From: Candidatus Omnitrophota bacterium | Lineage (GTDB): Bacteria; Omnitrophota; Gorgyraeia; Gygaellales; Profunditerraquicolaceae | Length of the DNA stretch: 64,000 bases | Direction of reading: 5' to 3' | Assembly: GCA_018825985.1 (NCBI GenBank) | Contig: JAHKAP010000018.1 | Location: 4,134 to 68,133, forward strand | Shown: piece by piece, positions 1 through 64,000 of the stretch | Position numbering within the stretch: the stretch's first letter is position 1 | Layout of the letters: every line of letters starts with the position of its first letter | The notes under the pieces: generated by a model | Databases searched by the model: none | Told to the model about the DNA's origin: nothing | The model's input: only the letters and a program-made list of their open reading frames with translations | Translations under genes and position numbers: made by a program

Positions 1-1242
1 CAGAAGCACTCCTGTTACTGTATTAAAATAAGGCTTCTCGAAGAACCAGGGGCTAGTCCCGGAACCAAGCTTTGCTTGTAAGGTAGACATATAGATAGCT
101 GCATAATGAATAAGAGCCCAAATAATGACCCAAGACTTAACCCAAAATAGATAGATAAAATACTCCTTTAAAATACTGAAAGTTCCGAATAAAAGGCATA
201 ACAACAAAGTAAACGGAAATAAACTATAGATAATCATTACCGCGTAACCCTGTAAGTACGGCAGAGCCTTAATCATAAACTCAGACAAAGTGGTTGAAAA
301 AAACTGCCCTACAAATGATGAAGCATAGGCCAGCCAACTGGCTGGCTGCCTCATTATCCAGCTTAAGCTGGCACTCTTAGATTCTATGCCGTAGCCGGTC
401 ATATTAGAGGCTATATTTGTAGCTGCCTTCTCAGTGTGTCCGGCAAGAAGCCTTATCTTTATTGCCTTGTAATCTATGAAGAGATCAGTAAAAGGGCCCT
501 TAGCGCCTAATTTGCCTATCTCTGTTTTGATATAATCGGTTAGCCTTAAATCCAGGGCTTCCCAACGCTTTCTTTGCTCCAAATCATAGTTCATTATTAC
601 CTCTTCATTTCCCGGCCACCATTTCTTGGTTATTTTTGTTTCTGTTTTGGTGTTATTCACCATTCTGCCTAAAGTCTGAGGGTATTCGTTTTTAAGGAAG
701 CTCTCGAGGTCCTTTCTTAAGGCGTTATCCTTCTTAATCCCTTCAGCGCTAAAATGCTGTAGATATAAAGAAACTTTATTTACGATAAAAGGGTTGTTAA
801 GATAATTAAAATCCTTCTGCTGAGTAACCTTGGTGATAGCGCTTATCGTGCCATAGACAATGGCATTGTAACCTTGACTGATTAAAACAAGCCCTAAAGA
901 GCCGGCCCGGGATTTACCGGTGTCAATAAAGACTTCTTTTAAGGCTTCCTGGGTTGAGTTGCCTTTCCAGCCGGCTGCTTCCATAGTAGAAGTAGCATCT
1001 TCAAGGCTAGCCATAGGCTTAATAAAGACAAATAAAAGAATACAAAACATCATTAAATAACTCCATAAAATTGAAAAATCTGTTTCTTTAACCGATCTCC
1101 ACAAAGTAGTCAACAACCCAATAAGAAAAACAGCCAAACCTATCTTTGTCTCAAAAAACAGAAAATCTATTATTGACTTGGCATTAACCAAGCCAATAAC
1201 CTCGAAAGCCGCTTCTGCGGGAGATATACCTGTGGGAATCAT
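1..1242 (-). CDS. hypothetical integral membrane protein, partial; the C-terminal part lies beyond the window start
   Basis: The minus-strand frame is open from the ATG at 1240-1242 (MIPTGISPAEAAFEVIGLV...) to the window edge. Hydrophobic helices lie at both ends around a hydrophilic core. It is absent from the ORF track only because it is open at the edge. No family recognised. Confidence 0.45.
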   Translation of the reverse strand, partial: MIPTGISPAEAAFEVIGLVNAKSIIDFLFFETKIGLAVFLIGLLTTLWRSVKETDFSILWSYLMMFCILLFVFIKPMASLEDATSTMEAAGWKGNSTQEALKEVFIDTGKSRAGSLGLVLISQGYNAIVYGTISAITKVTQQKDFNYLNNPFIVNKVSLYLQHFSAEGIKKDNALRKDLESFLKNEYPQTLGRMVNNTKTETKITKKWWPGNEEVIMNYDLEQRKRWEALDLRLTDYIKTEIGKLGAKGPFTDLFIDYKAIKIRLLAGHTEKAATNIASNMTGYGIESKSASLSWIMRQPASWLAYASSFVGQFFSTTLSEFMIKALPYLQGYAVMIIYSLFPFTLLLCLLFGTFSILKEYFIYLFWVKSWVIIWALIHYAAIYMSTLQAKLGSGTSPWFFEKPYFNTVTGVLL

Positions 1243-1403
1243 TTTCTATAACCTCTTGTAAATAAAAAAACCCCAAGCCAAATTGACTTGAGGATATAAC
1301 AATTCTCTATTTGCCTTTGCTAATACAAAAAGGCTATCGTGCTGAGATCCAAAACCTTTAACTAACTCTGCATATCCATAAAAAACCACTTTCACACCTC
1401 TCG

Positions 1404-1433
1404 AAAATAAAAAGATAGCTTTTTGAGCTATCC
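1404..1433 (-). terminator. Rho-independent terminator (hairpin GATAGCUCAAAAAGCUAUC followed by UUUUUAUUUUC on the minus strand)
   Basis: A perfect 7-bp stem with a 5-nt loop is directly followed by a U-run when read on the minus strand. Confidence 0.45.
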
Positions 1434-1654
1434 ATCCTTTCCGAGAAGTGTAGTACTGCTTCCTTCGGCTTGCGTTATTCTAGTACTACGGGACGCCTCA
1501 TACTGAAAAAGCTCTTTGAGGAAGAGCAAGGTCATCCTGTAGGTCTGAACCCATTCGTCATCCAAATGTTTTAATATAAACGTTTTCTTTGCTCATTTTT
1601 ACCTATGATATTATATGCACTAGGGGTTTCGGCGTGGAAGATGTCTGCGCTTTG

Positions 1655-2080
1655 TTATTTGAAAATAATAATAATAACTCCTACTGTGATCAAACAAACG
1701 CCGATCCATTGATACATGCCTAAGCGTTCGCCCAAAAAAATAAGCGATAGAAGTATAGCAAACACCAGGCTTAATTTATCGATAGGGGCTACTAGCGAAG
1801 CCGGGCCGGCCTGCAGGGCCCGAAAATAACAAATCCAGGAAAGCCCGGTTGCAATGCCCGATAGAACAAGAAATATTAAACTGTGTTTATCGATCAAAAA
1901 CGGATTTTTCCACTCACGACGAAGACCTATCAATACACCTAAGAATATAATAATAACAACCGTCCTGATAAAGGTAGCCAAATTAGAAGGAATATTTCTA
2001 ACCCCGATCTTTGCTAATATCGCCGTGATCCCGGCAAAAAAAGCTGACCCAAAAGCGAATATCTTCCAGTCCAACATCAT
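1655..2080 (-). CDS. EamA-like / DMT-superfamily small membrane transporter (4 TM)
   Basis: 141 aa, four hydrophobic helices, and an EamA-type pattern (AILAKIG..., GERLGMYQWIGVCLITVGV). Confidence 0.65.
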   Translation of the reverse strand: MMLDWKIFAFGSAFFAGITAILAKIGVRNIPSNLATFIRTVVIIIFLGVLIGLRREWKNPFLIDKHSLIFLVLSGIATGLSWICYFRALQAGPASLVAPIDKLSLVFAILLSLIFLGERLGMYQWIGVCLITVGVIIIIFK

Positions 2081-2619
2081 GAACTCCTTATGTTTTTGTT
2101 TTCGCTAAAAACGCACCCGCAATAATGCTGGCGGTAAAGATTATGCCCCTTGGCAAAATCCATGGTTCTTTTGAAACCATCATTTTTTTTAAAATCATAC
2201 GCCAAAAAGCTGCCGTGACCCAACGAATCACCAATCTCATTAATAACCTTAGTATTCTTATATGGACTAATAGATAAGGTTGTTGCGAAATAGCCGAATC
2301 CTTTATCCCTGGCTAAGCCCGCCGCCGCGCTCAAACGGATCTTAAAACATACTTCGCAGCGCCTGCCTCCTTCCGGTTCTTTTTCCAGGCCTTTAACTGA
2401 TAAGGCCCAGCCATCTTTATCATAATGGCCTTCGATCAATTCAAAGCCCATAGACTTAGCCGCACCCTTAGCTGCCTCAAGGCGCTTTTTGTATTCCTCC
2501 TCAGGATGAATATTAGGATTATAAAAAAACCCGGTAACCTCATAACCATCTTCCCTTAACCTCTGGATACTACCCGCGGCGCATACCGCGCAACAAATAT
2601 GTAAAAGCGCGTTTTTCAT
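2077..2619 (-). CDS. queH: epoxyqueuosine reductase QueH (DUF208 family)
   Basis: N-terminal LLHICCAVC cysteine motif and the FFYNPNIHP/EEY block typical of QueH. Overlaps neighbours by 4 nt in an operon-like arrangement. Confidence 0.7.
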   Translation of the reverse strand: MKNALLHICCAVCAAGSIQRLREDGYEVTGFFYNPNIHPEEEYKKRLEAAKGAAKSMGFELIEGHYDKDGWALSVKGLEKEPEGGRRCEVCFKIRLSAAAGLARDKGFGYFATTLSISPYKNTKVINEIGDSLGHGSFLAYDFKKNDGFKRTMDFAKGHNLYRQHYCGCVFSENKNIRSS

Positions 2620-3386
2620 ATCTTCAAAGTCATTCCGTCATAGGCGGCAACCACTTCTCTTTTTAATTCCCGGGATAACTCTTTAGCTATTAAGTCAGGC
2701 CTAGCCTTAAGCATTGACATGCCAAAATGAGTGAGGATAGTTTTTTTGGGTTTAATTTCTTTTATCAGTTTCTTGGCGTCTTCAACTGACAAATGGTCTA
2801 TTTCCGGACGAGGTTGAACAAAGACTATGCCAATGATCAAGGTATCCACTTTGTAAAAATCCTTTAATCCCTTAAAATAACGGGTATCTGTCAATATACC
2901 TACGCTTTTATTGTTCATCCGGAATTTTAAACCATAAGTCTCAACCCGGTGGTCATGCTTCATTGAAACCTGAAACTTAAATTCTCCTACACTATATCTC
3001 CGGCGAGCTTTCAATACCTCTATCTTTTCGGGAAATCCTCTTAAATATTTAAAAATAACCGAATCCCCCTTTAAAGCATCCTGTGGACAGAAAACCAGGC
3101 CTTTTTTCTTAAATCCTCCTTCGGTCATGGCCTCGATCATCACATTGATATCCCCGCAATGGTCTAAGTGGCGATGAGTAAGGATAACCGCGTCCAATTT
3201 AGAAGGGTTTAATTTCGGTTTACTTGTAGAACAACGCACAATGCTGCCTGGACCGGGATCGATCAAAACATTAGTACCATTATAGGAAACCCAAAAACCA
3301 CCGGAGGACCGCAATTGTTTTATCATCACAAAACGCGCTCCGGCAGTGCCTAAGAATTTTATAAAATCACCGCCTACCTCAGCCAT
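2616..3386 (-). CDS. MBL-fold metallo-hydrolase
   Basis: HRHLDHCGD (HxHxDH) metallo-beta-lactamase motif; 256 aa. Confidence 0.7.
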   Translation of the reverse strand: MAEVGGDFIKFLGTAGARFVMIKQLRSSGGFWVSYNGTNVLIDPGPGSIVRCSTSKPKLNPSKLDAVILTHRHLDHCGDINVMIEAMTEGGFKKKGLVFCPQDALKGDSVIFKYLRGFPEKIEVLKARRRYSVGEFKFQVSMKHDHRVETYGLKFRMNNKSVGILTDTRYFKGLKDFYKVDTLIIGIVFVQPRPEIDHLSVEDAKKLIKEIKPKKTILTHFGMSMLKARPDLIAKELSRELKREVVAAYDGMTLKI

Positions 3387-3862
3387 AGTTTTTTTAGTTC
3401 CTCATCAATATCATGTACCTGAGTATAATTAAGATCTATTTTGATGTTTTCATTTTTATCTTTACCTCTACCTATGCCTTTACCTTCTGATTTCCTTAGA
3501 AACTCTTCCACCGATACAGGCTTAGCGCCTAAAGAACGGATAAAAAACTTTATCTCTCTATCATCCGAAACCACTAATGTATTTCTGGGGTTTAATTCTT
3601 TCTCTAACATCTTTTTTATCACATCATCGGCGTTCGTCTCCCGGGAAAATCTAATCTCAAAACCGCATATGTGTTCCCTTGAATAGCCGGCATCAGGAAA
3701 CCCGTCAAAAACAATAATAACCTTATTCTTAAGGCTGCCGCAGAGTCTATTATTTTTTATATATTCTACCAGCGAATATTTTGGGTCTCTTATTTTTTTG
3801 GAAGGATAAAAAGAAGCGTGGCGTATGACATTATACCCGTCTACGACGTATTGTAAGGACAT
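3374..3862 (-). CDS. NYN-domain (YacP/Rae1-like) predicted RNase
   Basis: VVDGYNVI, VIIVFDG, ETNADDVI and VVSDD blocks match the YacP-type NYN domain. Confidence 0.6.
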   Translation of the reverse strand: MSLQYVVDGYNVIRHASFYPSKKIRDPKYSLVEYIKNNRLCGSLKNKVIIVFDGFPDAGYSREHICGFEIRFSRETNADDVIKKMLEKELNPRNTLVVSDDREIKFFIRSLGAKPVSVEEFLRKSEGKGIGRGKDKNENIKIDLNYTQVHDIDEELKKLWLR

Positions 3863-4787
3863 AGATAAGGCCCCCGATGCCGGCGAACACCACCATAAAT
3901 AAAGAATTTAATAAGGACATTGCAAAAGCGATGTCCTTAGATACTCCTACCTTAGCGAAAAAGAATACGATAGTCATCTCCCTTACGCCTAAACCTCCTA
4001 TAGAAATTGGTAAAAGCGTTATCGCTCCGATAACGGGCAGGAATATGAAAAAATAAAGGATATTAACGTTCAACCCTAAGGCCCGGGATATAACATAAAA
4101 GGTTAAAGGTGAAATAGCCTGGATAACAATAGAGATCAAAAGGTTATAAACAATCACCCTCTTATTCCCTTTGAAGTAATAAATCTCTTCATGCAGGTCC
4201 TTTAATGACTCCCTGATCCTGCCTGCCCTGGGAGAATCCAGCATTTTATTTACATTTGAAAATATAAAATTATTAAACAACACCAATAAAATTAACCCGA
4301 GTATCCCGGTGATCAAAGCTATGGCGCTTAAAACGCTTTTATCCCGGATAACGCCCCAGCCGCATAACAAAGCAATCAAAGTAATAACTACCAACCCAAT
4401 ATACCCGCTTAAGCGATCCAGGAAAACGCTGGCTACCACCTCTTTGGTTTTCTTGGTATGTACTGCCAGATCAACGCTGCGCACAAAATCGCCTCCGATG
4501 GTCGAAGGCAGAAATAAATTAAAGAATATCCCCCCGGTAAAAGGCACCAGAAGTTTCTTCCAGGGAAGATTTACTTCCAGAGTCTTGAGTATCATTTCCC
4601 AGCGGAAAAAACATAAAAAATAGTTTAAGAAAAATATCCCCGCGGCCAACAATAAAAGCGGAACGTCAGCTCTACTGACAATCTCCAACAGGCTCTTTTC
4701 ATCCACCTGACGGAATATAAAATACAAAAGCAGGATGCTTATCCCGACCCTGAATATAATGGTCAATATCTTCTTGATTATTTTCAT
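3831..4787 (-). CDS. lysylphosphatidylglycerol-synthase-like / flippase-like multi-TM membrane protein (UPF0104 type)
   Basis: Polytopic membrane protein with the glycine-rich C-terminal region typical of the LPG-synthase TM-domain family. The ATG at 4787 (MKIIKK) is the likely start because it abuts the purC stop; the track start is 4826. Confidence 0.5.
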   Translation of the reverse strand: MKIIKKILTIIFRVGISILLLYFIFRQVDEKSLLEIVSRADVPLLLLAAGIFFLNYFLCFFRWEMILKTLEVNLPWKKLLVPFTGGIFFNLFLPSTIGGDFVRSVDLAVHTKKTKEVVASVFLDRLSGYIGLVVITLIALLCGWGVIRDKSVLSAIALITGILGLILLVLFNNFIFSNVNKMLDSPRAGRIRESLKDLHEEIYYFKGNKRVIVYNLLISIVIQAISPLTFYVISRALGLNVNILYFFIFLPVIGAITLLPISIGGLGVREMTIVFFFAKVGVSKDIAFAMSLLNSLFMVVFAGIGGLIYVLTIRRRRV

Positions 4788-4788
4788 T

Positions 4789-5682
4789 CTATTTAAGTTC
4801 GCTTCCCAGAATTTTTTTGTAGCCATCCAGGTATTTCTGGCTGGTCTTCTTAATGATCTCTTCCGGCAGGCAGGGGGCAGGAGGAGTTTTATCCCAATTT
4901 AGGCTTTCAAGATAATCCCGGACAAATTGCTTGTCAAAACTAGGCTGCGGAACTCCCGGCCTGTATTCATCTTTCGGCCAGAACCGAGAAGAATCAGGAG
5001 TGAGCACTTCATCGATAATGATCATCTCGCCGTTGTATATACCGAACTCGAACTTGGTATCGGCGATGATTATACCTTTGGTTAAGGCGTAATCGTGGGC
5101 CTTTTTGTAAATCGCAATGCTGACCTTCTTTAATTTATCCGCTACATCCCGGCCAACCAGCCTCTTTACATATTCCTGGTCTACATTAACATCATGCCCT
5201 TTATCCTCTTTAGTAGAAGGAGTGAATATGACAATCGGTAATTTATCCGACTCTACAAGGCCCGCGGGTAATTGTATTCCGCAGATCGACTGCCTCTGTC
5301 TATATTCTTTCCATCCTGAACCGGAAAGATATCCCCTGACCACACATTCTACAGCTATCGGCTTGGTCTTTTTCACCAGCATAGATCGGCCGGCAAGCTC
5401 GGCTGAATATCTCTTAAGTTCCTGCGGATATTGATTAACATCTGCGGTTATAAAATGGTTCGGGATTATGCCTTTTAAAAAATCAAACCAAAAACAGGAT
5501 AGCCCGGTTAAAACATTTCCTTTATTGGGTATGCCGCATGGCAGGACCACATCAAAACAGGATATCCTATCCGTAGAAATGATCAGGAGTTCATCCCCCA
5601 GATCGTAGACATCCCTTACTTTACCCCGCTTAAAAAACTCTATATCCTTATAATCAGTAGCCAAAACTATATTTTCATCCAT
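4789..5682 (-). CDS. purC: phosphoribosylaminoimidazole-succinocarboxamide (SAICAR) synthase
   Basis: KVRDVYD...[10 protein letters not shown] signature, 297 aa. Confidence 0.85.
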
Positions 5683-5683
5683 T

Positions 5684-7483
5684 TTATTTTTCCTGTTTGT
5701 TTAAGCGGGATTTAAGATCTTCATACTCCTGCCATAATTCTATAGGAAGATCTTTCTTGAATTCCCGGAAAAACTTTTTTATTCCCTCTAATCCTCCAAT
5801 CCATGATTTTTTATCTATGGCAAATAATTTTTCTAAATTACCCCTGGGCAGGTCAAGACCGGTCATATCTATATCGTTAAAAGCCTTGGGGATATATCCT
5901 ATCGGGGTCTGGCGAGCATCTACTTTATCATTACAGCGGTCCAATATCCACTCTAAAACCCGCAGATTCTCCCGGTACCCGGGCCAGAGAAATTTATTAT
6001 TTTCATCCATTCTGAACCAGTTAACATGAAAGATCTTGGGCGGTTTATGCATCTTCTTTCCCATATTCAGCCAGTGACGGAAATACTCCGCCATATTGTA
6101 GCCGCAAAAAGGAAGCATAGCCATCGAGTCGCGCCTAACCTCTCCTTGTTTCCCAAATTGGGCGGCAGTCCGTTCAGAAGCCATAGTAGAGCCCACAAAT
6201 ACCCCATGCTGCCAATTAAAAGCTTCATAAACTAAAGGCGCCAAGTGCTGCCTGCGGCCGCCGAATACGATCGCCGAGATCTGAACGCCATGATGATGTT
6301 CGATCCTAAAAGAGGCTGAAGGGCACTGGCTAAAAGGCGTGGTAAATCTACTGTTAGGGTGAGCGGCTAAAACCGGTTTACCGTCCTTATCCTGCATACC
6401 GGGCCTCCAGGGATTACCTTGCCAATCAATTCCTGCCTGGGGCACATCTCCGTCAGCATCCTCCCACCAGACCGTTCCATCCGGCTTTAAAAGCACATTA
6501 GTATATATGGTATTCTTTTTGATCGTTTCAACCATATTGGGATTTGTCCGGGAATTAGTCCCTGGAGCAACTCCGAAAAATCCGGTTTCCGGGTTAATCG
6601 CCCAAAGCGCGCCGTCAGAATCTATGCGCATCCAGGAGATGTCATCGCCTACCGTCCAAATCCGGTAACCTTTTTTCTTAAGTCCTTCCGGAGGCAAAAG
6701 CATAGCTAAATTAGTTTTACCGCAGGCGCTAGGAAATGCCGCCCCGATATATTTAATATGGCCGTTCGGCTCTTCAATACCCATGATCAGCATATGTTCT
6801 GCAAACCACGCTTCCTTACGTCCGATATAGCTTGCTAATCGCAAGGCCATGCATTTCTTGCCTAAAAGCACATTGCCGCCATAGCCTGAACCTACGCTCC
6901 AGATAGTATTATCCTGAGGGAAATGCAGTATTAATCTTTTATTAATATCCAAATCCGCCAGGGAATGTAAACATTTGGTAAATTCCGGTTCCTTGTCTAA
7001 ATGCTCCAGGACACTCATGCCCACCCTGGTCATTATCATCATATTTAAAACCACATAGCGCGAATCAGTCAGCTCTACTCCGATTTTACTGAAAGGAGAA
7101 CCAACCGGGCCCATTGAAAAAGGAATGACATACATTATCCTTCCTCTCATCGACCCTTTGAAAATTGCCCTGGCTTTCTTATAGGCTGCGGTTGGTGACA
7201 TCCAGTTATTATTCGGTCCGGCAGCATGTTTTTTCTTCGTACAAATATAAGTAAGATGTTCGGTGCGGGCAACATCATTAGGATTAGTCCGATGCAGGAA
7301 ACATCCGGGCAGCTTATTCTGATTTAAAGGTATGAGTTCTCCAGAGGCAACAGCTTCTTTTTCCAACCTTTCCTTCTGCTCAAGCGTTCCGTCTATCCAG
7401 ACTATCTCATCCGGCTCGCACATCCGGCTGGCTTTAGCAACCCAATTCTTTAATTCTTTGTTGCGTGTAATAAATTTCGTCAT
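5684..7483 (-). CDS. pckG: phosphoenolpyruvate carboxykinase (GTP)
   Basis: FPSACGKTN kinase-1a motif and overall GTP-PEPCK similarity. The likely start is the ATG at 7481-7483 (MTKFITRN), preceded by GGAGAA and abutting the trxB stop; the track ORF runs further upstream. Confidence 0.85.
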
Positions 7484-7484
7484 A

Positions 7485-8399
7485 TTATTTCTTCTCCAAT
7501 AAATATTTTTGCGCGGCGTATGCCGCCTCCGCCCCTTCTGAGCAGGCATTAATAACCTGGTATAACTCTTTTTGGCGGCAGTCACCGCAGGCAAATACCC
7601 CTTCCAGGGAAGTCTTTAAATTTTCATCAGTGATTATAAAGCCTAACTGATTAAGGTTCAATTGATTTTTTAAAAATCCGGTACCCGGGGTTATCCCGGC
7701 AAATATGAATACCCCCTGGCAGGCGAGCTCGCTTTTTGTATTTTTAATAATATCCTTTATTTTAATCTTTTCAACTTTATTCTCTCCGGATATCTCTTCT
7801 ACAACAGTATCCATGATAAATTCTATCCCGTGGTTGTTCTTAGCCTTATCCTGAAGCACTCCGGCTGCCCGGAATTCTTTACGCCGGTGGATGATGGTGA
7901 CTTTTTTGGCGTACTTAGTTAAGAAAATGGCCTCTTCCAGGGCTTTATCCCCTCCGCCCACTACCACTATTTCTTTATTCTTGAATAATGGCCCGTCACA
8001 AGTGGCGCAATAAGAAACCCCCCTGCCGATCAGAACCTCTTCTCCTTTTACCCCCAACCTCTGCGGTAAAGCCCCACAGGCAATGATTATTGTTTTCACC
8101 GGATAAATATTGCTCTCAGTCCTGACTAAATAATTTCCGGATCCTTTTTCAATAGCGGAAACTTCTTCTGAAACAATATTGACCCCCAATAAATCCACCT
8201 GCTTCTTAAATCTTTCAATCAGCTCCTGGGTGGATATGCCTCCCGGGAAACCCGGAAAGTTTTCTATTCCCGAGGAAAGGACAATCTGTCCTCCGCAAGA
8301 CACTTTTTCCAGAATTAAAGTATTTAATTTGTACCGACCGCAGTATAATCCCGCGGTCAAGCCTGCGGGGCCAGCTCCGATTATGATCAGGTCATACAT
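7485..8399 (-). CDS. trxB: thioredoxin-disulfide reductase
   Basis: IIGAGPAG FAD-binding motif and the CATC redox-active disulfide. Confidence 0.9.
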   Translation of the reverse strand: MYDLIIIGAGPAGLTAGLYCGRYKLNTLILEKVSCGGQIVLSSGIENFPGFPGGISTQELIERFKKQVDLLGVNIVSEEVSAIEKGSGNYLVRTESNIYPVKTIIIACGALPQRLGVKGEEVLIGRGVSYCATCDGPLFKNKEIVVVGGGDKALEEAIFLTKYAKKVTIIHRRKEFRAAGVLQDKAKNNHGIEFIMDTVVEEISGENKVEKIKIKDIIKNTKSELACQGVFIFAGITPGTGFLKNQLNLNQLGFIITDENLKTSLEGVFACGDCRQKELYQVINACSEGAEAAYAAQKYLLEKK

Positions 8400-8406
8400 G
8401 ATTGCT

Positions 8407-8601
8407 TTATCTTTTACTATTAATAAAATTGTTTATTGAACGATCAAAGGTCTTCTCTATATCCGCGGGGAAAAAACAAGCAGGGATCTCTTCGTTCTCG
8501 CGGTGATAAGTGAGGCACTCGCAGCATAAACCCTTTCGTGAACAAGGATTATAAGTGCAATTACAATTTGCGAGGTTCTTTTTTTGGTTTTGACAGGCCA
8601 T
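8407..8601 (-). CDS. small cysteine-rich protein (8 Cys, C-x-C-x4-C-x5-CC-x-C), function unknown
   Basis: 64-aa ORF with an ATG start that overlaps the def 3' end by 41 nt, which suggests translational coupling. No identifiable family; weak RBS. Confidence 0.35.
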
Positions 8602-9085
8602 TACTTCTACGCCTTGCCTTAATTTTTAATCTATCTAGAAAATTGGCGTAATCCACTATCAATTTTCCGTTAAGATGGTCTATCTCATGCTGAAGCGCGC
8701 AGGCTAATAGATCTTCGGCTTCAATATTAACCGGTTTTGCTTCCTGGTCCAGCGCCTGAACCGAAATTTTCTTTGCCCTTTTTATTTTAAGATAGGTCCT
8801 GGGCACGCTTAAACAGCCTTCTTCCCTGGTTTGGCTTCCTTGTTTTTTAATAATTTTAGGATTTATCAGTTTATAAAGCCCGGTTCCCACATCAACCACG
8901 ATCAGGCATTCATCTATCCCTACCTGGGGAGCGGCCAGACCAACACCTGACGAATCATACATCAGCTGGGCCATCTTGCTTAAAACCTCCTGATGCCTTT
9001 TGCCCGCCTTATCAATAAGTTTGGCTTTCCGGCGTAAAACCGGATCTCCAATAACCCTAATTTTTAATGGCTCGGTTGCGCCCAT
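8561..9085 (-). CDS. def: peptide deformylase
   Basis: EGCLSVP and QHEIDHLNG metal-binding motifs. Confidence 0.9.
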
Positions 9086-9410
9086 CTACTTTAACAATTT
9101 TTGGTTTGATTTTTTTTGCCTCGGCGTCTTCAATGCAGACATAAGAAACAACAATTACCAGGTCACCCGCGCAAGCGCCCCGGGCAGCCGGGCCATTCAA
9201 ACAAATAATCCCTGAACCAGGCTTGGCTTTAATAGCGTAAGTTTCCAAACGAAGTCCGTTATTTAAATTTAAAACCTCTACCTTTTCTCCGGGCAATATA
9301 TCCGCCTTTTCCATAAGCAAGGCGTCTATACTTATACTGCCTTCATAATAAAGGTTAGCCTCGGTAACTTTTACCCGGTGGATCTTGGATTTTAACATTA
9401 TCCTTAACAT
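9057..9410 (-). CDS. panD: aspartate 1-decarboxylase
   Basis: MLRIMLKSKIHRVKVTEANLYYEGSISID N-terminus with the pyruvoyl-forming Ser region; 117 aa. Confidence 0.9.
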   Translation of the reverse strand: MLRIMLKSKIHRVKVTEANLYYEGSISIDALLMEKADILPGEKVEVLNLNNGLRLETYAIKAKPGSGIICLNGPAARGACAGDLVIVVSYVCIEDAEAKKIKPKIVKVDGRNRAIKN

Positions 9411-9425
9411 AATTTTTCCTTTTTT

Positions 9426-10355
9426 TTATTGCGCCCGGATCGCTGTTACGGCTGCGCAATCAACTATGTCTTCAGCAGAACAGCCCCGGGAAAGATCACT
9501 ACAGGGTTTATTTAATCCTAAAAATAACGGGCCTAGAGCCCTGGCCTTAGCCAAACGCTCGGTTAATTTATAACAGATGTTGCCTGCTTCCAAATTAGGA
9601 AAGATCAAAACATTGGCCTTGCCGGCGACCGGACTAGTCGGGCATTTTATCTGTCCGACCGCGGGGACCAAAGCCGCATCTGCCTGCATTTCTCCGTCTA
9701 CTATCAAATCCGGGGCCATTTCTTTAACCAAACGTAAGGCCTCGGTTATTTTATCAATACTTTTACCTTTAGCTGAACCTTTAGTAGAATAACTTAACAA
9801 AGCCACTCTGGGTTTAGAATCCAGGATTTTCGCGCCCAATTCTGAAGCCAGCACAGCAATACAGGCTAACTGTCGGGCACTAGGCTCAGGTATAACCCCG
9901 CAATCAGCGTATATTAGATTCCCGTTATCGCCGAGATCACAATTAGGGACTAGCATAATAAAACAGCTGGAAGCAATAGTAAACCTATTATCTAAACCTA
10001 CGCAATGGATAGCTGCCCTGGCTGTATCAGCGGTAGTATGATTTGCTCCGGCCACAAATCCGTCGGCTTTCCCTTCTCTGACCATCATTGCCGCGCTAAA
10101 AAGCGGGTCCTCAAACATCTTCTTAACCCCACTTAAATCTATACCTTTGCCTTTACGCAATTCAAAATACTGCTGGATATATCTTTCTTTATCCTGCTTA
10201 TCTATGCTTTCAGGAGTCAAGAGTATTACATTGGCAATACCCTCTTTTTCAATGATCTTAACCGCCTCCAGGGTCCTTTTATCATTATACTCTGGCAAAA
10301 CTATCGTTTTCTTGTTCAGGCCTGCTTTTTGGCGGATTTTAGCTATAGTGTCCAT
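9426..10355 (-). CDS. pta: phosphate acetyl/butyryl-transferase (short-form Pta family)
   Basis: 309 aa with full-length similarity to phosphotransacetylase-family enzymes. Confidence 0.75.
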   Translation of the reverse strand: MDTIAKIRQKAGLNKKTIVLPEYNDKRTLEAVKIIEKEGIANVILLTPESIDKQDKERYIQQYFELRKGKGIDLSGVKKMFEDPLFSAAMMVREGKADGFVAGANHTTADTARAAIHCVGLDNRFTIASSCFIMLVPNCDLGDNGNLIYADCGVIPEPSARQLACIAVLASELGAKILDSKPRVALLSYSTKGSAKGKSIDKITEALRLVKEMAPDLIVDGEMQADAALVPAVGQIKCPTSPVAGKANVLIFPNLEAGNICYKLTERLAKARALGPLFLGLNKPCSDLSRGCSAEDIVDCAAVTAIRAQ

Positions 10356-10675
10356 TAAAAGTTCTCCTCGATCTTTCTTTTTAATTCCGCCTTGCTGATC
10401 GCCCCTACTGCCTGGGCAGCCACCTTGCCGTTCTTGAAAAACATCAGCGTCGGTATGGACATTATTCCGTACTGGGTTGCGATATCAGAATTATCATCAA
10501 TATCCACCTTGGCTATCTTGATTTTTTGAGCATATTCATTAGCTAACTCCTCAATTATCGGTGCTATCATCTTACAAGGACCGCACCAGGCAGCCCAAAA
10601 ATCAACCACCACTAATGTTTTAGCCTCAAGGACCTCTTTCTTAAAATTACCTTCATTTAGATGTAATAAAAACAT
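10355..10675 (-). CDS. trxA: thioredoxin
   Basis: WCGPCK active site; 106 aa. Confidence 0.9.
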   Translation of the reverse strand: MFLLHLNEGNFKKEVLEAKTLVVVDFWAAWCGPCKMIAPIIEELANEYAQKIKIAKVDIDDNSDIATQYGIMSIPTLMFFKNGKVAAQAVGAISKAELKRKIEENF

Positions 10676-10750
10676 TTTAACCTCTTCTTTTTAGGATTTT
10701 TAAATAATAACAGGTAGGTATATACAATACCACAACTGGCCGCCATTGCA

Positions 10751-10796
10751 AGAAAAAACAAGGGACACCCTCGCAGCTAAAGCTAAGGGTGTCCCT
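10751..10796 (-). terminator. intrinsic terminator of the giant gene, formed by a GGGACACCC/GGGTGTCCC hairpin plus a U-run on the minus strand
   Basis: A 9-10 bp GC-rich stem (10762-10796) is followed on the minus strand by UUGUUUUUU, directly downstream of the stop at 10816. The same hairpin family recurs at 47417-47501. Confidence 0.55.
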
Positions 10797-10815
10797 ATTA
10801 TCCTATTATCTATTA

Positions 10816-13800
10816 TTAACTTATCGAATCAACGATAACCAGAGCTTCCCTAAGTTCAGCCGAGCTTTCCAACGCGCTCTCTTCTTCCAGCTTACAGATA
10901 TCTATCAGACAGAGTAAGAGATTGTCAACCTGGGCATTGATCTCTTTCTTCTGGCAACAGGCAGCGATCAACTCTTTAAGCCTGTCACCTGAAGGTATAT
11001 TCCCGGCTTTAACCATATTCCTGATCTGCTCTATCTCAGAAGTAATATTGATCTGCCTTAACTGCTCCTGGCTTAAAACGGGCAAGCTGAAATTCAATCC
11101 CTTAAAACTTCCCGTAGGTTGAATGGTCATGGGTAGGGAGCGTAAGTCGATACCGCCGGTAGTTTCAGGAGCTGATTGAACCGGAGAACTACCTGTACCT
11201 TTGCCTTTAAGCTCAACAGATAGAACCTCGCCCTCCGATGACTTACCTAACAAAATCCTAAAACGTCCATCGCGATCTAACTTAGCAACTACCTGTAACA
11301 AACCACCCTTACTTATAGTATCCGGAGATATCTGGGAATTAACCAGCACGAGTAAGTTCGGCAAAATAAAGTATTCCGTAGCATCGCTCATTATATTTTT
11401 GCCAAAGTGTTCATCAAGAAACTTAGCTACTTTATCCCATGTAGCCGTTGATACATCCACCGGCGAAGCGGCGGAAACTATTACCCGCGTGACATCCGGG
11501 GTATTAAGATCAATACCTGTTTCTACATCAATGATGCGGTTAGTGGTCTCTTCTTCTGCGTCCTTACGCACCAGCTTATCCCTGCCCCATACACTTGCAA
11601 TTATACCTATTCCGATTTTCTCAATTCGCTTTTCAATATCTTGAATGTATAGATGCGCGCTGCGCGTAGGCACATCCCTGCCGTCAGCGGCAAAATGGAT
11701 TACAAATTGGTCTTTTCTTAAGTCTAATTTCTTGGCTAATCTCATCAATGCATACATATGATAAAGTGAAGAATGCACTCCGCCTTCAGAAGCAATGGTT
11801 ATATAATGGAACCTCAAATCATTCTCTTTAACCCTTTGCAATTCTTTTACCAAAACCTGAACCTCGGGCATACTTTCATCAAAGATGCCATCGCGAATAC
11901 CGCCCTTAACCAGCCTATCTACATACCACAAGGGTTGTTTATATTCTCTTAACGCAAACATGGCAAAATGGCCAACATCTGTCTGGCCTGCTTGCAAACC
12001 TCTTAAATGGTGCCTGCCTTCTTCCCAAGATAACTCTTTCCTTAACCCAATCACTTCTCCGTGCGCCTGTAGCTGAGTAAAACCACAGGCATTCTTGACC
12101 AACCAGTCATAATTGGGGGTATTGGCGAGCTTGATAGCGTCCCATTCGTAATTCTGGTCGGGATTTATACCCCAGCCATCCAAAACAGCCATCGCGATCC
12201 TGCGTTTACTTCCCTGATAATCATCAGGCAGCAAGCTCGGGTCGGATCCTTCGGGGATATCTTCTCCCAATAGATGTAATAACGTAGCCCCGTTGTTTCT
12301 AATAGTTTGCCCAGACTTTAAGGTTAATTTCCGGGTTCTTAAAGGATCATAAATAATATACGGTACTGGATTTGCAGTATGGAAAGTATCGGATTCCTTA
12401 GGATTTTCTGTCAGCCCAGCTTCTGAAGCGCCATGATCGGCAGTGATAACAAAGATTGGTATCCTTGCTTCAAAACCATTTATCCTCGAATAAAGTATCT
12501 GATTTATTTCTTTTAATCGGATCAAGAAACTATCATAATCAGTTAATAACAAGTTATCGAGAATAATCCGCGCTCTTTCATCTAGTGGATAAGAAGAAAC
12601 CTCTTCTCTTATTTTCTTAATAAACTGTCTTTTTATGCTATCGATCTTTTCTTTTATCCTTCCGATCTGCTGGTCGGTTATTTCATTGGCCTGTTTAGCT
12701 GACTTAAAGTTTCCGGTATGTTTCATCATATCTGAACCAAGTAAGTTCACCAGAATAAAATCTATAGTATCGTCATCCAATCCTCTCAATACCTCATCGG
12801 TACATTCTTTGGTTTTCATCTGGGGCGTATCTGCATAGGCCTTTTTAGATTTCTGCATTTCTATATTAATCCGCTTTTCTCCGGGATAAGGCCCATCTGT
12901 TTTCTTGCCATCTGCATTATTACCAACATGATCCTTCTTTTCGTTCTCAGAAATCTTAAGCACTTTATACATTTTGTTGGACAATATCTCGAAAAAGGTA
13001 TTAGGCACTTTAGCAATTACCTCATCAGACAAAACACTCTTGCCTTGATAATCATTACTAAATTTGATGTATCCCAATAATTTCTTAAAACCCCTGCTCC
13101 ACAGGCCTCTGGCAAAATATCCGGCCCGGTCACCCCTGACGTGCCCGACCATAACTGAATCTTCCGGCGATATAGGATGCAGCGGCTTACCGTTTTCGTC
13201 AGTAACAACAGTAAACTTTAGTACTTGCTCATTTACATCTTCCTCCAACAGGCTTTGCTCCTGTTCAACTGCCTTAGCTAAATCTGAAATTATCGGCGAG
13301 CCGGCAGCGCTTTTACTTTTTTCGCTATCAAGATGCTTCTTTATTTTATCGCGGGCATCAACAACTTTTCCAATTAACCGGTATCTTTTTTCCTTTTCCT
13401 TATTCAGCTCATCTATTTTTATATTCAATATTTCTAAAGTTTCTTCATTAAGATAGAACCTTAATGTAATAGCTGCGTCTATGGCTACTAAATCGTTTGA
13501 ACTATTGAGTCTTTCTATTAACTCTTTTAAATCATTAAATAAACTTTGGCTGGGGAAAACACCATTTTTATATAACACCTCAAGATTCCTCTCCATAGTT
13601 AAAATAATATTGATATTCGGATTTTCTTTTTTAACCTCCGCTTGCAGCGTTGTAAGATAATTATCAGCATCTTTTGTTTCTGTAACAATTGCCGAAACTA
13701 AACTTGTAACCGCTGAGCCGGCTGCGGTAACTGGCAAGCTAGAGGCGGCGTCAAAAAACGCCCTGGCCCGGCTAAAAATGCGGATAGCGGTTAACATCCC

Positions 13801-15669
13801 GGTAGGAGTTGAAATATCCGGCAACACCATAATCGCAGCGTTTGCCAATAATTTAAATTTTGATTCACAGTTTAGTAAATTACCGGCCTTATCTAAAGTC
13901 GTTGCAAAATTAACTAAAAGCGTAAAAGAGCCGGTAGTAGAATCTTCTTCCCCGGGAGATTTAACCGTGTATCCCTTTTCTTTTAAAACATTGCTTAAAA
14001 TAATAACCCTGGGATTATCGGAATAAAGTATGCTCAAAAGCTGATTTTTTTTCAACACCATAAGCGTAGCCAGCCTTTGAGCTGCAATTTCAGCAAGGCC
14101 ATTAAGCGATTCTTCTTTCCCGAAATCTTTGATCAAATAATATCTTCCATCGGCAATTTCACTCAGCAACCTCTTTTCATCATAATAAGAACTTCTTGGA
14201 TGCCTGATTAGGTTTTCCCTAAGCACCCTGTTAACACTATCTGTCGCCGAATATAATAATGATCTACTCGCGGTATCCGACAAAATACCCTTACCGTTTA
14301 AAACTACTCCTTTTAATAGATCAATATATGGTCCTGACCGGGCTTGCCGTTCAATCCTGTTATGGGCCTCCATTAAATCGTATTCTCTGCGATAATCAGG
14401 CATACCTTTAGTCGTTATCGGAGAAGCGGATATTTTTATTCCCCTCAAAGAATCGCCATCTGCTACTATTCCGGTATTAAAGATATTTGGATTAATCGGC
14501 CTGCCAATAAAACTATTCGGGTTATTTATAGGACTTCCGGCTTCTCTGCCCATATTAATCCCCCCGCTAAAATAGCTTCTGATCATCTGGCCGGTAGGGG
14601 TGTAGACAGGTTCCTTGACATTGTATTCGCCTTCCGCAAAGGATTTTTGGTAAAGTTTAAAGTAATCTGTCTTGGACCAGGCATCTTTGGAGATAAGGTT
14701 GGTCAGGTTTTTGGTTTCTATAAGAGCTGTAAAAGCAGGGACAGCCCCCTTTAAAGTACTTTCAGATACCCTGGACGGGGACAGTCCCTTGAATCTTTGT
14801 TTAAACCAGCGAGAGAGAATTAATGAATAGTATACCTGGCGAAAATTAGCGTATCTTCTGGAAGAATTTACTTCTTTGGTCAGCTTAGGAATGATCAATT
14901 CACGGATAAGCCCTGAGGAGTATTCGTTTAAAGCTTTGGAGCGTTCATCTTTAAATTGGTAAACTGAATTATTCGCAATAACAGGATTAGTCGAATTAGC
15001 CAGGTAATCTGATTCAAGCATTACCTTTAAAGTGGCTTTGTAGATATAAGCTGAATCTTCGGCTTCTCTTAAAATGATCTCACCCGGGACTATCCAGGGA
15101 CGAGTCAGGGTAGGTATATTTACGGATTCATAGCCATAAAGCTCTTCGGCTTTCTGGTAAAGCTTAGTCCAGTATTCTTTTCCTTCCGGAGTGTTAGGCG
15201 AGGTAAAAAGAGCAGTATCTTTTTTAAGCTGAAGATCGGTCTCCAGCATGATCTTGCCCACATCGGTCTTTTCCAGATACTGGTCTATGATCTGGTCTTC
15301 AGAATCAGGCCGTAGATTAACCCAAAACATGCTATCTGGAAGGGTTACACCTATTAGGAAATAATTTAAAAGGGTTTGGGTTTTGTCTTTTAAGGCTTCT
15401 TCCGGGATTTCTTCACCTTTACCTATACCTTTGCCTTCAATACCTCTGCTTAATTCATCCCCTTTATCCACCAGGAGCTTAAAACTGTTATTTAGTGAAT
15501 CATAGGAGAAATACCTTAAGTGTATCGGCCGGAACTTATCCTGAACTATATTAGAACCAAACCTGGAAAGATAATTTGCCAGGTTAAGTTCTAAGGCTAC
15601 CTGGGCAAAACTAACCTGCTGGAATAATAAGCCGAAACTTAAGACCAAAGATAAGATTTTACGGGCCAT
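10816..15669 (-). CDS. giant (1617 aa) signal-peptide protein with a duplicated, rearranged iPGM/phosphopentomutase-like alkaline-phosphatase-superfamily module at its C-terminus
   Basis: Likely start at the ATG at 15669 (MARKILSLVLSFGLLFQQVSFAQ, a signal peptide) with AGGAG 8 nt upstream; the track ORF starts 44 codons earlier. The C-terminal ~650 aa carry, in this order, VVTDENG...DSVMVGHVRGDRAG, DFILVNLLGSDMMKHTGN, ITADHG, HTANPVP, then LDGWG, QTDVGH, GGVHSS, AADGRD, IASVWGRD. The N-terminal ~900 aa match nothing I recognise. Confidence 0.7.
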   Translation of the reverse strand: MARKILSLVLSFGLLFQQVSFAQVALELNLANYLSRFGSNIVQDKFRPIHLRYFSYDSLNNSFKLLVDKGDELSRGIEGKGIGKGEEIPEEALKDKTQTLLNYFLIGVTLPDSMFWVNLRPDSEDQIIDQYLEKTDVGKIMLETDLQLKKDTALFTSPNTPEGKEYWTKLYQKAEELYGYESVNIPTLTRPWIVPGEIILREAEDSAYIYKATLKVMLESDYLANSTNPVIANNSVYQFKDERSKALNEYSSGLIRELIIPKLTKEVNSSRRYANFRQVYYSLILSRWFKQRFKGLSPSRVSESTLKGAVPAFTALIETKNLTNLISKDAWSKTDYFKLYQKSFAEGEYNVKEPVYTPTGQMIRSYFSGGINMGREAGSPINNPNSFIGRPINPNIFNTGIVADGDSLRGIKISASPITTKGMPDYRREYDLMEAHNRIERQARSGPYIDLLKGVVLNGKGILSDTASRSLLYSATDSVNRVLRENLIRHPRSSYYDEKRLLSEIADGRYYLIKDFGKEESLNGLAEIAAQRLATLMVLKKNQLLSILYSDNPRVIILSNVLKEKGYTVKSPGEEDSTTGSFTLLVNFATTLDKAGNLLNCESKFKLLANAAIMVLPDISTPTGMLTAIRIFSRARAFFDAASSLPVTAAGSAVTSLVSAIVTETKDADNYLTTLQAEVKKENPNINIILTMERNLEVLYKNGVFPSQSLFNDLKELIERLNSSNDLVAIDAAITLRFYLNEETLEILNIKIDELNKEKEKRYRLIGKVVDARDKIKKHLDSEKSKSAAGSPIISDLAKAVEQEQSLLEEDVNEQVLKFTVVTDENGKPLHPISPEDSVMVGHVRGDRAGYFARGLWSRGFKKLLGYIKFSNDYQGKSVLSDEVIAKVPNTFFEILSNKMYKVLKISENEKKDHVGNNADGKKTDGPYPGEKRINIEMQKSKKAYADTPQMKTKECTDEVLRGLDDDTIDFILVNLLGSDMMKHTGNFKSAKQANEITDQQIGRIKEKIDSIKRQFIKKIREEVSSYPLDERARIILDNLLLTDYDSFLIRLKEINQILYSRINGFEARIPIFVITADHGASEAGLTENPKESDTFHTANPVPYIIYDPLRTRKLTLKSGQTIRNNGATLLHLLGEDIPEGSDPSLLPDDYQGSKRRIAMAVLDGWGINPDQNYEWDAIKLANTPNYDWLVKNACGFTQLQAHGEVIGLRKELSWEEGRHHLRGLQAGQTDVGHFAMFALREYKQPLWYVDRLVKGGIRDGIFDESMPEVQVLVKELQRVKENDLRFHYITIASEGGVHSSLYHMYALMRLAKKLDLRKDQFVIHFAADGRDVPTRSAHLYIQDIEKRIEKIGIGIIASVWGRDKLVRKDAEEETTNRIIDVETGIDLNTPDVTRVIVSAASPVDVSTATWDKVAKFLDEHFGKNIMSDATEYFILPNLLVLVNSQISPDTISKGGLLQVVAKLDRDGRFRILLGKSSEGEVLSVELKGKGTGSSPVQSAPETTGGIDLRSLPMTIQPTGSFKGLNFSLPVLSQEQLRQINITSEIEQIRNMVKAGNIPSGDRLKELIAACCQKKEINAQVDNLLLCLIDICKLEEESALESSAELREALVIVDSIS

Positions 15670-15773
15670 TCTACGTCTCCTATGTTTATCCGCCACAAAG
15701 TCGCCACATCGATAGGCGACCCGCTTTCTGTATGGCGGGCCTAACGGATTATTTGCCTGACAAGATAGAAAGC

Positions 15774-15825
15774 AAATAAAAAACCGCAAAGCCAGACCCA
15801 AATGATTTGTTCCGTGGCAATGCGG
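15774..15825 (-). terminator. intrinsic terminator/attenuator hairpin plus U-run in the intergenic leader between pilD and the giant gene
   Basis: On the minus strand, CCGCAUUGCCAC...GUCUGGCUUUGCGG (imperfect 12-bp stem) is followed by UUUUUUAUUU. It lies 240 nt downstream of the pilD stop and about 105 nt upstream of the giant-gene ATG. Confidence 0.45.
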
Positions 15826-15899
15826 TTTAAATTAAACCGATTTTCGCGCCTTCGCACCTCCATACGAAAACGCTTTTTAATCTTAAAAATCTACATTAA

Positions 15900-15928
15900 A
15901 TATAGCATAAAAACGTCTATTTTTCAAG
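15900..15928 (-). promoter_or_regulatory. candidate sigma-70-type promoter (TTGAAA, 17 nt spacer, TATATT) reading toward the giant gene
   Basis: Seen on the minus strand. It would give a roughly 230-nt leader that contains the terminator at 15774-15825. Confidence 0.3.
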
Positions 15929-16077
15929 CCTTACTCAGAATTTAATATTACTATTTAATTAGGGACTACGGGTAACCAAAGGATGGCGGCGAATGAGAGG
16001 ATCCACTCTGGACTAAAGGAGCCCATGAATCGCTTCCTTTGGGGGAGGACCCGCATGATATAGAATTATAAGTATTA

Positions 16078-16896
16078 CTAGTGAATGAAAAATATGCGGA
16101 CTATTGGGCCTGACCAAAATAGAACAATAACCGCTGCCAGGCTTAAAAACGGGCCATAGGGAATAGTATGTTCTTTTTTGATCAATAAGTTTGCTACTCC
16201 CACGACCAGGCCGAAGAACGGAGCGATAAAAAAGGTCAAAACAGCTCCCTGCCAGCCTAAAAATGCGCCGATCATTGCCAGAAGCTTTACATCCCCTCCA
16301 CCCATAGACTCAGTCTCTCCGTCTATAGGCGGCTTTTTAAGCATTTTAAAATATACCAAGTCGAAGATCTTAGCGGTAAGATAAATTATCCCGCCGCCGA
16401 TGATGATACCTAAAAAAGAATTAACAACCTGGCTTAGGGCTTGATGATTAGAGCTTGGCAAAATAAATCTCGATAAGTTAAGTAAAAAACCGACGATTAT
16501 ACCACCGACCGAAATCTCATCCGGGATGATCCGGTGCTGGATATCTACAAAAGTGGCGATGATTAAACCGCTGATAAAAACAGCATAATATAATAATTCA
16601 AAACCGAACCCATAAATATTAAAAAATAATAAAAAAGCCGCTGCCGTAATCAACTCAATCAGAAAATAACGCGTGGGTATCCTCATCCTGCAGAAGCGAC
16701 ACTTACCCATCAGAAATAAATAACTTAATAAAGGAATGTTATCATGCCAGGGGATAGTCTTTCCGCATGAAGGGCAATAGGAACGTGGTTTTACTACGGA
16801 TTTTCCCAGGGGAAGTCGGAAAATACAGACATTTAGAAAGCTTCCTATCATTGAACCAAAAATAAAAACAAAAACCTTAATTACCGGCAGCGGCAT
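16078..16896 (-). CDS. pilD: prepilin peptidase (A24 family)
   Basis: N-terminal C-x-x-C...C-x-x-C zinc-binding region (CPSCGKTI...CRFCRMRI) with polytopic membrane topology. Confidence 0.85.
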   Translation of the reverse strand: MPLPVIKVFVFIFGSMIGSFLNVCIFRLPLGKSVVKPRSYCPSCGKTIPWHDNIPLLSYLFLMGKCRFCRMRIPTRYFLIELITAAAFLLFFNIYGFGFELLYYAVFISGLIIATFVDIQHRIIPDEISVGGIIVGFLLNLSRFILPSSNHQALSQVVNSFLGIIIGGGIIYLTAKIFDLVYFKMLKKPPIDGETESMGGGDVKLLAMIGAFLGWQGAVLTFFIAPFFGLVVGVANLLIKKEHTIPYGPFLSLAAVIVLFWSGPIVRIFFIH

Positions 16897-17731
16897 CCCT
16901 GATCCCTTCCTCTAAAGCCTGGCGCATTACTGTTAACGGGGCATTTTGGCCGGTCCAGATCTTAAACGCCGCAGCTCCCTGATATAAAAGCATGCCTAAT
17001 CCATTTGAACAAACCGCGCCCCTCTCCCGGGCAACCCACAACAACCTGGTTTCCTGGGGGCTATAGATCAGATCATAAACCAATAAATCTTTGTGGATAA
17101 GTTCCGGATTGACTAAAAGATGATCTTCTTTTTTCATCCCTACAGGAGTGCAATTCACTAATAAAGAACAGTCCTTAATATCCAATTCGTGCACTGATTC
17201 CACGGCTTTGAAATTAATTTTCTTAAAATATCCCAGGCGCTCAATCAAAGCCTGGACCCGGGACTGATCAATATCATAAATAGCGATCGAAGAAGGTTGG
17301 CTCTTACAGAGGTAGACCGCGATAGCCCGGGCAGCGCCTCCTGCGCCTAATATAGCTATGTTTTTACCGCTGGGAGAATATTTAAGATCCTGGGTCAAAT
17401 GTCTGTAAAATCCTTCCCCGTCGGTGTTAAAACCTTCCAACCCGTCGGAAAAAACCCTGATTGTGTTCACCACCCCGATCAGGCCAGCTTCAACCGAAAA
17501 ACTGGTCATAAAAGGCACAATTTTTTCTTTATAAGGATAGGTTACATTAAGTCCCTGAATATTGTTTTCTTTTAACGATTCCAAAAAACCTGCCAGATCA
17601 TCTTCTTTTAATTCAAAAAGTTTATACCCGGCATCTATATTAAGTGCCTTGAATGCAGCATTGTGCATCAACGGAGAAAGGCTATGTTTCACCGGATAGC
17701 CAACCAAACCATAAGTCTGAATAGAGGTCAT
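16877..17731 (-). CDS. aroE: shikimate dehydrogenase
   Basis: YGLVGYPVKHSLSPLMHNAAF N-terminal signature and GAGGAARA NADP site. Confidence 0.9.
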   Translation of the reverse strand: MTSIQTYGLVGYPVKHSLSPLMHNAAFKALNIDAGYKLFELKEDDLAGFLESLKENNIQGLNVTYPYKEKIVPFMTSFSVEAGLIGVVNTIRVFSDGLEGFNTDGEGFYRHLTQDLKYSPSGKNIAILGAGGAARAIAVYLCKSQPSSIAIYDIDQSRVQALIERLGYFKKINFKAVESVHELDIKDCSLLVNCTPVGMKKEDHLLVNPELIHKDLLVYDLIYSPQETRLLWVARERGAVCSNGLGMLLYQGAAAFKIWTGQNAPLTVMRQALEEGIRDAAAGN

Positions 17732-19242
17732 TTGGAGTGTACTTTGTTCAACGCATCCAGATAGGCTTTGATCGCGGCCTCAACTATATCGGTACTTGTT
17801 CCGCGTCCGGACGCGACTTTATCTTTTATCTTGAGTTTAAGAATGACTTCGCCTAAGGCGTCCTTGCCGGAAGTAACCGCTCCTAAGCGAAAATCCTCCA
17901 GGCTCCCTTTAATATTCACAATTTTATCAATCGCTTTAAAGCTGGCGTCTACCGGCCCATCACCAAACGAAGAACCTTTTAAAATATTTCCCTTTTTCCT
18001 TAATTGCACCAAAGCCTCGGGTTTAATCTCAGTCCCTGAAGAAGCCCTAAAATTCACCAATTCCCAGACCGGAATCCTGGCTATTGTTATTTCATCTTCA
18101 ATGATAGTCCTCAGGTCATCGTCAAAAATATCTTTTTTCTTATCCGCCAAGTTCTTAAAATTCTCAAAAGCCTTATTTAACTGCTCTTCATTCAAATGAA
18201 AACCTATTTTTTTCAATCTTTCGCTGAAGGCATGCCTGCCGGAATGTTTTCCCAGAACCAAGCCTTCTACCTGAAATCCGACATCCTCACCGCGGATAAT
18301 CTCATAAGTAGAACGCTCCTTAAGCACCCCGTCCTGATGAATGCCTGATTCGTGCCTGAAGGCGTTTCCTCCTACTATAGCTTTATTAGGGGCGATGACA
18401 AACCCGGTTAGTTTACTGACCAGCCTAGATGTTTTATAAATATTTTTCTTTATAATACCAGTCTTTAAGCCGGCGTAAATATCTTTGCGGGTATCTATTG
18501 ACATAACTATTTCTTCCAGGGAGGCGTTACCTGCCCTTTCGCCGATACCATTAATAGTACATTCAACCTGCCGGGCTCCGTTTTTAACCGCGGCCAGGGA
18601 ATTAGCCACAGCCAGACCTAAATCATTATGGCAGTGGACTGAAATTACAGCCTTATGGATATTCACAACATTCTCTTTAATGCCTTTAATTATTCTGCCA
18701 AATTCCTCAGGCTCGCTATAACCAACAGTATCCGGTATGTTAACCGTGCCTGCTCCGGCATTAATCACAGCTTCTACCACTCTATGAAGAAATTCCTTTT
18801 CAGTCCGGGAAGCGTCCTCCGGAGAAAACTCAATATCCGGACAGAGTTTTTTAGCGTAAGTAACTGCTTCAACTGCCAGGCGCAGAATCTCGTCTTCGGC
18901 TTTTTTAAGCTTATATTTCATATGTATCTTTGAGGTCGCCAGAAATACGTGAATGCGTGGATTTTTAGCCGGTTTTAAAGCCTCATAAGCCGCATCAATA
19001 TCCTTTTTTATTGAACGGCTCAATCCGCAAATTACCGGTCCTTTGATATTGCGGGCAATATCTTTTACTGATTCAAAATCACCCTTAGAGGAAATAGGAA
19101 ATCCCGCCTCGATTACATCTACCCTCAGCTCAGCTAAAGAACGGGCAACCTCTATTTTTTCTTTCTGGTTTAAGCTGGCTCCGGGCGCCTGTTCCCCATC
19201 CCGCAAGGTCGTATCAAATATAATTATCTTATCCATATACAC
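17728..19242 (-). CDS. leuA: 2-isopropylmalate synthase (LeuA/CimA family)
   Basis: [19 protein letters not shown]-like signature plus a C-terminal LeuA-dimer regulatory domain; 504 aa. Confidence 0.8.
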
Positions 19243-19336
19243 ATCCTTATAAAAGTAGTTAGTAGATAGTAGGTAGTATGTAGGGTTCAGTAAATTCTGA
19301 TCTTTCCCCTAATACCTACCTACTACATGCTACCTA
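19243..19336. repeat. TAGTAG-rich imperfect-palindromic intergenic repeat, copy 1 (short form)
   Basis: Fills the whole ilvC-leuA spacer. Arms GTAGTAGATAGTAGGTAGTATGTAGGG and CCCTAATACCTACCTACTACATGCTACCTACTAC flank a short loop, followed by TTTTT. Related to the copies at 25679-25796 and 28131-28261. Confidence 0.75.
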
Positions 19337-20329
19337 CTACTTTTTCATCCAGGGCATCATCTCACGAAGCTGTTTCCCCACCTTTTCGATCAGATGCTCA
19401 TCGCCTTCTTTTAACATCCGGTTAAAATTCGGCCTGCCGTCTTCATTCTCTTTGATCCACTCTTTGGCGAACTTCCCTTTTTGGATCTCTTTTAAAATCT
19501 TCTTCATCTCTTTCCTGGTCTTTTCGGTAATTATCCTCTTGCCCCGGCTTAAATCCCCGTAACAAGCAGTATTGGAAACTCCCCGGCGCATCCCGGATAT
19601 ACCCTTTTCCTGGATCAAATCGGTAATTAATTTTAACTCATGTAATACTTCAAAATAGGCTATCTCTGGTTGATAACCAGCCTCAACCAAAGTATCAAAA
19701 CCAGCCTTAATCAGCTCGGTCACTCCGCCGCAAAGCACAGCCTGTTCTCCGAAAAGATCAGTTTCGGTTTCTTCGGTAAAAGTAGTTTCAATTACTCCGG
19801 CCTTGGTTGCGCCTATAGCTTTGGCATAAGCCAAACCAATCTGACGGGCCACTCCAGTGGCATCCTGAAAAACCGCTAATAAACAAGGAACACCCTTGCC
19901 CTCCTCAAACATCCTGCGGACTAACGCTCCCGGTCCTTTGGGCGCGACCATAAACACATCCACATTCTTAGGCGGCTTTATTTGTTTAAAACGGATATTA
20001 AAACCATGGGAAAAACAAAGGGCCTTCCCCTTTTTTAGATTCGGCTTGATGCTTTCATTATAAACCTTGGACTGAACATGATCCTGGGTTAATATCTGTA
20101 TAATATCTCCGGCCTTAGCAGCTTCTAAAGCTGGGACAGGGGTAAACCCGTCTTTTTTAGCCTGCTCAAAATTAACAGTCCCCTCCATTTCAGAAACCAC
20201 TACATGGCATCCGGAATCACGCAAACACAATGCCTGGCCCCGGCCCTGAATACCATAACCAATAATAGCGATAGTCTTATCTTTCAACAAACTCAGATCC
20301 GCATCCTGCTCATAATAAATTTTAATCAT
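19337..20329 (-). CDS. ilvC: ketol-acid reductoisomerase
   Basis: [14 protein letters not shown]-binding motif and full-length KARI similarity. Confidence 0.9.
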
Positions 20330-20418
20330 TTTTTCCCCCCTGAACTCCTACTGTTTTAATTCAGCGAAACCCCGCCTTTTTGGTAAAATATGGTTTTTAT
20401 CGCGCCAAAAGGGCTAGG

Positions 20419-20892
20419 CTAATAAGCCATAACTATCCTGCCGCCCCGGATCAGTTCTTTTATCCCAAACTTAGTGAGCGCCTCCAATAATTGTTTTATC
20501 TGAGCCTGCTCGCCTACTACTTCTATTACCGCGGTATCGGCCTTATGGTAAACGGTCTTGGCTAAATATTTATTTAAGATATTTTCTAATCTGGTTTTAT
20601 CTTTAGACGAATAATTAACCTTAACTAAAACCAGCTCCCTGTCCACATGTTCTTTTTTGGTAAAATCAGTTACGGTAATCACATCAATAAGCCGATTGAG
20701 CTGTTTTTTAATCTGCTCCAAAATATTTTCATCTTTAGCCTCGACAACTATGGTCATCGCTGAAATTTCCGGATCTAGAGTCTCATTAACCGCCAAGGAA
20801 GCGATATTATAACCCCGGGCGCTGAATAAACCGGATATCCTGGCTAAAACACCAAATTTGTTCTCTACTAATACTGAAATCGTATGTCTCAT
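20419..20892 (-). CDS. ilvN: acetolactate synthase small (regulatory) subunit
   Basis: ACT-domain N-terminus (HTISVLVENKFGVLARISGLFSARGYNI); 157 aa. Confidence 0.9.
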   Translation of the reverse strand: MRHTISVLVENKFGVLARISGLFSARGYNIASLAVNETLDPEISAMTIVVEAKDENILEQIKKQLNRLIDVITVTDFTKKEHVDRELVLVKVNYSSKDKTRLENILNKYLAKTVYHKADTAVIEVVGEQAQIKQLLEALTKFGIKELIRGGRIVMAY

Positions 20893-20898
20893 ATTCTC

Positions 20899-22323
20899 CT
20901 ATACTAAGTTTATAAATATCTCGGTAGTCTTTGGGTCATAACGGATACCGCTGTATTTTTTTAATTCCTCTTTTGCCTCGCTAAAACTTAAACCTTTACG
21001 GTAAGGCCTGTCGGTGGTCATGGCGTCAAAAGAATCCGCGATAGAAAGGATCCTGGCGCCCATAGGTATCTCATCCCCCTTTAAGCCATCCGGGTAACCT
21101 GTGCCGTCAAGCGACTCATGGTGGTACCTGATTATACTGCACAGCCTTGAAAGAGACCTTATCGGCTTAACGATACCTTCGCCGATCACCGGATGCCCGC
21201 GCATTACCCGGGCCTCATCCTCATTTAAAAAAGTTGGTTTTCTTAAAATATCGTCACTTATCCCGATTTTACCTACATCATGAAGAAGGGCTGCGTCTTT
21301 TAAGGATTTGATAAAATCCTGGTCCAGCCCCAATTCTTTAGCGATCTTAACCGAATAGTCAGCCACCCTGTCCGAATGGCCGCGGCTATATAGATCACGG
21401 GCCTCAACTGCCATAGCTAAAGCGGAGATTGTCTCCAGATATGTCTTTTCGGCATCGATATTTAACCTTTCATTTTCCACCGCTACAGCTGTCTGGGTAG
21501 CTAAATTAGAGATAATTATTAATTCATCTTCCTGAAAATTACCCGGGATTATCTTACCCGCTACCGCCAAGACCCCAACGATTTTATCTTTATACAACAT
21601 TGGCGCGCACAACAAAGGCGGAGCAAAAGGATCTTCACCCGAACGTTCACCCGTTTTATTGACATCGGGAACCAACAATGGTTTTTTATTTTTCGCTGCC
21701 CATCCCGGGCCTTCTTCGCCTATTTTTAATCTTAAAGAGCTAAAGACACTGCCTATCCCGGCCGAAGCTTTAATATATAACTCCTGTTTTGCATCATCAA
21801 CAAGCATTAATGCTCCGGTCTTAGCGTCCAAGGCATTTGTGGTTACCTCAATGATCAATTCTAAAAAAGTATCGATGTTTTTAGAATTGGATATCCCGGC
21901 GGCAAGCTTGGTCAAGACATCCTGTATTGTCCGCTTTGATGCCTCCAGACGCTTAATATTCTCCTCCAGATTCTTGGTAATTTCATTAAAGGTTTTGGCT
22001 AACTGAGTTATTTCGCTTTCATCATCTTTAACCTCACCCAAAACAGAAATACCCCCCCCTAATGAACCCCTAGTTTTTCTGGACAATTCCTGGATCTTTT
22101 TTATAGAACTGCGCATACTAAAAAAACCGATCATAGAACCGATCCCGATAAGAAATATGATCCTTATTAATACTCCATGACTGATATTAATTGTATCCGA
22201 GTTATTGGACCGGATCAGTAAAAAAGTAACTACTAAAAAAGGTAAAATCGACATTACAAAGAACAATACCGAGAACTTTCGGATTATAGAAGAATCTCTT
22301 ATTGAAGTTAGTTTAAGCGCCAT
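20899..22323 (-). CDS. membrane sensor HD-GYP c-di-GMP phosphodiesterase (2 TM, HAMP-like linker, GAF domain, HD-GYP domain)
   Basis: LHDVGK and HHESLDGTGYP motifs of HD-GYP, a GAF-like central region and two N-terminal hydrophobic helices. Sits between ilvB and ilvN with 16-nt and 6-nt gaps. Confidence 0.8.
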   Translation of the reverse strand: MALKLTSIRDSSIIRKFSVLFFVMSILPFLVVTFLLIRSNNSDTINISHGVLIRIIFLIGIGSMIGFFSMRSSIKKIQELSRKTRGSLGGGISVLGEVKDDESEITQLAKTFNEITKNLEENIKRLEASKRTIQDVLTKLAAGISNSKNIDTFLELIIEVTTNALDAKTGALMLVDDAKQELYIKASAGIGSVFSSLRLKIGEEGPGWAAKNKKPLLVPDVNKTGERSGEDPFAPPLLCAPMLYKDKIVGVLAVAGKIIPGNFQEDELIIISNLATQTAVAVENERLNIDAEKTYLETISALAMAVEARDLYSRGHSDRVADYSVKIAKELGLDQDFIKSLKDAALLHDVGKIGISDDILRKPTFLNEDEARVMRGHPVIGEGIVKPIRSLSRLCSIIRYHHESLDGTGYPDGLKGDEIPMGARILSIADSFDAMTTDRPYRKGLSFSEAKEELKKYSGIRYDPKTTEIFINLV

Positions 22324-22339
22324 ATTATTTATTAGAAGA

Positions 22340-24007
22340 CTAGGCTAATCCTTCGATCATCCTATTAATAGCTTCGCCTGCCGGAACCATCGGCCATACA
22401 TTTTCTTCCGGATCTACCGCGATATCCACAAAAACAACATTATCCGTATCAAAAGCCTTTATAATAGCCGCGCGAACCTGCTCTTTTTTATTCACCCGAA
22501 TACCCACCGCTCCATAGCTTTCCGCAAGTTTTACAAAATCCGGGCTATAGATAGGAGTGTGGGAATAACGCTTTTTATAAAACAGCTCCTGCCACTGCCT
22601 GACCATCCCTAAATAACCGTTGTTTAGAATAAACACCTTAACGTTTATCTTATTGGCCACGCAAGTCGCCAATTCCTGGATATTCATCTGGATCGAGCCG
22701 TCGCCGGCAATATCAATAACTTTTTTTTCCGGGCAGCCTATCTTCGCTCCTATTGCCGCCGGAAAACCAAAACCCATTGTTCCTAATCCTCCGGATGAGA
22801 TAAATGTCCGCGGATATATATAGGTAAACCACTGAGCAGCCCACATCTGGTTCTGGCCGACTTCAGTAGTGACGATTACGTCCCCTTTAGTAACATCATA
22901 GATCTGCTCAATAACATATTGAGGCTTGATCTTGCCATCTCCAGACTTATATTTTAAAGGATGCTTTTTCTTCCAGGAATCAACGGTCTTTAACCACTCT
23001 GAGGTATCCGGAGATTTTTTAATCTCTTCAATCAATTGCCCTAAAATATTTTTAGCATCACCCACTATCGGAATATCCACTTTAATATTCTTACTAATCG
23101 ATGTAGGATCAATATCAATGTGGATGACTTTTGCCGTTGGAGCAAAAGAATCGATCCTTCCGGTTACCCGGTCATCAAAACGCGCGCCCACAGCGATGAT
23201 CAAATCGGATTCAGTAGTCGCGTGGTTAGCATAAGCAGTGCCATGCATGCCCAACATACCTAAACATAAAGGATGAGTTCCCGGAAAACAGCCTAAACCC
23301 ATCAAGGTCATGGTTACAGGAGCGTTTATCTTCTCAGCCAGGACCTTTAATTCCTGGGCAGCACCGGACGTGATTACTCCTCCGCCGGCGTAGATTATCG
23401 GCTTTTTAGATTGGGATATCAATCTGGCTGATTTTTTAATCTGTCCGGGATGCCCGAAAAGAGTAGGTTTATATCCCCGGATATCCACTACTTCCGGCCA
23501 GACAAATTCAATATTCTGCATCTGGACATCCGATGGGATATCAATTAAGACCGGACCCGGCCTTCCGGTTGAGGCGATAAAAAAAGCCTCCCGAATTATC
23601 CTGGCTAGGTCTTTAGTGTCTTTGACTAAATAATTATGCTTAGTTATCGGCCGAGTGATACCTGTAACATCGGCTTCCTGAAAAGCGTCATTACCGATCA
23701 AAAAAGTCTTTACCTGGCCGGTAATTGCCACCATTGGGATGGAATCCATATAGGCATCCGCGATCCCCGTAGTAAGATTGGTTGCCCCCGGGCCTGAAGT
23801 AGCCAGGCAGACCCCCACCTTACCGGTTGCCCGAGCATAACCTTCGGCAGCATGGGCAGCGCCTTGTTCATGCCTGGTTAGTATAAGCTTTAAAGTTGAA
23901 TCGTAGAGCTTATCAAAAATAGGCAGAACCTGCCCGCCAGGGTAACCAAAGATATACTCTACGCCTTCACGCTTCAAACATTCTAATAATATTTCCGCAC
24001 CAGTCAT
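22340..24007 (-). CDS. ilvB: acetolactate synthase large (catalytic) subunit
   Basis: TPP-enzyme signature ([26 protein letters not shown]); 555 aa. Confidence 0.9.
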
Positions 24008-25660
24008 TTAACTAACCACCGCTCCTTTATCCGCTGAAGAGACCATTTTGGAATAACGGGCCAGATACCCGGTCCTGATCTTGGGAGGAACCGGAATCCA
24101 TTTCTTAAATCTTTTTTCTATTTCCTGTTTGCTTAATTTAACCTCTAATTTTCTATTCGGTATATCTATATTGATTATATCATTATCTTTTAAAATCGCA
24201 ATTACACCCTTGTTTGCCGCCTCAGGAGAAACATGCCCGATACAAGGGCCTTTAGTCCCTCCGGAAAATCTTCCGTCAGTGATCAAGGCCACGGAATCAG
24301 CCAGGCCCATACCTACGATCGCCGCGGTAGGAGCCAGCATCTCGCGCATACCCGGACCGCCTGCCGGGCCTTCATAACGGATAACGATCACTTCTGCGCC
24401 CTTAATCTTTCCCCCCAGGATCGCCTGCATCGCTTCTTCTTCCCGGTTGAAAACTTTTGCCCTTCCACTGAATTTCATCATCTTGGAGTTTACCGCTGAC
24501 TGTTTGACTACCGCCCCATTCGGCGCCAAGTTCCCGAATAAAACAGCGATACCACCCTGTTCATGATAAGCCTTATTTAACGGCCGGATCACTTCTTCAT
24601 CAAAAATCTCAGCCTCATCAGCGATCTCAAATATCTTTTTACCGCTTAAAGTCAGGGTATTATTCAATCTGGATTTTAAACGCTTCAGTACTGCCGGGAT
24701 ACCTCCGGCAAATTCCACATCTTCCATAAAATGCGGACCAGCCGGCTCCAGATTAGTGATATGCGCAGTCTTCTTGCTGATATCATCAAAAACCTTAAGC
24801 CCCAATTTGATCTTAGCTTCATTAGCGATAGCCATGAGATGTAAAACCGTATTGCTGGAACCACCCAGCGCCATATCCACAGTAATAGCATTTTCCAAGG
24901 ATTGCTTATTGATAATATCCAGCGGTTTAATATCTTTCCGGACTAATTCTACTATCCGCTCTCCGCTAGCCTGGGCGATCCTGCGTTTGTTGGCTGACAC
25001 AGCCAGAGCAGTTGCGCAACCCGGCAATGACATGCCTAAAGTTTCAGTAAGACAGGCCATGGTATTAGCGGTATAAAGGCCCTGGCATGAACCTGCGCCA
25101 GGACAGGCCTGCTGTTCAATACACTCTAATTCTCCGGCTGAGATCTCGCCTTTTTTTGCCCGGCCTAAAGCTTCATAAGTATCATGAACAAAAGCTAATT
25201 TTCTAGTCTTATACCTTCCGGAAAGCATCGGCCCGGCAGTAACTATAATTGCCGGTATATTCAATCTGGATACGCCCATAAGCATGCCCGGAGTAATTTT
25301 ATCACAGTTAGTCAAGCAGATAATCCCATCCAATTGATGGGCATTACAAACAGTCTCTATAGTATCGGCAACGATCTCCCTTGAGGCTAAAGGATAACAC
25401 ATCCCGAGATGACCCATAGCAATACCATCACAAATACCCGGGACCCCGAAGAAAAATGGCACACCTGCGGCATAACAGATACCCCGCTCAATATAACGCT
25501 CGAGATCCCGCATCCCGATATGCCCGGGGATCAGATCAGTAAAAGATGTAGCCACGCCTATAAAAGGTTTATCAAAATCCCTTTTAGATAATCCCGTAGC
25601 GTAAAGAAGCGCCCGGTGAGGAACCCTCTCCAAACCTTTCTTGATCTTGTCTGATCTCAT
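24008..25660 (-). CDS. ilvD: dihydroxy-acid dehydratase
   Basis: Full-length IlvD/EDD similarity with the Cys cluster CPGAGSC. Likely start at the ATG at 25660 (MRSDKIKKG), preceded by GGAGG. Confidence 0.9.
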
Positions 25661-25678
25661 AATAGAACCTCCAAGCAA

Positions 25679-25796
25679 CTTTAGTATTTAGTAGATAGTA
25701 GTTAGGTTTTAGGGAAAACCTTCACCCTATATCCTACCTACTGTCTTTGAATTTGCTTTTCCCTACCTACTATATACTACCTACTACATACTGCTT
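25679..25796. repeat. TAGTAG-rich imperfect-palindromic intergenic repeat, copy 2
   Basis: Fills the fba-ilvD spacer and is nearly identical to copy 3 over about 115 nt (AGTATTTAGTAGATAGTAGTTAGGT...TTTCCCT.CTACT..ATACTACCTACTA.ATACTGCTTTTA). Confidence 0.8.
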
Positions 25797-27119
25797 TTAA
25801 TCAGCGCCTTCTCCGTCATGCACCACTTCGCTGTCTTGGCGCTTACGAATAATAACCCTTTTTAAAATCACGTATTTATCTATTAATTCCTTATTATTTA
25901 AATTATTCAACTGTTTAAACAGGAAATCAAACTTAGCCTCAATCTCCGCGGCAATGGCATTGCGCGTTTCAACAGGTAAAGACATAATCTCTTTTTTAAA
26001 AGGCCCTAATGCTTTTTTGCGGGTCTTATAGAAAAACTGTTCTTCGGTTTCGCCGGCCTTTGCCTCAGATGCGGCATTGACTTTCAACCATTCATAAATC
26101 TTAAGCTTCAAAGCGGCTGGAAAATGCTTGCTCTCGTAAATCATATTCTGGAATTCTGTTGCCAGATGAACCTCGGCGGCATCGCATTCCGGGAATTTAT
26201 GAAAAGCCTCGGCCGGAAGGGTTGATGCCCCGTGCTGAACAGCCCCGGATAAACCAAATTCTTTTCTGGAGATATTGGAGAGATTCTTTAAGGTATCAAA
26301 GTCCAGCTTTACCTGGGCAATTGAACCGTCAGGCAAAACCACCCCGCCATGAGAAGTCCCGGTCTGAATGGAAATCTTGCTTATCCCGGTTAACCCTTTG
26401 CGTAACTTTTCTTTATATCCGTTCATAAACGCCCTTAGATCTTCCGGCGTGGAATTTTGATGGCCGACTTCCCCGATCTCCCCGCCTACTGAAACAGTAA
26501 TTCCTTTAGGCTCGATCCTGCGTATAAACTGTGTTAACCTGGCGCAAACCTCATAATTTAACTGCTGTTGTTTTTTAATATCAGTCTTAGAAAGGTCCAC
26601 AACTGTTGAAGAATCAATATCAATATTATAAAATCCCGCGGATATCGCATCGGTTATCAGGGCCTTTAGCCCTTCCATCTCTTTATCCGGGTCTTCCTTG
26701 AATTTTTTAGCGTTAACCTGAAAATGGTCGCCCTGGATAAAGACAGGTCCTCTAAACCCCTCCTTTACTGCCGCGGCAACGATAACCGCAGAATATTCAA
26801 CCGGAGGCTGGTTAGTATAGCCCATCTCTGACTTAGCGATCTCAAAAATCACCGCGCCGCTATTATTCTTTTTTGCCGTCCTAAATAATGCCTTGGCCAG
26901 GTCATAAGTCATACTTCTTAAATTTATGGCCGGCACGGTAAAACCGCTAAAATCCCCCTTGCCCATAGCTATGTAGAAATCATGAATGCTTGAAGGGTAA
27001 ACCCCATTCTTATAACCCAAATCCAAAATCTTCTTGGCAATCTTTTTCTTGAGAGCTGTCCCATCAGCCATAATTAATTCCATTACAATCTTATCCATGT
27101 CCATCGGCCTTCTTCCCAT
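25797..27119 (-). CDS. fba: class II (metal-dependent) fructose-bisphosphate aldolase, long form
   Basis: VPAINLRS, QGDHFQ, GGEIGEVGH and HGASTLP blocks parallel the class II FBA metal and substrate sites; 440 aa. Confidence 0.7.
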   Translation of the reverse strand: MGRRPMDMDKIVMELIMADGTALKKKIAKKILDLGYKNGVYPSSIHDFYIAMGKGDFSGFTVPAINLRSMTYDLAKALFRTAKKNNSGAVIFEIAKSEMGYTNQPPVEYSAVIVAAAVKEGFRGPVFIQGDHFQVNAKKFKEDPDKEMEGLKALITDAISAGFYNIDIDSSTVVDLSKTDIKKQQQLNYEVCARLTQFIRRIEPKGITVSVGGEIGEVGHQNSTPEDLRAFMNGYKEKLRKGLTGISKISIQTGTSHGGVVLPDGSIAQVKLDFDTLKNLSNISRKEFGLSGAVQHGASTLPAEAFHKFPECDAAEVHLATEFQNMIYESKHFPAALKLKIYEWLKVNAASEAKAGETEEQFFYKTRKKALGPFKKEIMSLPVETRNAIAAEIEAKFDFLFKQLNNLNNKELIDKYVILKRVIIRKRQDSEVVHDGEGAD

Positions 27120-27164
27120 TTTAAACCATTCCTTTCCTTAAAGATTATTAATAATATTCTTTAA

Positions 27165-28130
27165 CTAAGTAAGTATTTTGATCAACTGATAAAAATTATC
27201 TGTCTCAAATTTCTTTTTACTAACGGCAAATTCTAAATCCACTATATTAATATCATCGGAGATAATACCTACTGCTTTCCCCTTTTCTCCTTTTATCAAT
27301 AACTCCACCGCCTTAGCTCCTAAACGGCTGGCCAGGATCCTATCCCGGGCAGTCGGTGTTCCCCCGCGCTGGGTATGACCCAAGATTACCACCCTGGTCT
27401 CTAAAGAAGTGCGGTCAGTGATCTGTTTCGCGATATCCTCAGCCTTAGCCTTTCCTTCAGCCACAACTATGATCCAGCTTATTTTACCCTTTAAGTTTCC
27501 TTCGACAATATCATGGCACATTATATTAAAATCAAATTTTCTTTCCGGGATTAAACAATCTTCCGTGCCACCGCCTAAAGCTGCCTGCAGGGCAATGAAA
27601 CCGCTATCCCTGCCCATAACCTCAACTACAAAGATACGCTCCATTGAAGTAGCGGTATCCCTTATTTTATCTATCGCCTCTAACGCTGTGTTTACCGCGG
27701 TATCCGAACCGATAGTAGAATCTGTCCCGTTGACATCATTATCGATTGTTCCCGGTACGCCTATACAAGATATTCCCCATTTTTTACCCAGGGCAATTCC
27801 GCCCCGATATGTCCCGTCTCCTCCGATTAAAACCAAACCATCGATATTATTCTTTTTTATCACTTCAACTGCCCTAGCTTGGCCGTCTTCAGTAAGAAAT
27901 TCCGGACAGCGAGCGGTTTTTAAAATAGTCCCGCCCCGGCTGATGATGTTGGATACAAAACGATGGTCGAGTAATTGCAATTCCTCATTAATCAACCCGG
28001 AATACCCCTTGATTATACCCATCACTTCAATTTTATAGTGCAGGGCATAACGGACCACCGACCGGATCGCTGCGTTCATTGCCGGCGCATCGCCACCTGA
28101 AGTCAACACCCCTATTCTTTTAATCACCAT
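27165..28130 (-). CDS. pfkA: ATP-dependent 6-phosphofructokinase
   Basis: RIGVLTSGGDAPAMNAAIR and GGDGT motifs; 321 aa. Confidence 0.9.
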   Translation of the reverse strand: MVIKRIGVLTSGGDAPAMNAAIRSVVRYALHYKIEVMGIIKGYSGLINEELQLLDHRFVSNIISRGGTILKTARCPEFLTEDGQARAVEVIKKNNIDGLVLIGGDGTYRGGIALGKKWGISCIGVPGTIDNDVNGTDSTIGSDTAVNTALEAIDKIRDTATSMERIFVVEVMGRDSGFIALQAALGGGTEDCLIPERKFDFNIMCHDIVEGNLKGKISWIIVVAEGKAKAEDIAKQITDRTSLETRVVILGHTQRGGTPTARDRILASRLGAKAVELLIKGEKGKAVGIISDDINIVDLEFAVSKKKFETDNFYQLIKILT

Positions 28131-28261
28131 GATAAGTTCAGTATTTAGTAGATAGTAGTTAGGTATTAGGGAAAATCTACGCCCTAAGCTCTACCTGCTA
28201 TATACTTGCTACTGCCTTTGTTTTTCCCTGTCTACTACATACTACCTACTATATACTGCTT
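28131..28261. repeat. TAGTAG-rich imperfect-palindromic intergenic repeat, copy 3
   Basis: Fills the ahcY-pfkA spacer and is near-identical to copy 2. Confidence 0.8.
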
Positions 28262-29518
28262 TTACGTTCCAATTTCCCAACTTGATAAATACTTCTTCTG
28301 CTGCGCAGTTAGAATATCTATCTTTATGCCCATAGATTTAAGCTTAAGATAAGCGATATTATTATCTATATCCTCGGGAACAGTATAGACATCTTTATTA
28401 AGCTTGCGAAAGCTATTCTTTATATACTCCGCGCTTAAAGCTTGATTAGCAAAAGACATATCCATAACCTGAGCCGGATGTCCCTCTGCGGCAGCAAGGT
28501 TAATCAACCGGCCTTCTCCCAATAAATAAACCCTGCGTCCATTCCTAAGCTTATACTCAACCACAAAATCGCGGATAGTTTTCTTAGACCGGGCAAGTTT
28601 TTCCAAAGACGGAATCTCTATCTCTACGTTAAAATGTCCGGAATTACAGACTATTGCCCCGTCCTTCATTATTATAAAATGTTCCTCACGGATCACATTA
28701 ATATCCCCGGTAACCGTTACAAATATATCTCCGATCCTGGCGGCGTCTTTTATAGGCATTACCTGAAATCCATCCATAACCGCTTCCAGGGCTTTTAAAG
28801 GAGAAATTTCGATTACATATACATTAGCTCCCATTCCCTTGGCTCTCATGGCCACTCCCCTGCCGCACCATCCATAACCGCAGACCACAAAATTTGAGCC
28901 GGCCACCAATTTATTGGTTGCCCGGATTATTCCGTCAATAGTAGATTGGCCCGTGCCATAACGATTATCAAAAAGATGCTTGGTCAAAGCGTCATTTACG
29001 GCGATTATCGGATAACGCAATTTACCCTCTTTAGCCAGGGCCTTTAACCGGATCACTCCGGTAGTGGTCTCTTCGGTTCCGCCGATAATATTGCTATGCA
29101 TTGATACCGGACGCTGATGGATAGTGCTGACTAAATCAGCTCCGTCATCCATTGTAATATCAGGTCTTAGTGCCAAAACTTCTTGCATATGCTTGTAATA
29201 AGTTTTTGTATCTTCACCCTTAACAGCGAATACCGGAATCTTCAAATTCTTAACTAAAGAAGCAGCCACATCATCCTGGGTAGATAAAGGATTGGAAGCG
29301 CAAACCACAACTTCAGCCCCGCCAGCCTTTAATACTTCCGCTAGAACCCCGGTTTCGGTAGTAACATGCAAACAGCAGGATATCTTTACTCCTTTTAAAG
29401 GTTTTCCTTTATGAAAACGCTCAAGCAAAAGCCTTAAAACCGGCATGTTATTTCTGGCCCACTCGATCCGGAGCGCGCCCTTTTTAGCTAATTTTATATC
29501 CTTGATATCATGTCGCAT
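28262..29518 (-). CDS. ahcY: adenosylhomocysteinase
   Basis: Full-length AHCY similarity with a [11 protein letters not shown] site. Confidence 0.9.
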
Positions 29519-29534
29519 CCCATCTCCTATTTTT

Positions 29535-29596
29535 ATTAGGGACAGCGACTATTTTTTTAGAAAGTTGCTTTGGAAAAAATAGTCGCTGTCCCTAAT
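29535..29596. terminator. perfect 23-bp inverted repeat (ATTAGGGACAGCGACTATTTTTT, 14-nt loop) acting as a terminator/attenuator between metK and ahcY
   Basis: The two arms are exactly complementary. A half-copy of the same arm recurs at 38986-39005. Confidence 0.6.
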
Positions 29597-29605
29597 ATTC
29601 CAATA

Positions 29606-30769
29606 TTATAACTTAGCTGCTTGTTTCTTCAACACCTCAACTTTATCAGTTACTTCCCAGCTGAATCCAGGTTCAGTCCTTCCAAAATGCCCGTATGCAG
29701 CAGTCTGTTTGAATATCGGCCGCCTTAGGGACAAAGTCTTAATTATCCCTGCCGGATTTAGCTGAAAATTCTGTCTTATAAGTTTGATAAAATCGGCTTC
29801 GGAAAGCTCTGATGTGCCGTAAGTATCAACCATTACCGATAACGGTTCGGCGTAACCTATAACATAAGCCAACTGAACCAAGCATCTTTCAGCCAATCCT
29901 GCAGCTACGATATTCTTGGCGATATAGCGGGCCATATAAGCCGCTGAACGGTCAACCTTAGTCGGATCTTTACCTGAAAATGCTCCGCCGCCATGAGGAA
30001 CTGTTCCGCCGTAAGTATCCACCATAATCTTTCTTCCGGTCATGCCTGTATCTGACTGCGGCCCGCCGACAACAAACTTTCCGGTCTGGTTGACAAAATA
30101 ACGAGTATTTTTATCTACCCAATGCTTTAATACCGGTTTAGCTACCACATCAATTATTTCCTCCCTGGCCTTCTGGGTAATATTATGCCCGGTTTTATCC
30201 AGGATCTCTTCAGTATGCTGACTGGCTAAAACCACTGAATCCACCCGCACCGGTTTATTCTTATAATACTCGACTGTAACCTGGGATTTACCATCCGGCC
30301 CAAGGTATTTTAAAATTGCCTTTTTACGTACTTCACTAAGCCTCTTTGACAATGCTTGAGATAAAGTTATCGCCAGGGGCATTAATTCCGGAGTCTCTTT
30401 ACAGGCAAACCCGAACATTAATCCCTGGTCTCCGGCGCCGCCCGCGTCAACTCCCTGGGCAATATCCGGGGACTGAGTATGGATAGCGTTAAGAATAGCG
30501 CAGGTATGAAAATCAAATCCGTACTTGGGATGGGTATAACCGATCTCCTCAATGATCTTACGGGCTGTTTTATGCACATCTACAAAACAATTGGTGGTAA
30601 TCTCGCCGCCCACAATCAATAGCCCCATGGTAACATATGTCTCACAGGCAACTCTTCCGGTGGGATCCTGTCTTAATATCTCGTCTAAAATACCGTCAGA
30701 AACCTGATCGCATAATTTATCCGGGTGCCCCTCTGTTACCGATTCAGAAGTGAATAACGTCTTCTCCAT
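29606..30769 (-). CDS. metK: S-adenosylmethionine synthetase
   Basis: [15 protein letters not shown]-terminus and [10 protein letters not shown]-loop. Confidence 0.9.
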
Positions 30770-30775
30770 TTTTTG

Positions 30776-31519
30776 CTATTCTCCTTTCATTATCTCTTTT
30801 AACATATCGTAGGTCTCTATCCTGCCGATATCCACCCAAAGATTTCTAAAGATAAAACCATAAACTTTATCTTTTTTAGTTAGCCAGTCTATATATACCC
30901 CGATGTTATCAAAGCAAACCTTAGAATCATCGATGCATCTCTTGATCAATCCTACTTTATCGCGGGGAAAATAATAAATACAGGTAGCTACCAAACTAGA
31001 CTTAGGCCGGGCAGGCTTTTCTTTAAATTCTGTTATCCGGCCCTGCTTGTCCAGGCTTACCACCCCGTAATTTCTTGCCTCAGACCTATTCTTAATATCA
31101 ACTACCCCTATGCTTACTGCCGGGGATTTCTTGGCGGCAAAATCGACAAATCTGTTCAGCGATTCACGGAAAAAATTATCACCGCCCAAAATAATATAAT
31201 CATCATCAAAGCCTTCTTGCTTAAAAACCAGGTACATATCCTTAACTGCGCCCAGTTTTTCTTCCGGCGAGCGGCTGTAGTCATTTATGATTTTGATCCT
31301 ATCTTTTATATCTAAACCATCCCTCCACTTCTGGAAATGCTTAAAAAAACGGTCATTGGTAACTATAATAACCTCAGAAAGCCCCTTTAACTTCTTTAAT
31401 TTATCTACCAAATACTCAATGATCGGTTTCTGGTTTATCTCCAGAAGAGGTTTAGGATAATTCTTTATATAAGGATAAAGCCTGGTCCCATATCCCGCAG
31501 CTAAGATTAAAGCTTTCAT
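30776..31519 (-). CDS. sugar-phosphate nucleotidyltransferase (NDP-sugar pyrophosphorylase family)
   Basis: ILAAGYGTRLYP...KPLL N-terminal NTP-transferase motif; 247 aa. Confidence 0.65.
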   Translation of the reverse strand: MKALILAAGYGTRLYPYIKNYPKPLLEINQKPIIEYLVDKLKKLKGLSEVIIVTNDRFFKHFQKWRDGLDIKDRIKIINDYSRSPEEKLGAVKDMYLVFKQEGFDDDYIILGGDNFFRESLNRFVDFAAKKSPAVSIGVVDIKNRSEARNYGVVSLDKQGRITEFKEKPARPKSSLVATCIYYFPRDKVGLIKRCIDDSKVCFDNIGVYIDWLTKKDKVYGFIFRNLWVDIGRIETYDMLKEIMKGE

Positions 31520-31536
31520 ATTTTTCTCGGTTTAGG

Positions 31537-33267
31537 CTACCTTTTAAGGGCCTTTAGTTTGGCCTGCATAAATAATTCTACTTCCTTGGGAGTCGGCAGG
31601 CTTAATGCTTCTTTAGCTATCTCTTTAGCTTCTTTCGCGGTTATGGAGCGGACCAGGTATTTTATAGATGGTACTGCCAAAGAAGGCATGCTAAATTCAT
31701 CCAGCCCCATCCCCAATAATATCCAGACAAATATTTCGTCCGAGGCCATTTCGCCGCACATCCCGACCTTTATATTATTGGCGTGAGCTGAATCAATAAC
31801 GTTCTTGATCATTCTCAATACCGCCGGGTGGGCCGGCTCATAAAGATAGGCTACTTTTTCATTGGTCCGGTCAACTGCCAGGGCATACTGGATAAGGTCA
31901 TTTGTCCCAATACTGAAAAAATCCGCTTCTTTAGCCAATAAATCGGCTATCAGCGCTGCCGACGGCACCTCGATCATCACCCCTACCTCGATATCATCGT
32001 CAAAAGGAACTCTTTTTTCTTTTAACTCTTTCTTGCATTGTTCTAAAATAACATTGGCCTGCTTAAGCTCCTCTATACCTGATATCATCGGATACATCAT
32101 CTTCAATTTTCCGTAAACCGAGGCTCTGAGGATCGCCCTTAATTGCAGTTTGAATAAATCCGGACGGGCCAGGCAGAACCTGATAGCCCGCCATCCCATA
32201 AAAGGCTGCATCTCCTTCGGAATATCGAATTGAGACAAAAACTTATCTCCGCCGATATCTATAGTGCGGATGATCACCGGATACGGCTTCATCTCTTCAG
32301 CCACATATTTATAAGCCTGAAAATGCTCTTCTTCAGTAGGCAGGTCCTTACGGTTCATATAGAAGAACTCGGTGCGGTATAAGCCTATGCCCTGAGCCCC
32401 GTGGAGTTTAACCGAAGGCACCTCATCAGGAAATTCGATATTAGCGATTATCTCCACCGACTCCCCATCCTGAGTAACCGCAGGCAGGTCCTTATCTACC
32501 AGAAGCTTATCGGACAAACCCTTAAGTATTTCCTCTTCTTTCTGGTAATTTAAGAGCGTGTCTTCATCGGGATTTACAATTATCATCCCCATACTACCGT
32601 CAACGATTAATATGTCGTTCATCTTTATGCTGGCAGTGGCGTTTTGAACACCGACTACCGCAGGAATCTCCAAAGACTTGGCCATGATCGCCGTATGCGA
32701 GGTCTTGCCGCCGATATCGGTAACAAATGCGCATACATTCTGCTTATACATACTGGCGGTATCCGAGGGCGAGATATCATGAGCTACTATAACAACCTTT
32801 TCTTTTATGTCTCCCAGGCTCTTATGCTCTTTGCCCAAAAGGTTACGCAAAATCCTCCTACCCACATCATTAATATCGCTCATCCGCTCTTTAAGGTATT
32901 CGTCTTCAATTTTAGAAAAGACATCGATGTATTTTTTTAAAACCTCGGAAAAGATATAGGCAACGCTTAAATGCTCCTTTTTAAGCCTAGAGATGACCTC
33001 TTCAATCAGCATCCGGTCCTCCAGGACCAGCAAGTGAGCGTCAAATATCTGGGCCTCATCCTGGCCCATATCGGTCGAGATCCTCTTCTGCAATTCAATG
33101 ATCTCCTTACGGGTCTGGATCAAGGCCTCTTCAAATAACTGTATCTGCAAGGGTATTTCTTCCTGGGTTATCGACTGGATAGGAACAATGTATTCTTCCC
33201 TGCCTATCCTATATGCCGGGCCTATCTTTATTCCAGGAGCCGCGGCTATGCCTTTTAAAGTCAACAT
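31537..33267 (-). CDS. ptsI: phosphoenolpyruvate-protein phosphotransferase (PTS Enzyme I)
   Basis: Full-length EI similarity including GGKTSHTAI (active His) and the PEP-utilising domain. Confidence 0.9.
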   Translation of the reverse strand: MLTLKGIAAAPGIKIGPAYRIGREEYIVPIQSITQEEIPLQIQLFEEALIQTRKEIIELQKRISTDMGQDEAQIFDAHLLVLEDRMLIEEVISRLKKEHLSVAYIFSEVLKKYIDVFSKIEDEYLKERMSDINDVGRRILRNLLGKEHKSLGDIKEKVVIVAHDISPSDTASMYKQNVCAFVTDIGGKTSHTAIMAKSLEIPAVVGVQNATASIKMNDILIVDGSMGMIIVNPDEDTLLNYQKEEEILKGLSDKLLVDKDLPAVTQDGESVEIIANIEFPDEVPSVKLHGAQGIGLYRTEFFYMNRKDLPTEEEHFQAYKYVAEEMKPYPVIIRTIDIGGDKFLSQFDIPKEMQPFMGWRAIRFCLARPDLFKLQLRAILRASVYGKLKMMYPMISGIEELKQANVILEQCKKELKEKRVPFDDDIEVGVMIEVPSAALIADLLAKEADFFSIGTNDLIQYALAVDRTNEKVAYLYEPAHPAVLRMIKNVIDSAHANNIKVGMCGEMASDEIFVWILLGMGLDEFSMPSLAVPSIKYLVRSITAKEAKEIAKEALSLPTPKEVELFMQAKLKALKR

Positions 33268-33269
33268 TT

Positions 33270-33533
33270 TTATTCCTCTTGAGTAATAATCTTTTCTAAT
33301 TCGGCTATGGCCTGTTGGGCATCGCTGCCATCCGCCTGAATCACTATTACGCTGCCCTTTTCTGCCCCCAACATCAAAATACCCATAATAGATTTCCCGT
33401 CAACCTCTTCTTTATCCCGGCTGACAATCACCCGCGAATCAAATTTGTTCGCTACCTGGACAAATAAAGCCGCCGGCCGGGCATGTAATCCCTGCTTATT
33501 TTTAACCGTCATTTTCTTTTTTACTAAAGGCAT
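33270..33533 (-). CDS. ptsH: phosphocarrier protein HPr
   Basis: GLHARPA His15 motif; 87 aa. Confidence 0.9.
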   Translation of the reverse strand: MPLVKKKMTVKNKQGLHARPAALFVQVANKFDSRVIVSRDKEEVDGKSIMGILMLGAEKGSVIVIQADGSDAQQAIAELEKIITQEE

Positions 33534-33538
33534 GCTAT

Positions 33539-34804
33539 CTATACCTCTTCGATAAGACTGAATATTACTTTGGCTAATTTTAACGGGTCATGCCTGATAA
33601 CGTCATCAGCGACCACTATATCATCCTCAATCACCCGGTAACCCATACCCTCGACATTTTTTCTATCGTCAACAACCGGATGGGCATTCTCCATCTGGTA
33701 GCGCTTAAGGCTGTTAGAGGTGATCCTCCCGGTATTAACTATGCAATAATCTAAAATCCTTTGGTGGCTGTGATCAACCAACTTTTTAATATGATTGGAT
33801 AAACTGTAGCCGTCGGTCTCGCCCGGCTGAGTCATCACATTACAGATATATACTTTAACCGCCCTAGAGACTGAAATTGCCGCGGTGATCTCTTGTATCA
33901 AAAGATTCGGGATTATACTGGTATAAAGCGAACCCGGACCCAATATAATTATCTCGGCTTCATTTATCGCCTTGACCGCTTCCGGCGTTGCCTCCGGTTC
34001 AGCCGGCTTCAAAAAAACCCTATCGATAGCCTTATTAGCTAATGGGATCTTATCTTCTCCCTCGATAACCGAACCGTCTTTATAAAAGGCGCCCAAGGTA
34101 ACGTTATTTAAGGTCGAAGGTATAACCTGACCCCTTAATGCCAGGACCTTACTGGTTTCTTTAATCGCCTTCTCAAAATCACCGGTGAGCTGGGTCATTA
34201 CCGTAATAAACAAATTGCCAAAGCTATGACCGGCTAATTCCGAACCCGCTTCAAAACGGAATTGGAATAATTCCCGCATCAATGTAGAAGCGTCAGCCAA
34301 GGCCACCAGGCAGTTCCTGATATCTCCCGGAGGCAGCATATCAAACTGCTGTCTTAACCTTCCCGACGAACCGCCGGCGTCAGCTACCGTAACTATGGCA
34401 GTTATGTTCGAAGTAAATTCCTTTAAACCAGTCAGGAGAACGGATAAACCGGTTCCTCCTCCGATAACCACCACTTTAGGGCCGCGGCCCAATTGCTGCC
34501 TGCGGTATAGTATATCAGCCAGGTCATCCCCCTTAGAAGATGAAGTCACCGCCGAAATAAAAAAACGGATTATCCGGATTACGCCTAAAACTAAAATCGT
34601 AACGCTTGAAAAAAGAACTATTATATCCAGTATCTTGACTACCCAATATTCTTCAGTCCGCAGATAGCTGGAGCTGATCACCAAAAGAATTATGCTAAAA
34701 AAACTTAAGCCTACCCAGCGTTTTATGCCTATACCAGGCGAGAGCCAAATAAAAACATTCTTGAATCTGTATTTAATTCTTGCTATTAGATTAGTTTTTT
34801 TCAT
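33539..34804 (-). CDS. YvcK/CofD-like gluconeogenesis-factor family protein with an unusual ~95-aa N-terminal 2-TM extension
   Basis: VVIGGGTGLSVLLTGLK...TVADAGGSSGRLR...DIRNCLVAL core of the YvcK (UPF0052) family, preceded by two hydrophobic helices. Confidence 0.75.
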   Translation of the reverse strand: MKKTNLIARIKYRFKNVFIWLSPGIGIKRWVGLSFFSIILLVISSSYLRTEEYWVVKILDIIVLFSSVTILVLGVIRIIRFFISAVTSSSKGDDLADILYRRQQLGRGPKVVVIGGGTGLSVLLTGLKEFTSNITAIVTVADAGGSSGRLRQQFDMLPPGDIRNCLVALADASTLMRELFQFRFEAGSELAGHSFGNLFITVMTQLTGDFEKAIKETSKVLALRGQVIPSTLNNVTLGAFYKDGSVIEGEDKIPLANKAIDRVFLKPAEPEATPEAVKAINEAEIIILGPGSLYTSIIPNLLIQEITAAISVSRAVKVYICNVMTQPGETDGYSLSNHIKKLVDHSHQRILDYCIVNTGRITSNSLKRYQMENAHPVVDDRKNVEGMGYRVIEDDIVVADDVIRHDPLKLAKVIFSLIEEV

Positions 34805-35258
34805 CTTCCTGGCCGATTATTTTTATCACTTCTGCCGGATCATTGCATGCGCGCAAACCATCACGGAAATATTTATCCTTTAACAACCGGGAGATGCGAG
34901 CCAGGGCCTTGAGATGGGGACCAGCTGAATCTTGAGGCGCGACTAACATGAAAAAAATATATACTTTTTCGCCGTCCAGAGAATCAAAATCAACGCCTTT
35001 TTTGGAAAGCCCAAATGCCAAAACCAGATTAGTGACGCAGTCTGACTTGGCGTGCGGTATGGCGATACCCTGGCCAATGGCGGTAGAACCCAGAGATTCC
35101 CTTTCCATCAAAGCATCAATCAGCTTATTCCGGCTGTTTTTCTCAATATCACCCGAGCTAACCAGCACATCAACCATTTCTTTGATAACATCCTCTTTCT
35201 TGGCTGATTTTACATCAGTAGTAATAGCCTTCTTAGACAAAAAATCCATTATCTTCAT
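34791..35258 (-). CDS. ptsN: PTS EIIA, type 2 (PtsN/EIIA-Ntr-like)
   Basis: GIAIPHAK phosphorylatable-His motif; 155 aa. Confidence 0.75.
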   Translation of the reverse strand: MKIMDFLSKKAITTDVKSAKKEDVIKEMVDVLVSSGDIEKNSRNKLIDALMERESLGSTAIGQGIAIPHAKSDCVTNLVLAFGLSKKGVDFDSLDGEKVYIFFMLVAPQDSAGPHLKALARISRLLKDKYFRDGLRACNDPAEVIKIIGQEDEKN

Positions 35259-35308
35259 ATTCTTCGCTCCTTTTGATTTTTCCTAAACTTGATTGTTTCA
35301 AAAAATTA

Positions 35309-35381
<73 letters not shown>

Positions 35382-35414
35382 CGTCGCTCGCTATATGTTT
35401 TTTCCATATAATAG

Positions 35415-35496
35415 TGCGGACGAAGGGATTTGAACCCCCAAGGGTTGCCCCAATAGCTCCTAAGGCTATCGCGTATGCCAATTCCGCCACGTCCGC
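35415..35496 (-). tRNA. tRNA-Leu (UAG), type II with a long variable arm
   Basis: GCGGACG acceptor, AUAGC-CUUAGGA-GCUAU anticodon arm, long variable arm GGGGCAACCC, UUCAAAU T-loop. Confidence 0.85.
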
Positions 35497-35554
35497 AGAG
35501 CTTTTTCCCTTTTACCGCTTCGCTCTTGACTATTAACTTTTGATTCTGAATTTA

Positions 35555-35627
35555 TGAGCCTCCCGCGGATCGAACGCGGCACAGCCACATTAAAAGTGTG
35601 GTGCTCTACCAGATGAGCTAGAGGCCC
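35555..35627 (-). tRNA. tRNA-Lys (UUU)
   Basis: GGGCCUC acceptor, CCACA-CUUUUAA-UGUGG anticodon arm, GUUCGAUC T-loop. Confidence 0.85.
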
Positions 35628-35636
35628 GAATCTATT

Positions 35637-36197
35637 TTAAAATTCTGTTACTTCTTTATCTTTTGTTTTATGCATTTCGTCAACTTTAACCATATATTTA
35701 TCGACTAATTTCTGAAGTTCATCTAAGCCTTTAAATTTATCGTCTTCACTGACAATCTTGTCCTTTTCAAGTTTTTCTAAATGTTCCTTAGAATCTCTGC
35801 GGATAGTCCGAAGCGATACCCTGGCCTCTTCGGATATTTTATTTACCACTTTAGTAAGCTCCTGGCGCCTCTCTTTGGAGAGCGGAGGAACCGATAACCT
35901 GATTACTTTACCGTCATTATTAGGGGTAATCCCCAAATTTGACTTTTGTATCGCCTTTTCAATTTCAACGATCGCGGAAATATCCCAGGGCTGAATAGTT
36001 ATTAAATGAGAATCGGGTACGCTAATTGATGCCAAAGTTTTAAGTAAAGTAGGCGTGCCGTAATAATCAACATGCAGCCCTTCAACTAAGCCTGGATGGG
36101 CCCGGCCGGTCCGTATCTCGGAGAATTCCCGGCCCAAAAACTCGATGACCTTCTTCATCTTCTCATCAGTGCTATGCAGAATCTCTTTAACGCTCAT
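35637..36197 (-). CDS. frr: ribosome recycling factor
   Basis: Full-length RRF similarity; 186 aa. Confidence 0.9.
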   Translation of the reverse strand: MSVKEILHSTDEKMKKVIEFLGREFSEIRTGRAHPGLVEGLHVDYYGTPTLLKTLASISVPDSHLITIQPWDISAIVEIEKAIQKSNLGITPNNDGKVIRLSVPPLSKERRQELTKVVNKISEEARVSLRTIRRDSKEHLEKLEKDKIVSEDDKFKGLDELQKLVDKYMVKVDEMHKTKDKEVTEF

Positions 36198-36250
36198 CGC
36201 AATCTCCCTCCCTTAAAACTCAATCCACGATCCATGATCAACTATCCGTT

Positions 36251-36982
36251 TTAATTAATAACGGTCCCGATCTTCTCGCCTAGCACGATCCGTTTAATAT
36301 TGCCATCTTTATTAAGATTAAATACCACTATGGGCAATTTATTATCCATGCAAAGGCTGACTGCCGTAGCATCCATGACTTTGAGCCTTTTTTTCAAAAC
36401 ATCTATATATTTTAATCTGCCAAATTTACTGGCGTTTTTTACCTTAAATGGATCCGCTGAATAAACTCCATCCACCTTAGTCGCCTTCAGAATACAATCA
36501 GCGCTTATCTCCATAGCCCTTAACGCGGCCGCTGTATCTGTGGTGAAATAAGGATTGCCGGTGCCAGCCACAAAAATAACTACTCTTCCTTTTTCTAAAT
36601 GCCGAATTGCCTTTCTGCGTATATAAGGTTCGGCAATCCTCTGCATCTCGATAGCGGTCATTACCCTGGTCGGCATGCCATTTTTCTCCAGGACATCCTG
36701 AAGCGCCAGGCCATTTATAACAGTAGCCAACATACCCATATAATCAGCAACACTTCTGTCCATATTTAAACCTAAAGAAGCGGTATTCTCCTGGCCTCTA
36801 AAAATATTCCCGGCCCCTAAAACCAGGGCTACGTCAGTACCCAGATTTCTTATTTCTTTGATCTGGCGGGAGATAGAAACCAGTACAGAATGATCAATGC
36901 CATGGGATTTCTTCCCCTGTAGGGCTTCGCCGCTTAGTTTTAGAAGTATTCTTTTATAGACGGGATAAGAAGACATGCTCAC
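36251..36982 (-). CDS. pyrH: UMP kinase
   Basis: [13 protein letters not shown]-terminus and aspartokinase-fold motifs. Confidence 0.9.
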
Positions 36983-37509
36983 TACTCGCCGATCTTATAA
37001 CGCACAAACCTGTTAATCACGATCTTTTCGTTAAACTTAGCCACTAGGCTTCCCAAATAATCATTAATGGTAAGGCTCGCGTCCTTAATAAAAGCCTGTT
37101 CCATTAAACAGTGCTCTTTTATAAAAAGCTCCTTGTTTTTTTCTTTTTCCAAAACTTCTGCCGGGACATCAACTTTGCTTATATACTTAGGGTTTAAGGC
37201 CGCTATCTGCATTGCGCAATCCTTGGTAAACTGACAAAAATCGTTGTTTCGAGCCACAAAATCAGTTTCGCATTTAACTTCCAGCAATACCCCGATCTTA
37301 TTACCGTTATGCAAATAAGCCTCGATCCGGCCCTCTTTGGTAACCCGCCCCTGTTTTTTGGATACAGCCTCCAGGCCGCGTTTACGCAAAAGATCCATTG
37401 ATTTGTTTATATCCCCAGCAGTCTCCTGGAGCACCTGGCGGCAGTCAGCTACGCTGGCAGAACTTAAATTTCTCAATTCCTTGATTAATTCCAAAGATAC
37501 AGTCTTCAT
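36982..37509 (-). CDS. tsf: elongation factor Ts (short form)
   Basis: LIKELR...[30 protein letters not shown]-like N-terminus. Confidence 0.85.
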
Positions 37510-37540
37510 TTTTCTTAATTACTCCTTCTTAATATTATTT

Positions 37541-38413
37541 TTATTCTTTTTTGCGTCCGGGGATAGGAGTGCGGCTCTTTTTTTCCGGTTTAGAGCTGTC
37601 TTCTACCGGCGCTTCCTCTTCAACCATCTCCTCGATTTCTTTGATCTTTACTTCTTCCTCAGGAAGCACCGCTATGGGCTCTTCAGAGCCTTCTTTCAAA
37701 GCTACTCCATCCTGAGACAGATAGGACAAAAACCTTTTTCTCCCGTCAATTACGCTATCGGCTATGATACTAGCTACCAGGGATATGGATTTGATGGCAT
37801 CGTCATTTCCCGGGATAGGGTATTCAATCAAGTCCGGATCTGAATTTGTATCAATAAACCCAATAACCGGGATATTCAACCTTTTGGCCTCTTTTACCGC
37901 GGTTTCTTCTTTCTTGGTATCTACGATAAAAATAGCCTTGGGCATGCGCTCCATCTGGGCTATACCGGAGAAGTTTTTCTTTAATTTAGCCAATTCCTTT
38001 TCCAATAAGGAGACTTCTTTTTTGGTTAATTTAGTAAAGGTTCCGTCTTCTTTCATTTTTTCGATGTCTTTTAACCGATTTATGCTCTTCTTAACAGTAG
38101 CAAAATTTGTTAAAAGCCCCCCTGGCCAGCGCTCAGTCACATAATACATGCCGCAACGGATTGTCTCTTGTAATATCGCCTCCTGGGCTTGTTTCTTAGT
38201 CCCCACCAAAAGGATTACTTCTCCTTTAGAAGTGATATCCAGGATAAAATCCCTGGCTTTATTAATGCACTCTTCGGTCTTAAGCAGATCAATAATATAA
38301 ATACCGCTCCTGGAGCCGAAAATATACTTCTTCATCTTTGGGTTCCAGCGCGATGTCTTGTGACCGAAATGAACCCCTGCTTCCAATAGTCGTTTAATTA
38401 GTTCTGAAGGCAA
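37541..38413 (-). CDS. rpsB: 30S ribosomal protein S2
   Basis: AGVHFGH motif. TTG start preceded by GGGGGAG. Carries an acidic/lysine-rich C-terminal extension. Confidence 0.9.
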   Translation of the reverse strand: MPSELIKRLLEAGVHFGHKTSRWNPKMKKYIFGSRSGIYIIDLLKTEECINKARDFILDITSKGEVILLVGTKKQAQEAILQETIRCGMYYVTERWPGGLLTNFATVKKSINRLKDIEKMKEDGTFTKLTKKEVSLLEKELAKLKKNFSGIAQMERMPKAIFIVDTKKEETAVKEAKRLNIPVIGFIDTNSDPDLIEYPIPGNDDAIKSISLVASIIADSVIDGRKRFLSYLSQDGVALKEGSEEPIAVLPEEEVKIKEIEEMVEEEAPVEDSSKPEKKSRTPIPGRKKE

Positions 38414-38492
38414 ATTGAACTCCCCCTTTCAATGAATTGGCTAGATACTGGTTTCAAAAAGTACCTAATAACGGTTTAAATTACTTAACTAA

Positions 38493-38520
38493 TAGACCTT
38501 TGAGTATAGCATATTTTCTG
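38493..38520 (-). promoter_or_regulatory. candidate rpsB promoter (TTGCAA, 16 nt spacer, TATACT)
   Basis: Hexamers seen on the minus strand about 80 nt upstream of the rpsB start. Confidence 0.4.
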
Positions 38521-38569
38521 CCCCTTGCAACTATTTTTTCAATTAAAATTGCTTAAAAAAATAACTTTA

Positions 38570-38652
38570 ACACGGATTTGCGCTGATTTATTAACGGATT
38601 CCCACGGATTATCCGGCATATCCGTTATTTATATCCGTGCATATCCGCGCCA
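38570..38652. promoter_or_regulatory. array of 7 CGGAT/ATCCG pentamer half-sites (3 direct CGGAT, then 4 ATCCG), including the palindrome CGGATTATCCG
   Basis: Read directly from the sequence. Lies between the divergent rpsB and rpmB promoters. Confidence 0.4.
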
Positions 38653-38687
38653 AATTGTACTTTTTAAGTATTCTCCAATTAAAAAAC

Positions 38688-38715
38688 TTGACAATACTTC
38701 GATTTAAAGTATACT
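38688..38715 (+). promoter_or_regulatory. candidate rpmB promoter (TTGACA, 16 nt spacer, TATACT)
   Basis: Consensus -35 hexamer and a near-consensus -10 hexamer about 45 nt upstream of the rpmB RBS (AAGAGGTGG). Confidence 0.5.
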
Positions 38716-38758
38716 TAACTATACTTTAATCCTAAAAAATCCCAAAAAGAGGTGGAAT

Positions 38759-38986
38759 ATGCTCAAAATTTGTATTATTTGCAAAAAAGGCGAAATGTCC
38801 GGTAAAAGCGTGGTGCGAAAAGGCCTTTTAAAGAAAAAAGGCGGCACAGGCTCTAAAATCGTCCGGGCTACTAAACGTAAATTCCTTCCTAATCTGCAGA
38901 AAATGCGAATCCTGATTAACGGGCATCCGCAAAGAGCTTATATCTGCACAAAATGCCTAAAAAAAGGCAATATCGTAAAAGCCTGA
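38759..38986 (+). CDS. rpmB: 50S ribosomal protein L28
   Basis: ATKRKFLPNLQ L28 signature plus CxxC...CxxC zinc ribbon; strong RBS. This is the only confidently coding plus-strand gene in the window. Confidence 0.85.
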   Translation: MLKICIICKKGEMSGKSVVRKGLLKKKGGTGSKIVRATKRKFLPNLQKMRILINGHPQRAYICTKCLKKGNIVKA

Positions 38987-39074
38987 TTAAATAGGGACAG
39001 CGACTATTTTTACAAACTGAAATGGGGTCAGAATTATTTTTCTTTGTCTGCGCTCGAAAAAAATAATTCTGACC
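38986..39074. terminator. bidirectional terminator region between convergent rpmB and recJ, made of a lone half-copy of the TAGGGACAGCGACTATTTTT arm and a perfect 18-bp palindrome (GGGGTCAGAATTATTTTT, 22-nt loop)
   Basis: Inverted repeat read directly, with A/T runs flanking both sides of the stem. Confidence 0.55.
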
Positions 39075-39102
39075 CCATTTCCTTGATCAGAACCGTCCCC
39101 TT

Positions 39103-40794
39103 TTATTTAAAGAATATGTCTTTTACTTCCAGAATAAGCGAGCTTTCGCCCTGCCAATCATCCATTCTCGGTAAATAAACTATATCAAAACAACCGGCTT
39201 GAGCCAAACTGCTTTTAATACCAGCCATACCAAATCCTATAGCTTCATAGGTATATTTACCATCAGTAACCCAGAATTTAAGGGTATCCCGGCTTAAAAC
39301 CCTGAATTCCCCTTTAAGCTTTAGGTCGCGGGTATAGAATAAGGGTTCGGGATTGCCTGACCCAAAAGGCTCTAACCTGGCCAGCTCTTCGACAAACCGC
39401 TCGTTTATATCGGATAGACCCAATTCCATATCTATATCTATGGTGGGGATCAAATGCTCCAGAGTTAATTTCTCTTTAACCAGATGATTAATCCGTTTTT
39501 TAAAATTCTCGATATTGCCCTTAGGAATAACCAGGCCGGTGGCATGCTGGTGCCCGCCAAAACTATCCAAAAGGTCTTTGCATTCTAAAAGAGCCTGAAA
39601 AAGATGAAAATTCTTTACTGACCTGCCTGAACCTCGACAAAGTTCATCAGTAAGGGAAATCAAAATAGTCGGCCGATAAAATTTCTCTGAAAGTTTCGCT
39701 GCTACTATACCTAAGACCCCGGTATGCCAACCTTCCTTAGCCACAACCACTACTTTATGCTCTTTAAAATTGACTTCCTGATTAATCAAATCCTGCGCTT
39801 CTTCCAATATCACGCTCTCTATTTTCTGGCGCTGGCGGTTACATATTTCTATCGCCTTAGCCAGACTTTTAGCATCTTCTTCATTTTCGCTCATTAATAA
39901 ATTTAAAGCCAACTCCGCGGTATCTACCCGGCCACTGGCATTAATCCTAGGGCCCAGAATAAAACTTACATATTCAGCAGTGATCTTCTTGCCCTTGATC
40001 CTGCTGGATTCCATTAAAGCCTTTAATCCCGGCCTGCGGGTATTAAAGATCATCTCTAATCCTTTTTTGGCAATTATACGGTTCTCACCTATCAAAGGAA
40101 CAGAATCAGCGATCGTGCCCAAAGCAACCAAGTCCAGCTCCTCAATCAGCATCTGCCCGGTTAGAGCCTGGCAGAGTTTATAGGCTACGCCGACTCCAGC
40201 CAGATCCCGATACTTATACCCCGAACCTCTGACTTTTGGATTAATGATCGCCGATGCCGCAGGCAGGTCATCCTTACGCAGAGGTTCATGATGGTCGGTT
40301 ATGATCACTTCCAACCCTAAACGCTTTAATTCTTTGATCTCTTCATAACTGGATGTCCCGCTGTCCGCAGTTATTAAAAGGCCGGCTTTTTCCTTCCGGG
40401 CCAGATCCAAAACTTTCTTATTCAAACCATACCCCTCTTTAACCCGATGAGGTATATAATGGAATATCTTAAGCCCCAGCTTAGAAAGGGTATTCTTGAG
40501 CAATACCAGGGCAGTGATCCCATCAGCATCATAATCGCTGAAAATAATAACTTTTTCTTTTTCTCTGGCCGCCTTTTTAATCAGGCTGACTGCCTTAGGC
40601 ATATCAGCGAATGAGAGCGGGTCCAACAAGTCATCTATTCGGGAATTCAGGAAAGAATCAGCGTCTTTGACATTATCGATCCCCCGATTAATCAAAACCT
40701 GGGCTATTATAGGAGAAATTTTAAGTTCCTGGCTTAAGGAAGATTGCAAGCGGGGGTTAATAGAGAGTATATTTAATATTTTACGGATTGGCAT
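39103..40794 (-). CDS. recJ: single-stranded-DNA-specific exonuclease RecJ
   Basis: DHH-family motifs DYDADGITA and TDHHEP, followed by a DHHA1 region. Confidence 0.9.
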   Translation of the reverse strand: MPIRKILNILSINPRLQSSLSQELKISPIIAQVLINRGIDNVKDADSFLNSRIDDLLDPLSFADMPKAVSLIKKAAREKEKVIIFSDYDADGITALVLLKNTLSKLGLKIFHYIPHRVKEGYGLNKKVLDLARKEKAGLLITADSGTSSYEEIKELKRLGLEVIITDHHEPLRKDDLPAASAIINPKVRGSGYKYRDLAGVGVAYKLCQALTGQMLIEELDLVALGTIADSVPLIGENRIIAKKGLEMIFNTRRPGLKALMESSRIKGKKITAEYVSFILGPRINASGRVDTAELALNLLMSENEEDAKSLAKAIEICNRQRQKIESVILEEAQDLINQEVNFKEHKVVVVAKEGWHTGVLGIVAAKLSEKFYRPTILISLTDELCRGSGRSVKNFHLFQALLECKDLLDSFGGHQHATGLVIPKGNIENFKKRINHLVKEKLTLEHLIPTIDIDMELGLSDINERFVEELARLEPFGSGNPEPLFYTRDLKLKGEFRVLSRDTLKFWVTDGKYTYEAIGFGMAGIKSSLAQAGCFDIVYLPRMDDWQGESSLILEVKDIFFK

Positions 40795-40795
40795 T

Positions 40796-42436
40796 TTACA
40801 TCTTATCCGGTTTGCTTATGCCCATTAGATCCAACCCCAGAGAAAGGACGGTCCTCGCCCCATAAATAAGGGCCAGCCTGGATTGGCTTAATTTTTCCTC
40901 AACTCCCAACACCCGGTGCAGATCATAAAAACGATGGAATGCCTCGGCTAGCTCCTGCAGGTATACCGTCAGCATATAAGGATCATAAGTTTTATAACAT
41001 ACATTTAATATATAGAAAAAATACCAAAGTTTGCGGATAAGTTCAAGCTCTTCTTTTTCTTTTAACAAACTAAGGTCTATCTCCTGTTTATTAATATCAA
41101 ACGCGCTATTTTTTAAAATACTGGATATCCTGGCATAAGCATACTGCACATAAAAAACCGGGTTTTCCGAGGTCTGCTTTTTTGCCACCCCTAAATCAAA
41201 ATCCAGATGGCTTGAAGTCCGGCGCATCAGAAAGAAAAATCTTCCGGCATCCCGGCCCACTTCTTCCAAGACCTCTCTTAAAGTTATATACTGTCCCTTG
41301 CGGGTAGACATCTGCAAAGGCTTTGAGTCCCGGAAGATTGTCGCCAACTGGACGATAATTATTGAGATGGTTTCCGGATCGTGGCCAAAAGCCCTTACCG
41401 AAGCCTTGAGCCGGTTAATATACCCGTGATGATCAGGCCCCCAGAGATTTATCAGGTGCTTGAATTTACGGTCATATTTGTCCTGGTGATAAGCGATATC
41501 CGGAGCAAGGTAAGTATATGACCCATCGCTTTTTATAACCACCCTGTCCTTATCGTCCCCAAACTCGGTTGACTTAAACCACCAGGCGCCGTCCTGAACA
41601 TACACGTATTTCTTTTTTTTCAACTCTTCCAAAGCCAATTCTATTTTTCCGCTTTTTCCCAGTTCCTTCTGGCTGTACCAACAGTCAAATTTTACACCGA
41701 AATCATCCAATTCTTTTCTGATTATATCCAGGATATAATCGGCGGAAAATTCGGAATAATCATTGAGCTTCAAGCCCTGTTCAATGATTATTTTAGCGAT
41801 ATCATATATATAATCCCCCTGATAATGATCCTCGGGAAAATCTATTTTCTCTCCGCTAAGTTCCTTAAGCCTCAACCCCACGCTGCGGCCCAGGATATTT
41901 ATCTGGTTACCTTCGTCATTAAGGTAAAATTCCCGCTGGACCTTAAACCCTAAAAATTCCAGGCAATTAGCCAAGCTGTCTCCCACGGCTGCCTGACGGG
42001 CATGAGCGACTGACAATGGTCCGGTAGGATTGGCGCTGACAAATTCAATAATAATCTTTTCATTTTTGCCAAGGTCTTTACGAAAAAAATCAATCCCTTC
42101 CGTAATTATTCCTTTTAACTGTCCGTGAAAATAAGAATCTTTCAGGTAAAAATTGATAAATCCCGCGCCTTCAACCCGGATATCCTTTAAACTTGCTTCA
42201 AGGAGATTGTTAATAAGGTTTTTTTTCAGGGATTCAACTACGCTGCCGGCTATTTCTAATGGAGGTTTTTTTAAAAGGCTGCCTAGTTTTAAGGCAAGGT
42301 TATGGGAGAGGTCGCCGAAACCCGTTGAAATGGAGAATCCGTAAGACAGGTCGTCTTTAAAATTATCATCTAGCTTAAGTTCCTTTAAGGAATTTTGAAT
42401 AAGGGATATTAATAAACCTTGCAGATCTTCTTTCAT
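40796..42436 (-). CDS. argS: arginine--tRNA ligase
   Basis: FVSANPTGPLSVAHAR class I motif and full-length ArgRS similarity. Confidence 0.9.
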   Translation of the reverse strand: MKEDLQGLLISLIQNSLKELKLDDNFKDDLSYGFSISTGFGDLSHNLALKLGSLLKKPPLEIAGSVVESLKKNLINNLLEASLKDIRVEGAGFINFYLKDSYFHGQLKGIITEGIDFFRKDLGKNEKIIIEFVSANPTGPLSVAHARQAAVGDSLANCLEFLGFKVQREFYLNDEGNQINILGRSVGLRLKELSGEKIDFPEDHYQGDYIYDIAKIIIEQGLKLNDYSEFSADYILDIIRKELDDFGVKFDCWYSQKELGKSGKIELALEELKKKKYVYVQDGAWWFKSTEFGDDKDRVVIKSDGSYTYLAPDIAYHQDKYDRKFKHLINLWGPDHHGYINRLKASVRAFGHDPETISIIIVQLATIFRDSKPLQMSTRKGQYITLREVLEEVGRDAGRFFFLMRRTSSHLDFDLGVAKKQTSENPVFYVQYAYARISSILKNSAFDINKQEIDLSLLKEKEELELIRKLWYFFYILNVCYKTYDPYMLTVYLQELAEAFHRFYDLHRVLGVEEKLSQSRLALIYGARTVLSLGLDLMGISKPDKM

Positions 42437-42438
42437 TG

Positions 42439-42804
42439 TTAAGCCGCATTTTTTTCTTTAGGTAAACTCATTTTCTTAGCGTCAGACCAGAGGCGCTCTA
42501 AACAATAAAACTCCCTCATCGGTTTATAGAATATATGGGTTATCACGCTGGCAAAATCCAGGGCTACCCATCCGGATTGATCCGCGGCAGATACCCTTGA
42601 GAGAGATTTAATTTTATCTTTCGCCAGGTCTTCCTGTATGGACTCGGCTAAGGCATTCGCTTGTTTTAAAGAATTGACGCTCAAGATAACAAAATAATCG
42701 CAAAAACCACAAACCTTACGCAGGTCCAGGCCAGTTATGTCTTCGGCTTTCTTATTTACAGCGACAGTTACAATACGCAGGGCTAATTTCTTAGAGTCGA
42801 TTAT
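42439..42804 (-). CDS. rsfS: ribosomal silencing factor RsfS (iojap family), probably with a non-canonical start
   Basis: The track ORF starts at TTG 42684 and gives only 81 aa. The frame stays open to 42810, and the upstream residues KKLALRIVTVAVNKKAEDITGLDLRKVCGFCDYFVI match the RsfS N-terminus. There is no ATG/GTG/TTG after the in-frame stop; ATA or ATC at 42799-42804 follows GGAG. Confidence 0.6.
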   Translation of the reverse strand: MIDSKKLALRIVTVAVNKKAEDITGLDLRKVCGFCDYFVILSVNSLKQANALAESIQEDLAKDKIKSLSRVSAADQSGWVALDFASVITHIFYKPMREFYCLERLWSDAKKMSLPKEKNAA

Positions 42805-42897
42805 GGCTTTTTATCTCCTAAACCCGGGCGGGTATAGATAATTAAACTTATCATATACCCACCCTTAGTTAGACTAATTTAAAGATTATTTCAGGGG

Positions 42898-43044
42898 CTA
42901 CTTGCCTAAGATCTTATACATCCCGGTCCCGCAATCAGGGCATTTTCCCTTCATCGCCTTGCGGCCATTCTTCATGGTTACCTGCTGGCCATCCTTAATC
43001 TCTTTTTTACCCTTACATTTTACACAATATCCTTGTTCTGCCAT
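42898..43044 (-). CDS. small C4 zinc-ribbon protein (48 aa; DUF5679-like), missed by the ORF track
   Basis: ATG at 43042-43044 is preceded by GGAGGAG. Translation is MAEQGYCVKCKGKKEIKDGQQVTMKNGRKAMKGKCPDCGTGMYKILGK, with a CxxC...CxxC motif. Confidence 0.55.
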   Translation of the reverse strand: MAEQGYCVKCKGKKEIKDGQQVTMKNGRKAMKGKCPDCGTGMYKILGK

Positions 43045-43166
43045 GCTTCTCCTCCTCGTATAATGTTCACCAAGAATAGTGAACTTTTGTTTTCAACTTC
43101 TTTGCCTGAAAAACCCGAATTACAAATTATACTATACAACAATTAAATAAAAATTCAATATGAATT

Positions 43167-44180
43167 TTATCTCTCGCGAGAACGTTTCTCTTCAATCTCC
43201 CCGACTATCTCTTCCATTAGGTCTTCCAGGGTAACCAGTCCAAGGGCCTTTTTATGCTCATTAATCACAATGGCGACCTGGGTCTTATCAGCCTGAAATA
43301 TCTTAAGCAGCTCATGAATACCCATAGTGTGCTGGACATAATGGACTTTGCGCAAAACATCCTGCAGCACAAAAAGGCCCTTATCTCTTAATATATAAAG
43401 CAGGTCCCGGGAATAAATTATGCCGACTATATTATCCTTTGATCTGGAGTAAACCGGAAGCTTGGCATACCCTTCCTCAACAGATGTATTTAATATATCG
43501 TCTAAACTCGAGTCAAGGCTTACCGCGACCATCTTATCCTTAGGTATCATTACGCTGCTGACCTCGGTCTCCTGAAATTCAATTACTTTGTGGAGCATCT
43601 TTTTCTCTGTGTCAGTCAAGACCCCATCTTCCTGACCCATCTCGATCATAAAACGAAGTTCCTCCTGAGTTACTAAAGGCGACCTCCTGGCCTGTTTAAC
43701 CCTTAGGATCTTTAAAAGCAAGCTGCTGGCAAAAATAAATACCCGGACTAAAGGGTTTAATATCTTTATCAACAATTCCATCCAGGGAGCGATATACGCC
43801 GCTACCCTCTCAGTATGCTTAGTAGCTATAATCTTGGGGGTTATTTCACAGAAAACAACTACAAAAGAAGCTGAAGATAAAGTGGCGATAATCACGCCCC
43901 ACTGATAGCCGAATGCCTGAACGCAGATCACCGTGATAATTGAAGACATTGCGATATTCACAAAATTATTTCCGATTAAAAGTGCGGCCAGGAACTTATC
44001 CAATTTAGCGATCAACCTCTGGATACTTGACGCGCGCTTTACGCCTTTAGCCAGCATATGACGCAGGCGCATCCTGCTGATCCCGATGATCGAAGTCTCG
44101 GATAAAGAGAAAAAAACAGACAAACCTACCAAAACTATAAATAATATAAACATTAAGATAATATTAACCAATGGCTCCAT
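43167..44180 (-). CDS. CNNM/HlyC-CorC family transporter-associated protein (DUF21, CBS pair, CorC_HlyC)
   Basis: Four N-terminal TM helices (DUF21), tandem CBS region and C-terminal transporter-associated domain; 337 aa. Confidence 0.75.
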   Translation of the reverse strand: MEPLVNIILMFILFIVLVGLSVFFSLSETSIIGISRMRLRHMLAKGVKRASSIQRLIAKLDKFLAALLIGNNFVNIAMSSIITVICVQAFGYQWGVIIATLSSASFVVVFCEITPKIIATKHTERVAAYIAPWMELLIKILNPLVRVFIFASSLLLKILRVKQARRSPLVTQEELRFMIEMGQEDGVLTDTEKKMLHKVIEFQETEVSSVMIPKDKMVAVSLDSSLDDILNTSVEEGYAKLPVYSRSKDNIVGIIYSRDLLYILRDKGLFVLQDVLRKVHYVQHTMGIHELLKIFQADKTQVAIVINEHKKALGLVTLEDLMEEIVGEIEEKRSRER

Positions 44181-44181
44181 T

Positions 44182-45453
44182 TTATTTTAAAGTAAGTTCC
44201 TGCCTGATCTGTTCTTCCTGAGTTTTAAGCGGTCCGATCATCGCCAGATTAAGTTTATTCTCCTGGAATATCAGCTGGGCGGCTTCCCGGATATCTTCTT
44301 TCTTTAGTTTATCGATCTCTTTGATCACCTGTTCCAAAGTGTAAGTCTTGTCCAGGGTCAGGGTCGATTCGCCTATCCAGAGCATTTGATCCATAGTATC
44401 TTCCATGGCCAGCTCCAATTGCCCGAGATAAAATTCCTTAGCCCGTTTTAATTCATCGTTTAAAACCAGGACATTTTTAATCTTTCCTAATTCTTCCAGG
44501 ATCACCCGGACCGCCTCAATTACTTTACGGTTATCAATACCGGCATGGACCAGGAAAGCGCCGGTATCTTGGAAACGTTTAACCGCTGTGCCGATTTCAT
44601 AAGCCAGGCCTTTATTTTCCCTTAATTCGTTAAACAACCGGCTGGACATATTAGCGCCCAATATTACATGTAATATCGCTTGAGCGTATTTTAAAGGGTC
44701 TTCTCTTTTAAAACTATGGAACCCTATCACTATATGGGTCTGCTCCGTATCTTTAGGCAAAAGTTTTAGCTGAGGCCTGGCCTGGCCACCCTCTCTTACT
44801 TTTATAAACTCGTTTGCAAAGCTTTTCTTGCAACCTAAAAATGCCCTTCCTATGTCTTTAATAAATTTATCATTATCCATCGATCCGGCGGCAGAAACCA
44901 CAATATTTACCGGGGTATAGTGTTTATTCTTATAGGAATCAAGGTCTGCCTTATTGATTGCACACACTGATTCTGCGCTGCCGATAACGCTTGCGCCCAG
45001 CATCTGGTTTGGCCAGAGTAATTCATCCAATAAATCATATACATAGCTCTGGGGCATGTCTTTATACATTTTTATTTCTTCGAGAATTACTGTCCTTTCT
45101 TTATCAATATCCTCTTGGGATAATTTAGGATTAATAACCATGTCCGATAGCACGCTTAAACCCAGGTTCAGGTAGCGGCAGGGCAATTTAACCAGATAGC
45201 AGGTCGCCTCCTCAGAAGTAAAGCCATTCAAAGTCCCCCCCACCCCTTCGATCGATTCTTTGATCCTGCGGCAGGAGTATTTCCTGCTCCCCTTGAACAA
45301 TAGATGCTCCAGATAATGGCTTATACCTTTATTCTGATAGGTCTCATACCTGCCGCCGATCTTTATCCAAACGCCTAAAGCAACCGACTGCATCTTAGGC
45401 ATCGGGCTGGTAATTATCCTCAGTCCATTTTTTAATATAGTTTTCTTATACAT
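44182..45453 (-). CDS. M16-family (pitrilysin-like) zinc peptidase
   Basis: HYLEHLLFKGS inverted zincin HxxEH motif. Confidence 0.8.
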   Translation of the reverse strand: MYKKTILKNGLRIITSPMPKMQSVALGVWIKIGGRYETYQNKGISHYLEHLLFKGSRKYSCRRIKESIEGVGGTLNGFTSEEATCYLVKLPCRYLNLGLSVLSDMVINPKLSQEDIDKERTVILEEIKMYKDMPQSYVYDLLDELLWPNQMLGASVIGSAESVCAINKADLDSYKNKHYTPVNIVVSAAGSMDNDKFIKDIGRAFLGCKKSFANEFIKVREGGQARPQLKLLPKDTEQTHIVIGFHSFKREDPLKYAQAILHVILGANMSSRLFNELRENKGLAYEIGTAVKRFQDTGAFLVHAGIDNRKVIEAVRVILEELGKIKNVLVLNDELKRAKEFYLGQLELAMEDTMDQMLWIGESTLTLDKTYTLEQVIKEIDKLKKEDIREAAQLIFQENKLNLAMIGPLKTQEEQIRQELTLK

Positions 45454-46239
45454 TTATCCTTTTAGGGTTTTAACGAAATCGGTTACTCTCTTGATTAAAT
45501 CCGGGCGTTTGATATTCTCCTTGATCTTACGGACGATCGCGCTGCCGACAATCACCCCGTCAGCCGTTTTATTTATCTGCCTTATCTGCCGGGGCGTTGA
45601 AACTCCGAACCCCAGGCAAACTGGTTTATCCGTATATCTCTTGATCAATTTGACCTGCCGGATAAAATCTTTAGGCAGTTCTTTGCGGGAACCGGTGACT
45701 CCGGTCAATGAAACATAATAAATAAAACCATTGGCATTTTTTGCCACGTATTTTATCCTCTCCGGCGAACTGGTAGGCGCCAGAAAAAATATAATATCCA
45801 AACCGGACTTTCCGGCAACGCTCTTAAGTTTATTTCCTTCATCAGCCGGAAGATCAGGGATGATCACCCCGTCCACGCCGGAACAAAAAGCTTTTTTTAC
45901 AAATCTTTCCTCTCCAAAACAAAAAATAGGGTTGTAATAAGACATCAGGCAGATCGGGGTATCGGTATTTTTCCGCGCTAATTTAACTAGATTAAATATT
46001 TTATCCAGGTTAATGTCTTTTCTTAAAGCATGCTGCGAAGACTCCTGGATGATCGCCCCGTCAGCCAGGGGATCGGAAAAAGGAACACCCAATTCAATTA
46101 TGTCTACGCCCGCTTTAGAAAATTCCCGGATTAGCCCGGCGGTAGTAAACAGGTCAGGATATCCGGCAGTAATAAAAGCGATGAATGCCTTTTTATTCTG
46201 CTTTTTTAACTCCTTGAATTTTTTTTCAATCCGGTTCAT
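45454..46239 (-). CDS. trpA: tryptophan synthase alpha chain
   Basis: Full-length TrpA similarity; 261 aa. Confidence 0.9.
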
Positions 46240-47423
46240 AGTTTTAACGCTTCCGTAACGATCCCCATATCTTTATCTCCCCTTCCGGAGAGGCAGGCTA
46301 TTACAATGTTATTTTTTTTAAGCTTCATTTTCTTAAGATAATAAATTGCGTGGGCCGATTCTAAAGCCGGAATGATCCCTTCGGATATGGATAACATTTT
46401 GAAACCTTCCAGCGCCTCCCGATCCTTTACAGCTACATAGGTCGCCCGTTTTATATCTTTATAATAAGCGTGCTCCGGCCCGACTCCTGGATAATCTAGC
46501 CCCGCAGCAATTGAATGCGTAGGGCTTATTTGGCCGTAGACATCTTCCAAGAGGTTCGATTTAGAACCATGAAGTACTCCGGTCTTCCCGCTGACTAAGG
46601 TTGCCGCGTGCTTACCGGTATTTATTCCCCGGCCTGCTGCCTCTACTCCTAAGAATCTGACTTTTTTATCACTGAAAAATGGGTAAAATAACCCCATTGC
46701 GTTGCTTCCGCCGCCAACACAAGCCAATAAATAACCGGGGAGTCTTTTTTCTTTATTTAATATCTGCCTTCTAGCCTCCCGGCCGATAATAGACTGAAAA
46801 TCCCTGACCAGCATCGGATATGGGTGCGGCCCGGCAACAGTCCCGATGACATAATGGGTGAGGCGCACATTAGTAACCCAGTCCCTTAAGGCTTCGGTCA
46901 TGGCGTCTTTTAATGTCTTAGTGCCGCTTTTCACCGGTATTACCCTGGCCCCTAAAAGCCGCATCCGGTAAACATTCAAACTCTGCCGGATAATATCTTC
47001 CTCGCCCATATAGATATCACATTTTAAACCGAATAACGCCGCTACCGTAGCAGTAGCTACTCCATGTTGGCCTGCGCCGGTCTCCGCTATAACTCTATTT
47101 TTTTTCATCCTGACTGCCAGGAGTATCTGGCCTAAAGTATTATTGATTTTATGTGCGCCGGTATGCAGCAGATCTTCTCTTTTTAAATATATCTTAAACC
47201 CTAAGTCCCGGCTCAGATTAGCGGCAAAATATAACGGCGTGGGCCTTCCGGCATATTCCTTTAGATAATAATCCAGCTCTTTGCGAAAAGCCAAATCATT
47301 TCTTGCTTTCTTATATTCCCTCTCTAATTCATCGAGAGCATATATAAGGGTCTCAGGAACGAACCTCCCTCCAAAATCACCAAAATATCCTTTTTTGTTC
47401 GGCACCATATTTATCAGGGACAC
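46236..47423 (-). CDS. trpB: tryptophan synthase beta chain
   Basis: PLP-enzyme motifs (HTGAHKINN) and full-length TrpB similarity. Confidence 0.9.
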
Positions 47424-47501
47424 CCCGCCAGCTAAAGCTGAGGGTGTCCCCCTTCCATCATCTTAGGGGACACCCTGCCGATTAGTCAGCGGGGTGTCCC
47501 T
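47417..47501. repeat. two tandem GGGACACCC...GGGTGTCCC hairpins (REP-like palindromic elements)
   Basis: 47417-47450 has the same stem and CAGCTAAAGCT loop as the hairpin at 10762-10796. 47466-47501 is a variant with a different loop. Confidence 0.7.
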
Positions 47502-47508
47502 ATGGTTT

Positions 47509-48123
47509 TTATTTTTTGACGGCTTTAATGAATTTTCTGACTTTACTCTGATCCTTTTTTCCCGGCAGCTTCTCTACGCCGCTGGAAACATCAACCCAGT
47601 GAGGACGAAAAGTTTTAATCGCCTGACAGACGTTTTTCTCAGTCAGGCCCCCGGATAAAAAGATCGGCCGGGTAATACACTCCGGATGCTGCACGAATTT
47701 CCAGTTAAAAACTTTACCGCTTCCGCCGAAACCGGACTTGGTATAAGTATCAAATAAATAAGCAAAAGCATTGTATTTTAATATCTCTTCCGGGCCGATA
47801 ACCCCCTTTACCCTAAAAGCTTTAATTACCCGTTTATCTTTAAACTTGGCGCAAAATTCCGGCGTTTCATCTCCGTGGAATTGGAGGAGATTTAATTTAC
47901 ATATTTTGGCGGTCTTTCTGATAAATGATTCAGTAGAATTAACAAAAACCCCGATCTTAATGATCTTCTCGGGTAATTGCCTGATTATACTACTCGCCTT
48001 AAGCGGACTGATGTACCGCGGGCTTTTTTTATAAAACATAAACCCCAAGGCATCGCAGCCTGCGTTTACTGCGGTCAAAGCATCTTCCAAATTAGTTATC
48101 CCGCAAATCTTTACTTTAACCAT
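47509..48123 (-). CDS. trpF: phosphoribosylanthranilate isomerase
   Basis: VKICGITN N-terminus. Likely start at the ATG at 48123 preceded by GGAGG; the track ORF extends 22 codons upstream. Confidence 0.85.
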   Translation of the reverse strand: MVKVKICGITNLEDALTAVNAGCDALGFMFYKKSPRYISPLKASSIIRQLPEKIIKIGVFVNSTESFIRKTAKICKLNLLQFHGDETPEFCAKFKDKRVIKAFRVKGVIGPEEILKYNAFAYLFDTYTKSGFGGSGKVFNWKFVQHPECITRPIFLSGGLTEKNVCQAIKTFRPHWVDVSSGVEKLPGKKDQSKVRKFIKAVKK

Positions 48124-48148
48124 CCCCGCCTCCAGACTCCAAGCTAAT

Positions 48149-48937
48149 TCACCATCCCATAAGGTCCTTAATCTTCTCCGACCTATCATCAGCCCTTAAT
48201 ATAGATTCACCGATTAAAACCGCTTTTACTCCCAGAATCTTCAGGAATAAAATATCCTGGGAATTTTTCAGGCCGCTTTCTACTACCACTACCTTATCTT
48301 TGGGAACTAAAGTAATTAGCCTCTCGGTAATCTTAGGATCAACCTCCAAAGTATGTAAATCACGGTTATTTATGCCTATTAGAGGAACCTTTAGGTCCAG
48401 GACTTTTTTTAATTCTTTTTCCGTGTGCGCCTCAACCAAACAATCCATTCCTAAACTATCAGCGATCTTCATAAATTCTGATATTTTATCCTTGGAAAGC
48501 AGGTCCGCAATCAAGAGTATAGCGTCGGCCCCAAAAAACCTGGATTCATAAACCTGATAGGCTTCAATGATAAAATCTTTTCTTAACACCGGCAGATCAA
48601 CCGCGCTTTTAACCTCGTTTATAAAATTCAGGTTGCCGGCAAAAAAATCTTCTTCAGTTAGAACCGATATGCCTTGAGCCCCTGCCTCCTTATAAACCCT
48701 GGCGATATCAGCCGGGATAAACTCCTGGCAGATGAGCCCCTGAGAAGGCGATTGTTTCTTTATCTCGGCAATTAAAGAAATAGCTTTAGGCTTATTGATG
48801 GCCGCAATAAACTCCCTGGCCGCAGGCAGCCCCTGAACTTTATTTTTTAGTTCTTCTTCGGGAAGAGCCTGTTTAGCTAAAACGAGCCTCTCTTTTTTCT
48901 TAGCAACAATGTCCTTTAAACAATCTGTTTTTTTCAT
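48149..48937 (-). CDS. trpC: indole-3-glycerol-phosphate synthase
   Basis: Full-length IGPS similarity; 262 aa. Confidence 0.9.
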   Translation of the reverse strand: MKKTDCLKDIVAKKKERLVLAKQALPEEELKNKVQGLPAAREFIAAINKPKAISLIAEIKKQSPSQGLICQEFIPADIARVYKEAGAQGISVLTEEDFFAGNLNFINEVKSAVDLPVLRKDFIIEAYQVYESRFFGADAILLIADLLSKDKISEFMKIADSLGMDCLVEAHTEKELKKVLDLKVPLIGINNRDLHTLEVDPKITERLITLVPKDKVVVVESGLKNSQDILFLKILGVKAVLIGESILRADDRSEKIKDLMGW

Positions 48938-48940
48938 TTC

Positions 48941-49504
48941 TTACGCCCTTAAAAAGTTAGCCAAAATATCTTTTCCATCCCTGGTCATAATTGACTCCGG
49001 ATGAAATTGCAATCCCCATAACGGATATTTCTTATGTTTTAAACCCATGACCTCTTTGTCTTTGGTCCAAGCAGTTATCTCTAAGGCCGCCGGAAAACTT
49101 ATGCGTTCTATTATTAAAGAATGGTAACGGGTAGCTTCAAAAGGATTAGGTATACCTTTAAAGATGCCTTTCTTTTTATGATATATCAAAGAAGTCTTCC
49201 CGTGCATGATCTTATCCGCTACTTTAATCTTTCCGCCGCAAACATAACCTATTGCTTGATGCCCCAGGCACACCCCCAGGATCGGGATCTTAGGGCTAAA
49301 TTCCCGGATGACCTCGCAGGAGATCCCGGCATCTTCAGGTCTTCCCGGGCCCGGAGAAATCACGATTCTTTGAGGACTAAGCCTTTCAATCTCACCCAAA
49401 CTTATCTTATCATTCCGAAAAACCCGAACCTTAGCCCCCAATTCCTCCAGGTATTGAACCAGGTTGTAGGTAAAAGAATCGTAATTATCAATCATCAATA
49501 TCAT
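48941..49504 (-). CDS. trpG: anthranilate synthase component II / PabA-type glutamine amidotransferase
   Basis: Class I GATase catalytic triad context (GVCLGHQ, HPE); 187 aa. Confidence 0.85.
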
Positions 49505-49505
49505 T

Positions 49506-50768
49506 TTATTCTTTTTCTCTCCAGATCCTTGCTCCTGCGCCCCTTAATTTATCCTCCAGGTTTTCATATCCGCGCTCCAAATGATAGATTCTAGATATCG
49601 AAGTAATCCCTTTAGCGGCTAAACCAGCCAGGACCAAACAGGCTGAAGCCCTCAGATCCGAGGCCATAACCTGAGCTCCGGATAAACCTTTTACACCTTC
49701 AACAATAGCATGCGGCCCTTCTCTTTGAATAAGCGCGCCCATACGGTTAAGTTCTGCGACATGCATAAACCTATCCGGATATATCTTTTCAGTGATTACA
49801 CTTATACCGGAAGTTATAGTCATCAAGCTCATAACCTGGGCCTGCATATCCGTGGGGAATCCCGGATACGGAAGCGTGGTAACATTGATCGGTTTTAGTT
49901 TATTTCTCAATCTCACCCTGATTGAATCGCTGGATTTAATTATCGAAGCGCCGGATTCTTCCAGTTTATCAATAACCGCGCCCAGATGAGGATAAAGGGC
50001 GTTTTTTATGTTCAAATCTCCTTTAGTGATCAAAGCGGCAGCCATAAGAGTGCCGGCTTCGATCCGGTCCGGGATTATCTTATGTTCACAGCCATGAAGT
50101 TTTTTCACCCCTTCAATTTCAATTATCGGAGTGCCATGCCCTTTGATCTTGGCCCCCATTTTAATCAAGAATTCAGCCAGGTCTGCTATTTCAGGCTCAC
50201 AAGCAGCTGATTCAATAACGGTTTTTCCTTTAGCAAACACAGCTGCCATCATCACATTATCCGTAGCTAATACCGAAGAGCCGTAAACCCCGCCCAGATA
50301 CATATACGATCCCTTAAGCCGGGAGGCTTTAGCCACTACATAACCGGATTCGATATCGATATGAGCCCCTAAAGCCCGAAGCCCTTTAAGATGTAAATCT
50401 ACCGGCCTCACCCCAATGATACAACCTCCGGGCAAAGAAACCCTGGCTTTTTTAAACCTGCCTAAAAGCGGGCCCAGGACGCAAAAAGATGCCCGCATGG
50501 TCGAGACCAATTTATAATCAGCGGTCAGGACCGGATCTCCTGCCTGGGTAACCTTAACAACTCCCTTAACATAATCGGCCATTTTACCTAAAGAACGCAA
50601 GATCTTCAACATTGTGATCACATCGCGTAAATTAGGCACGCCCCTTATAACACAAGGCTCATCAGTCATCAGAGTCGCCGCCAAAATAGGAAGCACTGAG
50701 TTCTTTGAGCCCGAAACCAGGACTTCACCTTTAAGCCTTACTCCACCTTCAATAACTAATCTATCCAT
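49506..50768 (-). CDS. murA: UDP-N-acetylglucosamine 1-carboxyvinyltransferase
   Basis: Full-length EPT-family similarity with the active Cys loop ([10 protein letters not shown] context); 420 aa. Confidence 0.9.
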
Positions 50769-50785
50769 CTTAAAAAAACTCCTGT

Positions 50786-52057
50786 TTATTTTTTTAAAAA
50801 CACTGACTGTTTTATTTTATCATAAATACTATCCACAACAAAACTATTACCTTGAGCAGTATAGTGTCCGTCTAAAGGATAAAAAAATCCTTCATTTGCG
50901 GTTGTCAACATTAAAGGAAGAATATCCAGGCATTCTATGCTATTTTCTTTAGCCCACGATATAATAGCATCCTGGATCTTTCTATCTACCGGTTTATCAC
51001 CATTAAAAACAAAACCGATTTTTTTAAGCACCTCAAGATACCGGGTATTAACCTGGATCCGGTCGGGGTTTATAAGAAGCAGGAAAGGGACATCTTTATA
51101 CAGATGCTTTATCAACAATATATGCTCCCTGAAAGCACCATCATTATAGAAACACTTCACGATTTGATCATAATACAGTTGATTATCACCGAAATTGGCT
51201 CTTTTAAATGTAAAAGGGCTAATTTTATTATCAAAAAGAAGTTTTGCGTAGGACTTATCGATTCCGGAATCAGACATGACTATGCCCACCTTTGTATCCA
51301 ATGACCGGAAAAAATCTTTGATTGTCTTCGCCAATAGAGAATTTCCCTGCAGGCGATACAAAAATCCTTCCAAGCGATTTAATATCTCCGGGGAAGACCT
51401 GCTTCCCGGCTCACGGGTACGCTCGATATCGTTATCCACTACTATAGAAACTATTATCAGGTCCGGCTGGTAATTGCGAAACTCCTGAGCTACCAAAAAA
51501 TAGCCCGAGGGCCCGCTACCGCTTATTCCAAGATTATAAACCTCCCAATTTAAGCCATCCTGGCCGAATTTTTTCTCCAACATCCTGTCTAAGGTATCTT
51601 CTGCGGAAACTACACCCTCAACAAAAGAATCGCCGATCAAAAAAACCCTATAAACTCCTTTAGGCTTAATCTTAGTGAACTCTTCATCCCGGAAACCCAA
51701 AGAATTCTTGGTGGAAGTAAACTTAAACTCATGCCCTACGACGTAACTTGGTTTTGTCCTGGATAAAATATTCCTGACACGTAAAATAGCTTCGGCCGCG
51801 GATATAGATAAAATAACAGCAGCCAATAATAATAAATAATTCCTGTAATTAGCTTTAAAATACCTTACTATCTCCCGGTAATTCTTTACCAAAGATAAAA
51901 TAACATAAAACATTAAGCCATAATACAAAAATAGCAAAAAAACGTAATAAGCGAAATAAGAAAGATGGCTATAAATTGCGACCTTATCAATAACAAATTT
52001 AAAAATAAATGCCGGATTTAATAAGATTAAAAAAATGATAAAAAAAAGTGTCTTCAA
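50786..52057 (-). CDS. membrane-anchored SGNH/GDSL-family hydrolase
   Basis: Three N-terminal TM helices, then a FLIGDSFVEG (GDS block I) motif and a C-terminal DGHY block V-like motif. Confidence 0.5.
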   Translation of the reverse strand: MKTLFFIIFLILLNPAFIFKFVIDKVAIYSHLSYFAYYVFLLFLYYGLMFYVILSLVKNYREIVRYFKANYRNYLLLLAAVILSISAAEAILRVRNILSRTKPSYVVGHEFKFTSTKNSLGFRDEEFTKIKPKGVYRVFLIGDSFVEGVVSAEDTLDRMLEKKFGQDGLNWEVYNLGISGSGPSGYFLVAQEFRNYQPDLIIVSIVVDNDIERTREPGSRSSPEILNRLEGFLYRLQGNSLLAKTIKDFFRSLDTKVGIVMSDSGIDKSYAKLLFDNKISPFTFKRANFGDNQLYYDQIVKCFYNDGAFREHILLIKHLYKDVPFLLLINPDRIQVNTRYLEVLKKIGFVFNGDKPVDRKIQDAIISWAKENSIECLDILPLMLTTANEGFFYPLDGHYTAQGNSFVVDSIYDKIKQSVFLKK

Positions 52058-52073
52058 TACTTTTCCTGGTATA

Positions 52074-52889
52074 TTAAACTAACTGAGCGATAATCACCCT
52101 ATCTATGTTGCTATAATCTTTATAAGTTTTAATCACATTAAAGATCCCGGATTCGCGGAAAATATTTTCTATTTTATCTTTCTGGCCGAAACCCATCTCC
52201 ATCGCCAATAATCCCCCGGGTTTTAAGAACTCCGGGGCCTGCGCTATTATACTGCGGTAATAATCCAGGCCGTCTACTCCTGCCTCGAGCGCGATCCTCG
52301 GCTGACATTTAACCTCCGGCTGTAAATTATCGATCTCCCCCGCAGCTATATAAGGAGGGTTGGTTATGATTAAATCAAAAGTATTGGATTCCGCTCGCGC
52401 GGCGCGCGTTTCCAGGCGCAAAGCATCAAAAAGATCGCTGCGCATGAATTCTATTCTATCATCAACTTTATTTAATACCGCATTACCTCGCGCTACTTCC
52501 AACGCCTTGAGAGAAATATCCGATGCGGTTATTCTAATCTTAGGTAAAAAATTAGCTAAAGATACGGCGATGCATCCCGACCCAGTGCCCAAGTCTAGGA
52601 TACGTTTGTCTTTGTGTCCTGGTGTCCTGGTAACCATTTCCAACACAGTCTCAACCAGGATCTCGGTTTCCGGCCTGGGTATTAAAACATTTTTATCAAC
52701 CTTAAACTCAAGCCCTAAGAATTCGGTTTTGCCTAATATATATTCTAATGGCTCTCCGCTGATCCTTCTCTTCAAGGCTCTAGCGACAAAAAAACCGGCA
52801 TCCCTGCCGATAACGACATCTTTATTAAAATACAGGGATAGCCTTTCGCAATTTAAGATTTCACTGAACAATGTTTCGGTCTCGGTCAT
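52074..52889 (-). CDS. prmC: release factor glutamine N5-methyltransferase PrmC (HemK)
   Basis: DLGTGSGCIA SAM-binding motif and NPPY motif. Confidence 0.85.
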   Translation of the reverse strand: MTETETLFSEILNCERLSLYFNKDVVIGRDAGFFVARALKRRISGEPLEYILGKTEFLGLEFKVDKNVLIPRPETEILVETVLEMVTRTPGHKDKRILDLGTGSGCIAVSLANFLPKIRITASDISLKALEVARGNAVLNKVDDRIEFMRSDLFDALRLETRAARAESNTFDLIITNPPYIAAGEIDNLQPEVKCQPRIALEAGVDGLDYYRSIIAQAPEFLKPGGLLAMEMGFGQKDKIENIFRESGIFNVIKTYKDYSNIDRVIIAQLV

Positions 52890-52894
52890 TTCTC

Positions 52895-53956
52895 TTAAAC
52901 CTGACTTGTCTTTTCTTCAGCTGCCTTTAAAAGGGCTTCAAAAAATTCTTCCAGATCACCTTCTAATATCGCTTCCAACTGGTAAGAAGTTAAATTAACC
53001 CTATGATCAGTTACCCGCCTATCGGGATAATTATAAGTCCGGATCTTCTCGCTCCTGTCGCCTGTTCCGATCTGGGATTTACGGGCCTCGGACATTTTCT
53101 TTACCTCTTCTTGTTGTTTCATATCCAATAGCTTGGCGCTTAATATCCTCATCGCTTTGTTTTTATTTTTAAGTTGAGATCGCTCATCCTGGCAGGCAAC
53201 TACGGTATTTGTGGGCAAATGAGTGATCCTGACTGCAGAATCGCTTTTTTGCATATGCTGCCCGCCTGGGCCGGAGGAACGATAAGTATCGATCCTTAGG
53301 TCGTTCGGATTAATAACCAATTCTACTTCTTTAGGCTCAGATAAGACTACCACGGTAGCTGTTGAAGTATGAATTCTCCCCTGGGCCTCGGTATTAGGAA
53401 CTCTTTGCACCCGGTGCACTCCGCTTTCAAATTTTAAGCGGCGGAAGGCATCCCTGCCTTTAACGCTGAAGACTACTTCTTTAAAACCACCCAATTCAGT
53501 GGGGTGCCCTGACATCGACTCAACTGTCCAACCCTTGATCCCGGCGTATTTGGTATACATCCGGTAAAGATCAGCCGCAAATAAAGCAGCTTCTAAACCT
53601 CCGGTGCCCTGGCGGATCTCAACGATAACATCCCTTCCGGAATCTTTATCCTCTGTCTTTAAAACTTCTTTGATCTTATCTTCCAGGACCTGTTTATTGC
53701 TTTTTAAATCCGCCAGTTCTTTTTTAGCCAAATCCACAAATTCGTTATCGTGCTTTTCCTTCAGCATACCTTCTAAGTCAACTGTATCCCGGATCAACTT
53801 TTTATAATCCCTATACAGATAGACCGGCTCTTTAAGATCCGACAACTCTTTCGCCAACTTATTCAACTGCTCGCTATCCGCAAGCACTTCCGATGTTGCC
53901 AAAAGACGCTCGACCTCCTGATAACGGGCCTCTATTTTTTCAAGCTTATCTATCAT
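52895..53956 (-). CDS. prfA: peptide chain release factor 1
   Basis: GGQHMQ (GGQ) motif and RF1-type PxT region. Confidence 0.9.
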
Positions 53957-53976
53957 AGCTTATTCCTGCGCTGATA

Positions 53977-54183
53977 TTAAGCCGATTTCTTCCCATATTT
54001 CTTCATAAACTTATCCACCCTTCCGGCAGAATCTACGAATTTCTGTTTACCGGTAAAAAACGGATGGCATTTTGAACAAATCTCAACCCTGATATTCTGG
54101 CGGGTTGAGCGGGTATGGATCGTCTCTCCGCAGGCGCAGACTATAGTGCTGTCTTTATAGTTAGGATGAATTTTGTCTTTCAT
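53977..54183 (-). CDS. rpmE: 50S ribosomal protein L31
   Basis: IHPNY N-terminus plus CxC...CxxC zinc ribbon. Confidence 0.9.
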
Positions 54184-54253
54184 TTTTTCTCCTTTTTTTG
54201 TCTTAGTTTCCAGTTTTACTCTTTTCTATTTGATCTTCAATCTTTTATCTGTA

Positions 54254-55510
54254 CTATTGGTTCATGCTGTTTAAAAACTCTTCATTGGTTTTAGTTTTGG
54301 ACAGCTTCTCGATCAAAAGCTCCATCGCTTCTACGTTATTTAACTCATTAAGGACTTTTCTTAATATCCAAACCCTTTGCAGCTCGTCCGGCTTTAAAAG
54401 CAGCTCTTCATGACGGGTATTGGAACGCTTGATCTCGATAGCCGGGTAGATCCTGCGCTGGAAGAGATTGCGGTCAAGCTGAAGTTCCATATTGCCGGTA
54501 CCTTTAAACTCTTCGAAGATGACTTCATCCATCCTGCTTCCGGTATCAACCAGAGCGGTAGCGATTATAGTCAAGCTTCCACCTTCTTCTATGGCCCTGG
54601 CCGCGCCAAAAAACCTCTTCGGCTTCTGAAGGGCGTTAGAATCAATACCGCCGGATAAAACTTTGCCGCTGTGGGGCATTACCGAGTTATAAGCCCTGGC
54701 TAAACGGGTGATACTGTCTAAAAGCACTACCACGTCTTTTTTATGCTCTACCAACCTTTTGGCTTTCTCCATTACTATCTCAGCGACTTGAATATGTCTT
54801 TCCGGAGGTTCGTCAAAAGTAGAAGACACCACCTCTCCTTTAACGTGACGCTGCATATCCGTGACTTCTTCCGGGCGCTCATCGATCAAAAGTACTATCA
54901 GGATAACCTCCGGACTGTTAGTCATTATCGCGTTAGCGATCTTCTGCAATAACACGGTTTTGCCGCTGTACGGCTGGGCCACTATCAAACCGCGCTGGCC
55001 TCTGCCTAAAGGAGTCAATAAACTCATGATCCTCATTGAAACCTCCTCCGGTTTGGTCTCCATGATAAAACGGTCATGAGGATAAATCGGAGTCAAGTTG
55101 TCAAAATTAACTTTTTCCTTGGAATCTTCGGGATTTTCAAAATTAACCGCCTGGACTTTTAAAAGGGCAAAATACTTCTCTCCTTCTTTAGGCGGCCGGA
55201 TCTCTCCGCTTACCGTATCGCCGGTGCGCAGGTCAAACTTGCGTATCTGTGACGGAGAGACATAAATATCATCCGGACAGGGAAGATAATTATAATTAGA
55301 AGACCTTAAAAACCCGAATCCCTCGGGGAGTATCTCCAGCACCCCTTCCCCGAACATCAATCCTTCTTTCTCAGCCTGAGCCTGGAGTATCTTAAATATC
55401 AGGTCCTGCTTTTTAAGCCCGCTGAATCCGTTGACATTCAGGTCCTTGGACAATTTATTCAGCTCGGTTATTTTCATGTCCTTTAATTTACTTATATCTA
55501 ACTTCTCCAC
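54254..55510 (-). CDS. rho: transcription termination factor Rho
   Basis: Near full-length identity pattern to Rho ([31 protein letters not shown] Walker A). The start could be the internal MKITELNKL. Confidence 0.9.
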
Positions 55511-56115
55511 AACAACCTCCTTATTTGCCCTACTTGTTTTCTGGTTTGGGAAATACTTCCATTATTATCTATTACAAAGTCCGCTAAACGGATCTTATCC
55601 TTAAGAGGCATCTGAGCTCTAATCCTCCTTAAGGCTTGCTTGCCGCTTAAATGTGCTTTAGAGGCTATCCTCTTTAATTGCTCGCCTCTGTTTATCTTTA
55701 CTACGATCATTTTATCTACAAAGCCATTCAACCCTGATTCGATCAATAGCGGGGCATCAAGAATTAAAATCCCGGACCTGGATGAGCTTATTTTATTTTT
55801 TATGATCCGGATTATTTCCGGATGCATGATCCGGTTGAGTTTTGTAAGCTTCTCCTCGTCTTTAAAGACCAGGCTGGACAATTTGGAGCGGCTGATTGAG
55901 CCCTCCGGCATTAATATCTCCCGGCCAAACTCCCTGATAATCTTTTGATAAACGCCGGTCCCAGGCCTTAAAAGCCCATGGCCGATCAGGTCCGCGTCGA
56001 CCACTTCCGCGCCGCGAGCCTTGAACATCTTAGCCACCGTGCTCTTACCGCTGCCAAAACTTCCGGTAATCCCTAATACAATTTTTCTATTTGGCTTTTT
56101 TACCATACAACTCAA
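55498..56115 (-). CDS. coaE: dephospho-CoA kinase
   Basis: [13 protein letters not shown]-loop; 205 aa. Confidence 0.85.
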
Positions 56116-57475
56116 TATACTTCTTTGCCGATTCTGCCCAGGAGAAATCGCACTTCATCGCCTTAAACCTAAGGTCAGGCCATTTTTTACCGTCTTTATA
56201 AACCTCAATGGACTTTTTGATCGTCTTTAATAGTTCCGCCGGGTCATACTTATCAAAAATGAACCCATTGTCCTTATTCACCGTATCAGCCAGGCCGCCG
56301 GTCTTAAATACCAGGGGAATCGTCCCGTATTTCAAACTGATCAGCTGGCCTAATCCGCAAGGTTCATATTTGGAAGGCATAAGGAATATATCCGTTCCGG
56401 CGTATATCTTATGGGCCAGGCAATCGTCAAATTTTAGGTTCAGTGAGATTACCTTGGGATATTTCTTAACCATACCCTCCAGCAGCTGGTGGTATTTTAA
56501 ATCTCCGGTGCCTAAAATCACCAGCTGGGCTTTTAATTTACAGATCTTATCGATATCGGCGGCTAAAAGGTCAAAACCCTTTTGCTCAGCCAGCCTGGAT
56601 ACGATCCCAAAAAGCGGAATATCTTTTTCCAGGGGCAGTTTACAAGCTTTCTGTAAATCTTCTTTGCATTTGCCTTTATCTGATACAGTCTTTAATGAAT
56701 AATTCTTGGCGATGAACTTATCGGTTGCCGGGTCCCAGACCGAATAATCCAAACCGTTTAATATCCCGGATACGCTCTCCCTGCGTTTAAGCAAAATGCT
56801 CTCCAGGCCAAAACCAAATTCTTTGGTCTGGATCTCCTTGCTGTAAGTAGCGCTTACCGTAGTGATCAAATCGGAAAAAACCAAGCCGCCTTTTAAAATA
56901 TTTATCTTATCGTAGAATTCCAGGGTATCCATAGTGAATAAACTCCAATCCAGCCCCAGTTTGGGAAATTCCTGCCTGGAGAATAAACCCTGGTAACCTA
57001 TATTATGGATAGTAAACATAGTCCGGATATTTTTATAAAATTGGTCCTGGCTATAAGTAGTCTTAAGATATACCGGGATCAATCCGGATTGCCAATCATG
57101 GCAATGAATCATGTCCGGTTTGAAATTTATCTCTTTTAATAAATTTAAGGCTTCTTTGCAATAATAGGAAAACCTCTCCAGATTATCCGGGTGGTCGCCG
57201 TTTTTATCGCCGTAAAGCCCGTCGCGGTTAAAATATTTATCGTTTTCAATAAAATACACTTTTACGTTCTTTCCGATTATCGAATAAGATATTTTATCAT
57301 TAAGCCGGATGGATTTGATATTCTTCACATTCTGGACCGCCTTATAACCGGGCATGACCACGATTACTTCCTGTCCCTGATTTTCTAATGCTATCGGTAA
57401 TGCCCCGGCTACATCGGCCAAGCCCCCGGTTTTAGCGAATGGAACTACTTCTGAAGCGCAAAAAACTATTTTCAT
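56087..57475 (-). CDS. glgA: glycogen synthase (ADP-glucose type)
   Basis: KTGGLADV motif. Likely start at the ATG at 57475 (MKIVF), preceded by AGGAGG. Confidence 0.85.
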   Translation of the reverse strand: MKIVFCASEVVPFAKTGGLADVAGALPIALENQGQEVIVVMPGYKAVQNVKNIKSIRLNDKISYSIIGKNVKVYFIENDKYFNRDGLYGDKNGDHPDNLERFSYYCKEALNLLKEINFKPDMIHCHDWQSGLIPVYLKTTYSQDQFYKNIRTMFTIHNIGYQGLFSRQEFPKLGLDWSLFTMDTLEFYDKINILKGGLVFSDLITTVSATYSKEIQTKEFGFGLESILLKRRESVSGILNGLDYSVWDPATDKFIAKNYSLKTVSDKGKCKEDLQKACKLPLEKDIPLFGIVSRLAEQKGFDLLAADIDKICKLKAQLVILGTGDLKYHQLLEGMVKKYPKVISLNLKFDDCLAHKIYAGTDIFLMPSKYEPCGLGQLISLKYGTIPLVFKTGGLADTVNKDNGFIFDKYDPAELLKTIKKSIEVYKDGKKWPDLRFKAMKCDFSWAESAKKYIELYGKKAK

Positions 57476-57579
57476 CCTATGCCTCCTTGAGCACAATTTT
57501 GCGCCGTAAGGCGCATCTAACGAAATCCCGCCCTTTTAGATATTTACCCATAATAAATCACCCTAAAAGAGCGGGATAA

Positions 57580-60126
57580 CTAATTACTATACTCTTCCAT
57601 CTTTCCCCAATCCCTGCCGATCTTTATATCCACTTTAATGGGGACGCTTAAATTAAAAACATTCTCCATGATATCCCGGGAAAGATCTGCTAATTCCCTG
57701 GTCTCTGCCAAAGGAACGTCAAAAAGCAATTCATCATGGATCTGAAGGATCATTCTGGATTTAAAACCTTTATCTTTTATTTGCTGATACAGCTTAACCA
57801 TGGCTGATTTAATTAAATCGCTGGCTGAGCCTTGAATAGGCGTGTTCACTGACTGCCTCTGGGCCAGCTGACGGATAGCCTGATTCTTATTGTTTATCTC
57901 CGGCAGATACCTACGCCTGCCTAATATCGTAGTTACAAACCCGGTTTTCTCTACCAGCTTTATCTGATCCTGAATATATTCCGCGACTTTAGGATATCTA
58001 GAAAAATAGGAGTCGATAAACTGCTGGGCCTCGGCAGGAGATATCCCGATGTCCCGGCTTAACCCATAAGCGCTTAACCCGTAAATGATCCCAAAATTAA
58101 TCCTTTTGGCTACTTCGCGCATTTCATCCAAAACATCTTTTTCCTCGACATTATAAATCAAAGAAGCGGTGATCCTGTGGATATCCTTGCCCTGCTTAAA
58201 AGCATTGATCAATATCTCATCACCCGACATATGAGCCATAATTCTCAACTCTATCTGGGAGTAATCACAGGATAAAAGCCGGCTCCCTTGAGAAAAAGCA
58301 ACTATCGCCTCCCGGATACTCCGGCCCAAATCGGTCCTGATCGGTATATTCTGCAAATTAGGATTGCTGGAACTTAAACGTCCGGTCTCGGTTCCGGTTT
58401 GATTAAAAGAAGTGTGCACCTTGCGGGTATTTTTGTCGGCCAATTCCGGGAGCGCGTCAATATAAGTATTTTTTAATTTCATTAACTGCCGGTATTCTAA
58501 AAGTATGGCCGGCAGCCTGTGTTTAGAAGCTAATTTATTCAACACCTCTTCGTCAGTAGAGGGCCCGGTCTTGGTCTTTTTTACTACCGGTAGTTTCAAC
58601 TTTTCGAAAAGTATCTGCCTAAGTTGTTTCGGCGAATTAATATTGAATTGGACTTGGCTGATTTCATAGATATCTTCGATCAGCTTAATCAGCCGTTTCT
58701 CTAATTCCGAAGATAATTTTTTTAATTTTGCCAGGTCCAGTTTTATTCCACTCAACTCCATGCAGGCCAAAACATCCGCCAGCGGCATTTCAATATCCTG
58801 AAATAACCCCAGGAGGTTTTTCTCTTTAAGTTCTTTTTCCAGTTTCGGCTTTATCTCTTTTATCAGTCCTATCGATCTTGAAGCATCGGCATCACCAATC
58901 TTTAATGGTTTTTCCAGATAATCCCAACCCAAATCGCTTAAGTTGTATCCCTGACGGGAAGGATTCAATAAATAAGCGGCAATCATAGTATCAAAAAACA
59001 ACCCGCTTAATTCTACGCCCTGTCCGGCAAGATACACCTTAGCCTTTTTAAGATCATGGGAAATCTTTTTTATCTTGGGATCGTTCAGAATCGACCTTAA
59101 AGTTTTGTCCTTAAGGCCAAACCGGATGACCAAATCATCAAGAAGAAGATAAACCCCATCCCCGCCATCGCAGGATAAAATAACTTCTTTTAAAGCCTTA
59201 AGCAACAGGCCATGTTCATCCGGATTATATTCAATAGCCTCAGATGCCTCGGGCAACTCTTCATTTTGAGCCGGAAGATTCTTTAAAAAAACCTTGAATT
59301 CCAGACGCTTGTATATTTTAAATAGCTCCTCATGGTCAGGGTCTTTGGATTTTAGTTCTTCCAAATCAAAATCTATTTTAACTTCTCTATCCAAAACCAC
59401 CAGTTCCCGGTTAAGCTTAACCTTCCCGATATTGTCGATGATAGCAGCCCTTAATTTCGGTTGCCTGATCTTATCCGGATGAGCCAACAGTTTATCCAAA
59501 GACCCGAATTCCCCAATTAGCTCTATCGCGGTCTTCTCGCCTATGCCCGGCACTCCCGGAATATTATCCGCGCTATCTCCCATCAGGCTGATAATATCGG
59601 TTATCCGCTCAGGGGCCACCTTAAAACGCTCCAAAACATGCTTCTCATCCAGGATCACCCCTTCGTCTTTATAAGGATTAAACACCTTTATCTTTTCACC
59701 CACCAACTGCAACATATCTTTATCCGAACTAACCACCACGACATTTAAACCTTTTTTAACGGCTTTGACAGCCAGGGTCGCGATTATATCGTCAGCCTCA
59801 AAGCCTTCTTTTTCAAATATTATTATTCCCATGGCCCGGATTATCTCTTTAATCAACGGGATCTGGCTGGATAGCCCATCCGGCATAGCCGGACGCTGGA
59901 CCTTATATTCAGCGAATTTCTTCTGCCGGAAAGTCTCCCTGGATACATCAAAACAGGCTGCTATATACTCCGGATTTTTATCTTTTAATATCTTGTTAAG
60001 CATATTTACAAATCCGAATACGGCGTTGGTCGGCTGGCCGAAAGAAGTGGTCAACCCCGAAACCGCGTAATATGCCCGGTAACAAAAAGCCATCGCGTCT
60101 ATAAGGAATAACTTAGGATTAGCCAT
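57580..60126 (-). CDS. polA: DNA polymerase I
   Basis: 5'-3' exonuclease N-terminus and C-terminal family-A polymerase motifs (RRxAKxxNFGxxYG-like, QIHDELLFD); 848 aa. Confidence 0.9.
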   Translation of the reverse strand: MANPKLFLIDAMAFCYRAYYAVSGLTTSFGQPTNAVFGFVNMLNKILKDKNPEYIAACFDVSRETFRQKKFAEYKVQRPAMPDGLSSQIPLIKEIIRAMGIIIFEKEGFEADDIIATLAVKAVKKGLNVVVVSSDKDMLQLVGEKIKVFNPYKDEGVILDEKHVLERFKVAPERITDIISLMGDSADNIPGVPGIGEKTAIELIGEFGSLDKLLAHPDKIRQPKLRAAIIDNIGKVKLNRELVVLDREVKIDFDLEELKSKDPDHEELFKIYKRLEFKVFLKNLPAQNEELPEASEAIEYNPDEHGLLLKALKEVILSCDGGDGVYLLLDDLVIRFGLKDKTLRSILNDPKIKKISHDLKKAKVYLAGQGVELSGLFFDTMIAAYLLNPSRQGYNLSDLGWDYLEKPLKIGDADASRSIGLIKEIKPKLEKELKEKNLLGLFQDIEMPLADVLACMELSGIKLDLAKLKKLSSELEKRLIKLIEDIYEISQVQFNINSPKQLRQILFEKLKLPVVKKTKTGPSTDEEVLNKLASKHRLPAILLEYRQLMKLKNTYIDALPELADKNTRKVHTSFNQTGTETGRLSSSNPNLQNIPIRTDLGRSIREAIVAFSQGSRLLSCDYSQIELRIMAHMSGDEILINAFKQGKDIHRITASLIYNVEEKDVLDEMREVAKRINFGIIYGLSAYGLSRDIGISPAEAQQFIDSYFSRYPKVAEYIQDQIKLVEKTGFVTTILGRRRYLPEINNKNQAIRQLAQRQSVNTPIQGSASDLIKSAMVKLYQQIKDKGFKSRMILQIHDELLFDVPLAETRELADLSRDIMENVFNLSVPIKVDIKIGRDWGKMEEYSN

Positions 60127-60165
60127 CAGGGAACTAAAAATTATAGATAGGAATTTTTTAACTAA

Positions 60166-61050
60166 TTATCTTTTTTGAGGTGATGTGGCAAGCGCTTTTA
60201 TCTTGTTAAACTCTTCCTGCGCCACTTGAGGATTATCATACTGGTAATATGTGACCCCCTTCTTAAAGTGCTCTTCCATCTCCTTTATCTTGAGGTTCTT
60301 TTCCTTCTCCGCTATTTTCTTAATGATTGACCTTCTAAGCTCAATAACCTCGGCTGAATTACTGATCTCCTGAGCCTTATTTACTTCCTCCAGCGCTTTA
60401 TTATAATCTCCCGACCTATATAAATTGTTCGCCGATTTTAAAAACTTTTGGTAATCAAGCTTTTCTTCTTCTTTCTTGATCTTTAAATACGCGGCTGCAT
60501 CTTTATTTAGCCTCAAAGTTTCTTCATCAATATACGCTTGTTTAATGGCCGGAGCGACCAGCATCAGGTCAAAAAATCTGGATTTTGCCTTGTTAGTCCA
60601 GGGATCGGATTCCAAACCTAACTCCCATCTCTTTTTCCAGTAAAAGCCCGCCCGGGGAAGATCGCGCTTTTCTTCGTAAATAAGAGCCAGGTTAGAATAA
60701 GGACTTAAGTATTTGGGGTCGAGTTTAAGGGCCATTAAATAAAACTGTTCTGCCCGGTCTATGAACCCTTCTGCCTCAGACATAACCCCCAAATCATTAT
60801 AAACAGCGGCATACCCAGGGTCCAGTTCAACTGCTTTTTGATAAAACATATTTGCCCCGCTATAATCGTCTCTCTTCTGGAGCTCCATGCCCTGCTGGCG
60901 GTAAATCCGGGATTGTTCTTTAAGCCGGTCCCTTATTCCTGATTCCTCAGCAAATAAATACGCCGGCACCAAAAAAAGCAAGGATAGTATTATGGATAAT
61001 TTTCTCAAGGTATTTACTCTTGAATTAAAGGCAGGTGTCTTTATTATCAT
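60166..61050 (-). CDS. secreted tetratricopeptide-repeat protein
   Basis: Signal-peptide-like N-terminus followed by TPR-like helical repeats (YxxAxxLDPxY patterns). Confidence 0.55.
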   Translation of the reverse strand: MIIKTPAFNSRVNTLRKLSIILSLLFLVPAYLFAEESGIRDRLKEQSRIYRQQGMELQKRDDYSGANMFYQKAVELDPGYAAVYNDLGVMSEAEGFIDRAEQFYLMALKLDPKYLSPYSNLALIYEEKRDLPRAGFYWKKRWELGLESDPWTNKAKSRFFDLMLVAPAIKQAYIDEETLRLNKDAAAYLKIKKEEEKLDYQKFLKSANNLYRSGDYNKALEEVNKAQEISNSAEVIELRRSIIKKIAEKEKNLKIKEMEEHFKKGVTYYQYDNPQVAQEEFNKIKALATSPQKR

Positions 61051-61084
61051 ATAATATAAATTAGGCTAAAAGTCAAGTGAAATA

Positions 61085-61966
61085 TTAGACCTTTAGCACC
61101 CCCGAAAGGTGCTCGCTTAGCCTTATACTTTCAGTTATGACTTCATCCCAGTCTTTGTCTTTAACGGTTTCTGATTTACGTCCGGCCACGCTTCCGCAGG
61201 CATAGATGCCCTGACAATTAGTCTCCCCAAAGCCATCTACCGCTATAAACCCCTGGAATAATTCAACATTAGTCCCTTTTAAAAAATCAATAGAGCCTTC
61301 TTTTTTATCCATAAACACTACCGAGTGACAGGCTATAATCTTTCCCTCTTTGAATTTAACTGCCTGGACAACGGACTCCCCGATTATCTCTACTATCTCA
61401 CTATTGATAACTTTAATTCCGGCTGGCAAATTAAAACCGCTCATGTCCTGCGCCGATATTAGTTTGACTTCTTTATTTTTTGAAGCAATGATCCCGGCGA
61501 TATTGACAGCAAGATCACCGGTTCCGGCAATGCAGACCGTATCACTGATGAAATAATTCATAAATTCCCTAAAATCTGCAAGGGAATACAGATTAAATAC
61601 TCCTGTTTTTTTCACTCCTGTTATTTCAGGCAGGATGTGCCTCCTGCCTGAGCAGACAACCAGAAAATCGTAATTTATGACATCTTTGGTTTTTAGCTGG
61701 AGGCTTTTTTTATGGATGTTCAAAGAGGCTACTCTCTTATTTTTGATAAAATCAATGTTTTCCTTAGTATAAGAATCCTCCTTGAACTTGAGCAGTTCCT
61801 CTTCTTTAATCCTACCGGCTAATAGCTCCAGAAGCAACCTGCGGTCATAAAAAGGTGAATCTTCCTCGCTGATCAGGGTTATTGAGCAATCTTTATTATT
61901 TTCCCTTAAATTAAGGGCCAGGGTATGTCCGGATGCCGAGGCCCCGATTATGGCTATTTTTATCAT
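61085..61966 (-). CDS. short FAD/NAD(P)-binding pyridine-nucleotide-disulfide-family oxidoreductase
   Basis: N-terminal IAIIGASASG dinucleotide-binding motif and a second GxGxxA/G site (CIAGTGDLAVNIAG). 293 aa, so it lacks the C-terminal dimerisation domain. Confidence 0.55.
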   Translation of the reverse strand: MIKIAIIGASASGHTLALNLRENNKDCSITLISEEDSPFYDRRLLLELLAGRIKEEELLKFKEDSYTKENIDFIKNKRVASLNIHKKSLQLKTKDVINYDFLVVCSGRRHILPEITGVKKTGVFNLYSLADFREFMNYFISDTVCIAGTGDLAVNIAGIIASKNKEVKLISAQDMSGFNLPAGIKVINSEIVEIIGESVVQAVKFKEGKIIACHSVVFMDKKEGSIDFLKGTNVELFQGFIAVDGFGETNCQGIYACGSVAGRKSETVKDKDWDEVITESIRLSEHLSGVLKV

Positions 61967-61969
61967 TAT

Positions 61970-62839
61970 TTATAATTTTGCTTTATCCAAAAGCTGGGGT
62001 AGGAATTTATTCCAGCCGATAGGCATAATATGAACACCCTGGCACAATGGTTTTAATTCCTCTATAAGCCGGGAGGCTATTTCGATTGATTTGGCCTGCC
62101 TGTCTAAGGCATCTTCCATTTCCTTGATCAAGGCATCCGGCACGCTTACTCCGGAAACATTTTTATTCATGTATCTGGCCATATCCGCTGATTTCAATAA
62201 AACTATCCCCGCCAGAATCGGAACTTTAAGATGTTTGATTTTAGAAAGGAATTCTTTAAAGATTTTTACATCATACACAGCCTGGGTCTGAAAGAACTGC
62301 GCTCCAGCAGTGATCTTTTTCTCCATTTTAATAATCTGCGGTTCAATAGGTTCGGCCCCGGGATTAACCGCCGCGCCAACGCAGAATTTAGGCGCAACTC
62401 CTTCGAGCTTTGAACCATTCATATCAAAACCCTGTTGAAGCTTCTGGATAACTTGCATTAACTGAACTGAATCCAGGTCAAATACCGGCTTGGCTTCAGG
62501 GTGGTCCCCGGATAAAGGATGATCGCCGGTCAAAACCAGGATATTCTCAATACCTAAAAGCCCTGCGGATAAAATATCCGATTGGAGCGCCAGGCGGTTA
62601 CGGTCCCGACAGGTAACCTGGAATACCGGTTCAAAACCTTTCTGCTTTAATACGCCGGAAACAACCAGGGAACCCAGGCGCATCACTGAACTCTGCAGAT
62701 CAGTCACATTGATCGCGTCTACCCGGTTACGGATCAATTCAGCCTCATCTAATATGCGCTTTATATCAATACCCTTAGGAGGGCCGATTTCGGCGGTAAC
62801 CAAAAATTTAGAGCAATTTAGTTTCTCTTTAAAATTCAT
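61970..62839 (-). CDS. metF: methylenetetrahydrofolate reductase
   Basis: Full-length MTHFR TIM-barrel similarity; 289 aa. Confidence 0.85.
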   Translation of the reverse strand: MNFKEKLNCSKFLVTAEIGPPKGIDIKRILDEAELIRNRVDAINVTDLQSSVMRLGSLVVSGVLKQKGFEPVFQVTCRDRNRLALQSDILSAGLLGIENILVLTGDHPLSGDHPEAKPVFDLDSVQLMQVIQKLQQGFDMNGSKLEGVAPKFCVGAAVNPGAEPIEPQIIKMEKKITAGAQFFQTQAVYDVKIFKEFLSKIKHLKVPILAGIVLLKSADMARYMNKNVSGVSVPDALIKEMEDALDRQAKSIEIASRLIEELKPLCQGVHIMPIGWNKFLPQLLDKAKL

Positions 62840-62856
62840 ACCCCTCCTCTTGCCAT

Positions 62857-63693
62857 CTATAGATTCGCTCCTTCTACCAGATTACGCATAAGCATAATCA
62901 CAGTCAAAGGCCCTACCCCTCCGGGGACCGGGGTGATCCAGGACGCCCTTTTGGATGCTCCTTCAAAATCAACATCTCCTACGATTTTATCCCCGACCTT
63001 ATTAATGCCTACATCAATAACTACCGCCCCTTCTTTTATCCATTCGCCCTTAACCAGGCCAGCCTTGCCTACAGCCATGATCAAAACATCGGCTCTTTTA
63101 ATATGCTCTTCTAATTTCCCGGCCTTAAAAGTCCCAATATGGCAGACTGTTACCGTCGCCAACTTCTCCAACAACAATAAACTTAAAGGCTTGCCTACAA
63201 TCTCGCTATGCCCGACTATAACTACTTCTTTGCCGGACAGGTTTAATCCTATCGAACTCAATAATTCCATTACTGCCGCGGCAGTGCAAGGTAAAATCTT
63301 AGCCTTGCCAAATATAAGCTTGCCTAAATTCAAAGGATGCATTCCTTCCACATCTTTTCCCGGGGTAATAAACTGGCTGATTTTCTTATAATCTATATGT
63401 AAAGGCAGGGGCAGTTGAATGATTATCCCATTTACCGAATTGTCCTGGTTTAATTCCTGGATAAAAGACACTAATCCTTCCCCGTTGGTAACTTTATCCA
63501 GCTGGTGCAGTTGATATTCTATACCCAGCAGATCAGCGGCCCTCTTCTGGGACTTGACATAAACTTCGCAGGCCGGATTTACTCCCACCTGAATAGAAAC
63601 TAATTTAAGTTTTTTCCCTGCGGAATTGATCTTATCCCTTAGAATGCTTTTTATCTGCTCAACCAGAATTTTACCTTCTAATAATTTTGCCAC
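62857..63693 (-). CDS. folD: bifunctional methylene-THF dehydrogenase / methenyl-THF cyclohydrolase
   Basis: Full-length FolD similarity (GKxVVIVGRSxIVGKP). Confidence 0.9.
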   Translation of the reverse strand: MAKLLEGKILVEQIKSILRDKINSAGKKLKLVSIQVGVNPACEVYVKSQKRAADLLGIEYQLHQLDKVTNGEGLVSFIQELNQDNSVNGIIIQLPLPLHIDYKKISQFITPGKDVEGMHPLNLGKLIFGKAKILPCTAAAVMELLSSIGLNLSGKEVVIVGHSEIVGKPLSLLLLEKLATVTVCHIGTFKAGKLEEHIKRADVLIMAVGKAGLVKGEWIKEGAVVIDVGINKVGDKIVGDVDFEGASKRASWITPVPGGVGPLTVIMLMRNLVEGANL

Positions 63694-64000
63694 CCTCAGC
63701 CTCCAGGTCTTGACGGATCTTTCTTAACAATCTAATTTTTCCGGACAGATCTTTTCTTATGCCTTTAACCTTCCGAGCATCCTTGATATTTTTCAAGTTA
63801 ATCTCAACGTTATAATAAGCGCTGGTAAAACCCGCTTCCAGGAGTATGCCCGCCATCACCAGATCGCTGGCTAAGGCCGGGTTAATCTTCAAGGTTAAGC
63901 CCGGGAGTAATCGCATGCCTTTTAATGAAAACTCACAGGCCTTAAGCGGGACTTTTAATGATTTGTCCTTGTCTTTATTCAGGTATGCGCTGACATCCGC
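63671..64000 (-). CDS. cyclodeaminase/cyclohydrolase-family protein (FtcD C-terminal / FchA-like), partial; the N-terminus lies beyond the window end
   Basis: The minus-strand frame is open to the window edge, and the C-terminal helical region resembles formiminotransferase-cyclodeaminase-type domains commonly found next to folD. Confidence 0.5.
   Translation of the reverse strand, partial: ADVSAYLNKDKDKSLKVPLKACEFSLKGMRLLPGLTLKINPALASDLVMAGILLEAGFTSAYYNVEINLKNIKDARKVKGIRKDLSGKIRLLRKIRQDLEAEGGKIIRR

Follow-up and report, generated by a model that had tools for sequence, protein, structure and literature searches.

The window analysed here is a 64,000-nucleotide stretch of DNA from Candidatus Omnitrophota bacterium (GenBank assembly GCA_018825985.1, contig JAHKAP010000018.1). 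On its minus strand, positions 10816 to 15669 hold a single intact gene for a modular protein of 1617 amino acids, which we term the carrier protein. The open reading frame is uninterrupted: its longest reading covers 10816-15801, and the ATG at 15669, which yields the 1617-aa product, has an AGGAG (SD) 7 nt to its 5' side and specifies the same start methionine that is found in homologues. The initial annotation had called this the largest gene in the window and placed it immediately after pilD. Both points hold: the runner-up ORF encodes 848 aa, and the genes directly upstream and directly downstream are pilD (PF06750 and PF01478) and trxA, respectively. The gene had also been assigned its own terminator, and we found a terminator-like hairpin past the stop codon. 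On the 5' side lie a promoter-like site at 15899-15927 (TTGAAA-17-TATATT with TG, a consensus match) and a 231-nt leader, which is structured (z = -3.64) and carries a hairpin and then UUUUUUAUUU, a U-run. The earlier proposal of a leader with an attenuator stands as to the structured leader and its hairpin with U-run; the attenuator is unproven, and an Rfam search of the leader found no family. The features of the locus are as follows.

10816..15669, minus strand: complete coding sequence, one gene, 1617 aa plus stop codon (ORF and translation)
10758..10774, minus strand: intrinsic-terminator-like hairpin and T-run, 42 nt past the stop codon
15670..15927, minus strand: promoter-like site and leader (consensus matches only)
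15604..15669, minus strand: Sec-type signal or anchor segment, aa 1-22, MARK / ILSLVLSFGLLF / QQVSFA, likely cut between SFA and QV
14542..15603, minus strand: N-domain ('head'), aa 23-376, motifs FWVNLRPD (aa 115-122) and RPWIVPGE, ending in YFSGGI
14419..14541, minus strand: disordered linker, aa 377-417, with AGSPI (377-381) and SASPI (414-418)
13726..14418, minus strand: module A, aa 418-648, function unassigned, recurring elsewhere in family members
13708..13725, minus strand: AAGSAV variant motif, aa 649-654, inside an Ala/Ser/Val-rich stretch
13309..13707, minus strand: module B, aa 655-787, predicted helical from sequence character only
13291..13308, minus strand: AAGSPI, aa 788-793, just before the iPGM module
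12220..13272, minus strand: iPGM first half, aa 800-1150, equivalent to canonical residues ~213-511
11473..12219, minus strand: iPGM second half, aa 1151-1399, equivalent to canonical residues 1-~212
11458..11472, minus strand: AASPV, aa 1400-1404, just after the iPGM module
11191..11457, minus strand: module C, aa 1405-1493, small, function unassigned
11179..11193, minus strand: GSSPV, aa 1493-1497, preceding the C-domain
10819..11175, minus strand: C-domain ('tail'), aa 1499-1617, GGIDLRSLPMTIQPTGSF..., helical bundle, ending ...ELREALVIVDSIS

The initial annotation had allowed that a frameshift might reveal two adjacent genes in place of one. We found the identical 1617-aa product on eight contigs from separate assemblies (GCA_018824565.1, GCA_043800815.1, Logan SRR27458547), each time from a single gene flanked by the same genes, and this identical call on eight independent contigs excludes a frameshift or a chimeric assembly. 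Similarly, the layout of N-domain, permuted iPGM and C-domain is shared by P0002, P0003 and P0004, which come from other MAGs. The chance that two or more adjacent genes were joined by a sequencing or assembly error is therefore negligible.

The central part of the protein is a cofactor-independent phosphoglycerate mutase (iPGM). Signatures of iPGM and the alkaline phosphatase (AP) superfamily had been recognised earlier, and profile searches bear them out: PF01676 scores 107.5 bits (cut-off 24.3; E 1e-30) and PF06415 scores 101.6 bits (cut-off 27; E 6e-29), and iPGMs in the PDB match the carrier protein at E 1e-40. The order of the parts had been described as not canonical, and indeed HMMER aligns the pieces to 1EJJ in swapped order (query 814-1008 to residues 230-431, 1068-1139 to 434-500 and 1154-1370 to 2-192). 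By these alignments, the first half comprises the second part of the transferase domain and the C-part of the phosphatase domain, with the motifs VRGDR (R261/R264), ENEKK (K336), SDMMKH (D403/H407), ADHG (D444/H445) and HTANPVP (H462), and with a helical insert of ~57 aa at 1008-1066. The second half comprises the N-part of the phosphatase domain and the first part of the transferase domain (TIGR01307 profile positions 2-182), with the motifs LDGWG (D12), GQTDVGH (T1230 at the Ser62 position, H66), GGVHS (H123), DGRD (R153/D154) and WGRDKLVRK, in which R185 is kept and R191 is replaced by K. When the halves were swapped back, they aligned end to end with canonical iPGMs. The match to TIGR01307 breaks near profile position 212/213.

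The initial annotation had instead posited a duplicated module at residues ~970-1617, namely a complete phosphatase-type core followed by a second N-part and a transferase domain. What favours that arrangement is motif likeness alone: DSVMVGH superficially resembles a nucleophile motif. We found that each iPGM segment occurs once, that the two halves have no similarity to one another (best E 0.97 over 14 aa), and that the 1617-aa protein holds no internal repeat. The stretch VVTDENG...GHVRGDRAG, which had been taken for an N-part with a Ser nucleophile, aligns to 1EJJ residues ~235-265, and its VRGDR to the FRPDR substrate-binding motif of the transferase domain. The iPGM actually lies at ~793-1399, and residues 1400-1617 are not iPGM. 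Given the swapped-order match to 1EJJ, the end-to-end realignment and the dissimilarity of the halves, the module is a permutation and not a duplication: one single iPGM, circularly permuted, with a break near 212/213 and every segment present once. The duplicated arrangement is extremely improbable, and we regard the architecture of the protein, the permutation and the family membership described below as almost certain.

The residues expected at the active site are largely retained. The six non-nucleophile metal ligands, which we take from the 1EJJ structure to be D12, D403, H407, D444, H445 and H462, are all conserved in the alignment, as are eight of the nine substrate-binding residues (H66, H123, R153, D154, R185, R261, R264 and K336; 1EJJ numbering). 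Thus 14 of the 16 mapped ligand and substrate positions are identical, the two changes being Ser62 to Thr and Arg191 to Lys. The Thr that the initial annotation had noticed in GQTDVGH is T1230; it had been read as the mark of a changed second copy, yet both it and R191K are fixed throughout the clade, in fused members and in signal-less stand-alone enzymes alike. In phosphopentomutase and in nucleotide pyrophosphatase/phosphodiesterase, members of the AP superfamily with the same bimetal core, the phosphoryl group is carried on Thr, so Thr at the nucleophile position is compatible with catalysis. Phosphopentomutase models match the carrier protein weakly (E 0.09), and its transferase domain and substrate residues are of the iPGM type. 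The score on the NCBIfam iPGM equivalog model falls below the cut-off of 330.65 bits, both for the whole protein (215.6) and for the module alone (221.8), and the stand-alone clade members score 192-208 bits. From the conserved residues, the permuted module is probably competent for catalysis. It would then be a working metal-dependent phosphomutase, most likely interconverting 3-phosphoglycerate and 2-phosphoglycerate by way of a phosphorylated Thr. Because of the clade-specific inserts and R191K, its substrate could be something other than phosphoglycerate.

The module has closer relatives than the canonical enzymes. Stand-alone permuted Thr-type iPGMs (P0124-P0129; 606-635 aa), which are signal-less metagenome proteins with Omnitrophota-like context, are 44-51% identical to it over 95-98% of its length, compared with 25-36% for canonical iPGMs. 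On this difference in identity, we assign the carrier module and the stand-alone enzymes to one clade of permuted iPGMs with a Thr nucleophile; its named members are Omnitrophota. The stand-alone enzymes share the permutation, the Thr and Lys substitutions and the inserts, but lack the signal, the N-domain, the C-domain and the punctuation motif described below, and are presumably cytoplasmic. The canonical GpmI (TIGR01307; Geobacillus stearothermophilus 1EJJ) has both Pfam domains in common with the carrier module. It differs in that the carrier module has its new ends near canonical residue ~212, carries two inserts peculiar to the clade (~21 and ~57 aa), has Thr in place of the Ser nucleophile as well as R191K, scores under the equivalog cut-off, and is embedded in a 1617-aa signal-bearing protein. 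No description of stand-alone permuted Thr-type iPGMs was found in the literature searched. The clade thus presents a naturally occurring circular permutation of a core enzyme of glycolysis, along with a change of nucleophile, both common to fused and stand-alone members. It is a clean case for studying how an AP-superfamily enzyme of two domains accommodates a shift of its termini. NCBI names these permuted proteins 'hypothetical'; if other annotation pipelines also miss them, the PGM step may seem absent from metabolic reconstructions of Omnitrophota.

The initial annotation had recognised nothing in the ~900 aa before the module or in the last ~150 aa. Our homologue search identified, in the ~800 residues ahead of the module and the ~220 behind it, the defining N- and C-domains of a very large Omnitrophota family. 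The N-terminal segment and N-domain (aa 1-376) are 55-80% identical to family members. Of the 120 best matches, 118-120 contain the N-domain and ~113 the C-domain, which in the family begins with GGID[FL]R as it does here; all matches with a named source among these 120 are Omnitrophota. A search with the N-domain matched 7317 clusters at 50% identity, always at the N-terminus. In GTDB species genomes we counted 415 family loci; among the best 79, a single assembly has as many as 6. Family proteins reach 7391 aa with the same N- and C-domains. The ~350-aa N-domain has no match in Pfam, NCBIfam or among PDB folds, and the ~115-aa C-domain has none in Pfam or among PDB sequences. The N-domain is an alpha/beta fold, for which fold comparison yielded no functional lead. 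In the AF2 model of the homologue P0016, the C-domain consists of short strands and five helices (pLDDT >90). Across 79 family loci we found no conserved neighbour, be it a transporter, a protease or another gene. By sequence, the two domains together define a very large, unannotated and Omnitrophota-specific family.

Between head and tail, family members differ in cargo. In the carrier protein, module A has no Pfam match; it is 31% identical over 230 aa to residues 608-832 of P0005 and also matches P0041. Module B has no Pfam match and, among the proteins compared, no relative except in the identical P0001; module C has no Pfam match above noise and no relative among them. The cargo of sister proteins includes PGK, GAPDH, enolase, PEP synthase/PPDK-type domains, TPI, FBA, PGM/PMM and GPI. 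Consecutive pathway enzymes are fused in some: GAPDH with PGK, PGK with enolase, and FBA with TPI (P0059, also with PGM/PMM). Enzyme domains of central carbon metabolism are complete in sister proteins: in one example, a PGK occupies residues 393-808, spans profile positions 5-379 of 379, and lies between motifs at 379 and 829.

These motifs belong to a pentapeptide, A-[SGA]-S-[PA]-[VILM], that separates modules throughout the family. We counted 297 occurrences, against 7.5 +/- 2.5 in shuffled sequences (~40-fold). Family proteins contain 1.2 sites per 1000 aa, and genes that neighbour them in the same genomes 0.05 (~25-fold). The carrier protein has six sites, variants counted, at 377, 414, 649, 788, 1400 and 1493. 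The first two fall in a region (aa 367 to 420) with an AF2 pLDDT <50. The site at 649 lies in an Ala/Ser/Val-rich stretch that, among the compared sequences, occurs only in the identical P0001; this stretch had earlier been flagged as hydrophobic, and its Kyte-Doolittle maximum over 19 residues, 1.56, is under the usual threshold of 1.6. The last site conforms to an S-S-P-[VLI] that is conserved before the C-domain family-wide (columns 772-774: S83, P65, V/L/I). The motif may be a processing site, a modification site or a hinge. With its constant head and tail and its punctuation motif, this family, which numbers at least 7,000 clusters, supplies concrete domain boundaries and candidate processing sites. 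Passages of published work on Omnitrophota giant proteins state explicitly that such boundaries are lacking.

The protein had been said to start with a Sec signal peptide, and in pattern it does. By inspection, the first 22 residues have the n-h-c shape of a Sec signal, as in every family member, with the positive n-region, 7-15-residue h-region and small residues at -3/-1 of a cleavable signal; they also form the protein's only 19-residue Kyte-Doolittle window >1.6. The c-region, F-Q-Q-x-G/S-F-A-Q, is nearly invariant across the family (invariant columns Q18, A22 and F16/Q17/F21/Q23), and the AF2 model places a helix over aa 2-27, joined to the core by a stretch of low confidence. In P0121-P0123, the same permuted iPGM stands directly behind a signal-like N-terminus of its own. 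The earlier view that the gene does not encode a housekeeping glycolytic mutase is supported, in that this is a signal-bearing giant protein and not an ordinary cytoplasmic mutase. So near-invariant a c-region is atypical for Sec signals and may represent a specific anchor or interaction helix.

We propose that the N-terminal segment would send the polypeptide through Sec, and that the N- and C-domains may serve all family members as shared handles, by which they are docked or retained at a single envelope structure or partner. The mutase would thereby be placed beside sister carriers whose cargo is GAPDH, PGK, enolase and PEP synthase/PPDK-type domains. Most likely, the permuted mutase module is catalytically competent and is tethered at or exported to the envelope. 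As a whole, this explanation (a modular carrier with permuted iPGM cargo, Sec export and shared docking handles) is the one toward which we lean slightly; on an extracytoplasmic location as such, the balance is even. The envelope location is what we infer, and it is at odds with cargo of cytoplasmic type: the family carries PGK, GAPDH, kinases, methyltransferases, DnaJ and receiver domains, types that need ATP, NAD or SAM, and these cofactors are unexpected beyond the cytoplasmic membrane. Alternatively, the N-terminal helix might stay uncleaved and the body unexported, with the protein anchored by that helix and the N-domain to the inside of the membrane or bound into a complex. In that case the family would form a cytoplasmic glycolytic or regulatory metabolon, tethered to the membrane, to which this gene would supply the PGM step. 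The overwhelmingly cytoplasmic-type, nucleotide-dependent cargo fits such tethering, as does the fusion of consecutive glycolytic enzymes, which channelling would predict. The near-invariant F-Q-Q-x-G-F-A-Q resembles a specific interaction helix more than a generic signal, and the continuous AF2 helix runs across the putative cleavage site. In addition, West-Roberts et al. themselves warn that a TM segment that was overlooked could have led to a wrong localisation. Against tethering, stand-alone signal-less permuted iPGMs presumably already serve the cytoplasm in related organisms. The placement of R and K on the N-side of the hydrophobic segment, with an acidic residue after it, puts the body outside by the positive-inside rule, and the strictly hydrophobic core of 12 residues with small -3/-1 positions (S-F-A) is the classical cleavable pattern. 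We consider tethering on the cytoplasmic side somewhat unlikely.

Compatible with either location is a polyprotein precursor, in which the motifs are protease sites and the carrier is cut after translocation or assembly, freeing the permuted iPGM and the other modules. A sharply defined short motif placed exactly at module borders in disordered linkers, with an enrichment of ~40-fold relative to chance and of ~25-fold relative to the genome background, argues for such processing, as does its presence on both sides of the iPGM (788-793, 1400-1404) and of the PGK in P0112; passages of preprints on giant proteins of Omnitrophota suggest, for different reasons, that these are cleaved after translation. 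However, a protease was found neither within the protein nor as a conserved neighbour. The fourth motif position is Pro in 57% of sites, and Pro there is ill-suited to cleavage of the signal-peptidase-I type after position 3. Bacterial O-glycosylation sites are Ala/Ser/Pro-rich, and the motif is equally like these or a simple hinge. Overall, the precursor reading is unlikely. The enzyme folds might also moonlight in a surface coat, as modules with a structural, adhesive or ligand-binding role and not as enzymes. Many family members hold only repeats (HEAT, TPR) or modules without assignment, near cargo-less members exist, and giant proteins of Omnitrophota are generally read as adhesion or coat proteins. 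Nevertheless, at an overall identity of only 44-70%, the fused copies keep the mapped metal and substrate residues just as the stand-alone enzymes do. The cargo domains are also complete, and the cargo set rebuilds contiguous pathway steps, all of which makes non-catalytic use highly improbable. The furthest extension of our preferred reading, that of an exported or envelope-tethered mutase, would make the carriers a dedicated envelope display or secretion system of ultra-small, probably host-dependent Omnitrophota that performs extracytoplasmic glycolysis. The functional set of lower-glycolysis enzymes would comprise GAPDH, PGK, the permuted iPGM, enolase and PEP synthase/PPDK-type domains, plus FBA, TPI, GPI and PGM. 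Joined head-to-tail, or attached to a shared scaffold by way of the two handles, these enzymes would process metabolites from prey or host cytosol. We rate this extension as distinctly unlikely. With thousands of sister proteins carrying sugar-breakdown enzymes behind an export-type signal, the site of glycolysis in Omnitrophota is in question, and the combination of such starts with ATP- and NAD-dependent cargo makes the place where uncultured nanobacteria run glycolysis a directly testable question.

Very long 'multi-enzyme' proteins of Omnitrophota, or Archaeovorins, have been described (West-Roberts et al. 2023 preprint; 2026 preprint 10.64898/2026.06.07.730766). In the passages concerned, they resemble the carrier family in phylum, in a signal or TM start and in HEAT repeats, and enzyme domains of sugar metabolism (TPI, GPI, FBPase, PGM/PMM, FBA and PPDK), glycolytic ones among them, are assigned to their predicted extracellular regions. 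The carrier protein, an Omnitrophota protein with a sugar-metabolism enzyme domain in a part inferred to be extracytoplasmic, shares that much with Archaeovorins. Unlike them, with their tens of thousands of residues and numerous TM helices, it has 1617 aa and one hydrophobic segment, and is 10-90 times shorter. The N-domain, C-domain, punctuation motif and permuted iPGM are not described in the searched passages of these papers.

We rejected two further candidates at this locus. The protein is not a type IV pilin-like substrate of PilD: such substrates have a short polar leader ending in Gly and a Glu at +5 of the mature protein, whereas here G13 is not conserved, homologues having S or C instead, and position +5 is not Glu. 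In addition, the adjacency to pilD is not conserved across family loci. Nor is it a TpsA exoprotein, having no PF05860, no conserved partner gene and flanks formed by pilD and trxA. TpsA exoproteins, LapA-type giant adhesins and T9SS cargo are large, variable proteins that share a conserved domain for recognition or retention at the N-terminus, a conserved domain for sorting at the C-terminus, or both, and they occur as many paralogues with swapped passenger parts. The carrier family would be like them in architecture only. No Pfam match to the TPS (PF05860), RTX or T9SS CTD families was found in the carrier protein. Its C-domain is helical, in contrast to the beta-barrel or beta-sandwich of these analogues, its N-domain has an alpha/beta fold for which the PDB gave no match, and its passengers are enzymes of central metabolism.

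The open frame at window 10816-15801 on the minus strand is uninterrupted, and the ATG at 15669, with AGGAG 7 nt ahead of it and the same start Met in homologues, yields a product of 1617 aa; in a listing of ORFs this gene is the longest of the window, as the initial annotation had stated from the sequence alone. That annotation had also raised the prospect of two adjacent genes separated by a frameshift. We found that independent assemblies (GCA_018824565.1, GCA_043800815.1 and one Logan assembly) carry the identical 1617-aa product as a single gene call, flanked by pilD and trxA, on 8 contigs, and we therefore dropped frameshift and chimera as explanations. NCBI lists a partial protein of 100% identity under the label Candidatus Omnitrophica. 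The features of this gene, here called the carrier gene, that are used below are as follows.

Window 10816-15669, minus strand: carrier gene, encoding an N-domain (head), modules A and B, an iPGM module, module C and a C-domain (tail)
Window 15670-15900, minus strand: leader of 231 nt
Window ~14557-14574: YFSGGI (aa 366-371), the local form of the invariant S-G-G-I at the N-domain end
Window ~11140-11157: GGIDLR (aa 1505-1510), the local form of the near-invariant G-G-I-D-F/L-R at the C-domain start

The metalloenzyme-type iPGM signatures that had been recognized by eye held up in profile searches, with matches to PF01676 (E 1e-30), PF06415 (E 6e-29) and iPGMs of the PDB (E 1e-40). Their reading as a duplicated module did not. 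Aligned with HMMER to the canonical Geobacillus stearothermophilus enzyme (1EJJ), the carrier protein matched in three pieces: residues 814-1008 correspond to 230-431, 1068-1139 to 434-500, and 1154-1370 to 2-192. Each segment is thus present once, in swapped order, and exchanging the two halves in silico produced an end-to-end alignment with canonical iPGMs. The halves are mutually dissimilar (best E 0.97 over 14 residues), and we detected no internal repeat in the carrier protein. Together, these alignments rule out duplication and show that the module is a circular permutation of a single iPGM. The new termini lie near position 212/213 of the NCBIfam iPGM equivalog profile TIGR01307, and at aa ~1140-1155 the original C-terminus runs almost straight into the original N-terminus. 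The stretch DSVMVGHVRGDRAG, previously proposed as a first nucleophile region, corresponds instead to the transferase domain's substrate-binding motif, FRPDR.

We mapped the module onto the ligand and substrate residues of 1EJJ, with the roles and numbering of that enzyme. D12, H66, H123, R153, D154, R185, R261, R264, K336, D403, H407, D444, H445 and H462 are all kept; Ser62 is replaced by Thr (T1230), in agreement with the Thr noted earlier at the nucleophile position, and R191 by Lys. Other enzymes of the AP superfamily, such as phosphopentomutase and NPP, use Thr nucleophiles, and the Ser62-to-Thr change is by this analogy compatible with catalysis. The module departs from canonical iPGM in three features, namely equivalog score, segment order and Ser nucleophile, but retains the remaining catalytic machinery. 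From this inventory it is predicted to be an active metal-dependent phosphomutase, most probably interconverting 3PG and 2PG via a phospho-Thr.

A search with the module alone identified stand-alone proteins (P0124-P0129; 606-635 aa) that align at 44-51% identity over 95-98% of the module and share its permutation, both of its substitutions (Thr and Lys) and two inserts specific to the clade. They lack a signal sequence, one of them is encoded on a 223-kb contig in the midst of ordinary biosynthetic genes, and they are presumably the cytoplasmic PGMs of their own organisms. The Thr-type permuted iPGM has a third context in P0121, P0122 and P0123, where it directly follows a hydrophobic signal-like N-terminus of its own, with no N-domain. 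The whole Thr-type clade scores 192-222 bits against TIGR01307, below the cut-off of 330.65, which explains why its members are labelled 'hypothetical protein'. A second permuted, more canonical-looking group (525-555 aa) has a Ser nucleophile, D154 changed to S, and no GGVHS motif; one of its members, P0225, is labelled Eubacteriales, and another, P0186, lies within a sugar operon. P0186 (526 aa; L001:8001-9581, GCA_964476915.1, contig CAYZCO010000002.1) has the nucleophile motif GNSEAGH together with the D154-to-S change and the missing GGVHS. Its operon also encodes a LacI regulator, two HAD hydrolases, two PRK-family kinases, an ApgM-type mutase, a SIS/RpiR regulator and an ABC sugar transporter, and P0186 is probably not a glycolytic PGM. 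In a rough NJ tree the permuted iPGMs fell into 4 groups that were not united, and either a single origin or repeated permutation at a permissive loop would account for them. We found no description of a permuted iPGM in the searchable papers.

The ~900 aa ahead of the supposed module and the last ~150 aa had been described as matching nothing recognizable. A homologue search showed, to the contrary, that the first ~375 and the last ~115 residues are common to a family of Omnitrophota proteins: among the best 120 full-length matches, all from Omnitrophota wherever a source is named, the former are shared at 55-80% identity and the latter are also shared, with unrelated middles between them. 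The identities of the N- and C-domains co-vary (r = 0.67 over 194 proteins) despite the differing cargo. With the N-domain as query we recovered 7317 50%-identity clusters among 1.84 billion representatives, 4496 of them at E<=1e-30; the domain is always N-terminal, in proteins of ~400 to 7391 aa. GTDB species genomes contain 415 loci with this domain, nearly all in genomes named Omnitrophota, and among the best 79 of the 415 a single assembly has as many as 6. Essentially no viral contigs encode the domain (2 matches in 2.9 million), and a phage or mobile origin of the family was set aside.

Neither the N- and C-domains nor modules A, B and C matched Pfam or NCBIfam, and a profile of the N- plus C-domain returned only coiled-coil noise from PDB sequences. 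The short homologue P0016 was modelled at full length (overall pTM 0.48), and its C-domain was predicted at pLDDT >90 as short strands followed by five helices. The Cys residues of the C-domain, considered as a possible disulphide sign of export, are 64-69% conserved. Disordered linkers border both the SGGI end of the N-domain and the GGID start of the C-domain; speculatively, these two motifs could form equivalent strands for one binding groove. Head and tail may be shared handles by which family members dock or are retained at a single envelope structure.

About half of the best 120 relatives bear central-carbon enzymes, according to precomputed Pfam labels.

Cargo among the best 120 relatives
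PGK: 12
PGM/PMM: 11
iPGM or ApgM: 8
Cupin-type GPI: 7
Enolase: 5
PEP synthase/PPDK parts: 4
GAPDH: 3
TPI: 2
FBA: 1

Several members join consecutive steps (GAPDH+PGK, PGK+enolase, PGM+FBA+TPI). At locus L051, two carriers lie in tandem, the first with FBPase_3 (PF01950; L051:3988-8889) and the next with PGK plus enolase (L051:8978-16204); locus L026 also has two carrier-family genes in tandem. The carrier gene is thus the PGM-bearing member of a cargo set that spans lower glycolysis. Further cargo includes guanylate and adenylate kinases, HPr kinase, NUDIX, methyltransferases, DnaJ, receiver domains and HEAT/TPR repeats, along with many modules that have no Pfam match, and some members are nearly cargo-less.

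A pentapeptide, A-[SGA]-S-[PA]-[VILM], partitions the middles of family members; it was observed 297 times against 7.5 +/- 2.5 in shuffled sequences. Family proteins have 1.2-1.5 of these motifs per 1000 aa, compared with 0.05 for 780 non-family proteins encoded nearby in the same genomes, and the motif positions fall in segments that AlphaFold leaves disordered. In the carrier protein these punctuation motifs (aa 377, 414, 649, 788, 1400 and 1493) bound the N-domain, module A, module B, the iPGM, module C and the C-domain; in the relative P0112 they bracket a complete PGK domain. Local BLAST found module A again, at other positions, in the homologues P0005 and P0041. It also found P0001, 100% identical over this stretch, although a large-database search with aa 418-790 (window:13300-14418:-) had returned no match at all; we treat this as a miss by that search, whose negatives need caution.

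All family members begin with the same n-h-c segment, in which F-Q-Q-x-G/S-F-A-Q is nearly invariant. The carrier protein has a positive n-region, a 12-residue h-region and S-F-A at -3 to -1, and this is its only strongly hydrophobic window; we infer that the segment would drive Sec export. A candidate internal TM at aa 641-662 was rejected, as it falls under the hydropathy threshold and occurs, among the sequences compared, only in P0001. The main difficulty for export is that much of the family cargo depends on ATP, NAD or SAM, and for this reason two other readings stay live. The proteins might be tethered in the cytoplasm, which we regard as unlikely, or they might be polyproteins processed at the punctuation motifs, which is slightly less likely still and would not exclude the other readings; the pentapeptide itself could be processed, be modified or serve as a hinge. 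The boldest reading, in which the enzymes truly form a glycolytic array outside the cytoplasm, is improbable.

The same contradiction between export and cofactor-dependent cargo is left open for TPI, GPI, FBPase, PGM and FBA domains in two preprints on Omnitrophota giant proteins (West-Roberts et al. 2023; 10.64898/2026.06.07.730766), and the carrier protein is an instance of the long multi-enzyme proteins described there. The searchable portion of the literature contains no account of a fixed head paired with a fixed tail, of the punctuation motif, or of a Thr-type permuted iPGM, whether carrier-borne or stand-alone. P0312 (7391 aa), P0333 (6439 aa), P0315 and P0293 are multi-thousand-residue proteins with carrier N- and C-domains, which suggests from sequence comparison that the carrier family grades into the giant proteins. 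Their subtype has an N-terminal F-E-Q-S-G-F-A-Q, a longer C-terminal tail (...LLESGKP...) and punctuation motifs that are sparser per length.

The carrier gene is flanked by a promoter-like site, its structured leader and a terminator-like hairpin. The leader folds far better than shuffles (z = -3.6), and a hairpin followed by UUUUUUAUUU lies ~110 nt upstream of the start codon; since Rfam has no riboswitch or known leader family that matches it, the attenuator proposed earlier is only a possibility. The gene order on the same strand is aroE, pilD, carrier gene, trxA, pta, panD, def, trxB and GTP-PEPCK, and the placement next to pilD, already noted in the initial annotation, recurs on the 8 contigs. 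A functional tie to pilD, or a pilin-type signal, was rejected: the adjacency is confined to the present locus, and the N-terminus does not resemble that of a pilin. We found no conserved neighbour or operon partner of carrier-family genes in the best 79 of 415 loci.

The entire window (1-64000) is one co-directional block of housekeeping genes, and the minus strand holds every ORF with a recognizable product. A gene at 20899-22323 on the minus strand, set in a row of branched-chain amino-acid genes with the ilvN-like and ilvB-like genes on either side, encodes a protein of 474 aa that combines an N-terminal membrane segment with the HD-GYP-like motif HHESLDGTGYP. A cluster of three tRNA genes is located at 35310-35627 on the minus strand (Rfam RF00005, 56-70 bits), and GC skew is negative over 8-19 kb.

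Follow-up and report, generated by a model that had tools for sequence, protein, structure and literature searches.

The window, by which we mean the whole stretch of 64,000 nt analysed here (Candidatus Omnitrophota bacterium, contig JAHKAP010000018.1), carries on its minus strand an intergenic gap of 408 nt between pilD, a prepilin peptidase gene (Pfam A24) that ends at 16078, and a giant gene encoding a protein of 1617 aa (10816..15669). The product of the latter consists of a signal peptide, a conserved N-domain, an iPGM-like cargo, which in this case is a rearranged iPGM, and a conserved C-terminal domain. The gene starts with ATG at 15669-15667, and 7 nt separate this codon from the AGGAG ribosome binding site (RBS) at 15681-15677. 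When the whole window was scanned with Rfam 15 at the gathering score, three tRNAs and nothing else were found.

The giant protein belongs to a large family. Residues 1-500 have hundreds of homologues, the best of which are 62-71% identical; those with a source name come nearly all from Omnitrophota/Omnitrophica, several of them from a single genome. An exhaustive search returned 7,317 representative clusters at E ≤ 1e-3, with the domain always N-terminal and proteins of up to 7,391 aa; a genome can carry up to several family copies. Alignment of the family shows a common architecture: a signal peptide, an N-domain of ~370 aa (conserved motifs FWVNLRPD, TRPWIVP and SYFSGG), a variable middle and a conserved C-terminal domain of ~110 aa (GGIDFR...QPMGSF...LVIVD). 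Among the precomputed Pfam matches of the middle part are PGK, GAPDH, enolase, PGM, HEAT and HD domains and methylases, while neither Pfam nor NCBIfam covers the N- and C-domains. An AF2 model of the N-domain (pLDDT 71) had no PDB match at E ≤ 0.001, and its matches to ClyA/NheA-type proteins were only weak (TM ~0.1). A literature search found no published account of the protein family or of the leader motif described below.

An earlier sequence-only reading of this DNA had placed a sigma-70-like promoter in the gap, and such a promoter (TTGAAA-17-TATATT with a TG extended -10) is indeed present at 15927-15899 of the minus strand. The promoter scan locates the -35 hexamer TTGAAA at 15922..15927 and the extended -10 element TGcTATATT at 15899..15907 (hexamer 15904-15899). 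Its sequence alone is at chance level, with three sites found against 4.3 expected in shuffles. Nearly all related loci hold a near-consensus promoter at the same position, with TTGAAA or TTGACA, often after an A-tract, and the pattern TGnTAnnnT is conserved across the family leaders. In comparison to the orthologous locus L001, the promoter block is 85% identical, as against 36% just upstream. We infer that transcription starts at about 15893-15891.

A blastn search with the intergenic region of the window returned matches only to the segment from the promoter to the U-run (73-77% identity), and the matched leaders precede, in other genomes, homologues with a protein identity of only 62-69%. 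The gene order of L001, the closest orthologue, is syntenic (a partial leuA-like ORF, aroE, pilD and the family gene, whose protein is 78% identical), and the gap can be compared block by block. Identity is 36% between the pilD stop and the promoter (16077-15942), 86% across the promoter plus leader (15941-15768), 36%, that is the background level, in the spacer that follows (15767-15684), and 75% in the block holding the RBS and the start (15683-15640). On these comparative grounds, we take the promoter, a hairpin that we call P1 and a terminator hairpin, T, to make up a real and conserved leader of ~125 nt at 15927-15772(-). The minimum free energy (MFE) fold of 15893-15660 has an energy of -76.8 kcal/mol (z = -3.1). 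The earlier statement that no known riboswitch class can be recognised here agrees with Rfam 15, since even a permissive scan of the leader region (E ≤ 10) gave no matching family; within 15400-16300 there were two chance matches, with E values of 2.7 and 7.5.

P1 and the terminator are the two conserved structural helices of the leader. P1, the conserved sensor-like part, which is missing from the sequence-only description, lies at 15846..15873 (GCGUUUUCGUAU-GGAG-GUGCGAAGGCGC) and is seen both in the MFE fold and in compensatory changes. In the window it is a 12-bp hairpin showing GGAGG in its loop at 15861-15857; across the leaders the stem measures 10-12 bp and the loop 5-9 nt, and the loop contains GGAGG in 47 of 52 cases. 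The loop sequence AUGGAGGU looks like a CsrA-type GGA-in-loop site of the SELEX consensus. Between P1 and T lies a variable linker (GAAAAUCGGUUUAAUUU, 15829..15845), examined in folds of truncated RNA.

The imperfect hairpin with a U-run that had been described earlier was confirmed at 15828-15772(-), where it is conserved and covarying and folds with -20.3 kcal/mol (the mean across leaders is about -16). Folding and covariation define the hairpin T itself at 15782..15828, with the 5' arm AAACCGCAUUGCC, an irregular apical part and the 3' arm GGCUUUGCGGUUU. Compensatory changes are found in 10 of its 11 stem pairs, the remaining C-G pair being invariant; internal mismatches (a conserved U.U and a bulge) interrupt the hairpin, and an A-tract lies 5' of the stem. 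A simple terminator scan missed T because its loop exceeds the size that the scan allows. The hairpin runs into UUUUUUAUUU, and the U-tract UUUUUUAUUUGC (15772..15783), in which termination would be expected, shares its first two U (15783-15782) with the last pairs of the stem. Within 10 nt at the stem end, every leader of variant A has 8-9 T and those of variant B have 6-9 T (the two variants are described below). With its stable stem-loop and U-rich tract, T fits an intrinsic (Rho-independent) terminator and is predicted to act as one.

Inside the upper terminator of the window lies the box UGCCACGG (15812..15819), an instance of UGCCACGR, which is present in 45 of 52 leaders. In the first alignment GCCACG was invariant, and AUGCCACGRAA and GGGUCGGC were conserved in the terminator. 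A further conserved motif, GGGUC (15795..15799), occupies the 3' side of the apical loop of T and is preceded by an A-rich loop in variants A and B alike. Like UGCCACGR, it is shared across genomes, which marks T as something beyond an ordinary terminator. By inspection, no cis pairing partners were found for GGAGG, UGCCACGG or GGGUC. A K-turn in the upper terminator was considered and rejected, as the required G.A/A.G pairs are missing on inspection. We likewise dropped the idea that UGCCACGG mimics a translation start: AUGCCACGGAA is the true start in some paralogues, but real starts encode Arg as AGA, AGG or CGU, so that the two share no nucleotide constraint.

Eighty loci encoding relatives were retrieved, and 419 were confirmed in GTDB representative genomes. 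A covariance model was built from 10 copies and then rebuilt from 31 (R2), and both strands of 591 kb of related DNA were searched. R2 gave 58 matches at E ≤ 0.01, 55 of them at E ≤ 1.5e-5; three were weak and lacked GGAGG, and 55 were convincing. All lie on the sense strand immediately upstream of a family gene, with none elsewhere in the 591 kb. A weak model match at 1258-1355 of the window consists of a U-run only, has no GGAGG and was discarded as spurious. As a test independent of the proteins, a DNA pattern of the terminator core was scanned in metagenome contigs. It occurred at 12 loci, three of which are contigs of genome loci already included, and in 12 of 12 a gene with the family N-domain follows 50-260 nt downstream on the same strand; the same scan found no copy in viral contigs.

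Among 55 distinct leaders, 95.5% of cells form standard pairs, whereas shuffling of columns gives 69.8% and sliding of partners 30-51%. Compensatory changes occur in 20 of 22 pairs, a count that leans high with related sequences aligned by fitting to the model, although the margin is large. For P1 the figures are 10 of 10 pairs with compensatory changes and 96% of cells paired. G.U combinations by far outnumber A.C (59 versus 13 in P1, 37 versus 4 in T), and together with the compensatory changes this indicates that what is conserved is an RNA structure and not a DNA palindrome. Two architectures can be told apart. In variant A, the type found in the window, UGCCACGR lies inside upper T; in variant B it lies directly 3' of P1, and the stem of the terminator is another one, xCCGGAUUGAC...GGGUC...CCGG. 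Both coexist in one genome, for instance as L001 and L049 of JBDRLN01. That UGCCACGR keeps its sequence while its structural context shifts suggests an external reader.

Between the end of the leader and the ATG there are at least 12 nt and, at the median, 56 nt; in 21 of 54 loci the distance does not exceed 40 nt. Most loci have UAAAGAGAUUAAAAAAGGAG and the ATG within ~20 nt of the U-tract, and a conserved, A-rich RBS region fills the gap. Since a gap of at most 40 nt leaves no room for a second promoter, transcription of the gene at such loci requires read-through of the terminator. In this window the ATG is preceded by a non-conserved spacer of 102 nt, in which no promoter-like site was called. 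The layout is that of an attenuator, with a terminator between promoter and ORF and no independent downstream promoter. This part of the sequence-only reading, a promoter-proximal leader with an internal terminator, was upheld by conservation, covariation, exclusive linkage to one gene family and the lack of space for a second promoter in many loci, while the structured RBS region and pseudoknot that it had included are not conserved. The GC-rich hairpins described there do exist in the lineage-specific spacer (15684..15767), outside the conserved element: its inverted repeats are GUCGCC/GGCGAC (15720-15700) and CCGCCA../..UGGCGG (15738-15690), both nested in the MFE fold; GCCCGC/GCGGGU could form instead, but only in place of the outer helix. 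They are, however, neither conserved nor repeated, either in the window or in related loci, where the position of the spacer is empty or taken by unrelated palindromic insertions. With an identity to L001 of only 36%, the region is under no detectable constraint. The suggested CCGCCA/UGGCGG pseudoknot dissolves into these nested, non-conserved helices. An RNA thermometer is equally unsupported, since the real Shine-Dalgarno (SD) sequence is free: the MFE fold leaves AGGAG (15681-15677) unpaired, no conserved structure includes it, and the structure next to it is not conserved.

Terminator and antiterminator folds that exclude each other had been named as something to look for, and on this point the leaders differ. 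Folds computed without the 3' arm of the terminator give assorted local pairings, and when the upstream RNA is extended by the 5' arm of T, the energy changes by about -3 kcal/mol, as it does in shuffles (mean z 0.01). In the window, CGGUUUA (15839-15833) can pair with UAAACCG (15829-15823), the base of the T 5' arm, into a weak antiterminator hairpin; this duplex reaches -6.3 kcal/mol versus -2.3 for shuffles (p = 0.018). Mimics of the T 3' arm are confined to subgroups, namely variant A leaders with CCGC/CCGG stems, including the window, and variant B leaders with an AUCCGG tail, in which a closing helix AUCCGG/CCGGAU has -10 to -12.5 kcal/mol. At p ≤ 0.05, an antiterminator-type helix is supported in 8 of the 24 leaders of variant B and in 9 of the 23 of variant A, the window among the latter. 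A targeted duplex test of CCAG-type leaders detected no competing segment, and the linker of one of these, L088, measures only 4 nt. A competing pair is thus present, in weak form, in the window and in some subgroups, and it is missing from many related leaders, those of the CCAG type included. As the competing fold is limited to subgroups, a self-contained RNA switch is not general in the family.

A separate observation concerns GAAAnCGnTTTC, a 12-bp palindrome that occurs 33 times in the 92 loci (about one occurrence expected) and is concentrated 100-200 nt upstream of family genes. In leaderless paralogues ("Type II") it starts 31-32 nt upstream of the -35, with its centre at about -61.5. 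This position is activator-like, and the box may constitute a second, putative regulatory layer. The window holds a copy with one mismatch, AAAAGCGTTTTC, at 15877-15866.

How might the leader work? We consider it about an even chance that it is a default-off attenuator, opened by a trans-acting factor that reads the GGAGG loop and UGCCACGR. The sigma-70 promoter would start a transcript of ~125 nt, which would fold P1 first, showing the GGAGG loop, and then the long terminator T with its U-tract. By default, RNA polymerase would stop at about 15778-15772 and the downstream gene would be off or low; its expression would require read-through, granted by a factor bound to the loop of P1 and to UGCCACGR. 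In the window, such a factor could hold the box single-stranded together with the CGGUUUA/UAAACCG hairpin, so that T is prevented. By an alternative route it could make the polymerase termination-resistant, as in nut or LoaP-type systems. That termination is conditional, what kind of factor is involved and in which direction the switch works (factor = ON) are points that we infer. The trans-acting factor is most likely an RNA-binding protein, since GGAGG and UGCCACGR stand at opposite ends of a helix of 10-12 bp and the box is positionally flexible. That a competing fold is weak or absent also speaks for an external factor and against an RNA that switches by itself. Since the box of variant B lies outside the terminator, simple occlusion would not be the general mechanism. 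In tblastn searches for CsrA, Hfq, NusG and LicT there was no match in 0.6 Mb, a sample too small to be informative. A broader statement, to which we give somewhat less than even weight, is that the leader represents an effector-sensing RNA of a new class, by which the very large secreted family is switched co-ordinately; it would be an orphan riboswitch or, together with a protein partner, form a new antiterminator pair.

Several other readings account for parts of these data. If the leader were a metabolite or ion riboswitch, then P1, the UGCCACGR junction and a closing helix (tail and T 5' arm in variant B, a small P2 hairpin in variant A) would form the aptamer, and ligand binding would favour it over T as an ON switch. 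A promoter-proximal structured RNA followed by a terminator and found before many genes is in line with this, as are the strictly conserved unpaired GGAGG, UGCCACGR and GGGUC; the antiterminator-type helix has statistical support in subgroups, and the AUCCGG closing helix would suit a small-molecule aptamer equally well. Nevertheless, we regard a riboswitch as unlikely. The Rfam scan points to no family, apart from the terminator there is a single helix, the two conserved motifs are at opposite ends of it, and the differing position of the box relative to the helices in the two variants is hard to fit to one pocket. Moreover, the closing helix is not universal, CCAG-type leaders such as L088 having none, the overall antiterminator potential equals that of shuffles, and the heterogeneous cargo of the regulated genes points to no ligand. 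The sequence-only reading had alternatively allowed for an independent small RNA between the pilD stop and the terminator. A unit running from its own promoter to its own terminator is conserved, but the 150 nt upstream of the promoter are not. Such a unit could be a multicopy gene for a trans-acting sRNA of ~115-125 nt, which might, for instance, titrate a GGA/SD-binding protein or 30S subunits, the downstream gene being expressed by constitutive leak-through. The strong promoter, the canonical terminator with a long U tail, the exposed conserved loop, its likeness to the CsrA-type consensus and the many copies per genome would all agree with this. An sRNA in trans is quite unlikely all the same, since the element never occurs away from a family gene and is always immediately upstream of it in the sense orientation, which is a cis pattern and not needed for a trans-acting RNA; each RNA has a single GGA-type loop, and inspection of the family mRNAs revealed no complementary target for the conserved motifs.

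The GGAGG loop is also a perfect SD core, and a ribosome could be the reader: NUG-CCA-CGN would start a tiny ORF (MPR...), and the translating ribosome would cover the 5' arm of T. In variant B the box indeed lies 9-13 nt after GGAGG and starts with AUG, UUG, GUG or CUG, and several mini-ORFs stop 5-6 nt before the terminator; the window itself has a 23-codon ORF, UUG-CCA-CGG..., at 15820-15749. In variant A, including the window, GGAGG is however at least ~38 nt away from the NUG, with no other SD. The first base of NUG can be any nucleotide, some leaders have UAG, AAG or ACG instead, loop lengths that are not multiples of three break any common frame, and the wobble A of CCA is invariant, a constraint on RNA and not on coding. 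Ribosome-dependent attenuation is thus very improbable. Leader peptides as such (a 40-aa ORF at 15863-15741 and a 23-aa ORF at 15820-15749) were rejected, as no frame, and no peptide beyond MPR, is conserved. There might also be no regulation at all, the hairpins merely stabilising the 5' end of the mRNA or a leaky constitutive terminator setting a low expression, and the mismatches in T (the conserved U.U and the bulge) could cause such leakiness. This is improbable, as sequence-specific conservation of a loop and a box across genomes is not expected of a passive stabiliser, and a near-consensus promoter with an UP-like A-tract in front of a permanent terminator would be wasteful. Finally, the P1 region could be a DNA operator, bound by the factor that recognises GAAAnCGnTTTC and acting as a roadblock at +10 to +21. 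That palindrome is ~30-fold enriched upstream of family genes. In several variant A leaders a copy of it coincides in part with the tail and the 5' arm of P1, and the window has the one-mismatch copy. We see only a very slight chance of this, because P1 stems of entirely different sequence, in variant B and in many leaders of variant A, still keep their pairing and GGAGG, the G.U over A.C asymmetry indicates a sense-strand RNA, and the terminator would be left unexplained. Since P1 stems elsewhere are unrelated in sequence and G.U is preferred, we continue to regard P1 as an RNA element; part of its conservation in some variant A leaders could nonetheless act at the DNA level, through the overlap with the family-wide box.

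To return to the attenuator opened by a trans-acting factor, the leader, in our analysis, most resembles factor-dependent antitermination leaders. The nut sites of lambda N (boxA plus the boxB hairpin), the LoaP-dependent dfn/mln leaders in Bacillus and the UpxY-dependent capsule-locus leaders in Bacteroides likewise combine a hairpin with a sequence-specific loop and a short box before an intrinsic terminator, and they likewise need no stable alternative RNA fold. These elements serve long genes or genes for surface or secreted products, in Bacteroides at many paralogous loci. In sequence, however, the present leader resembles neither nut, put nor the LoaP hairpin, and its box can sit inside the terminator; a NusG paralogue (0.6 Mb searched) or an N-like protein was not identified. 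In the BglG/LicT-RAT, ANTAR, HutP and GlpP systems, the conserved RNA site lies on or next to the 5' arm of the terminator, much as the box of variant A lies inside T, and termination is the default state that protein binding converts to read-through, as we propose here. In contrast to RAT and ANTAR substrates, the leader shows no RAT-like sequence, no paired hexaloop hairpins and no Rfam match, and in variant B the box is off the terminator. An ANTAR substrate in particular was rejected, as P1 has a stem of 10-12 bp with a GGAGG loop of 5-9 nt and a second hairpin is missing in many leaders; a T-box was rejected because there is no Rfam match, no UGGN bulge opposite the terminator and no universal U before GGAGG. 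With riboswitches that use terminator platforms, the leader shares its position in cis, conserved unpaired nucleotides, repetition within one regulon and, in subgroups, a competing closing helix, but it matches no class, its architecture is minimal, the box position varies and an antiterminator is not universal. Its short length, GGA/GGAGG loop and terminator with a long U tail recall 5'-UTR-derived sRNAs and CsrA/Rsm-type RNAs; unlike the latter, it has a single GGA loop and is strictly linked in cis to one gene family. Altogether, comparative sequence evidence indicates that the leader is real and conserved, a regulatory RNA whose general kind is known but whose class is new, with a function that is predicted.

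Omnitrophota are uncultured, mostly ultra-small bacteria that are thought to be host-dependent, and to our knowledge almost nothing is known about gene regulation in this group. The leader provides a concrete regulatory RNA for which a consensus, two variants of the architecture and more than 50 examples are defined, and which is linked to one of the largest unannotated protein families of Omnitrophota. The proteins of this family pair signal peptides with enzymes of a cytoplasmic type. Inclusion of the leader in RNA family databases would improve the annotation of Omnitrophota genomes, and the identity of the effector would reveal the signal by which the cells deploy this family.

The gene regulated by the leader (10816-15669, minus strand) is a member of an unannotated family of very large size, with relatives in the loci L001-L092. 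The family comprises 7,317 representative clusters, its named members are labelled Omnitrophota in almost all cases, and several paralogues are found in each genome. The proteins share a common layout: a signal peptide is followed by the N-domain, which is conserved and about 370 aa long, then comes a 'cargo' that varies between members, and last a second conserved part, the C-domain (about 110 aa). The cargo types found across the family are PGK, GAPDH, enolase, PGM, iPGM, HEAT, HD and methylases; the signal peptide precedes, among others, glycolytic enzymes of the cytoplasmic type. In the protein encoded in the window, the cargo is an iPGM-like enzyme (residues 887-1380, encoded at 11500-13000 on the minus strand); it scores below the NCBIfam equivalog cut-offs and carries the two halves of the enzyme in swapped order, with Metalloenzyme (887-1011) before iPGM_N (1259-1379). 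The N-domain was modelled with AF2 (model md4934189098b, window 14470-15669; pLDDT 71, pTM 0.70), and the predicted fold is a helical bundle with a beta-sheet. No significant neighbour of this model was found in the PDB, the best matches, themselves insignificant, being alpha-pore-forming toxins of the ClyA/NheA/MakA type. Some family genes also stand in tandem arrays (L024, L025, L052), where the C-terminal domain of one gene lies directly upstream of the next, and the genes preceded in this way have no leader of their own.

Between the pilD stop and the leader promoter lies an imperfect hairpin of about 95 nt (15965-16057), with a fold energy of -34.5 kcal/mol. Since 38 nt of it match a locus of another genome (L049:15-52) at 92% identity, this hairpin is probably a small repeat element. 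It has no aligned counterpart in L001, the syntenic orthologue of the window, and the whole stretch from the pilD stop to the promoter, hairpin included, is 36% identical between the two. Unrelated palindromic insertions also recur between the terminator and the RBS (L001:2400-2480, L003:2420-2480, L026:2280-2480, L018:2448-2500, L022:2253-2480); several of these are of the GGGGACAC...GUGUCCCC type, which occurs near other family genes as well, such as those of L036, L057 and L078.

A second conserved upstream region, unrelated to the leader and here called Type II, was found about 150 nt upstream of the gene start in L023, L036, L053, L057, L060-L064 and L072-L079. It consists of the palindromic DNA box GAAAnCGnTTTC, the promoter sequence CCTTGAA...CTTACCTATATnGCATACTT and, in the 5'-UTR, the motif AAGGCTGATAAACC, with no obvious SD and no terminator. 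The leader box AUGCCACGGAA has the same sequence as the true start of some Type II paralogues (AUG CCA CGG AAG, MPRK; L075, L078), and the window's copy opens an ORF of 23 codons, MPRNKSFGSGFAVFYLLSILSGK (15749-15820, minus strand). The reading frame at this box is not conserved, and we therefore treat the match as a coincidence or a relic.

The GAAAnCGnTTTC box itself is enriched about 30-fold at a distance of 100-200 nt upstream of family genes. Exact copies are found, for example, at L036:2340-2351, L061:2372-2383 and L004:2352-2363, the window holds a copy with one mismatch (15866-15877), and in some leaders of the window's type (variant A) the box overlaps the 5' arm of the P1 hairpin. 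In leaderless paralogues the box lies upstream of the -35 element, its start being exactly 31-32 nt away and its centre falling at about -61.5, a position that resembles that of a class-I activator site.

What the first reader, a model, noticed from the sequence alone, without database searches (positions are those of the whole stretch)
19243..19336. New family of TAGTAG-rich imperfect palindromes that fill whole intergenic spacers (copy 1, upstream of leuA)
Three spacers (19243-19336, 25679-25796 and 28131-28261) hold related elements of 90-130 bp built from (TAGTAG)/(CTACTA) arms around an A/T-rich core. The left arm is AGTATTTAGTAGATAGTAGTTAGG and the right arm is CCTACCTACTA.ATACTGC. Each element starts directly after the stop codon of the upstream gene (ilvC, fba, ahcY) and ends 15-25 nt before the RBS of the next gene (leuA, ilvD, pfkA). 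On the transcribed minus strand each would form a long imperfect hairpin followed by U-rich sequence. They could be intrinsic terminators or attenuators. Because they are nearly identical and repeated, they could instead be MITE- or REP-like elements that are still mobile in this genome. Copy 1 is shorter and more diverged than copies 2 and 3.
Basis: seen in the sequence. Interest (0 to 1): 0.6.

Follow-up and report, generated by a model that had tools for sequence, protein, structure and literature searches.

The report
Stop-codon-rich hairpin repeats between genes
Three gene spacers in this Omnitrophota genome hold copies of a hairpin-forming repeat whose arms are runs of the 7-base unit TAGTAGN, and the same always-TAG-first design, sitting at stop codons, occurs in at least eight bacterial phyla and appears undescribed.

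Summary
The three spacers hold related imperfect palindromes, and no Rfam family matches them.

- **Structure.** Each arm is a period-7 array, TAGTAGN on one side and NCTACTA on the other. Every element closes all three reading frames within 25 nt of each end, on both strands. Each element also supplies the upstream gene's stop codon.
- **Copying.** Copies 2 and 3 are 83% identical. They share a derived extra arm and the stop codon plus linker (TAAAAG), so one was copied from the other.
- **Relatives.** A simpler 75-80 nt form sits right after ahcY in two other Omnitrophota. It is 84-93% identical to the window copies, while fourfold-degenerate sites are only 47-66% identical. Other relatives have an empty site, overlapping genes or unrelated hairpins.
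- **Other phyla.** An exact 18-mer from the arm hits more than 120 loci. These gave 48 inverted array pairs in 22 assemblies from at least eight phyla. All 48 are TAG-first and all are intergenic.
- **What they are not.** They lack canonical terminator features, show no covariation and no sense-strand folding bias, and no transposase lies nearby.

Best reading: a REP/MITE-like dispersed hairpin that acts as gene-boundary punctuation. The mechanism is inferred, not shown.

The parts
19251..19339 (-). Copy 1 (el1), in the ilvC-leuA spacer. It is the simple hairpin form, and the ilvC stop codon is its first TAG unit.
   Evidence: Sense sequence...ATG AAA AAG TAG TAG GTAG.... nhmmer E=2.9e-9 against the simple-form profile.
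19316..19340 (-). el1 5' arm in the sense direction: a TAGTAGG-type heptamer array, read as CTACCTA on the + strand. It includes the ilvC stop codon TAG at 19337-19339, followed by a second in-frame TAG.
   Evidence: TRF period 7, 3.6 copies. Stop codons appear in frames 0, 1 and 2 at element positions 1, 8 and 15.
19254..19283 (-). el1 3' arm in the sense direction: a CTACTAN-type array, read as AGTAGGT/TAGTAGA on the + strand. It ends 9 nt before the leuA ribosome-binding site AAGGA.
   Evidence: TRF period 7, 4.3 copies. Inverted-repeat pairs I1-I7.
25679..25799 (-). Copy 2 (el2), in the aldolase-ilvD spacer. It is the simple hairpin plus an extra 5' TAG-type arm. The stop codon TAA (25797-25799) and the linker AAG are shared with copy 3.
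   Evidence: It is 93% identical to the L225 element and 91% identical to the L226 element.
25757..25792 (-). el2 outer 5' arm in the sense direction (TAG-type).
   Evidence: Inverted repeat I1, 36 nt, 78% complementary. TRF period 7/14.
25725..25743 (-). el2 inner TAG-type arm in the sense direction. It is the 5' arm of the simple-form hairpin.
   Evidence: nhmmer aligns the simple-form profile to 25743-25678.
25681..25718 (-). el2 3' arm in the sense direction: CCCTAAAACCTAACTACTATCTACTAAATACT, CTA-type. It is the best conserved part. It ends 7-12 nt before the ilvD ribosome-binding site GGAGG (25668-25672).
28131..28264 (-). Copy 3 (el3), in the ahcY-pfkA spacer. It has the same architecture as copy 2. 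The stop codon TAA is at 28262-28264. This copy is orthologous in position to the elements after ahcY in L225 and L226.
28222..28258 (-). el3 outer 5' arm in the sense direction (TAG-type).
   Evidence: Inverted repeat I1, 37 nt, 76% complementary. TRF period 7.
28182..28214 (-). el3 inner TAG-type arm in the sense direction.
   Evidence: Inverted repeat I2, 33 nt, 73% complementary, 10-nt loop. nhmmer hit at 28214-28137.
28139..28175 (-). el3 3' arm in the sense direction (CTA-type). It ends 8 nt before the pfkA ATG.

Best explanation
The three spacers hold members of one family of non-coding, hairpin-forming dispersed repeats. This family belongs to a much wider class that appears to be undescribed.

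**The class**
- It is an inverted pair of short period-7 arrays, (TAGTAGN)n ... core ... (NCTACTA)n, always in that order.
- Because the unit is 7 nt long and carries two TAG triplets, three units put stop codons in all three frames.
- Because the pair is a palindrome, the same is true on the other strand.
- The element sits at a gene boundary. The TAG arm starts at, or is, the upstream gene's stop codon. The CTA arm ends a few nucleotides before the next gene's start region.

**Behaviour (partly shown).** The elements behave like REP/MITE-type repeats. Whole elements, arms plus core, get copied to new gene ends within a genome. They are gained and lost among relatives, and they need no gene of their own nearby.

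**Action (inferred).** In the polycistronic transcript the element is a piece of punctuation.
- It ends translation in any frame at the foot of a long imperfect hairpin.
- The hairpin can protect the upstream 3' end or pause transcription.
- The hairpin also buries the G-free leader of the next gene. A ribosome terminating on the 5' arm would open it.

The agent that copies the elements is unknown.
For: **Shown in the window**
- The family is real and far beyond chance.
- Arms are period-7 arrays that pair in several registers.
- All three frames are closed within 25 nt of each end on both strands in all three copies.
- The ilvC stop codon is the first array unit. Copies 2 and 3 share TAAAAG-CAGTAT, where relatives have TAG or an overlapping GTGA at the same gene ends.

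**Copying within the genome**
- Copies 2 and 3 share a derived extra arm that the L225 and L226 forms lack.

**Gain, loss and persistence among relatives**
- An element lies 3 nt after the ahcY stop in the window, L225 and L226, although the downstream gene differs.
- L227 has a 20-nt empty aldolase-ilvD spacer and an unrelated 38-nt ahcY-pfkA spacer.
- In L132, ahcY and pfkA overlap by 4 nt. L130 has other hairpin families in these spacers.
- Element identity is 84-93%, against 47-66% at fourfold-degenerate sites.
- In L023/L025, a solo array is 40/41 identical while fourfold sites are 46-62% identical. The two upstream ORFs end in different frames on different TAA triplets of that array.

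**The wider class**
- The exact 18-mer hits at least 120 loci. My estimate of the chance expectation is about 17.
- There are 48 TAG-first and 0 CTA-first inverted pairs, in 22 assemblies from at least 8 phyla. The sign test over assemblies gives p=5e-7.
- All 48 pairs are intergenic. They lie a median of about 4 nt from the upstream stop codon and 5-30 nt from the next start codon. Of the pairs with both neighbours known, 24 are co-directional, 6 convergent and 4 divergent.
- Solo sense TAG arrays lie a median of 2 nt from the stop codon. Solo sense CTA arrays lie a median of 12 nt from the next start codon.
- Ordinary spacer hairpins show no such polarity: 94 G-first against 108 C-first.
- Several genomes hold multi-copy families with a genome-specific conserved core, for example Bacteroides sp. 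519 and Tannerella.
Against: - No target-site duplication could be defined.
- No transposase or RAYT gene was seen in about 80 kb of this genome.
- Genes lying between distant arrays are ordinary housekeeping genes, not transposases.
- No gene family is enriched across the 120 loci.
- Only 3 copies occur in about 80 kb, and all lie within 9 kb. The genome-wide copy number is unknown.
- The ahcY copy is old and better conserved than synonymous sites. That fits host-level function, or homogenisation among copies, as well as mobility.
- An RNA-level role is not supported by structure statistics. There is no covariation. There is no sense-strand advantage in 26 co-directional elements (10 against 16, p=0.12).
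- Some pairs lie between convergent or divergent genes, where translational coupling cannot apply.
- The distance of CTA arrays to start codons is partly biased by my longest-ORF gene calling.
Confidence: 0.5

Rival explanations
1. The elements are a host-made punctuation or translational-coupling module, not a mobile element. TAG arrays grow from stop codons and CTA arrays grow in front of start codons, both by replication slippage. Template switching within the quasi-palindrome then makes them complementary. Each arm has its own job: an all-frame stop, and a G-free unstructured leader. Selection keeps them in place.
For: - Solo arrays already show the two positional rules: 2 nt from the stop codon and 12 nt from the start codon.
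- Arrays are conserved above synonymous sites in two independent lineage pairs.
- The CTA arm is much better conserved than the TAG arm.
- Stop codons lie in phase with the array.
- Heptamer direct repeats just upstream of start codons have been described and are suspected to act on translation (PMC4679880; bioRxiv 10.1101/2022.06.06.494920).
- No transposase was found.
Against: - Copies 2 and 3 share a unique core, a derived extra arm and the TAAAAG linker at two unrelated gene ends. Slippage in place cannot produce that.
- Conserved unique cores occur at many loci in Bacteroides sp. 519 and Tannerella.
- Presence among close relatives is patchy.
Confidence: 0.2
2. The elements are intrinsic transcription terminators or attenuators of the ilv/leu and glycolytic genes.
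For: - The hairpins are long and stable, with z-scores of -3 to -4.
- They sit right after stop codons.
- Copy 1 is followed by UUUU in the sense RNA.
- All three are followed by 4-5 T on the antisense strand.
- Copies 2 and 3 have two alternative 5' arms for one 3' arm, which looks like an attenuator.
- Across the wider class, 30 of 34 pairs with both neighbours known lie where a terminator could make sense, that is between co-directional or convergent genes.
Against: - The consensus scan finds no terminator-like site in the elements.
- Copies 2 and 3 have no U tract in the sense RNA.
- Stems are A/T-rich and imperfect, with loops of 10-70 nt.
- Only 7-12 nt remain before the next ribosome-binding site, which leaves no room for a new promoter.
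- There is no covariation and no sense-strand bias.
- There is no Rfam leader or riboswitch match.
- The downstream gene differs among orthologous copies: pfkA in two lineages, a DUF4140 gene in another.
- A hairpin function alone does not explain the 48:0 polarity.
Confidence: 0.12
3. The heptamer arrays are binding sites for a sequence-specific DNA- or RNA-binding protein, such as a nucleoid protein, a regulator, S1 or a Csp-like protein. The hairpin is secondary.
For: - Conservation is at the sequence level rather than the structure level, and is asymmetric: the CTA arm is nearly invariant while the TAG arm varies.
- Identical 18-mers recur across phyla.
- The period of 7 is kept throughout.
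- The literature proposes such binders for other heptamer repeats (PMC4679880).
Against: - No candidate protein was identified.
- No gene family co-occurs with the arrays.
- The same motif across eight phyla would need a very widely conserved binder.
- It does not explain why whole elements with unique cores are copied.
Confidence: 0.1
4. The elements are neutral by-products. They are slippage-prone simple repeats that persist in spacers only because they cannot lie inside genes.
For: - Heptanucleotide repeats are the commonest long simple repeats in prokaryotes, and units that are not a multiple of 3 are excluded from coding DNA (Mrazek 2007, as cited in PMC4679880).
- Unit numbers vary between copies.
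Against: - Conservation is far above that of fourfold-degenerate sites.
- The polarity is strict, 48:0.
- The elements sit tightly against stop and start codons.
- About 1 Mb of unselected bacterial DNA has almost none.
Confidence: 0.06

Closest known systems
REP / REPIN elements (repetitive extragenic palindromes mobilised by RAYT, i.e. TnpA-REP, Y1 transposases)
   Same: - Both are intergenic, non-coding imperfect palindromes that are dispersed within a genome.
- Families are genome-specific.
- Both often lie just after stop codons inside operons.
- The GTAG tetranucleotide that heads REPs occurs in every unit here.
- REPs are known to stabilise upstream mRNA. From my own knowledge, REPs within about 15 nt of a stop codon also interfere with terminating ribosomes.
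   Different: - REPs are 20-40 nt, G+C-rich single palindromes, and REPINs are doublets of such palindromes. Here the arms are A/T-rich tandem heptamers that are not palindromic themselves.
- No RAYT gene was seen.
- The copy number here looks low.
- REPs carry no all-frame stop codons and show no fixed purine-first polarity across phyla.
Bacterial MITEs (Correia/NEMIS, RUP, Nezha, BOX-like elements)
   Same: - Size is 75-290 nt.
- Both have terminal inverted repeats and no coding capacity.
- Both are multi-copy with a conserved core.
- Relatives show both filled and empty sites.
   Different: - No target-site duplication was found.
- No parent insertion sequence with the same ends was found.
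- The ends are tandem arrays of variable unit number rather than a fixed inverted-repeat sequence.
- The same end sequence recurs in eight phyla with unrelated cores.
Intergenic heptamer direct repeats: TAACTGA repeats of Beggiatoaceae, Cyanobacteria and Bacteroidetes (MacGregor 2015, PMC4679880), cyanobacterial STRR and other contiguous heptamers, and 'long simple sequence repeats' (Mrazek 2007)
   Same: - The period is 7.
- They are intergenic, often a few nucleotides upstream of start codons.
- The unit contains stop codons, so arrays cannot enter genes in the forward orientation.
- They are found in Bacteroidetes and Cyanobacteria.
- Their function is unresolved, and translational control is suspected.
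   Different: - Those are direct repeats. Only one inverted set was noted among 170 in the Beggiatoa genome.
- The unit sequence differs.
- They do not form hairpins.
- No link to the upstream stop codon was described.
- No dispersed copies with unique cores were described.
Integron attC sites
   Same: Both are imperfect palindromes of 60-140 nt that fill the spacer from the stop codon of one gene to the start of the next in a same-strand gene array.
   Different: - The genes here are housekeeping genes with conserved synteny, not cassettes.
- GTTRRRY-like words occur, but in the wrong arm and orientation.
- No integrase was seen.

Membership tests
REP / REPIN | A short (about 20-40 nt) imperfect palindrome. 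For a REPIN, two such palindromes in inverted orientation. | tested here: not met
   The arms are 25-37 nt tandem heptamer arrays and are not palindromic themselves. The whole hairpin is 75-134 nt.
REP / REPIN | A conserved GTAG or GGAG tetranucleotide at the 5' end. | tested here: inconclusive
   GTAG occurs several times in each TAG-type arm. There is no single defined head, and the conserved outer ends are CAGTA...TACTG.
REP / REPIN | High copy number, usually more than 100 per genome. | not testable with these tools
   Only about 80 kb of this genome could be read, and it holds 3 copies within 9 kb.
REP / REPIN | A cognate RAYT (Y1 transposase) gene in the genome, flanked by REPs. | not testable with these tools
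   None appears among the Pfam-annotated genes of the roughly 60 kb covered by gene calls. No gene family is enriched near the arrays in 120 loci. The rest of the genome was not seen.
MITE | Terminal inverted repeats and a small non-coding body. | tested here: met
   Inverted arms are 75-88% complementary. Stop codons lie in all six frames.
MITE | A target-site duplication flanking each copy. | tested here: inconclusive
   The flanks of el2, el3, L225 and L226 and the empty site in L227 give no consistent direct repeat.
MITE | An autonomous insertion sequence with the same ends that encodes a transposase. | tested here: not met
   Genes lying between distant TAG...CTA arrays are PilT, COX3, ThiC, CheR/CheB and SurE. 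There is no recurrent gene family. The sample is limited.
MITE | Several copies with a shared core, and filled versus empty sites among relatives. | tested here: met
   el2 and el3 are 83% identical and share a derived structure. L227 has an empty aldolase-ilvD site. Multi-copy families occur in other genomes.
Intrinsic (Rho-independent) terminator | A G+C-rich stem with a small loop, followed at once by a U tract. | tested here: not met
   The scan finds no site in the elements. el2 and el3 lack U runs in the sense RNA, and el1 has only UUUU.
Heptamer tandem-repeat arrays (LSSR / STRR / TAACTGA type) | At least 3 head-to-tail copies of a 7-nt unit, intergenic and near gene starts. | tested here: met
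   TRF gives period 7 with 3.6-4.3 copies in every arm. Positions are shown. The unit TAGTAGN is not one of the published units.
Integron attC | R''/R' core sites (RYYYAAC ... GTTRRRY) in the cassette orientation, an integrase, and mobile cassettes. | tested here: not met
   The words occur in the opposite arms (reading). The genes are syntenic housekeeping genes in relatives that lack the elements.
Any Rfam family | A score at or above the gathering threshold. | tested here: not met
   Only three tRNAs were found in the window. The permissive scan gave one chance hit, MIR2118, at E=0.71 and 22.7 bits against an 85-bit threshold.

The most novel reading that the evidence does not exclude
TAG-first heptamer palindromes, (TAGTAGN)n-core-(NCTACTA)n, are a class of gene-boundary punctuation elements that spans phyla and has not been recognised. 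They supply stop codons in all six frames. They place a hairpin under the terminating ribosome and bury the next gene's leader, so they insulate or couple the translation of neighbouring genes. The host selects for them, since they are conserved well above synonymous sites. They spread by an unknown copying mechanism, or they arose convergently in Bacteroidota, candidate-phyla-radiation bacteria (Paceibacterota, Uhrbacteria), Omnitrophota, Cyanobacteria, Verrucomicrobia, Chloroflexota and others.
Probability: 0.3. Interest if true: 0.8.

Novelty: new variant of a known kind. Interest (0 to 1): 0.62.

Why it matters
Small dispersed palindromes such as REPs and MITEs, and heptamer repeats, are each known, but their functions are mostly unsettled.

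- **A rule that asks for a mechanism.** The two features combine here into one design with a strict rule: the stop-rich arm always comes first, at the stop codon. The rule holds in at least 22 genomes from at least eight phyla. A plain hairpin cannot explain that, so either a shared mechanism or a shared selective pressure is needed.
- **Testable in culture.** If the elements set translation and mRNA boundaries, they would be a general and compact punctuation device. This can be tested directly in cultured carriers such as Bacteroides sp. 519, B. stercorirosoris DSM 26884 and Chlorogloeopsis PCC 6912. It would also be useful as a synthetic insulator part.
- **If they are mobile.** Their mobilising enzyme and their preference for stop codons would both be new.
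- **Annotation.** They explain why spacers in these compact genomes turn over quickly while gene order stays fixed. They also mark places where gene ends are defined by a repeat.

Tried and rejected
- **Rfam.** The gathering and permissive scans found nothing relevant.
- **Promoter and terminator scan.** There were no sites in the elements.
- **Strain polymorphism.** The eight assemblies that carry the locus are 99.9-100% identical, so they give no information.
- **Metagenome scan for the window-specific core pattern.** It returned 0 hits.
- **Viral contigs.**
  - The arm 18-mer gave 6 hits and a TGA-based control gave 5.
  - That is too few to compare.
  - The elements are not visibly phage-borne.
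- **Plasmids.** blastn with el2 found no match.
- **Autonomous parent element.** Genes between distant arrays are housekeeping genes. All-against-all clustering of 765 ORFs from the 120 loci shows no associated family.
- **RNA-level selection.**
  - Sense against antisense folding energy shows no bias.
  - RNAalifold shows no covariation.
- **General 'G-first' polarity of spacer hairpins.** It is absent, so the polarity is specific to this class.
- **Arm asymmetry in length or purity across phyla.** The result was not significant.
- **Tc1/IS630-like reading.** This rested on the CAGT...ACTG ends and a TA target. I rejected it because there is no TA duplication at the junctions.
- **Integron attC reading.** I rejected it because the genes are syntenic housekeeping genes and the core sites are in the wrong orientation.
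- **More of the same genome.** Two look-ups failed. The 16 kb of extra sequence that was obtained holds no further copy.
Full report
**1. The observation**

The window is a Candidatus Omnitrophota MAG contig. It is identical or 99.9% identical in eight public assemblies. Every credible gene lies on the minus strand. In the direction of transcription the order is:

metK, ahcY, [el3], pfkA, a class-II aldolase-like gene, [el2], ilvD, ilvB, a GAF/HD gene, ilvN, ilvC, [el1], leuA.

The three spacers hold related sequences.
- TAGTAGATAGTAG with up to 2 mismatches occurs 12 times against 1.1 expected.
- CTACCTACTA with up to 1 mismatch occurs 15 times against 2.9 expected, all in the three spacers.
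- nhmmer with el2 and el3 as the profile recovers el1 at E about 1e-8.
- TRF shows that each arm is a period-7 array.
- The inverted arms can pair in several registers 7 nt apart.
- Both strands fold well, with z-scores of -3 to -4.

The corrections are listed in the observation check.

**2. Anatomy**

In the sense direction a simple element reads as follows:
- the stop codon;
- a 0-3 nt linker;
- a TAG-type arm, CAGTA(T/G)-TAGTAGG-TAGTA.. -TAGGG;
- a short loop;
- a CTA-type arm, TTTTCCCTAAAACCTAACTACTATCTACTAAATACTG.

el2 and el3 carry a second TAG-type arm plus about 18 nt upstream of this unit.

Because the unit is 7 nt long and contains TAG twice, stop codons fall in all three frames. In all three elements every frame is closed within 15-25 nt of either end, on both strands.

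The elements also supply the upstream genes' stop codons.
- The ilvC stop TAG is the first array unit. It is followed by a second in-frame TAG.
- el2 and el3 both begin TAA-AAG-CAGTAT. Relatives end the aldolase gene with TAG.
- In one relative, ahcY and pfkA overlap as GTGA.

The copied unit therefore includes the stop codon.

**3. Relatives**

Synteny of the metK-to-pilD block is conserved in Omnitrophota with 81-94% IlvD identity. The spacers, in contrast, turn over.
- **L132.** ahcY and pfkA overlap by 4 nt, and the pfkA-aldolase spacer is 15 nt.
- **L130.** The spacers hold other hairpins built from tandem 7-8 nt units: TATCGGG, TAAGTGTG (in two spacers) and CAAGTCAC.
- **L227** (PfkA 90% identical). 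The aldolase-ilvD spacer is 20 nt, which is an empty site. The ahcY-pfkA spacer is 38 nt and unrelated.
- **L225** (GCA_043812955.1) and **L226.** Both carry a simple-form TAGTAG element 3 nt after the ahcY stop codon. In L226 the next gene is a DUF4140/4139 gene rather than pfkA.

These elements are 84-93% identical to el3 and el2. Fourfold-degenerate sites of ahcY and pfkA are only 47-55% identical for L225 and 66% for L226. The 3-nt linker and the stop codon itself differ between lineages.

From this I draw three conclusions:
- The ahcY copy is old and is kept much better than neutral sequence.
- el2 arose later, by copying an el3-like element that already had the extra arm.
- el1 is a more diverged simple form. 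It sits where relatives have an extra 197-200 aa ORF.

**4. The wider class**

My estimate of the chance expectation is about 17 matches in 596 Gb. The hits include:
- Bacteroidales and Tannerella, Chitinophagaceae, and Ignavibacteria;
- Paceibacterota, Uhrbacteria and Saccharibacteria;
- Omnitrophota;
- heterocystous Cyanobacteria;
- Verrucomicrobia, Chloroflexota and Chrysiogenales;
- isolates such as Bacteroides sp. 519, B. stercorirosoris DSM 26884 and Chlorogloeopsis PCC 6912.

In these loci I found 103 TAG-type and 94 CTA-type arrays of at least 3 units. Among them were 48 inverted pairs within 250 nt.

*Polarity*
- All 48 pairs are TAG-first and none is CTA-first.
- They come from 22 assemblies. 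The sign test over assemblies gives p=5e-7.
- The search pattern does not favour either order.

*Position of the pairs*
- All 48 are intergenic.
- The end next to the stop codon lies a median of about 4 nt from it, and the codon is often inside the array.
- The other end lies 5-30 nt from the next start codon.
- By gene orientation, 24 are co-directional, 6 convergent and 4 divergent.

*Solo arrays*
- Sense TAG arrays sit a median of 2 nt after the stop codon (n=21).
- Sense CTA arrays sit a median of 12 nt before the next start codon (n=36).
- The second figure is partly inflated by my longest-ORF gene calls. The examples I read individually are genuine starts.

*Controls and examples*
- Ordinary spacer hairpins in about 1 Mb of unselected loci show no purine-first bias, 94 against 108.
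- That unselected DNA has practically no TAGTAG arrays.
- With an exact period-7 criterion on the unselected set plus the window, TAG gives 6 pairs stops-first and 0 the other way. TAA gives 2 and 0.
- Copy-rich genomes have families with a conserved, genome-specific core and arms of variable unit number.
- In a G+C-rich Chloroflexota contig (L045), a minimal 58-nt hairpin lies between convergent genes, and both stop codons are inside its arms.
- In two Omnitrophota species (L023/L025), a solo array is 40/41 identical while fourfold sites are 46-62% identical. The two orthologous upstream ORFs end in different frames on different TAA triplets of the array. This directly illustrates the all-frame stop property.

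**5. What the elements are not**

- No Rfam family matches.
- There are no consensus terminators or promoters in the elements, and el2 and el3 have no U tract.
- Five family members show no covariation.
- Across 26 co-directional elements there is no sense-strand folding advantage.
- I found no transposase between distant arrays, near the window, or as a recurrent neighbour.
- There is no visible presence on plasmids or enrichment in viral contigs.
- The roughly 16 kb of extra sequence from the same genome has no further copy.

**6. Interpretation**

*Shown*
- This is a real repeat family with period-7, stop-rich, palindromic arms.
- A whole element, including the stop codon, has been copied within the genome.
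- Elements are gained and lost among relatives.
- Conservation is above the synonymous rate.
- The polarity is strict and the elements sit at gene boundaries in at least eight phyla.

*Inferred*
- The elements are REP/MITE-like dispersed repeats.
- Their persistence depends on being harmless or useful at gene ends. They end translation in any frame at the foot of a hairpin that lies within the footprint of the terminating ribosome. The hairpin pairs with the G-free leader of the next gene.
- That arrangement would give protection of the upstream 3' end, insulation from read-through and frameshifted ribosomes, and coupling of downstream initiation to upstream termination.

This accounts for the polarity, the abutment to stop codons, the closeness to start codons and the excess of co-directional contexts. 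It does not account for the copies between convergent or divergent genes, and it has no RNA-structure statistics behind it.

*Rivals*
- The main rival is that the arrays are made in place and are selected by the host, with no mobility.
- The unknown copying agent is the weakest point of the mobile reading.

**7. Comparison with what is known**

The closest known kinds are:
- REP/REPIN elements;
- bacterial MITEs;
- intergenic heptamer direct repeats, which include TAACTGA (PMC4679880), contiguous heptamers in Nostoc (bioRxiv 10.1101/2022.06.06.494920), and the long simple sequence repeats of Mrazek 2007 as cited there.

The elements fail the defining features of REP/REPIN that I could test. 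They meet the structural features of a MITE, but I could not identify a target duplication or a parent insertion sequence. They do meet the definition of heptamer tandem arrays.

Full-text searches for six rotations and variants of the arm sequence found no bacterial paper.

I therefore rate this as a new variant of known kinds. It combines a heptamer array with a dispersed palindrome, and it adds a cross-phylum polarity rule that I did not find described.

Noticed in passing
window 29519-29605; also about 38480-38530 within the spacer 38414-39102: The metK-ahcY spacer holds a near-perfect 24-28 bp hairpin: AATATTAGGGACAGCGACTATTTTTT ... AAAAAATAGTCGCTGTCCCTAATA (-36 kcal/mol over 87 nt). Its 3' arm recurs in the 689-nt spacer at 38414-39102. 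That spacer also holds a nested GGGGTCAGAATTATTTTTT hairpin, which is seen again in L228 5973-6161.
   Followed up: partly
window 10761-10795, 47416-47450, 47466-47500; L228 7314-7409; L129 and L132 spacers: There is a second hairpin repeat family that is commoner in this clade: GGGACACCC...GGGTGTCCC and GGGGACGGTTCTC...GAGAACCGTCCCC. These look more like classical G+C-rich REPs than the TAGTAG elements do.
   Followed up: partly
window 10795-10815: The heptamers TAATAGA TAATAGG ATAATAGG carry two stop codons per unit. They lie directly after the stop codon of the 1661-aa ORF and directly before a GGGACACCC hairpin with a T run. This is another all-frame stop array placed in front of a hairpin.
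   Followed up: no
window 1-64000: All credible genes (about 54) are on the minus strand, and GC skew is negative throughout. Three tRNA genes lie at 35310-35627.
   Followed up: no
window 20899-22323: A GAF plus HD-domain gene sits between ilvB and ilvN in this lineage only. It is absent in L129, L130 and L132. Conversely, a 197-200 aa ORF lies between ilvC and leuA in L129 and L130 but is missing here, where el1 sits.
   Followed up: partly
window 10816-15801: This is a 1617-1661 aa ORF whose only Pfam hits are the Metalloenzyme and iPGM_N domains. That is unusually large for a phosphoglycerate-mutase-like protein.
   Followed up: no
window 1-1242 and beyond the window start (L231 13585-20996): The window begins inside a TraG_N gene. 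Upstream lie a type IV secretion coupling protein, an HTH gene and an Imm_superinfect gene. Together these indicate an integrated conjugative element next to the window.
   Followed up: no
L130 4236-4334, 5591-5705, 7385-7496, 11653-11761; L225 2253-2340, 8535-8647: Related Omnitrophota fill the orthologous spacers with other hairpins whose arms are tandem 7-8 nt units: TATCGGG, CAAGTCAC, TAAGTGTG (in two spacers), TTCATAG and TAGGTAT. Several of them start in phase with the upstream TAG stop codon.
   Followed up: partly
L045 1345-1403 (Chloroflexota MAG CAXNFZ010000061.1): In a G+C-rich genome, a minimal 58-nt hairpin of (TAGTAGA)x3 and (CTACTAA)x3 lies between convergent genes. The stop codons of both genes are inside the arms.
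   Followed up: partly
L023 and L025 (reverse strand, around 5760-5805 and 2485-2530): An orthologous solo CTACTAN array lies between two genes in two Omnitrophota species. It is 40/41 identical while fourfold-degenerate sites are 46-62% identical. The upstream ORFs terminate in different frames on different TAA triplets of the array.
   Followed up: yes
L012, L026, L048, L057, L063, L082, L089, L099 (Tannerella sp. Gx485_bin220): This is a multi-copy family with a conserved core of about 110-150 nt between TAGTAG arms. It has an additional outer inverted repeat, ATGCGAATCAG ... CTGATTCGCAT. This is the most MITE-like version of the class.
   Followed up: partly
L225 end and L129 start (GCA_043812955.1): In the 94%-IlvD relative, two contigs end on either side of the aldolase-ilvD spacer. 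The spacer that holds el2 in the window is therefore unassembled there. A repeat or a strain polymorphism at that site is possible.
   Followed up: no

Follow-up and report, generated by a model that had tools for sequence, protein, structure and literature searches.

The window, a stretch of 64,000 nucleotides from a Candidatus Omnitrophota bacterium, carries a gene for an HD-GYP protein among the genes of branched-chain amino acid (BCAA) biosynthesis. All features given here lie on the minus strand. The HD-GYP gene belongs to the subfamily that we call G1 and occupies positions 20899..22323 as an ATG-start open reading frame (ORF) for a protein of 474 residues with the order TM-TM-HAMP-like-GAF-HD-GYP; its start codon is backed by an N-terminal alignment of 38 homologues. 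It lies between ilvB (22340..24007), for the large subunit of the biosynthetic acetolactate synthase, and ilvN (20419..20892), for the small (ACT) subunit, both of which pass the NCBIfam equivalog cut-offs (TIGR00118, 882.9 bits with a cut-off of 538, and TIGR00119, 162.9 bits with a cut-off of 56.9, respectively). The gene for ketol-acid reductoisomerase, ilvC (19337..20329), was recognized by Pfam KARI_N and KARI_C. On the other side, the stop codon of ilvD (dihydroxy-acid dehydratase, 24008..25678) abuts the start of ilvB with a 0-nt gap, and the conserved cluster begins upstream with a class II aldolase-like gene (25797..27119). Its downstream part (16078..19242) consists of the co-directional genes leuA (17728-19242), aroE (16877-17731) and pilD, for a prepilin peptidase (16078-16896), whose stop and start codons overlap.

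The original prediction described a 474-residue ORF between ilvB and ilvN, with gaps of 16 and 6 nt and no flanking terminator. The gene and both gaps are present in the ORF list and the sequence. The 16-nt junction between ilvB and the HD-GYP gene (22324..22339) carries no Shine-Dalgarno-like purine run, and the GGAG ribosome-binding site of ilvN lies inside the final codons of the HD-GYP gene, ahead of the 6-nt junction (20893..20898). No terminator-like site was found at either junction, in agreement with that description, although the promoter and terminator scan is uninformative because its counts were at or below the shuffled expectation (20 promoter-like matches found against 24.6 expected). 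The Rfam search of the window returned three tRNAs only, and thus no T-box, leader or c-di-GMP riboswitch. Genes for GGDEF, EAL or PilZ proteins were also absent from the 64 kb. We rejected the possibility that the gene was inserted recently by horizontal transfer, because the GC content across the gene (0.37-0.48) is similar to that of its neighbours and the gene is shared with diverged relatives.

Hydropathy, AlphaFold and Pfam agreed on the predicted composition of two TM helices, a GAF domain and an HD-GYP domain, and Omnitrophota homologues have a similar length (473-490 residues). Two hydrophobic 19-residue windows above 2.0 on the Kyte-Doolittle scale were located at about residues 17-38 and 50-70, and the AlphaFold model placed helices at 13-40 and 49-89 with an 8-residue loop between them. 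A conserved N-terminal motif on the cytoplasmic side, SIExAxLIRKFxVLF, comes before TM helix 1 (about residues 17-38; 22210..22275), which has a mean pairwise identity of 0.76; TM helix 2 spans about residues 51-71 (22111..22173). The outside loop between them is poorly conserved (identity 0.29) and has only about 8-12 residues, and therefore there is no periplasmic sensor domain. A HAMP-like two-helix segment (about residues 72-130; 21934..22110) follows, and then a signalling helix (131-147). This segment matched the TM2-HAMP regions of the NCBIfam models WalK (residues 54-147, E=1e-6) and MtrB (43-129, E=2e-3), and was modelled as helices 49-89 and 104-145 with low confidence (pLDDT 47-58). 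Pfam HAMP gave no match in the window protein at E<=0.01; PF00672 is recorded for members of the sister subfamily G2. The HAMP-like segment was not part of the original description. The GAF domain (residues 148-283; 21475..21882) matched Pfam GAF_2 (E=3e-12), GAF and GAF_3, and a model of this domain alone had a pLDDT of 81. In the AlphaFold model, a helix at 265-309 joins it to the catalytic domain (residues 302-465; 20929..21420), in agreement with the long dimerisation helix of the GAF-HD-GYP architecture. The catalytic domain has the full length of an HD-GYP domain (about 166-170 residues) and is more than a generic HD domain, with a Pfam HD_5 match (E=1.2e-36) that covers profile positions 3-169 of 170.

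The catalytic residues were located by alignment with PmGH from Persephonella marina (PDB 4mcw), for which residue roles and metal ligands have been described (PMC4159591). The key residues of the window protein are D310, H316, H348-D349, K352, H377, H401-H402-E403, G409-Y410-P411, D430 and D433. The protein contains LLHDVGK as well as HHESLDGTGYPDGL, which lies at residues 401-414 and agrees with the HHExh(D/N)GxGYP consensus. The PmGH ligands H189, H221, D222, H250, H276, H277 and D305 correspond to H316, H348, D349, H377, H401, H402 and D430, respectively. None of these varies among 33 orthologues apart from H316, which is kept in 32 of 33. Thus seven of the eight PmGH metal ligands, along with the equivalents of D183, K225 and D308, are invariant or nearly so in this set. 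The HD and GYP residues are intact, as the original prediction had expected. At the position of the eighth ligand, E185, the window protein has Y312 (Y312-S-R versus E185-T-Q), and tyrosine is found there in 31 of the 33 orthologues. By its sequence, the window protein is assigned to the Y/F subgroup and not to the E/D-T-G (eight-ligand, trinuclear) subgroup of HD-GYP proteins; as these subgroups are defined, the stoichiometry of the metal centre is less certain in the Y/F type (PMC4159591).

We compared the GAF domain with known structures by sequence profile and by fold. The best profile match in the PDB was the cAMP-binding GAF of Lcd1 (E=5.5e-16), with CyaB2 at 1.4e-11 and PDE10A at 7.7e-8, and the top Foldseek matches were the GAF domains of PtsP (3trc and 3ci6) and Lcd1 (5w10). 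Taken together, the best sequence and fold matches were the GAFs of Lcd1, PtsP, CyaB2 and DosS, so that the nearest solved structures are of the cAMP, PtsP and heme types; the likeness to cNMP-binding GAFs is one of overall similarity scores. CodY, the known BCAA-binding GAF protein (PMC5314169), contributed no chain to the 42 PDB sequences matched by the profile at E<=10 and did not appear among the best 50 Foldseek matches. The GAF domain is 43-50% identical to those of the G2 proteins, which are not ilv-linked, and the whole protein is 49-50% identical. Since GAF identity tracks whole-protein identity, there is no sign that the pocket has been retuned with the genomic context. The suggestion that this GAF domain senses a branched-chain amino acid is not supported by these comparisons.

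Gene order in relatives showed that the arrangement is not a local oddity. In G1, the HD-GYP gene lies within the ilv block in 47 of 47 loci, in one of two slots: 15 loci have the order ilvB-X-ilvN-ilvC (slot A, as in the window; X is the HD-GYP gene) and 32 have ilvB-ilvN-X-ilvC (slot B). In two further loci, L134 and L138, the place between ilvB and ilvN is taken by a member of another subfamily, G3 (about 42% identical). The flanking genes of these loci are closest to those of a slot-B G1 locus and of a locus without the HD-GYP gene. P0087, with an identity of only 51%, has the same ilv context. For controls, we used HD-GYP paralogues from other phyla with 31-52% identity (a contig scan with patterns taken from universal HD-GYP motifs), and only 1 of their 85 loci had an ilvB-like gene at any position within about 12.7 kb. 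The adjacency of HD-GYP and ilv genes in G1 is thus far beyond chance. Among five close relatives sampled through ilvN, three had a plain ilvB-ilvN-ilvC order and lacked an HD-GYP gene within the ilv block. The linkage can therefore be dispensed with, and gain, loss or replacement has recurred, because near relatives differ in state. The HD-GYP tree unites 11 slot-A loci in a clade (93% support) and leaves the window outside it without support; in the tree of flanking genes, L138, a slot-A locus of G3, clusters with slot-B loci at 95% bootstrap, and the ilvN and ilvC tree alone was unresolved. A single swap between slots A and B is too simple for this pattern. The gene does lie between ilvB and ilvN, as the original prediction stated, but "inserted" describes it poorly: it is an old and recurrent, though not universal, resident of the ilv block in Omnitrophota. 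We found no description of this arrangement in the literature on HD-GYP and acetolactate synthase or on Omnitrophota and c-di-GMP, and while the protein comes from a known family, its recurrent operon context appears unreported.

The junctions in orthologous loci point to a shared transcript. They are mostly 0-20 nt or overlapping in G1, many with overlaps of -1 or -4, and the medians are 5 nt from ilvB to X, 15 nt from X to ilvN and 2 nt from ilvN to X, with a fourth median of 34 nt. Where X occupies slot B or the locus lacks it, the stop of ilvB overlaps the start of ilvN (median gap of -1 nt). A Shine-Dalgarno-like motif precedes 20 of 46 orthologous HD-GYP starts compared to 30 of 30 ilvC starts, a difference that is only suggestive with approximate start calls. 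The predicted co-transcription of the HD-GYP gene with the BCAA genes, as originally proposed, is well supported by these tight junctions, and we infer that its ilv linkage is selected. The gene would then be a genuine member of an ilvD-ilvB-[X]-ilvN-ilvC-leuA operon. With transcription shared with the BCAA genes, and in many cases translational coupling as well, enzyme abundance is predicted to follow operon expression. Its activity may additionally be gated by a cytoplasmic GAF ligand, by a membrane signal through the TM/HAMP module, or by both. The expected net effect would be to tie the second-messenger level, and hence surface or pilus behaviour, to the anabolic state.

As a whole, the data are best explained if the window protein is a catalytically competent, membrane-anchored cyclic-dinucleotide phosphodiesterase of the PmGH-like GAF-HD-GYP family whose gene is a true part of the ilv operon, a reading that we consider probable. 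Its substrate is most probably c-di-GMP, a choice that has to be inferred, as V-cGAP3 and PmGH resemble the HD-GYP domain of the window protein to much the same degree. Hydrolysis of a different cyclic dinucleotide, such as 3'3'-cGAMP, is unlikely. Some HD-GYP proteins do hydrolyse cGAMP, and the domain matches V-cGAP3 (5z7c) with E=5e-34 and shares the signature Y-x-x-G-H-S-x-R-V around Y312. However, c-di-GMP is the substrate of most characterized HD-GYP proteins, including PmGH, the paradigm of GAF-HD-GYP proteins and the best overall match, and a GGDEF-domain protein is encoded in L132, the locus of a related G2 protein. Inactive members such as Bd1817 are also known, so that a degenerate domain acting purely as a scaffold or receptor was considered. 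This reading was rejected as highly improbable: all catalytic and GYP residues are kept across the 33 orthologues and likewise in G2 and G3, and the match to Bd1817 is weak (E=8.5e-6). It is also quite unlikely that the GAF domain binds a BCAA or a pathway intermediate (such as acetolactate or 2-ketoisovalerate), by which the enzyme would report pathway status directly. PtsP- and NifA-type GAFs have been reported as glutamine and 2-oxoglutarate sensors, and PtsP domains are among the closest fold matches here. The genomic context and the precedent that GAF domains can bind BCAA, as in CodY (PMC5314169), favour such a ligand as well. The best profile match to the cAMP-binding Lcd1 GAF, the failure to retrieve CodY by profile or fold and the absence of any sign of pocket retuning argue against it, as does the fact that Tlr0485, the one GAF-HD-GYP protein whose ligand is known, uses cAMP.

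The preference for a phosphodiesterase that is functionally tied to the operon has to be weighed against neutral hitch-hiking, in which the enzyme is real but its ilv position carries no functional meaning. In this scenario, the gene landed once in a permissive junction, was moved by local shuffling or by homologous recombination through the conserved ilv flanks, and was lost without harm. In the window, 57 of 59 ORFs lie on one strand in a near-uninterrupted co-directional array of housekeeping genes from unrelated pathways, and the cluster itself also contains the aldolase, aroE and pilD genes. Adjacency is a weaker sign of shared function than usual in such compact genomes. The absence of the gene from three of the five ilvN-sampled relatives, its variable state among near relatives and the disagreement between the flank and HD-GYP phylogenies, as recombination predicts, point the same way. 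On the other hand, two subfamilies that are only about 42% identical both occupy the ilvB/N/C block, and their genes use two slots but never lie elsewhere in the cluster of about 12 kb (47 G1 and 2 G3 loci), although other junctions accept insertions, such as genes for 610-623 residues between ilvC and leuA. The junctions have also tightened to overlaps, and ilv linkage was found in 0 of 5 loci of G2 (about 49% identical) and in 1 of 85 control loci. We consider neutrality the less likely reading. A more ambitious reading would make the TM-HAMP-GAF-HD-GYP family a dedicated coupler of BCAA (or 2-oxo-acid or branched-lipid) metabolism to second-messenger signalling in Omnitrophota, recruited more than once into ilvB/ilvN/ilvC. 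The two subfamilies and slots would then reflect a need for a fixed proportion to acetolactate synthase, and the GAF/membrane module would sense a pathway-related metabolite, or the enzyme would act on the synthase. We regard this as rather improbable; if true, it would add a metabolic input to c-di-GMP signalling that has not been described before.

Bacteria have many c-di-GMP enzymes, for most of which the input signal is unknown. In uncultured bacteria, few clues to these inputs can be had apart from an operon context that is conserved and recurs. Here, a phosphodiesterase gene recurs in two arrangements amid the genes whose products catalyse the first shared steps towards valine, leucine and isoleucine. 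A functional linkage would represent a simple wiring rule in which messenger breakdown scales with anabolic gene expression, and the soluble GAF-HD-GYP fragment would be tractable for ligand screening. If it is neutral, it would be a caution for compact co-directional genomes, where gene order could then mislead about function.

Among characterized proteins, PmGH is matched in a single alignment across both domains (E=2.7e-45, residues 136-472). In both proteins, a long helix connects the GAF domain with a complete HD-GYP domain, and they share the seven metal ligands, the residues at D183, K225 and D308 of PmGH, and the GYP motif. The window protein differs in its two additional N-terminal TM helices and HAMP-like segment, in its location within a biosynthetic operon, and in Y312 replacing E185, so that by the criterion of PMC4159591 no trinuclear iron centre would be expected. 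V-cGAP3 from Vibrio cholerae, which is specific for 3'3'-cGAMP, resembles the window protein in its HD-GYP domain (121 bits), with a tyrosine at the E185 position in a GHSxRV context. It has tandem HD-GYP-like modules, however, with no TM, HAMP or GAF segment, and comes from another organism and genomic context. In Tlr0485 from Thermosynechococcus and Lcd1 from Leptospira, a cAMP-binding GAF immediately precedes the domain for c-di-GMP output; Tlr0485 has the GAF-HD-GYP architecture and Lcd1 is a cyclase, and neither is membrane-anchored in the manner of the window protein. To our knowledge, neither shares an operon with ilv genes.

BCAA status is tied to the c-di-GMP level in two other systems, which are functional analogies only. 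In Clostridioides difficile, the BCAA/GTP sensor CodY influences c-di-GMP turnover (PMC13353743), and SpdE, a diguanylate cyclase of Aeromonas veronii, senses valine and isoleucine (PMC8846402). There, a transcription factor makes the link in one case and a periplasmic dCache sensor in the other, whereas here the link would come from a phosphodiesterase gene embedded in the BCAA operon. As in the canonical ilvBN(C) and ilvBHC-leu operons, ilvB, ilvN and ilvC are intact and co-directional in the window. Unlike in those operons, a 1.4-kb signalling gene splits the genes for the two acetolactate synthase subunits.

The 474-aa ORF lies on the minus strand at 22323-20899, between ilvB (24007-22340) and ilvN (20892-20419), both of which score above the NCBIfam equivalog cut-offs for biosynthetic acetolactate synthase subunits. 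The minus-strand series starts upstream with an aldolase-like gene (27119-25797) and ilvD (25678-24008) and continues after ilvN with ilvC (20329-19337), leuA (19242-17728), aroE (17731-16877) and a prepilin peptidase gene (16896-16078). Gaps of 16 and 6 nt separate the ORF from ilvB and ilvN, respectively. The original prediction had described the ORF, its position, gaps, transmembrane (TM) helices, GAF and HD-GYP domains correctly, and had reported no terminator at its edges; a promoter/terminator scan likewise saw no terminator-like site at these junctions, and promoter-like sites were not enriched. A Shine-Dalgarno-like motif was absent at the start of the window protein, while ilvN has GGAG; among relatives, such a motif preceded 20 of 46 HD-GYP orthologue starts versus 30 of 30 ilvC starts (starts being approximate). 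This scarcity hints weakly at low translation that depends on coupling, which would fit a regulatory protein. No GGDEF, EAL or PilZ gene was found within the 64-kb window.

Pfam placed a GAF domain at residues 148-283 and HD_5, covered almost fully, at residues 302-465, and two strongly hydrophobic segments were located at residues ~17-38 and ~50-70. In the AlphaFold2 model (mean pLDDT 79), a loop of 8 residues connects two long helices at the N-terminus, so that there is no periplasmic sensor domain and the anchor lies entirely in the membrane. Next comes a helical stretch of low confidence that resembles HAMP, a putative HAMP segment overlooked in the original prediction; the GAF fold follows, and a helix of 45 residues connects it to the HD-GYP domain. 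The best solved relative was PmGH, the catalytically active GAF-HD-GYP c-di-GMP phosphodiesterase of Persephonella marina (4mcw; E=2.7e-45 over residues 136-472). With residue roles taken from the PmGH paper (PMC4159591), alignment paired PmGH H189, H221/D222, H250, H276/H277 and D305 with H316, H348/D349, H377, H401/H402 and D430, and D183, K225 and D308 with D310, K352 and D433. The catalytic HD and GYP residues are thus intact, including the complete motif HHESLDGTGYP, and the aligned positions showed no or hardly any variation across 33 full-length relatives and an alignment of 39 sequences. The eighth ligand of PmGH, E185, is replaced by Y312, placing the window protein in the Y/F subgroup, which the PmGH authors separate from the E/D-T-G (trinuclear) subgroup (PMC4159591). 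V-cGAP3 of Vibrio cholerae (5z7c), specific for 3'3'-cGAMP, matched in the HD-GYP domain alone (E=5e-34) and shares the context of this Tyr. Given both matches, the HD-GYP enzyme class is secure as judged by alignment, whereas the substrate is inferred. A partial protein in NCBI, annotated as Candidatus Omnitrophica bacterium, was 100% identical, and homologues of 473-490 aa with 49-65% identity came almost entirely from Omnitrophota assemblies.

Gene order in related genomes was checked by scanning metagenomes with the N-terminal half, the part specific to the family, as seed, which gave 46 loci; window proteins were mapped onto these and onto L001 (Candidatus Gygaella obscura) and L003. In the subfamily of the window protein, G1, the gene was embedded in the ilv block in 47 of 47 loci, window included, although near-duplicates (L001/L088, L102/L103, L105/L106, L128/L129) make the independent lineages fewer than 47. 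It occupied the ilvB/ilvN slot in 15 loci, as in the window, and the ilvN/ilvC slot in 32; P0087, a homologue of just 51% identity, was also in the former. Median gaps were 5 nt after ilvB and 15 nt before ilvN in the first slot, and 2 nt after ilvN and 34 nt before ilvC in the second, with overlaps of -1 or -4 at many junctions. Such tight or overlapping junctions are a signature of co-transcription and translational coupling and are consistent with the predicted co-transcription with the ilv genes. As a control, 85 loci with other HD-GYP genes (mean length 12.7 kb; 80 from other phyla or paralogues and five from the sister subfamily G2) contained an ilvB-like gene in one case and a leuA-like gene in two.

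Some relatives differed in other details. The HD-GYP gene appeared as two adjacent reading-frame segments at L107:922-2333 and L124:2802-4213, which may reflect pseudogene formation by a frameshift or a mistake in the assembly, and ilvD was absent from its usual cluster position in L001 and L088. In some relatives (L001:9476-11308; L134:5605-7476), a gene of 610-623 aa separated ilvC from leuA, with a DUF3352 match in L134 and no Pfam match in Gygaella obscura; the cluster thus admits insertions at other junctions too.

The sister subfamily G2 (P0090, P0095, P0096, P0102, P0104, P0113, P0120 and the protein encoded in L123) shared ~49% identity with G1, and its members shared 58-80% among themselves. 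None of the five G2 loci examined showed ilv linkage. The gene precedes purB and purL in L003 (8550-12851) and pyrR, pyrB and pyrC in L133 (7623-10391), hence purine or pyrimidine biosynthesis genes in two loci. In L131 (7590-8285) its neighbors are a GAPDH gene on one side and an MFS transporter gene on the other, and in L132 (7618-11516) between a response-regulator/GGDEF cluster and MFS and AMP-binding/acyltransferase (Aas-like) genes, so that an MFS gene is 3' of it in two loci. The number of these loci is too small for a pattern. L123 is a 3.5-kb contig without an ilv gene.

Because these loci had been found through the HD-GYP protein, sampling via ilvN was added, and five long contigs were opened whose ilvN shares 78-82% identity with that of the window. 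Three (L135, L136, L137) carried the same cluster, aldolase-ilvD-ilvB-ilvN-ilvC-leuA-aroE, with no HD-GYP gene; ilvN was at 4001-4474 in each, overlapping or abutting ilvB and 12-18 nt from ilvC. The other two carried in the ilvB/ilvN slot a gene of a third subfamily, G3 (L134:2556-4004; L138:2562-4004), sharing the TM-TM-HAMP-GAF-HD-GYP build and having intact motifs, 62% identical between the two and ~42% to G1 and G2. The flanking genes of L138 were nearest those of L106 (G1, ilvN/ilvC slot) and L137 (no gene): a tree of ilvB, ilvN, ilvC and leuA grouped L138 with L106 (95% bootstrap), and aroE identities were 77% for L138-L106, 71% for L138-L137 and 74% for L106-L137. The aroE of L136, which lacks the gene, was closest to that of L122 (G1, ilvB/ilvN slot; 75%). 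Such differing states among near relatives indicate that members of the family occupy the ilv block recurrently, yet not stably. On these sequence comparisons, near relatives have undergone gain, loss, swap or replacement of the gene, and the strongly conserved ilv flanks may have helped by allowing homologous recombination. The backbone of the HD-GYP and ilv-flank trees was poorly supported; the linkage may be ancient, with the G2 lineages having left it, or may have arisen by repeated recruitment.

The GAF domain had been suggested to sense a branched-chain amino acid. The best fold matches of a GAF-only model (pLDDT 81) were the PtsP GAF (3trc, 3ci6), the cAMP-bound Lcd1 GAF (5w10), DosS heme GAFs and PmGH, with CodY not among the top 50. 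A sequence profile of the domain gave Lcd1 (5.5e-16), PtsP (4e-12), CyaB2 (1.4e-11) and DevS (~1e-10), and no CodY chain even at E<=10. The suggestion is therefore favored by genomic context, without backing from sequence or structure. In the literature consulted, the recorded ligand is cAMP for Lcd1 and Tlr0485 (GAF-HD-GYP) and GDP for DcpA, and none is recorded for PmGH. GAF identity between G1 and G2 (43-50%) tracked the whole-protein figure.

Of the 59 non-overlapping ORFs of 70 aa or more in the window (1-64000), 57 lie on the minus strand, in a series of unrelated housekeeping genes with hardly a gap: PEPCK, purC, pta, trxA, ilv/leu, aroE, PFK, SAM cycle and PTS genes, then rpsB-tsf-pyrH-frr, recJ, argS, trp genes, aroA, prfA, rho, polA and folD. 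With so extreme a co-orientation, gene order is a weaker guide to function in this genome. Upstream of the ilv block, at a distance of ~10 kb, lies a permease-free cluster of PTS regulatory type (31537-35258, minus strand), a possible nutrient-signalling module. It comprises EIIA-2 (34791-35258), a CofD/YvcK-like protein extended by 110 residues at its N-terminus (33539-34804), HPr (33270-33533) and an Enzyme I that lacks a GAF domain (31537-33267). Three consecutive tRNA genes (35310-35627, minus strand) were the only Rfam elements in the window; an overlapping 85-aa ORF (35233-35490) without Pfam match is probably not a gene. In a 1661-aa ORF (10816-15801, minus strand), only the C-terminal 730 residues matched cofactor-independent phosphoglycerate mutase (iPGM), in an unusual order (metalloenzyme part 931-1055, then N-terminal part 1201-1425) and with all scores below the equivalog cut-off (215 vs 331 bits); the first ~900 residues matched nothing in Pfam or NCBIfam. 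The ORF may be a fusion, an iPGM that is permuted or interrupted, or a mis-joined reading frame.

We consider it reasonably probable that the window protein functions as a phosphodiesterase of the PmGH kind and that its synthesis is bound to expression of the ilv operon, while GAF and/or membrane input would gate its activity. The main rival, neutral residence of the gene in a compact, co-directional genome, appears rather unlikely. Close relatives do manage without the gene, as neutrality would allow, but two slots are occupied, two deeply diverged subfamilies are involved, the junctions are tightened to overlaps, and the gene was at no other cluster junction in the 47 G1 and two G3 loci examined.

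The window protein adds a new member to a known family, and the searchable literature gave no description of a second-messenger phosphodiesterase gene recurrently placed between or beside acetolactate synthase subunit genes. The arrangement has functional analogies in CodY, which influences c-di-GMP turnover in C. difficile (PMC13353743), and in SpdE, a valine/isoleucine-sensing cyclase (PMC8846402).
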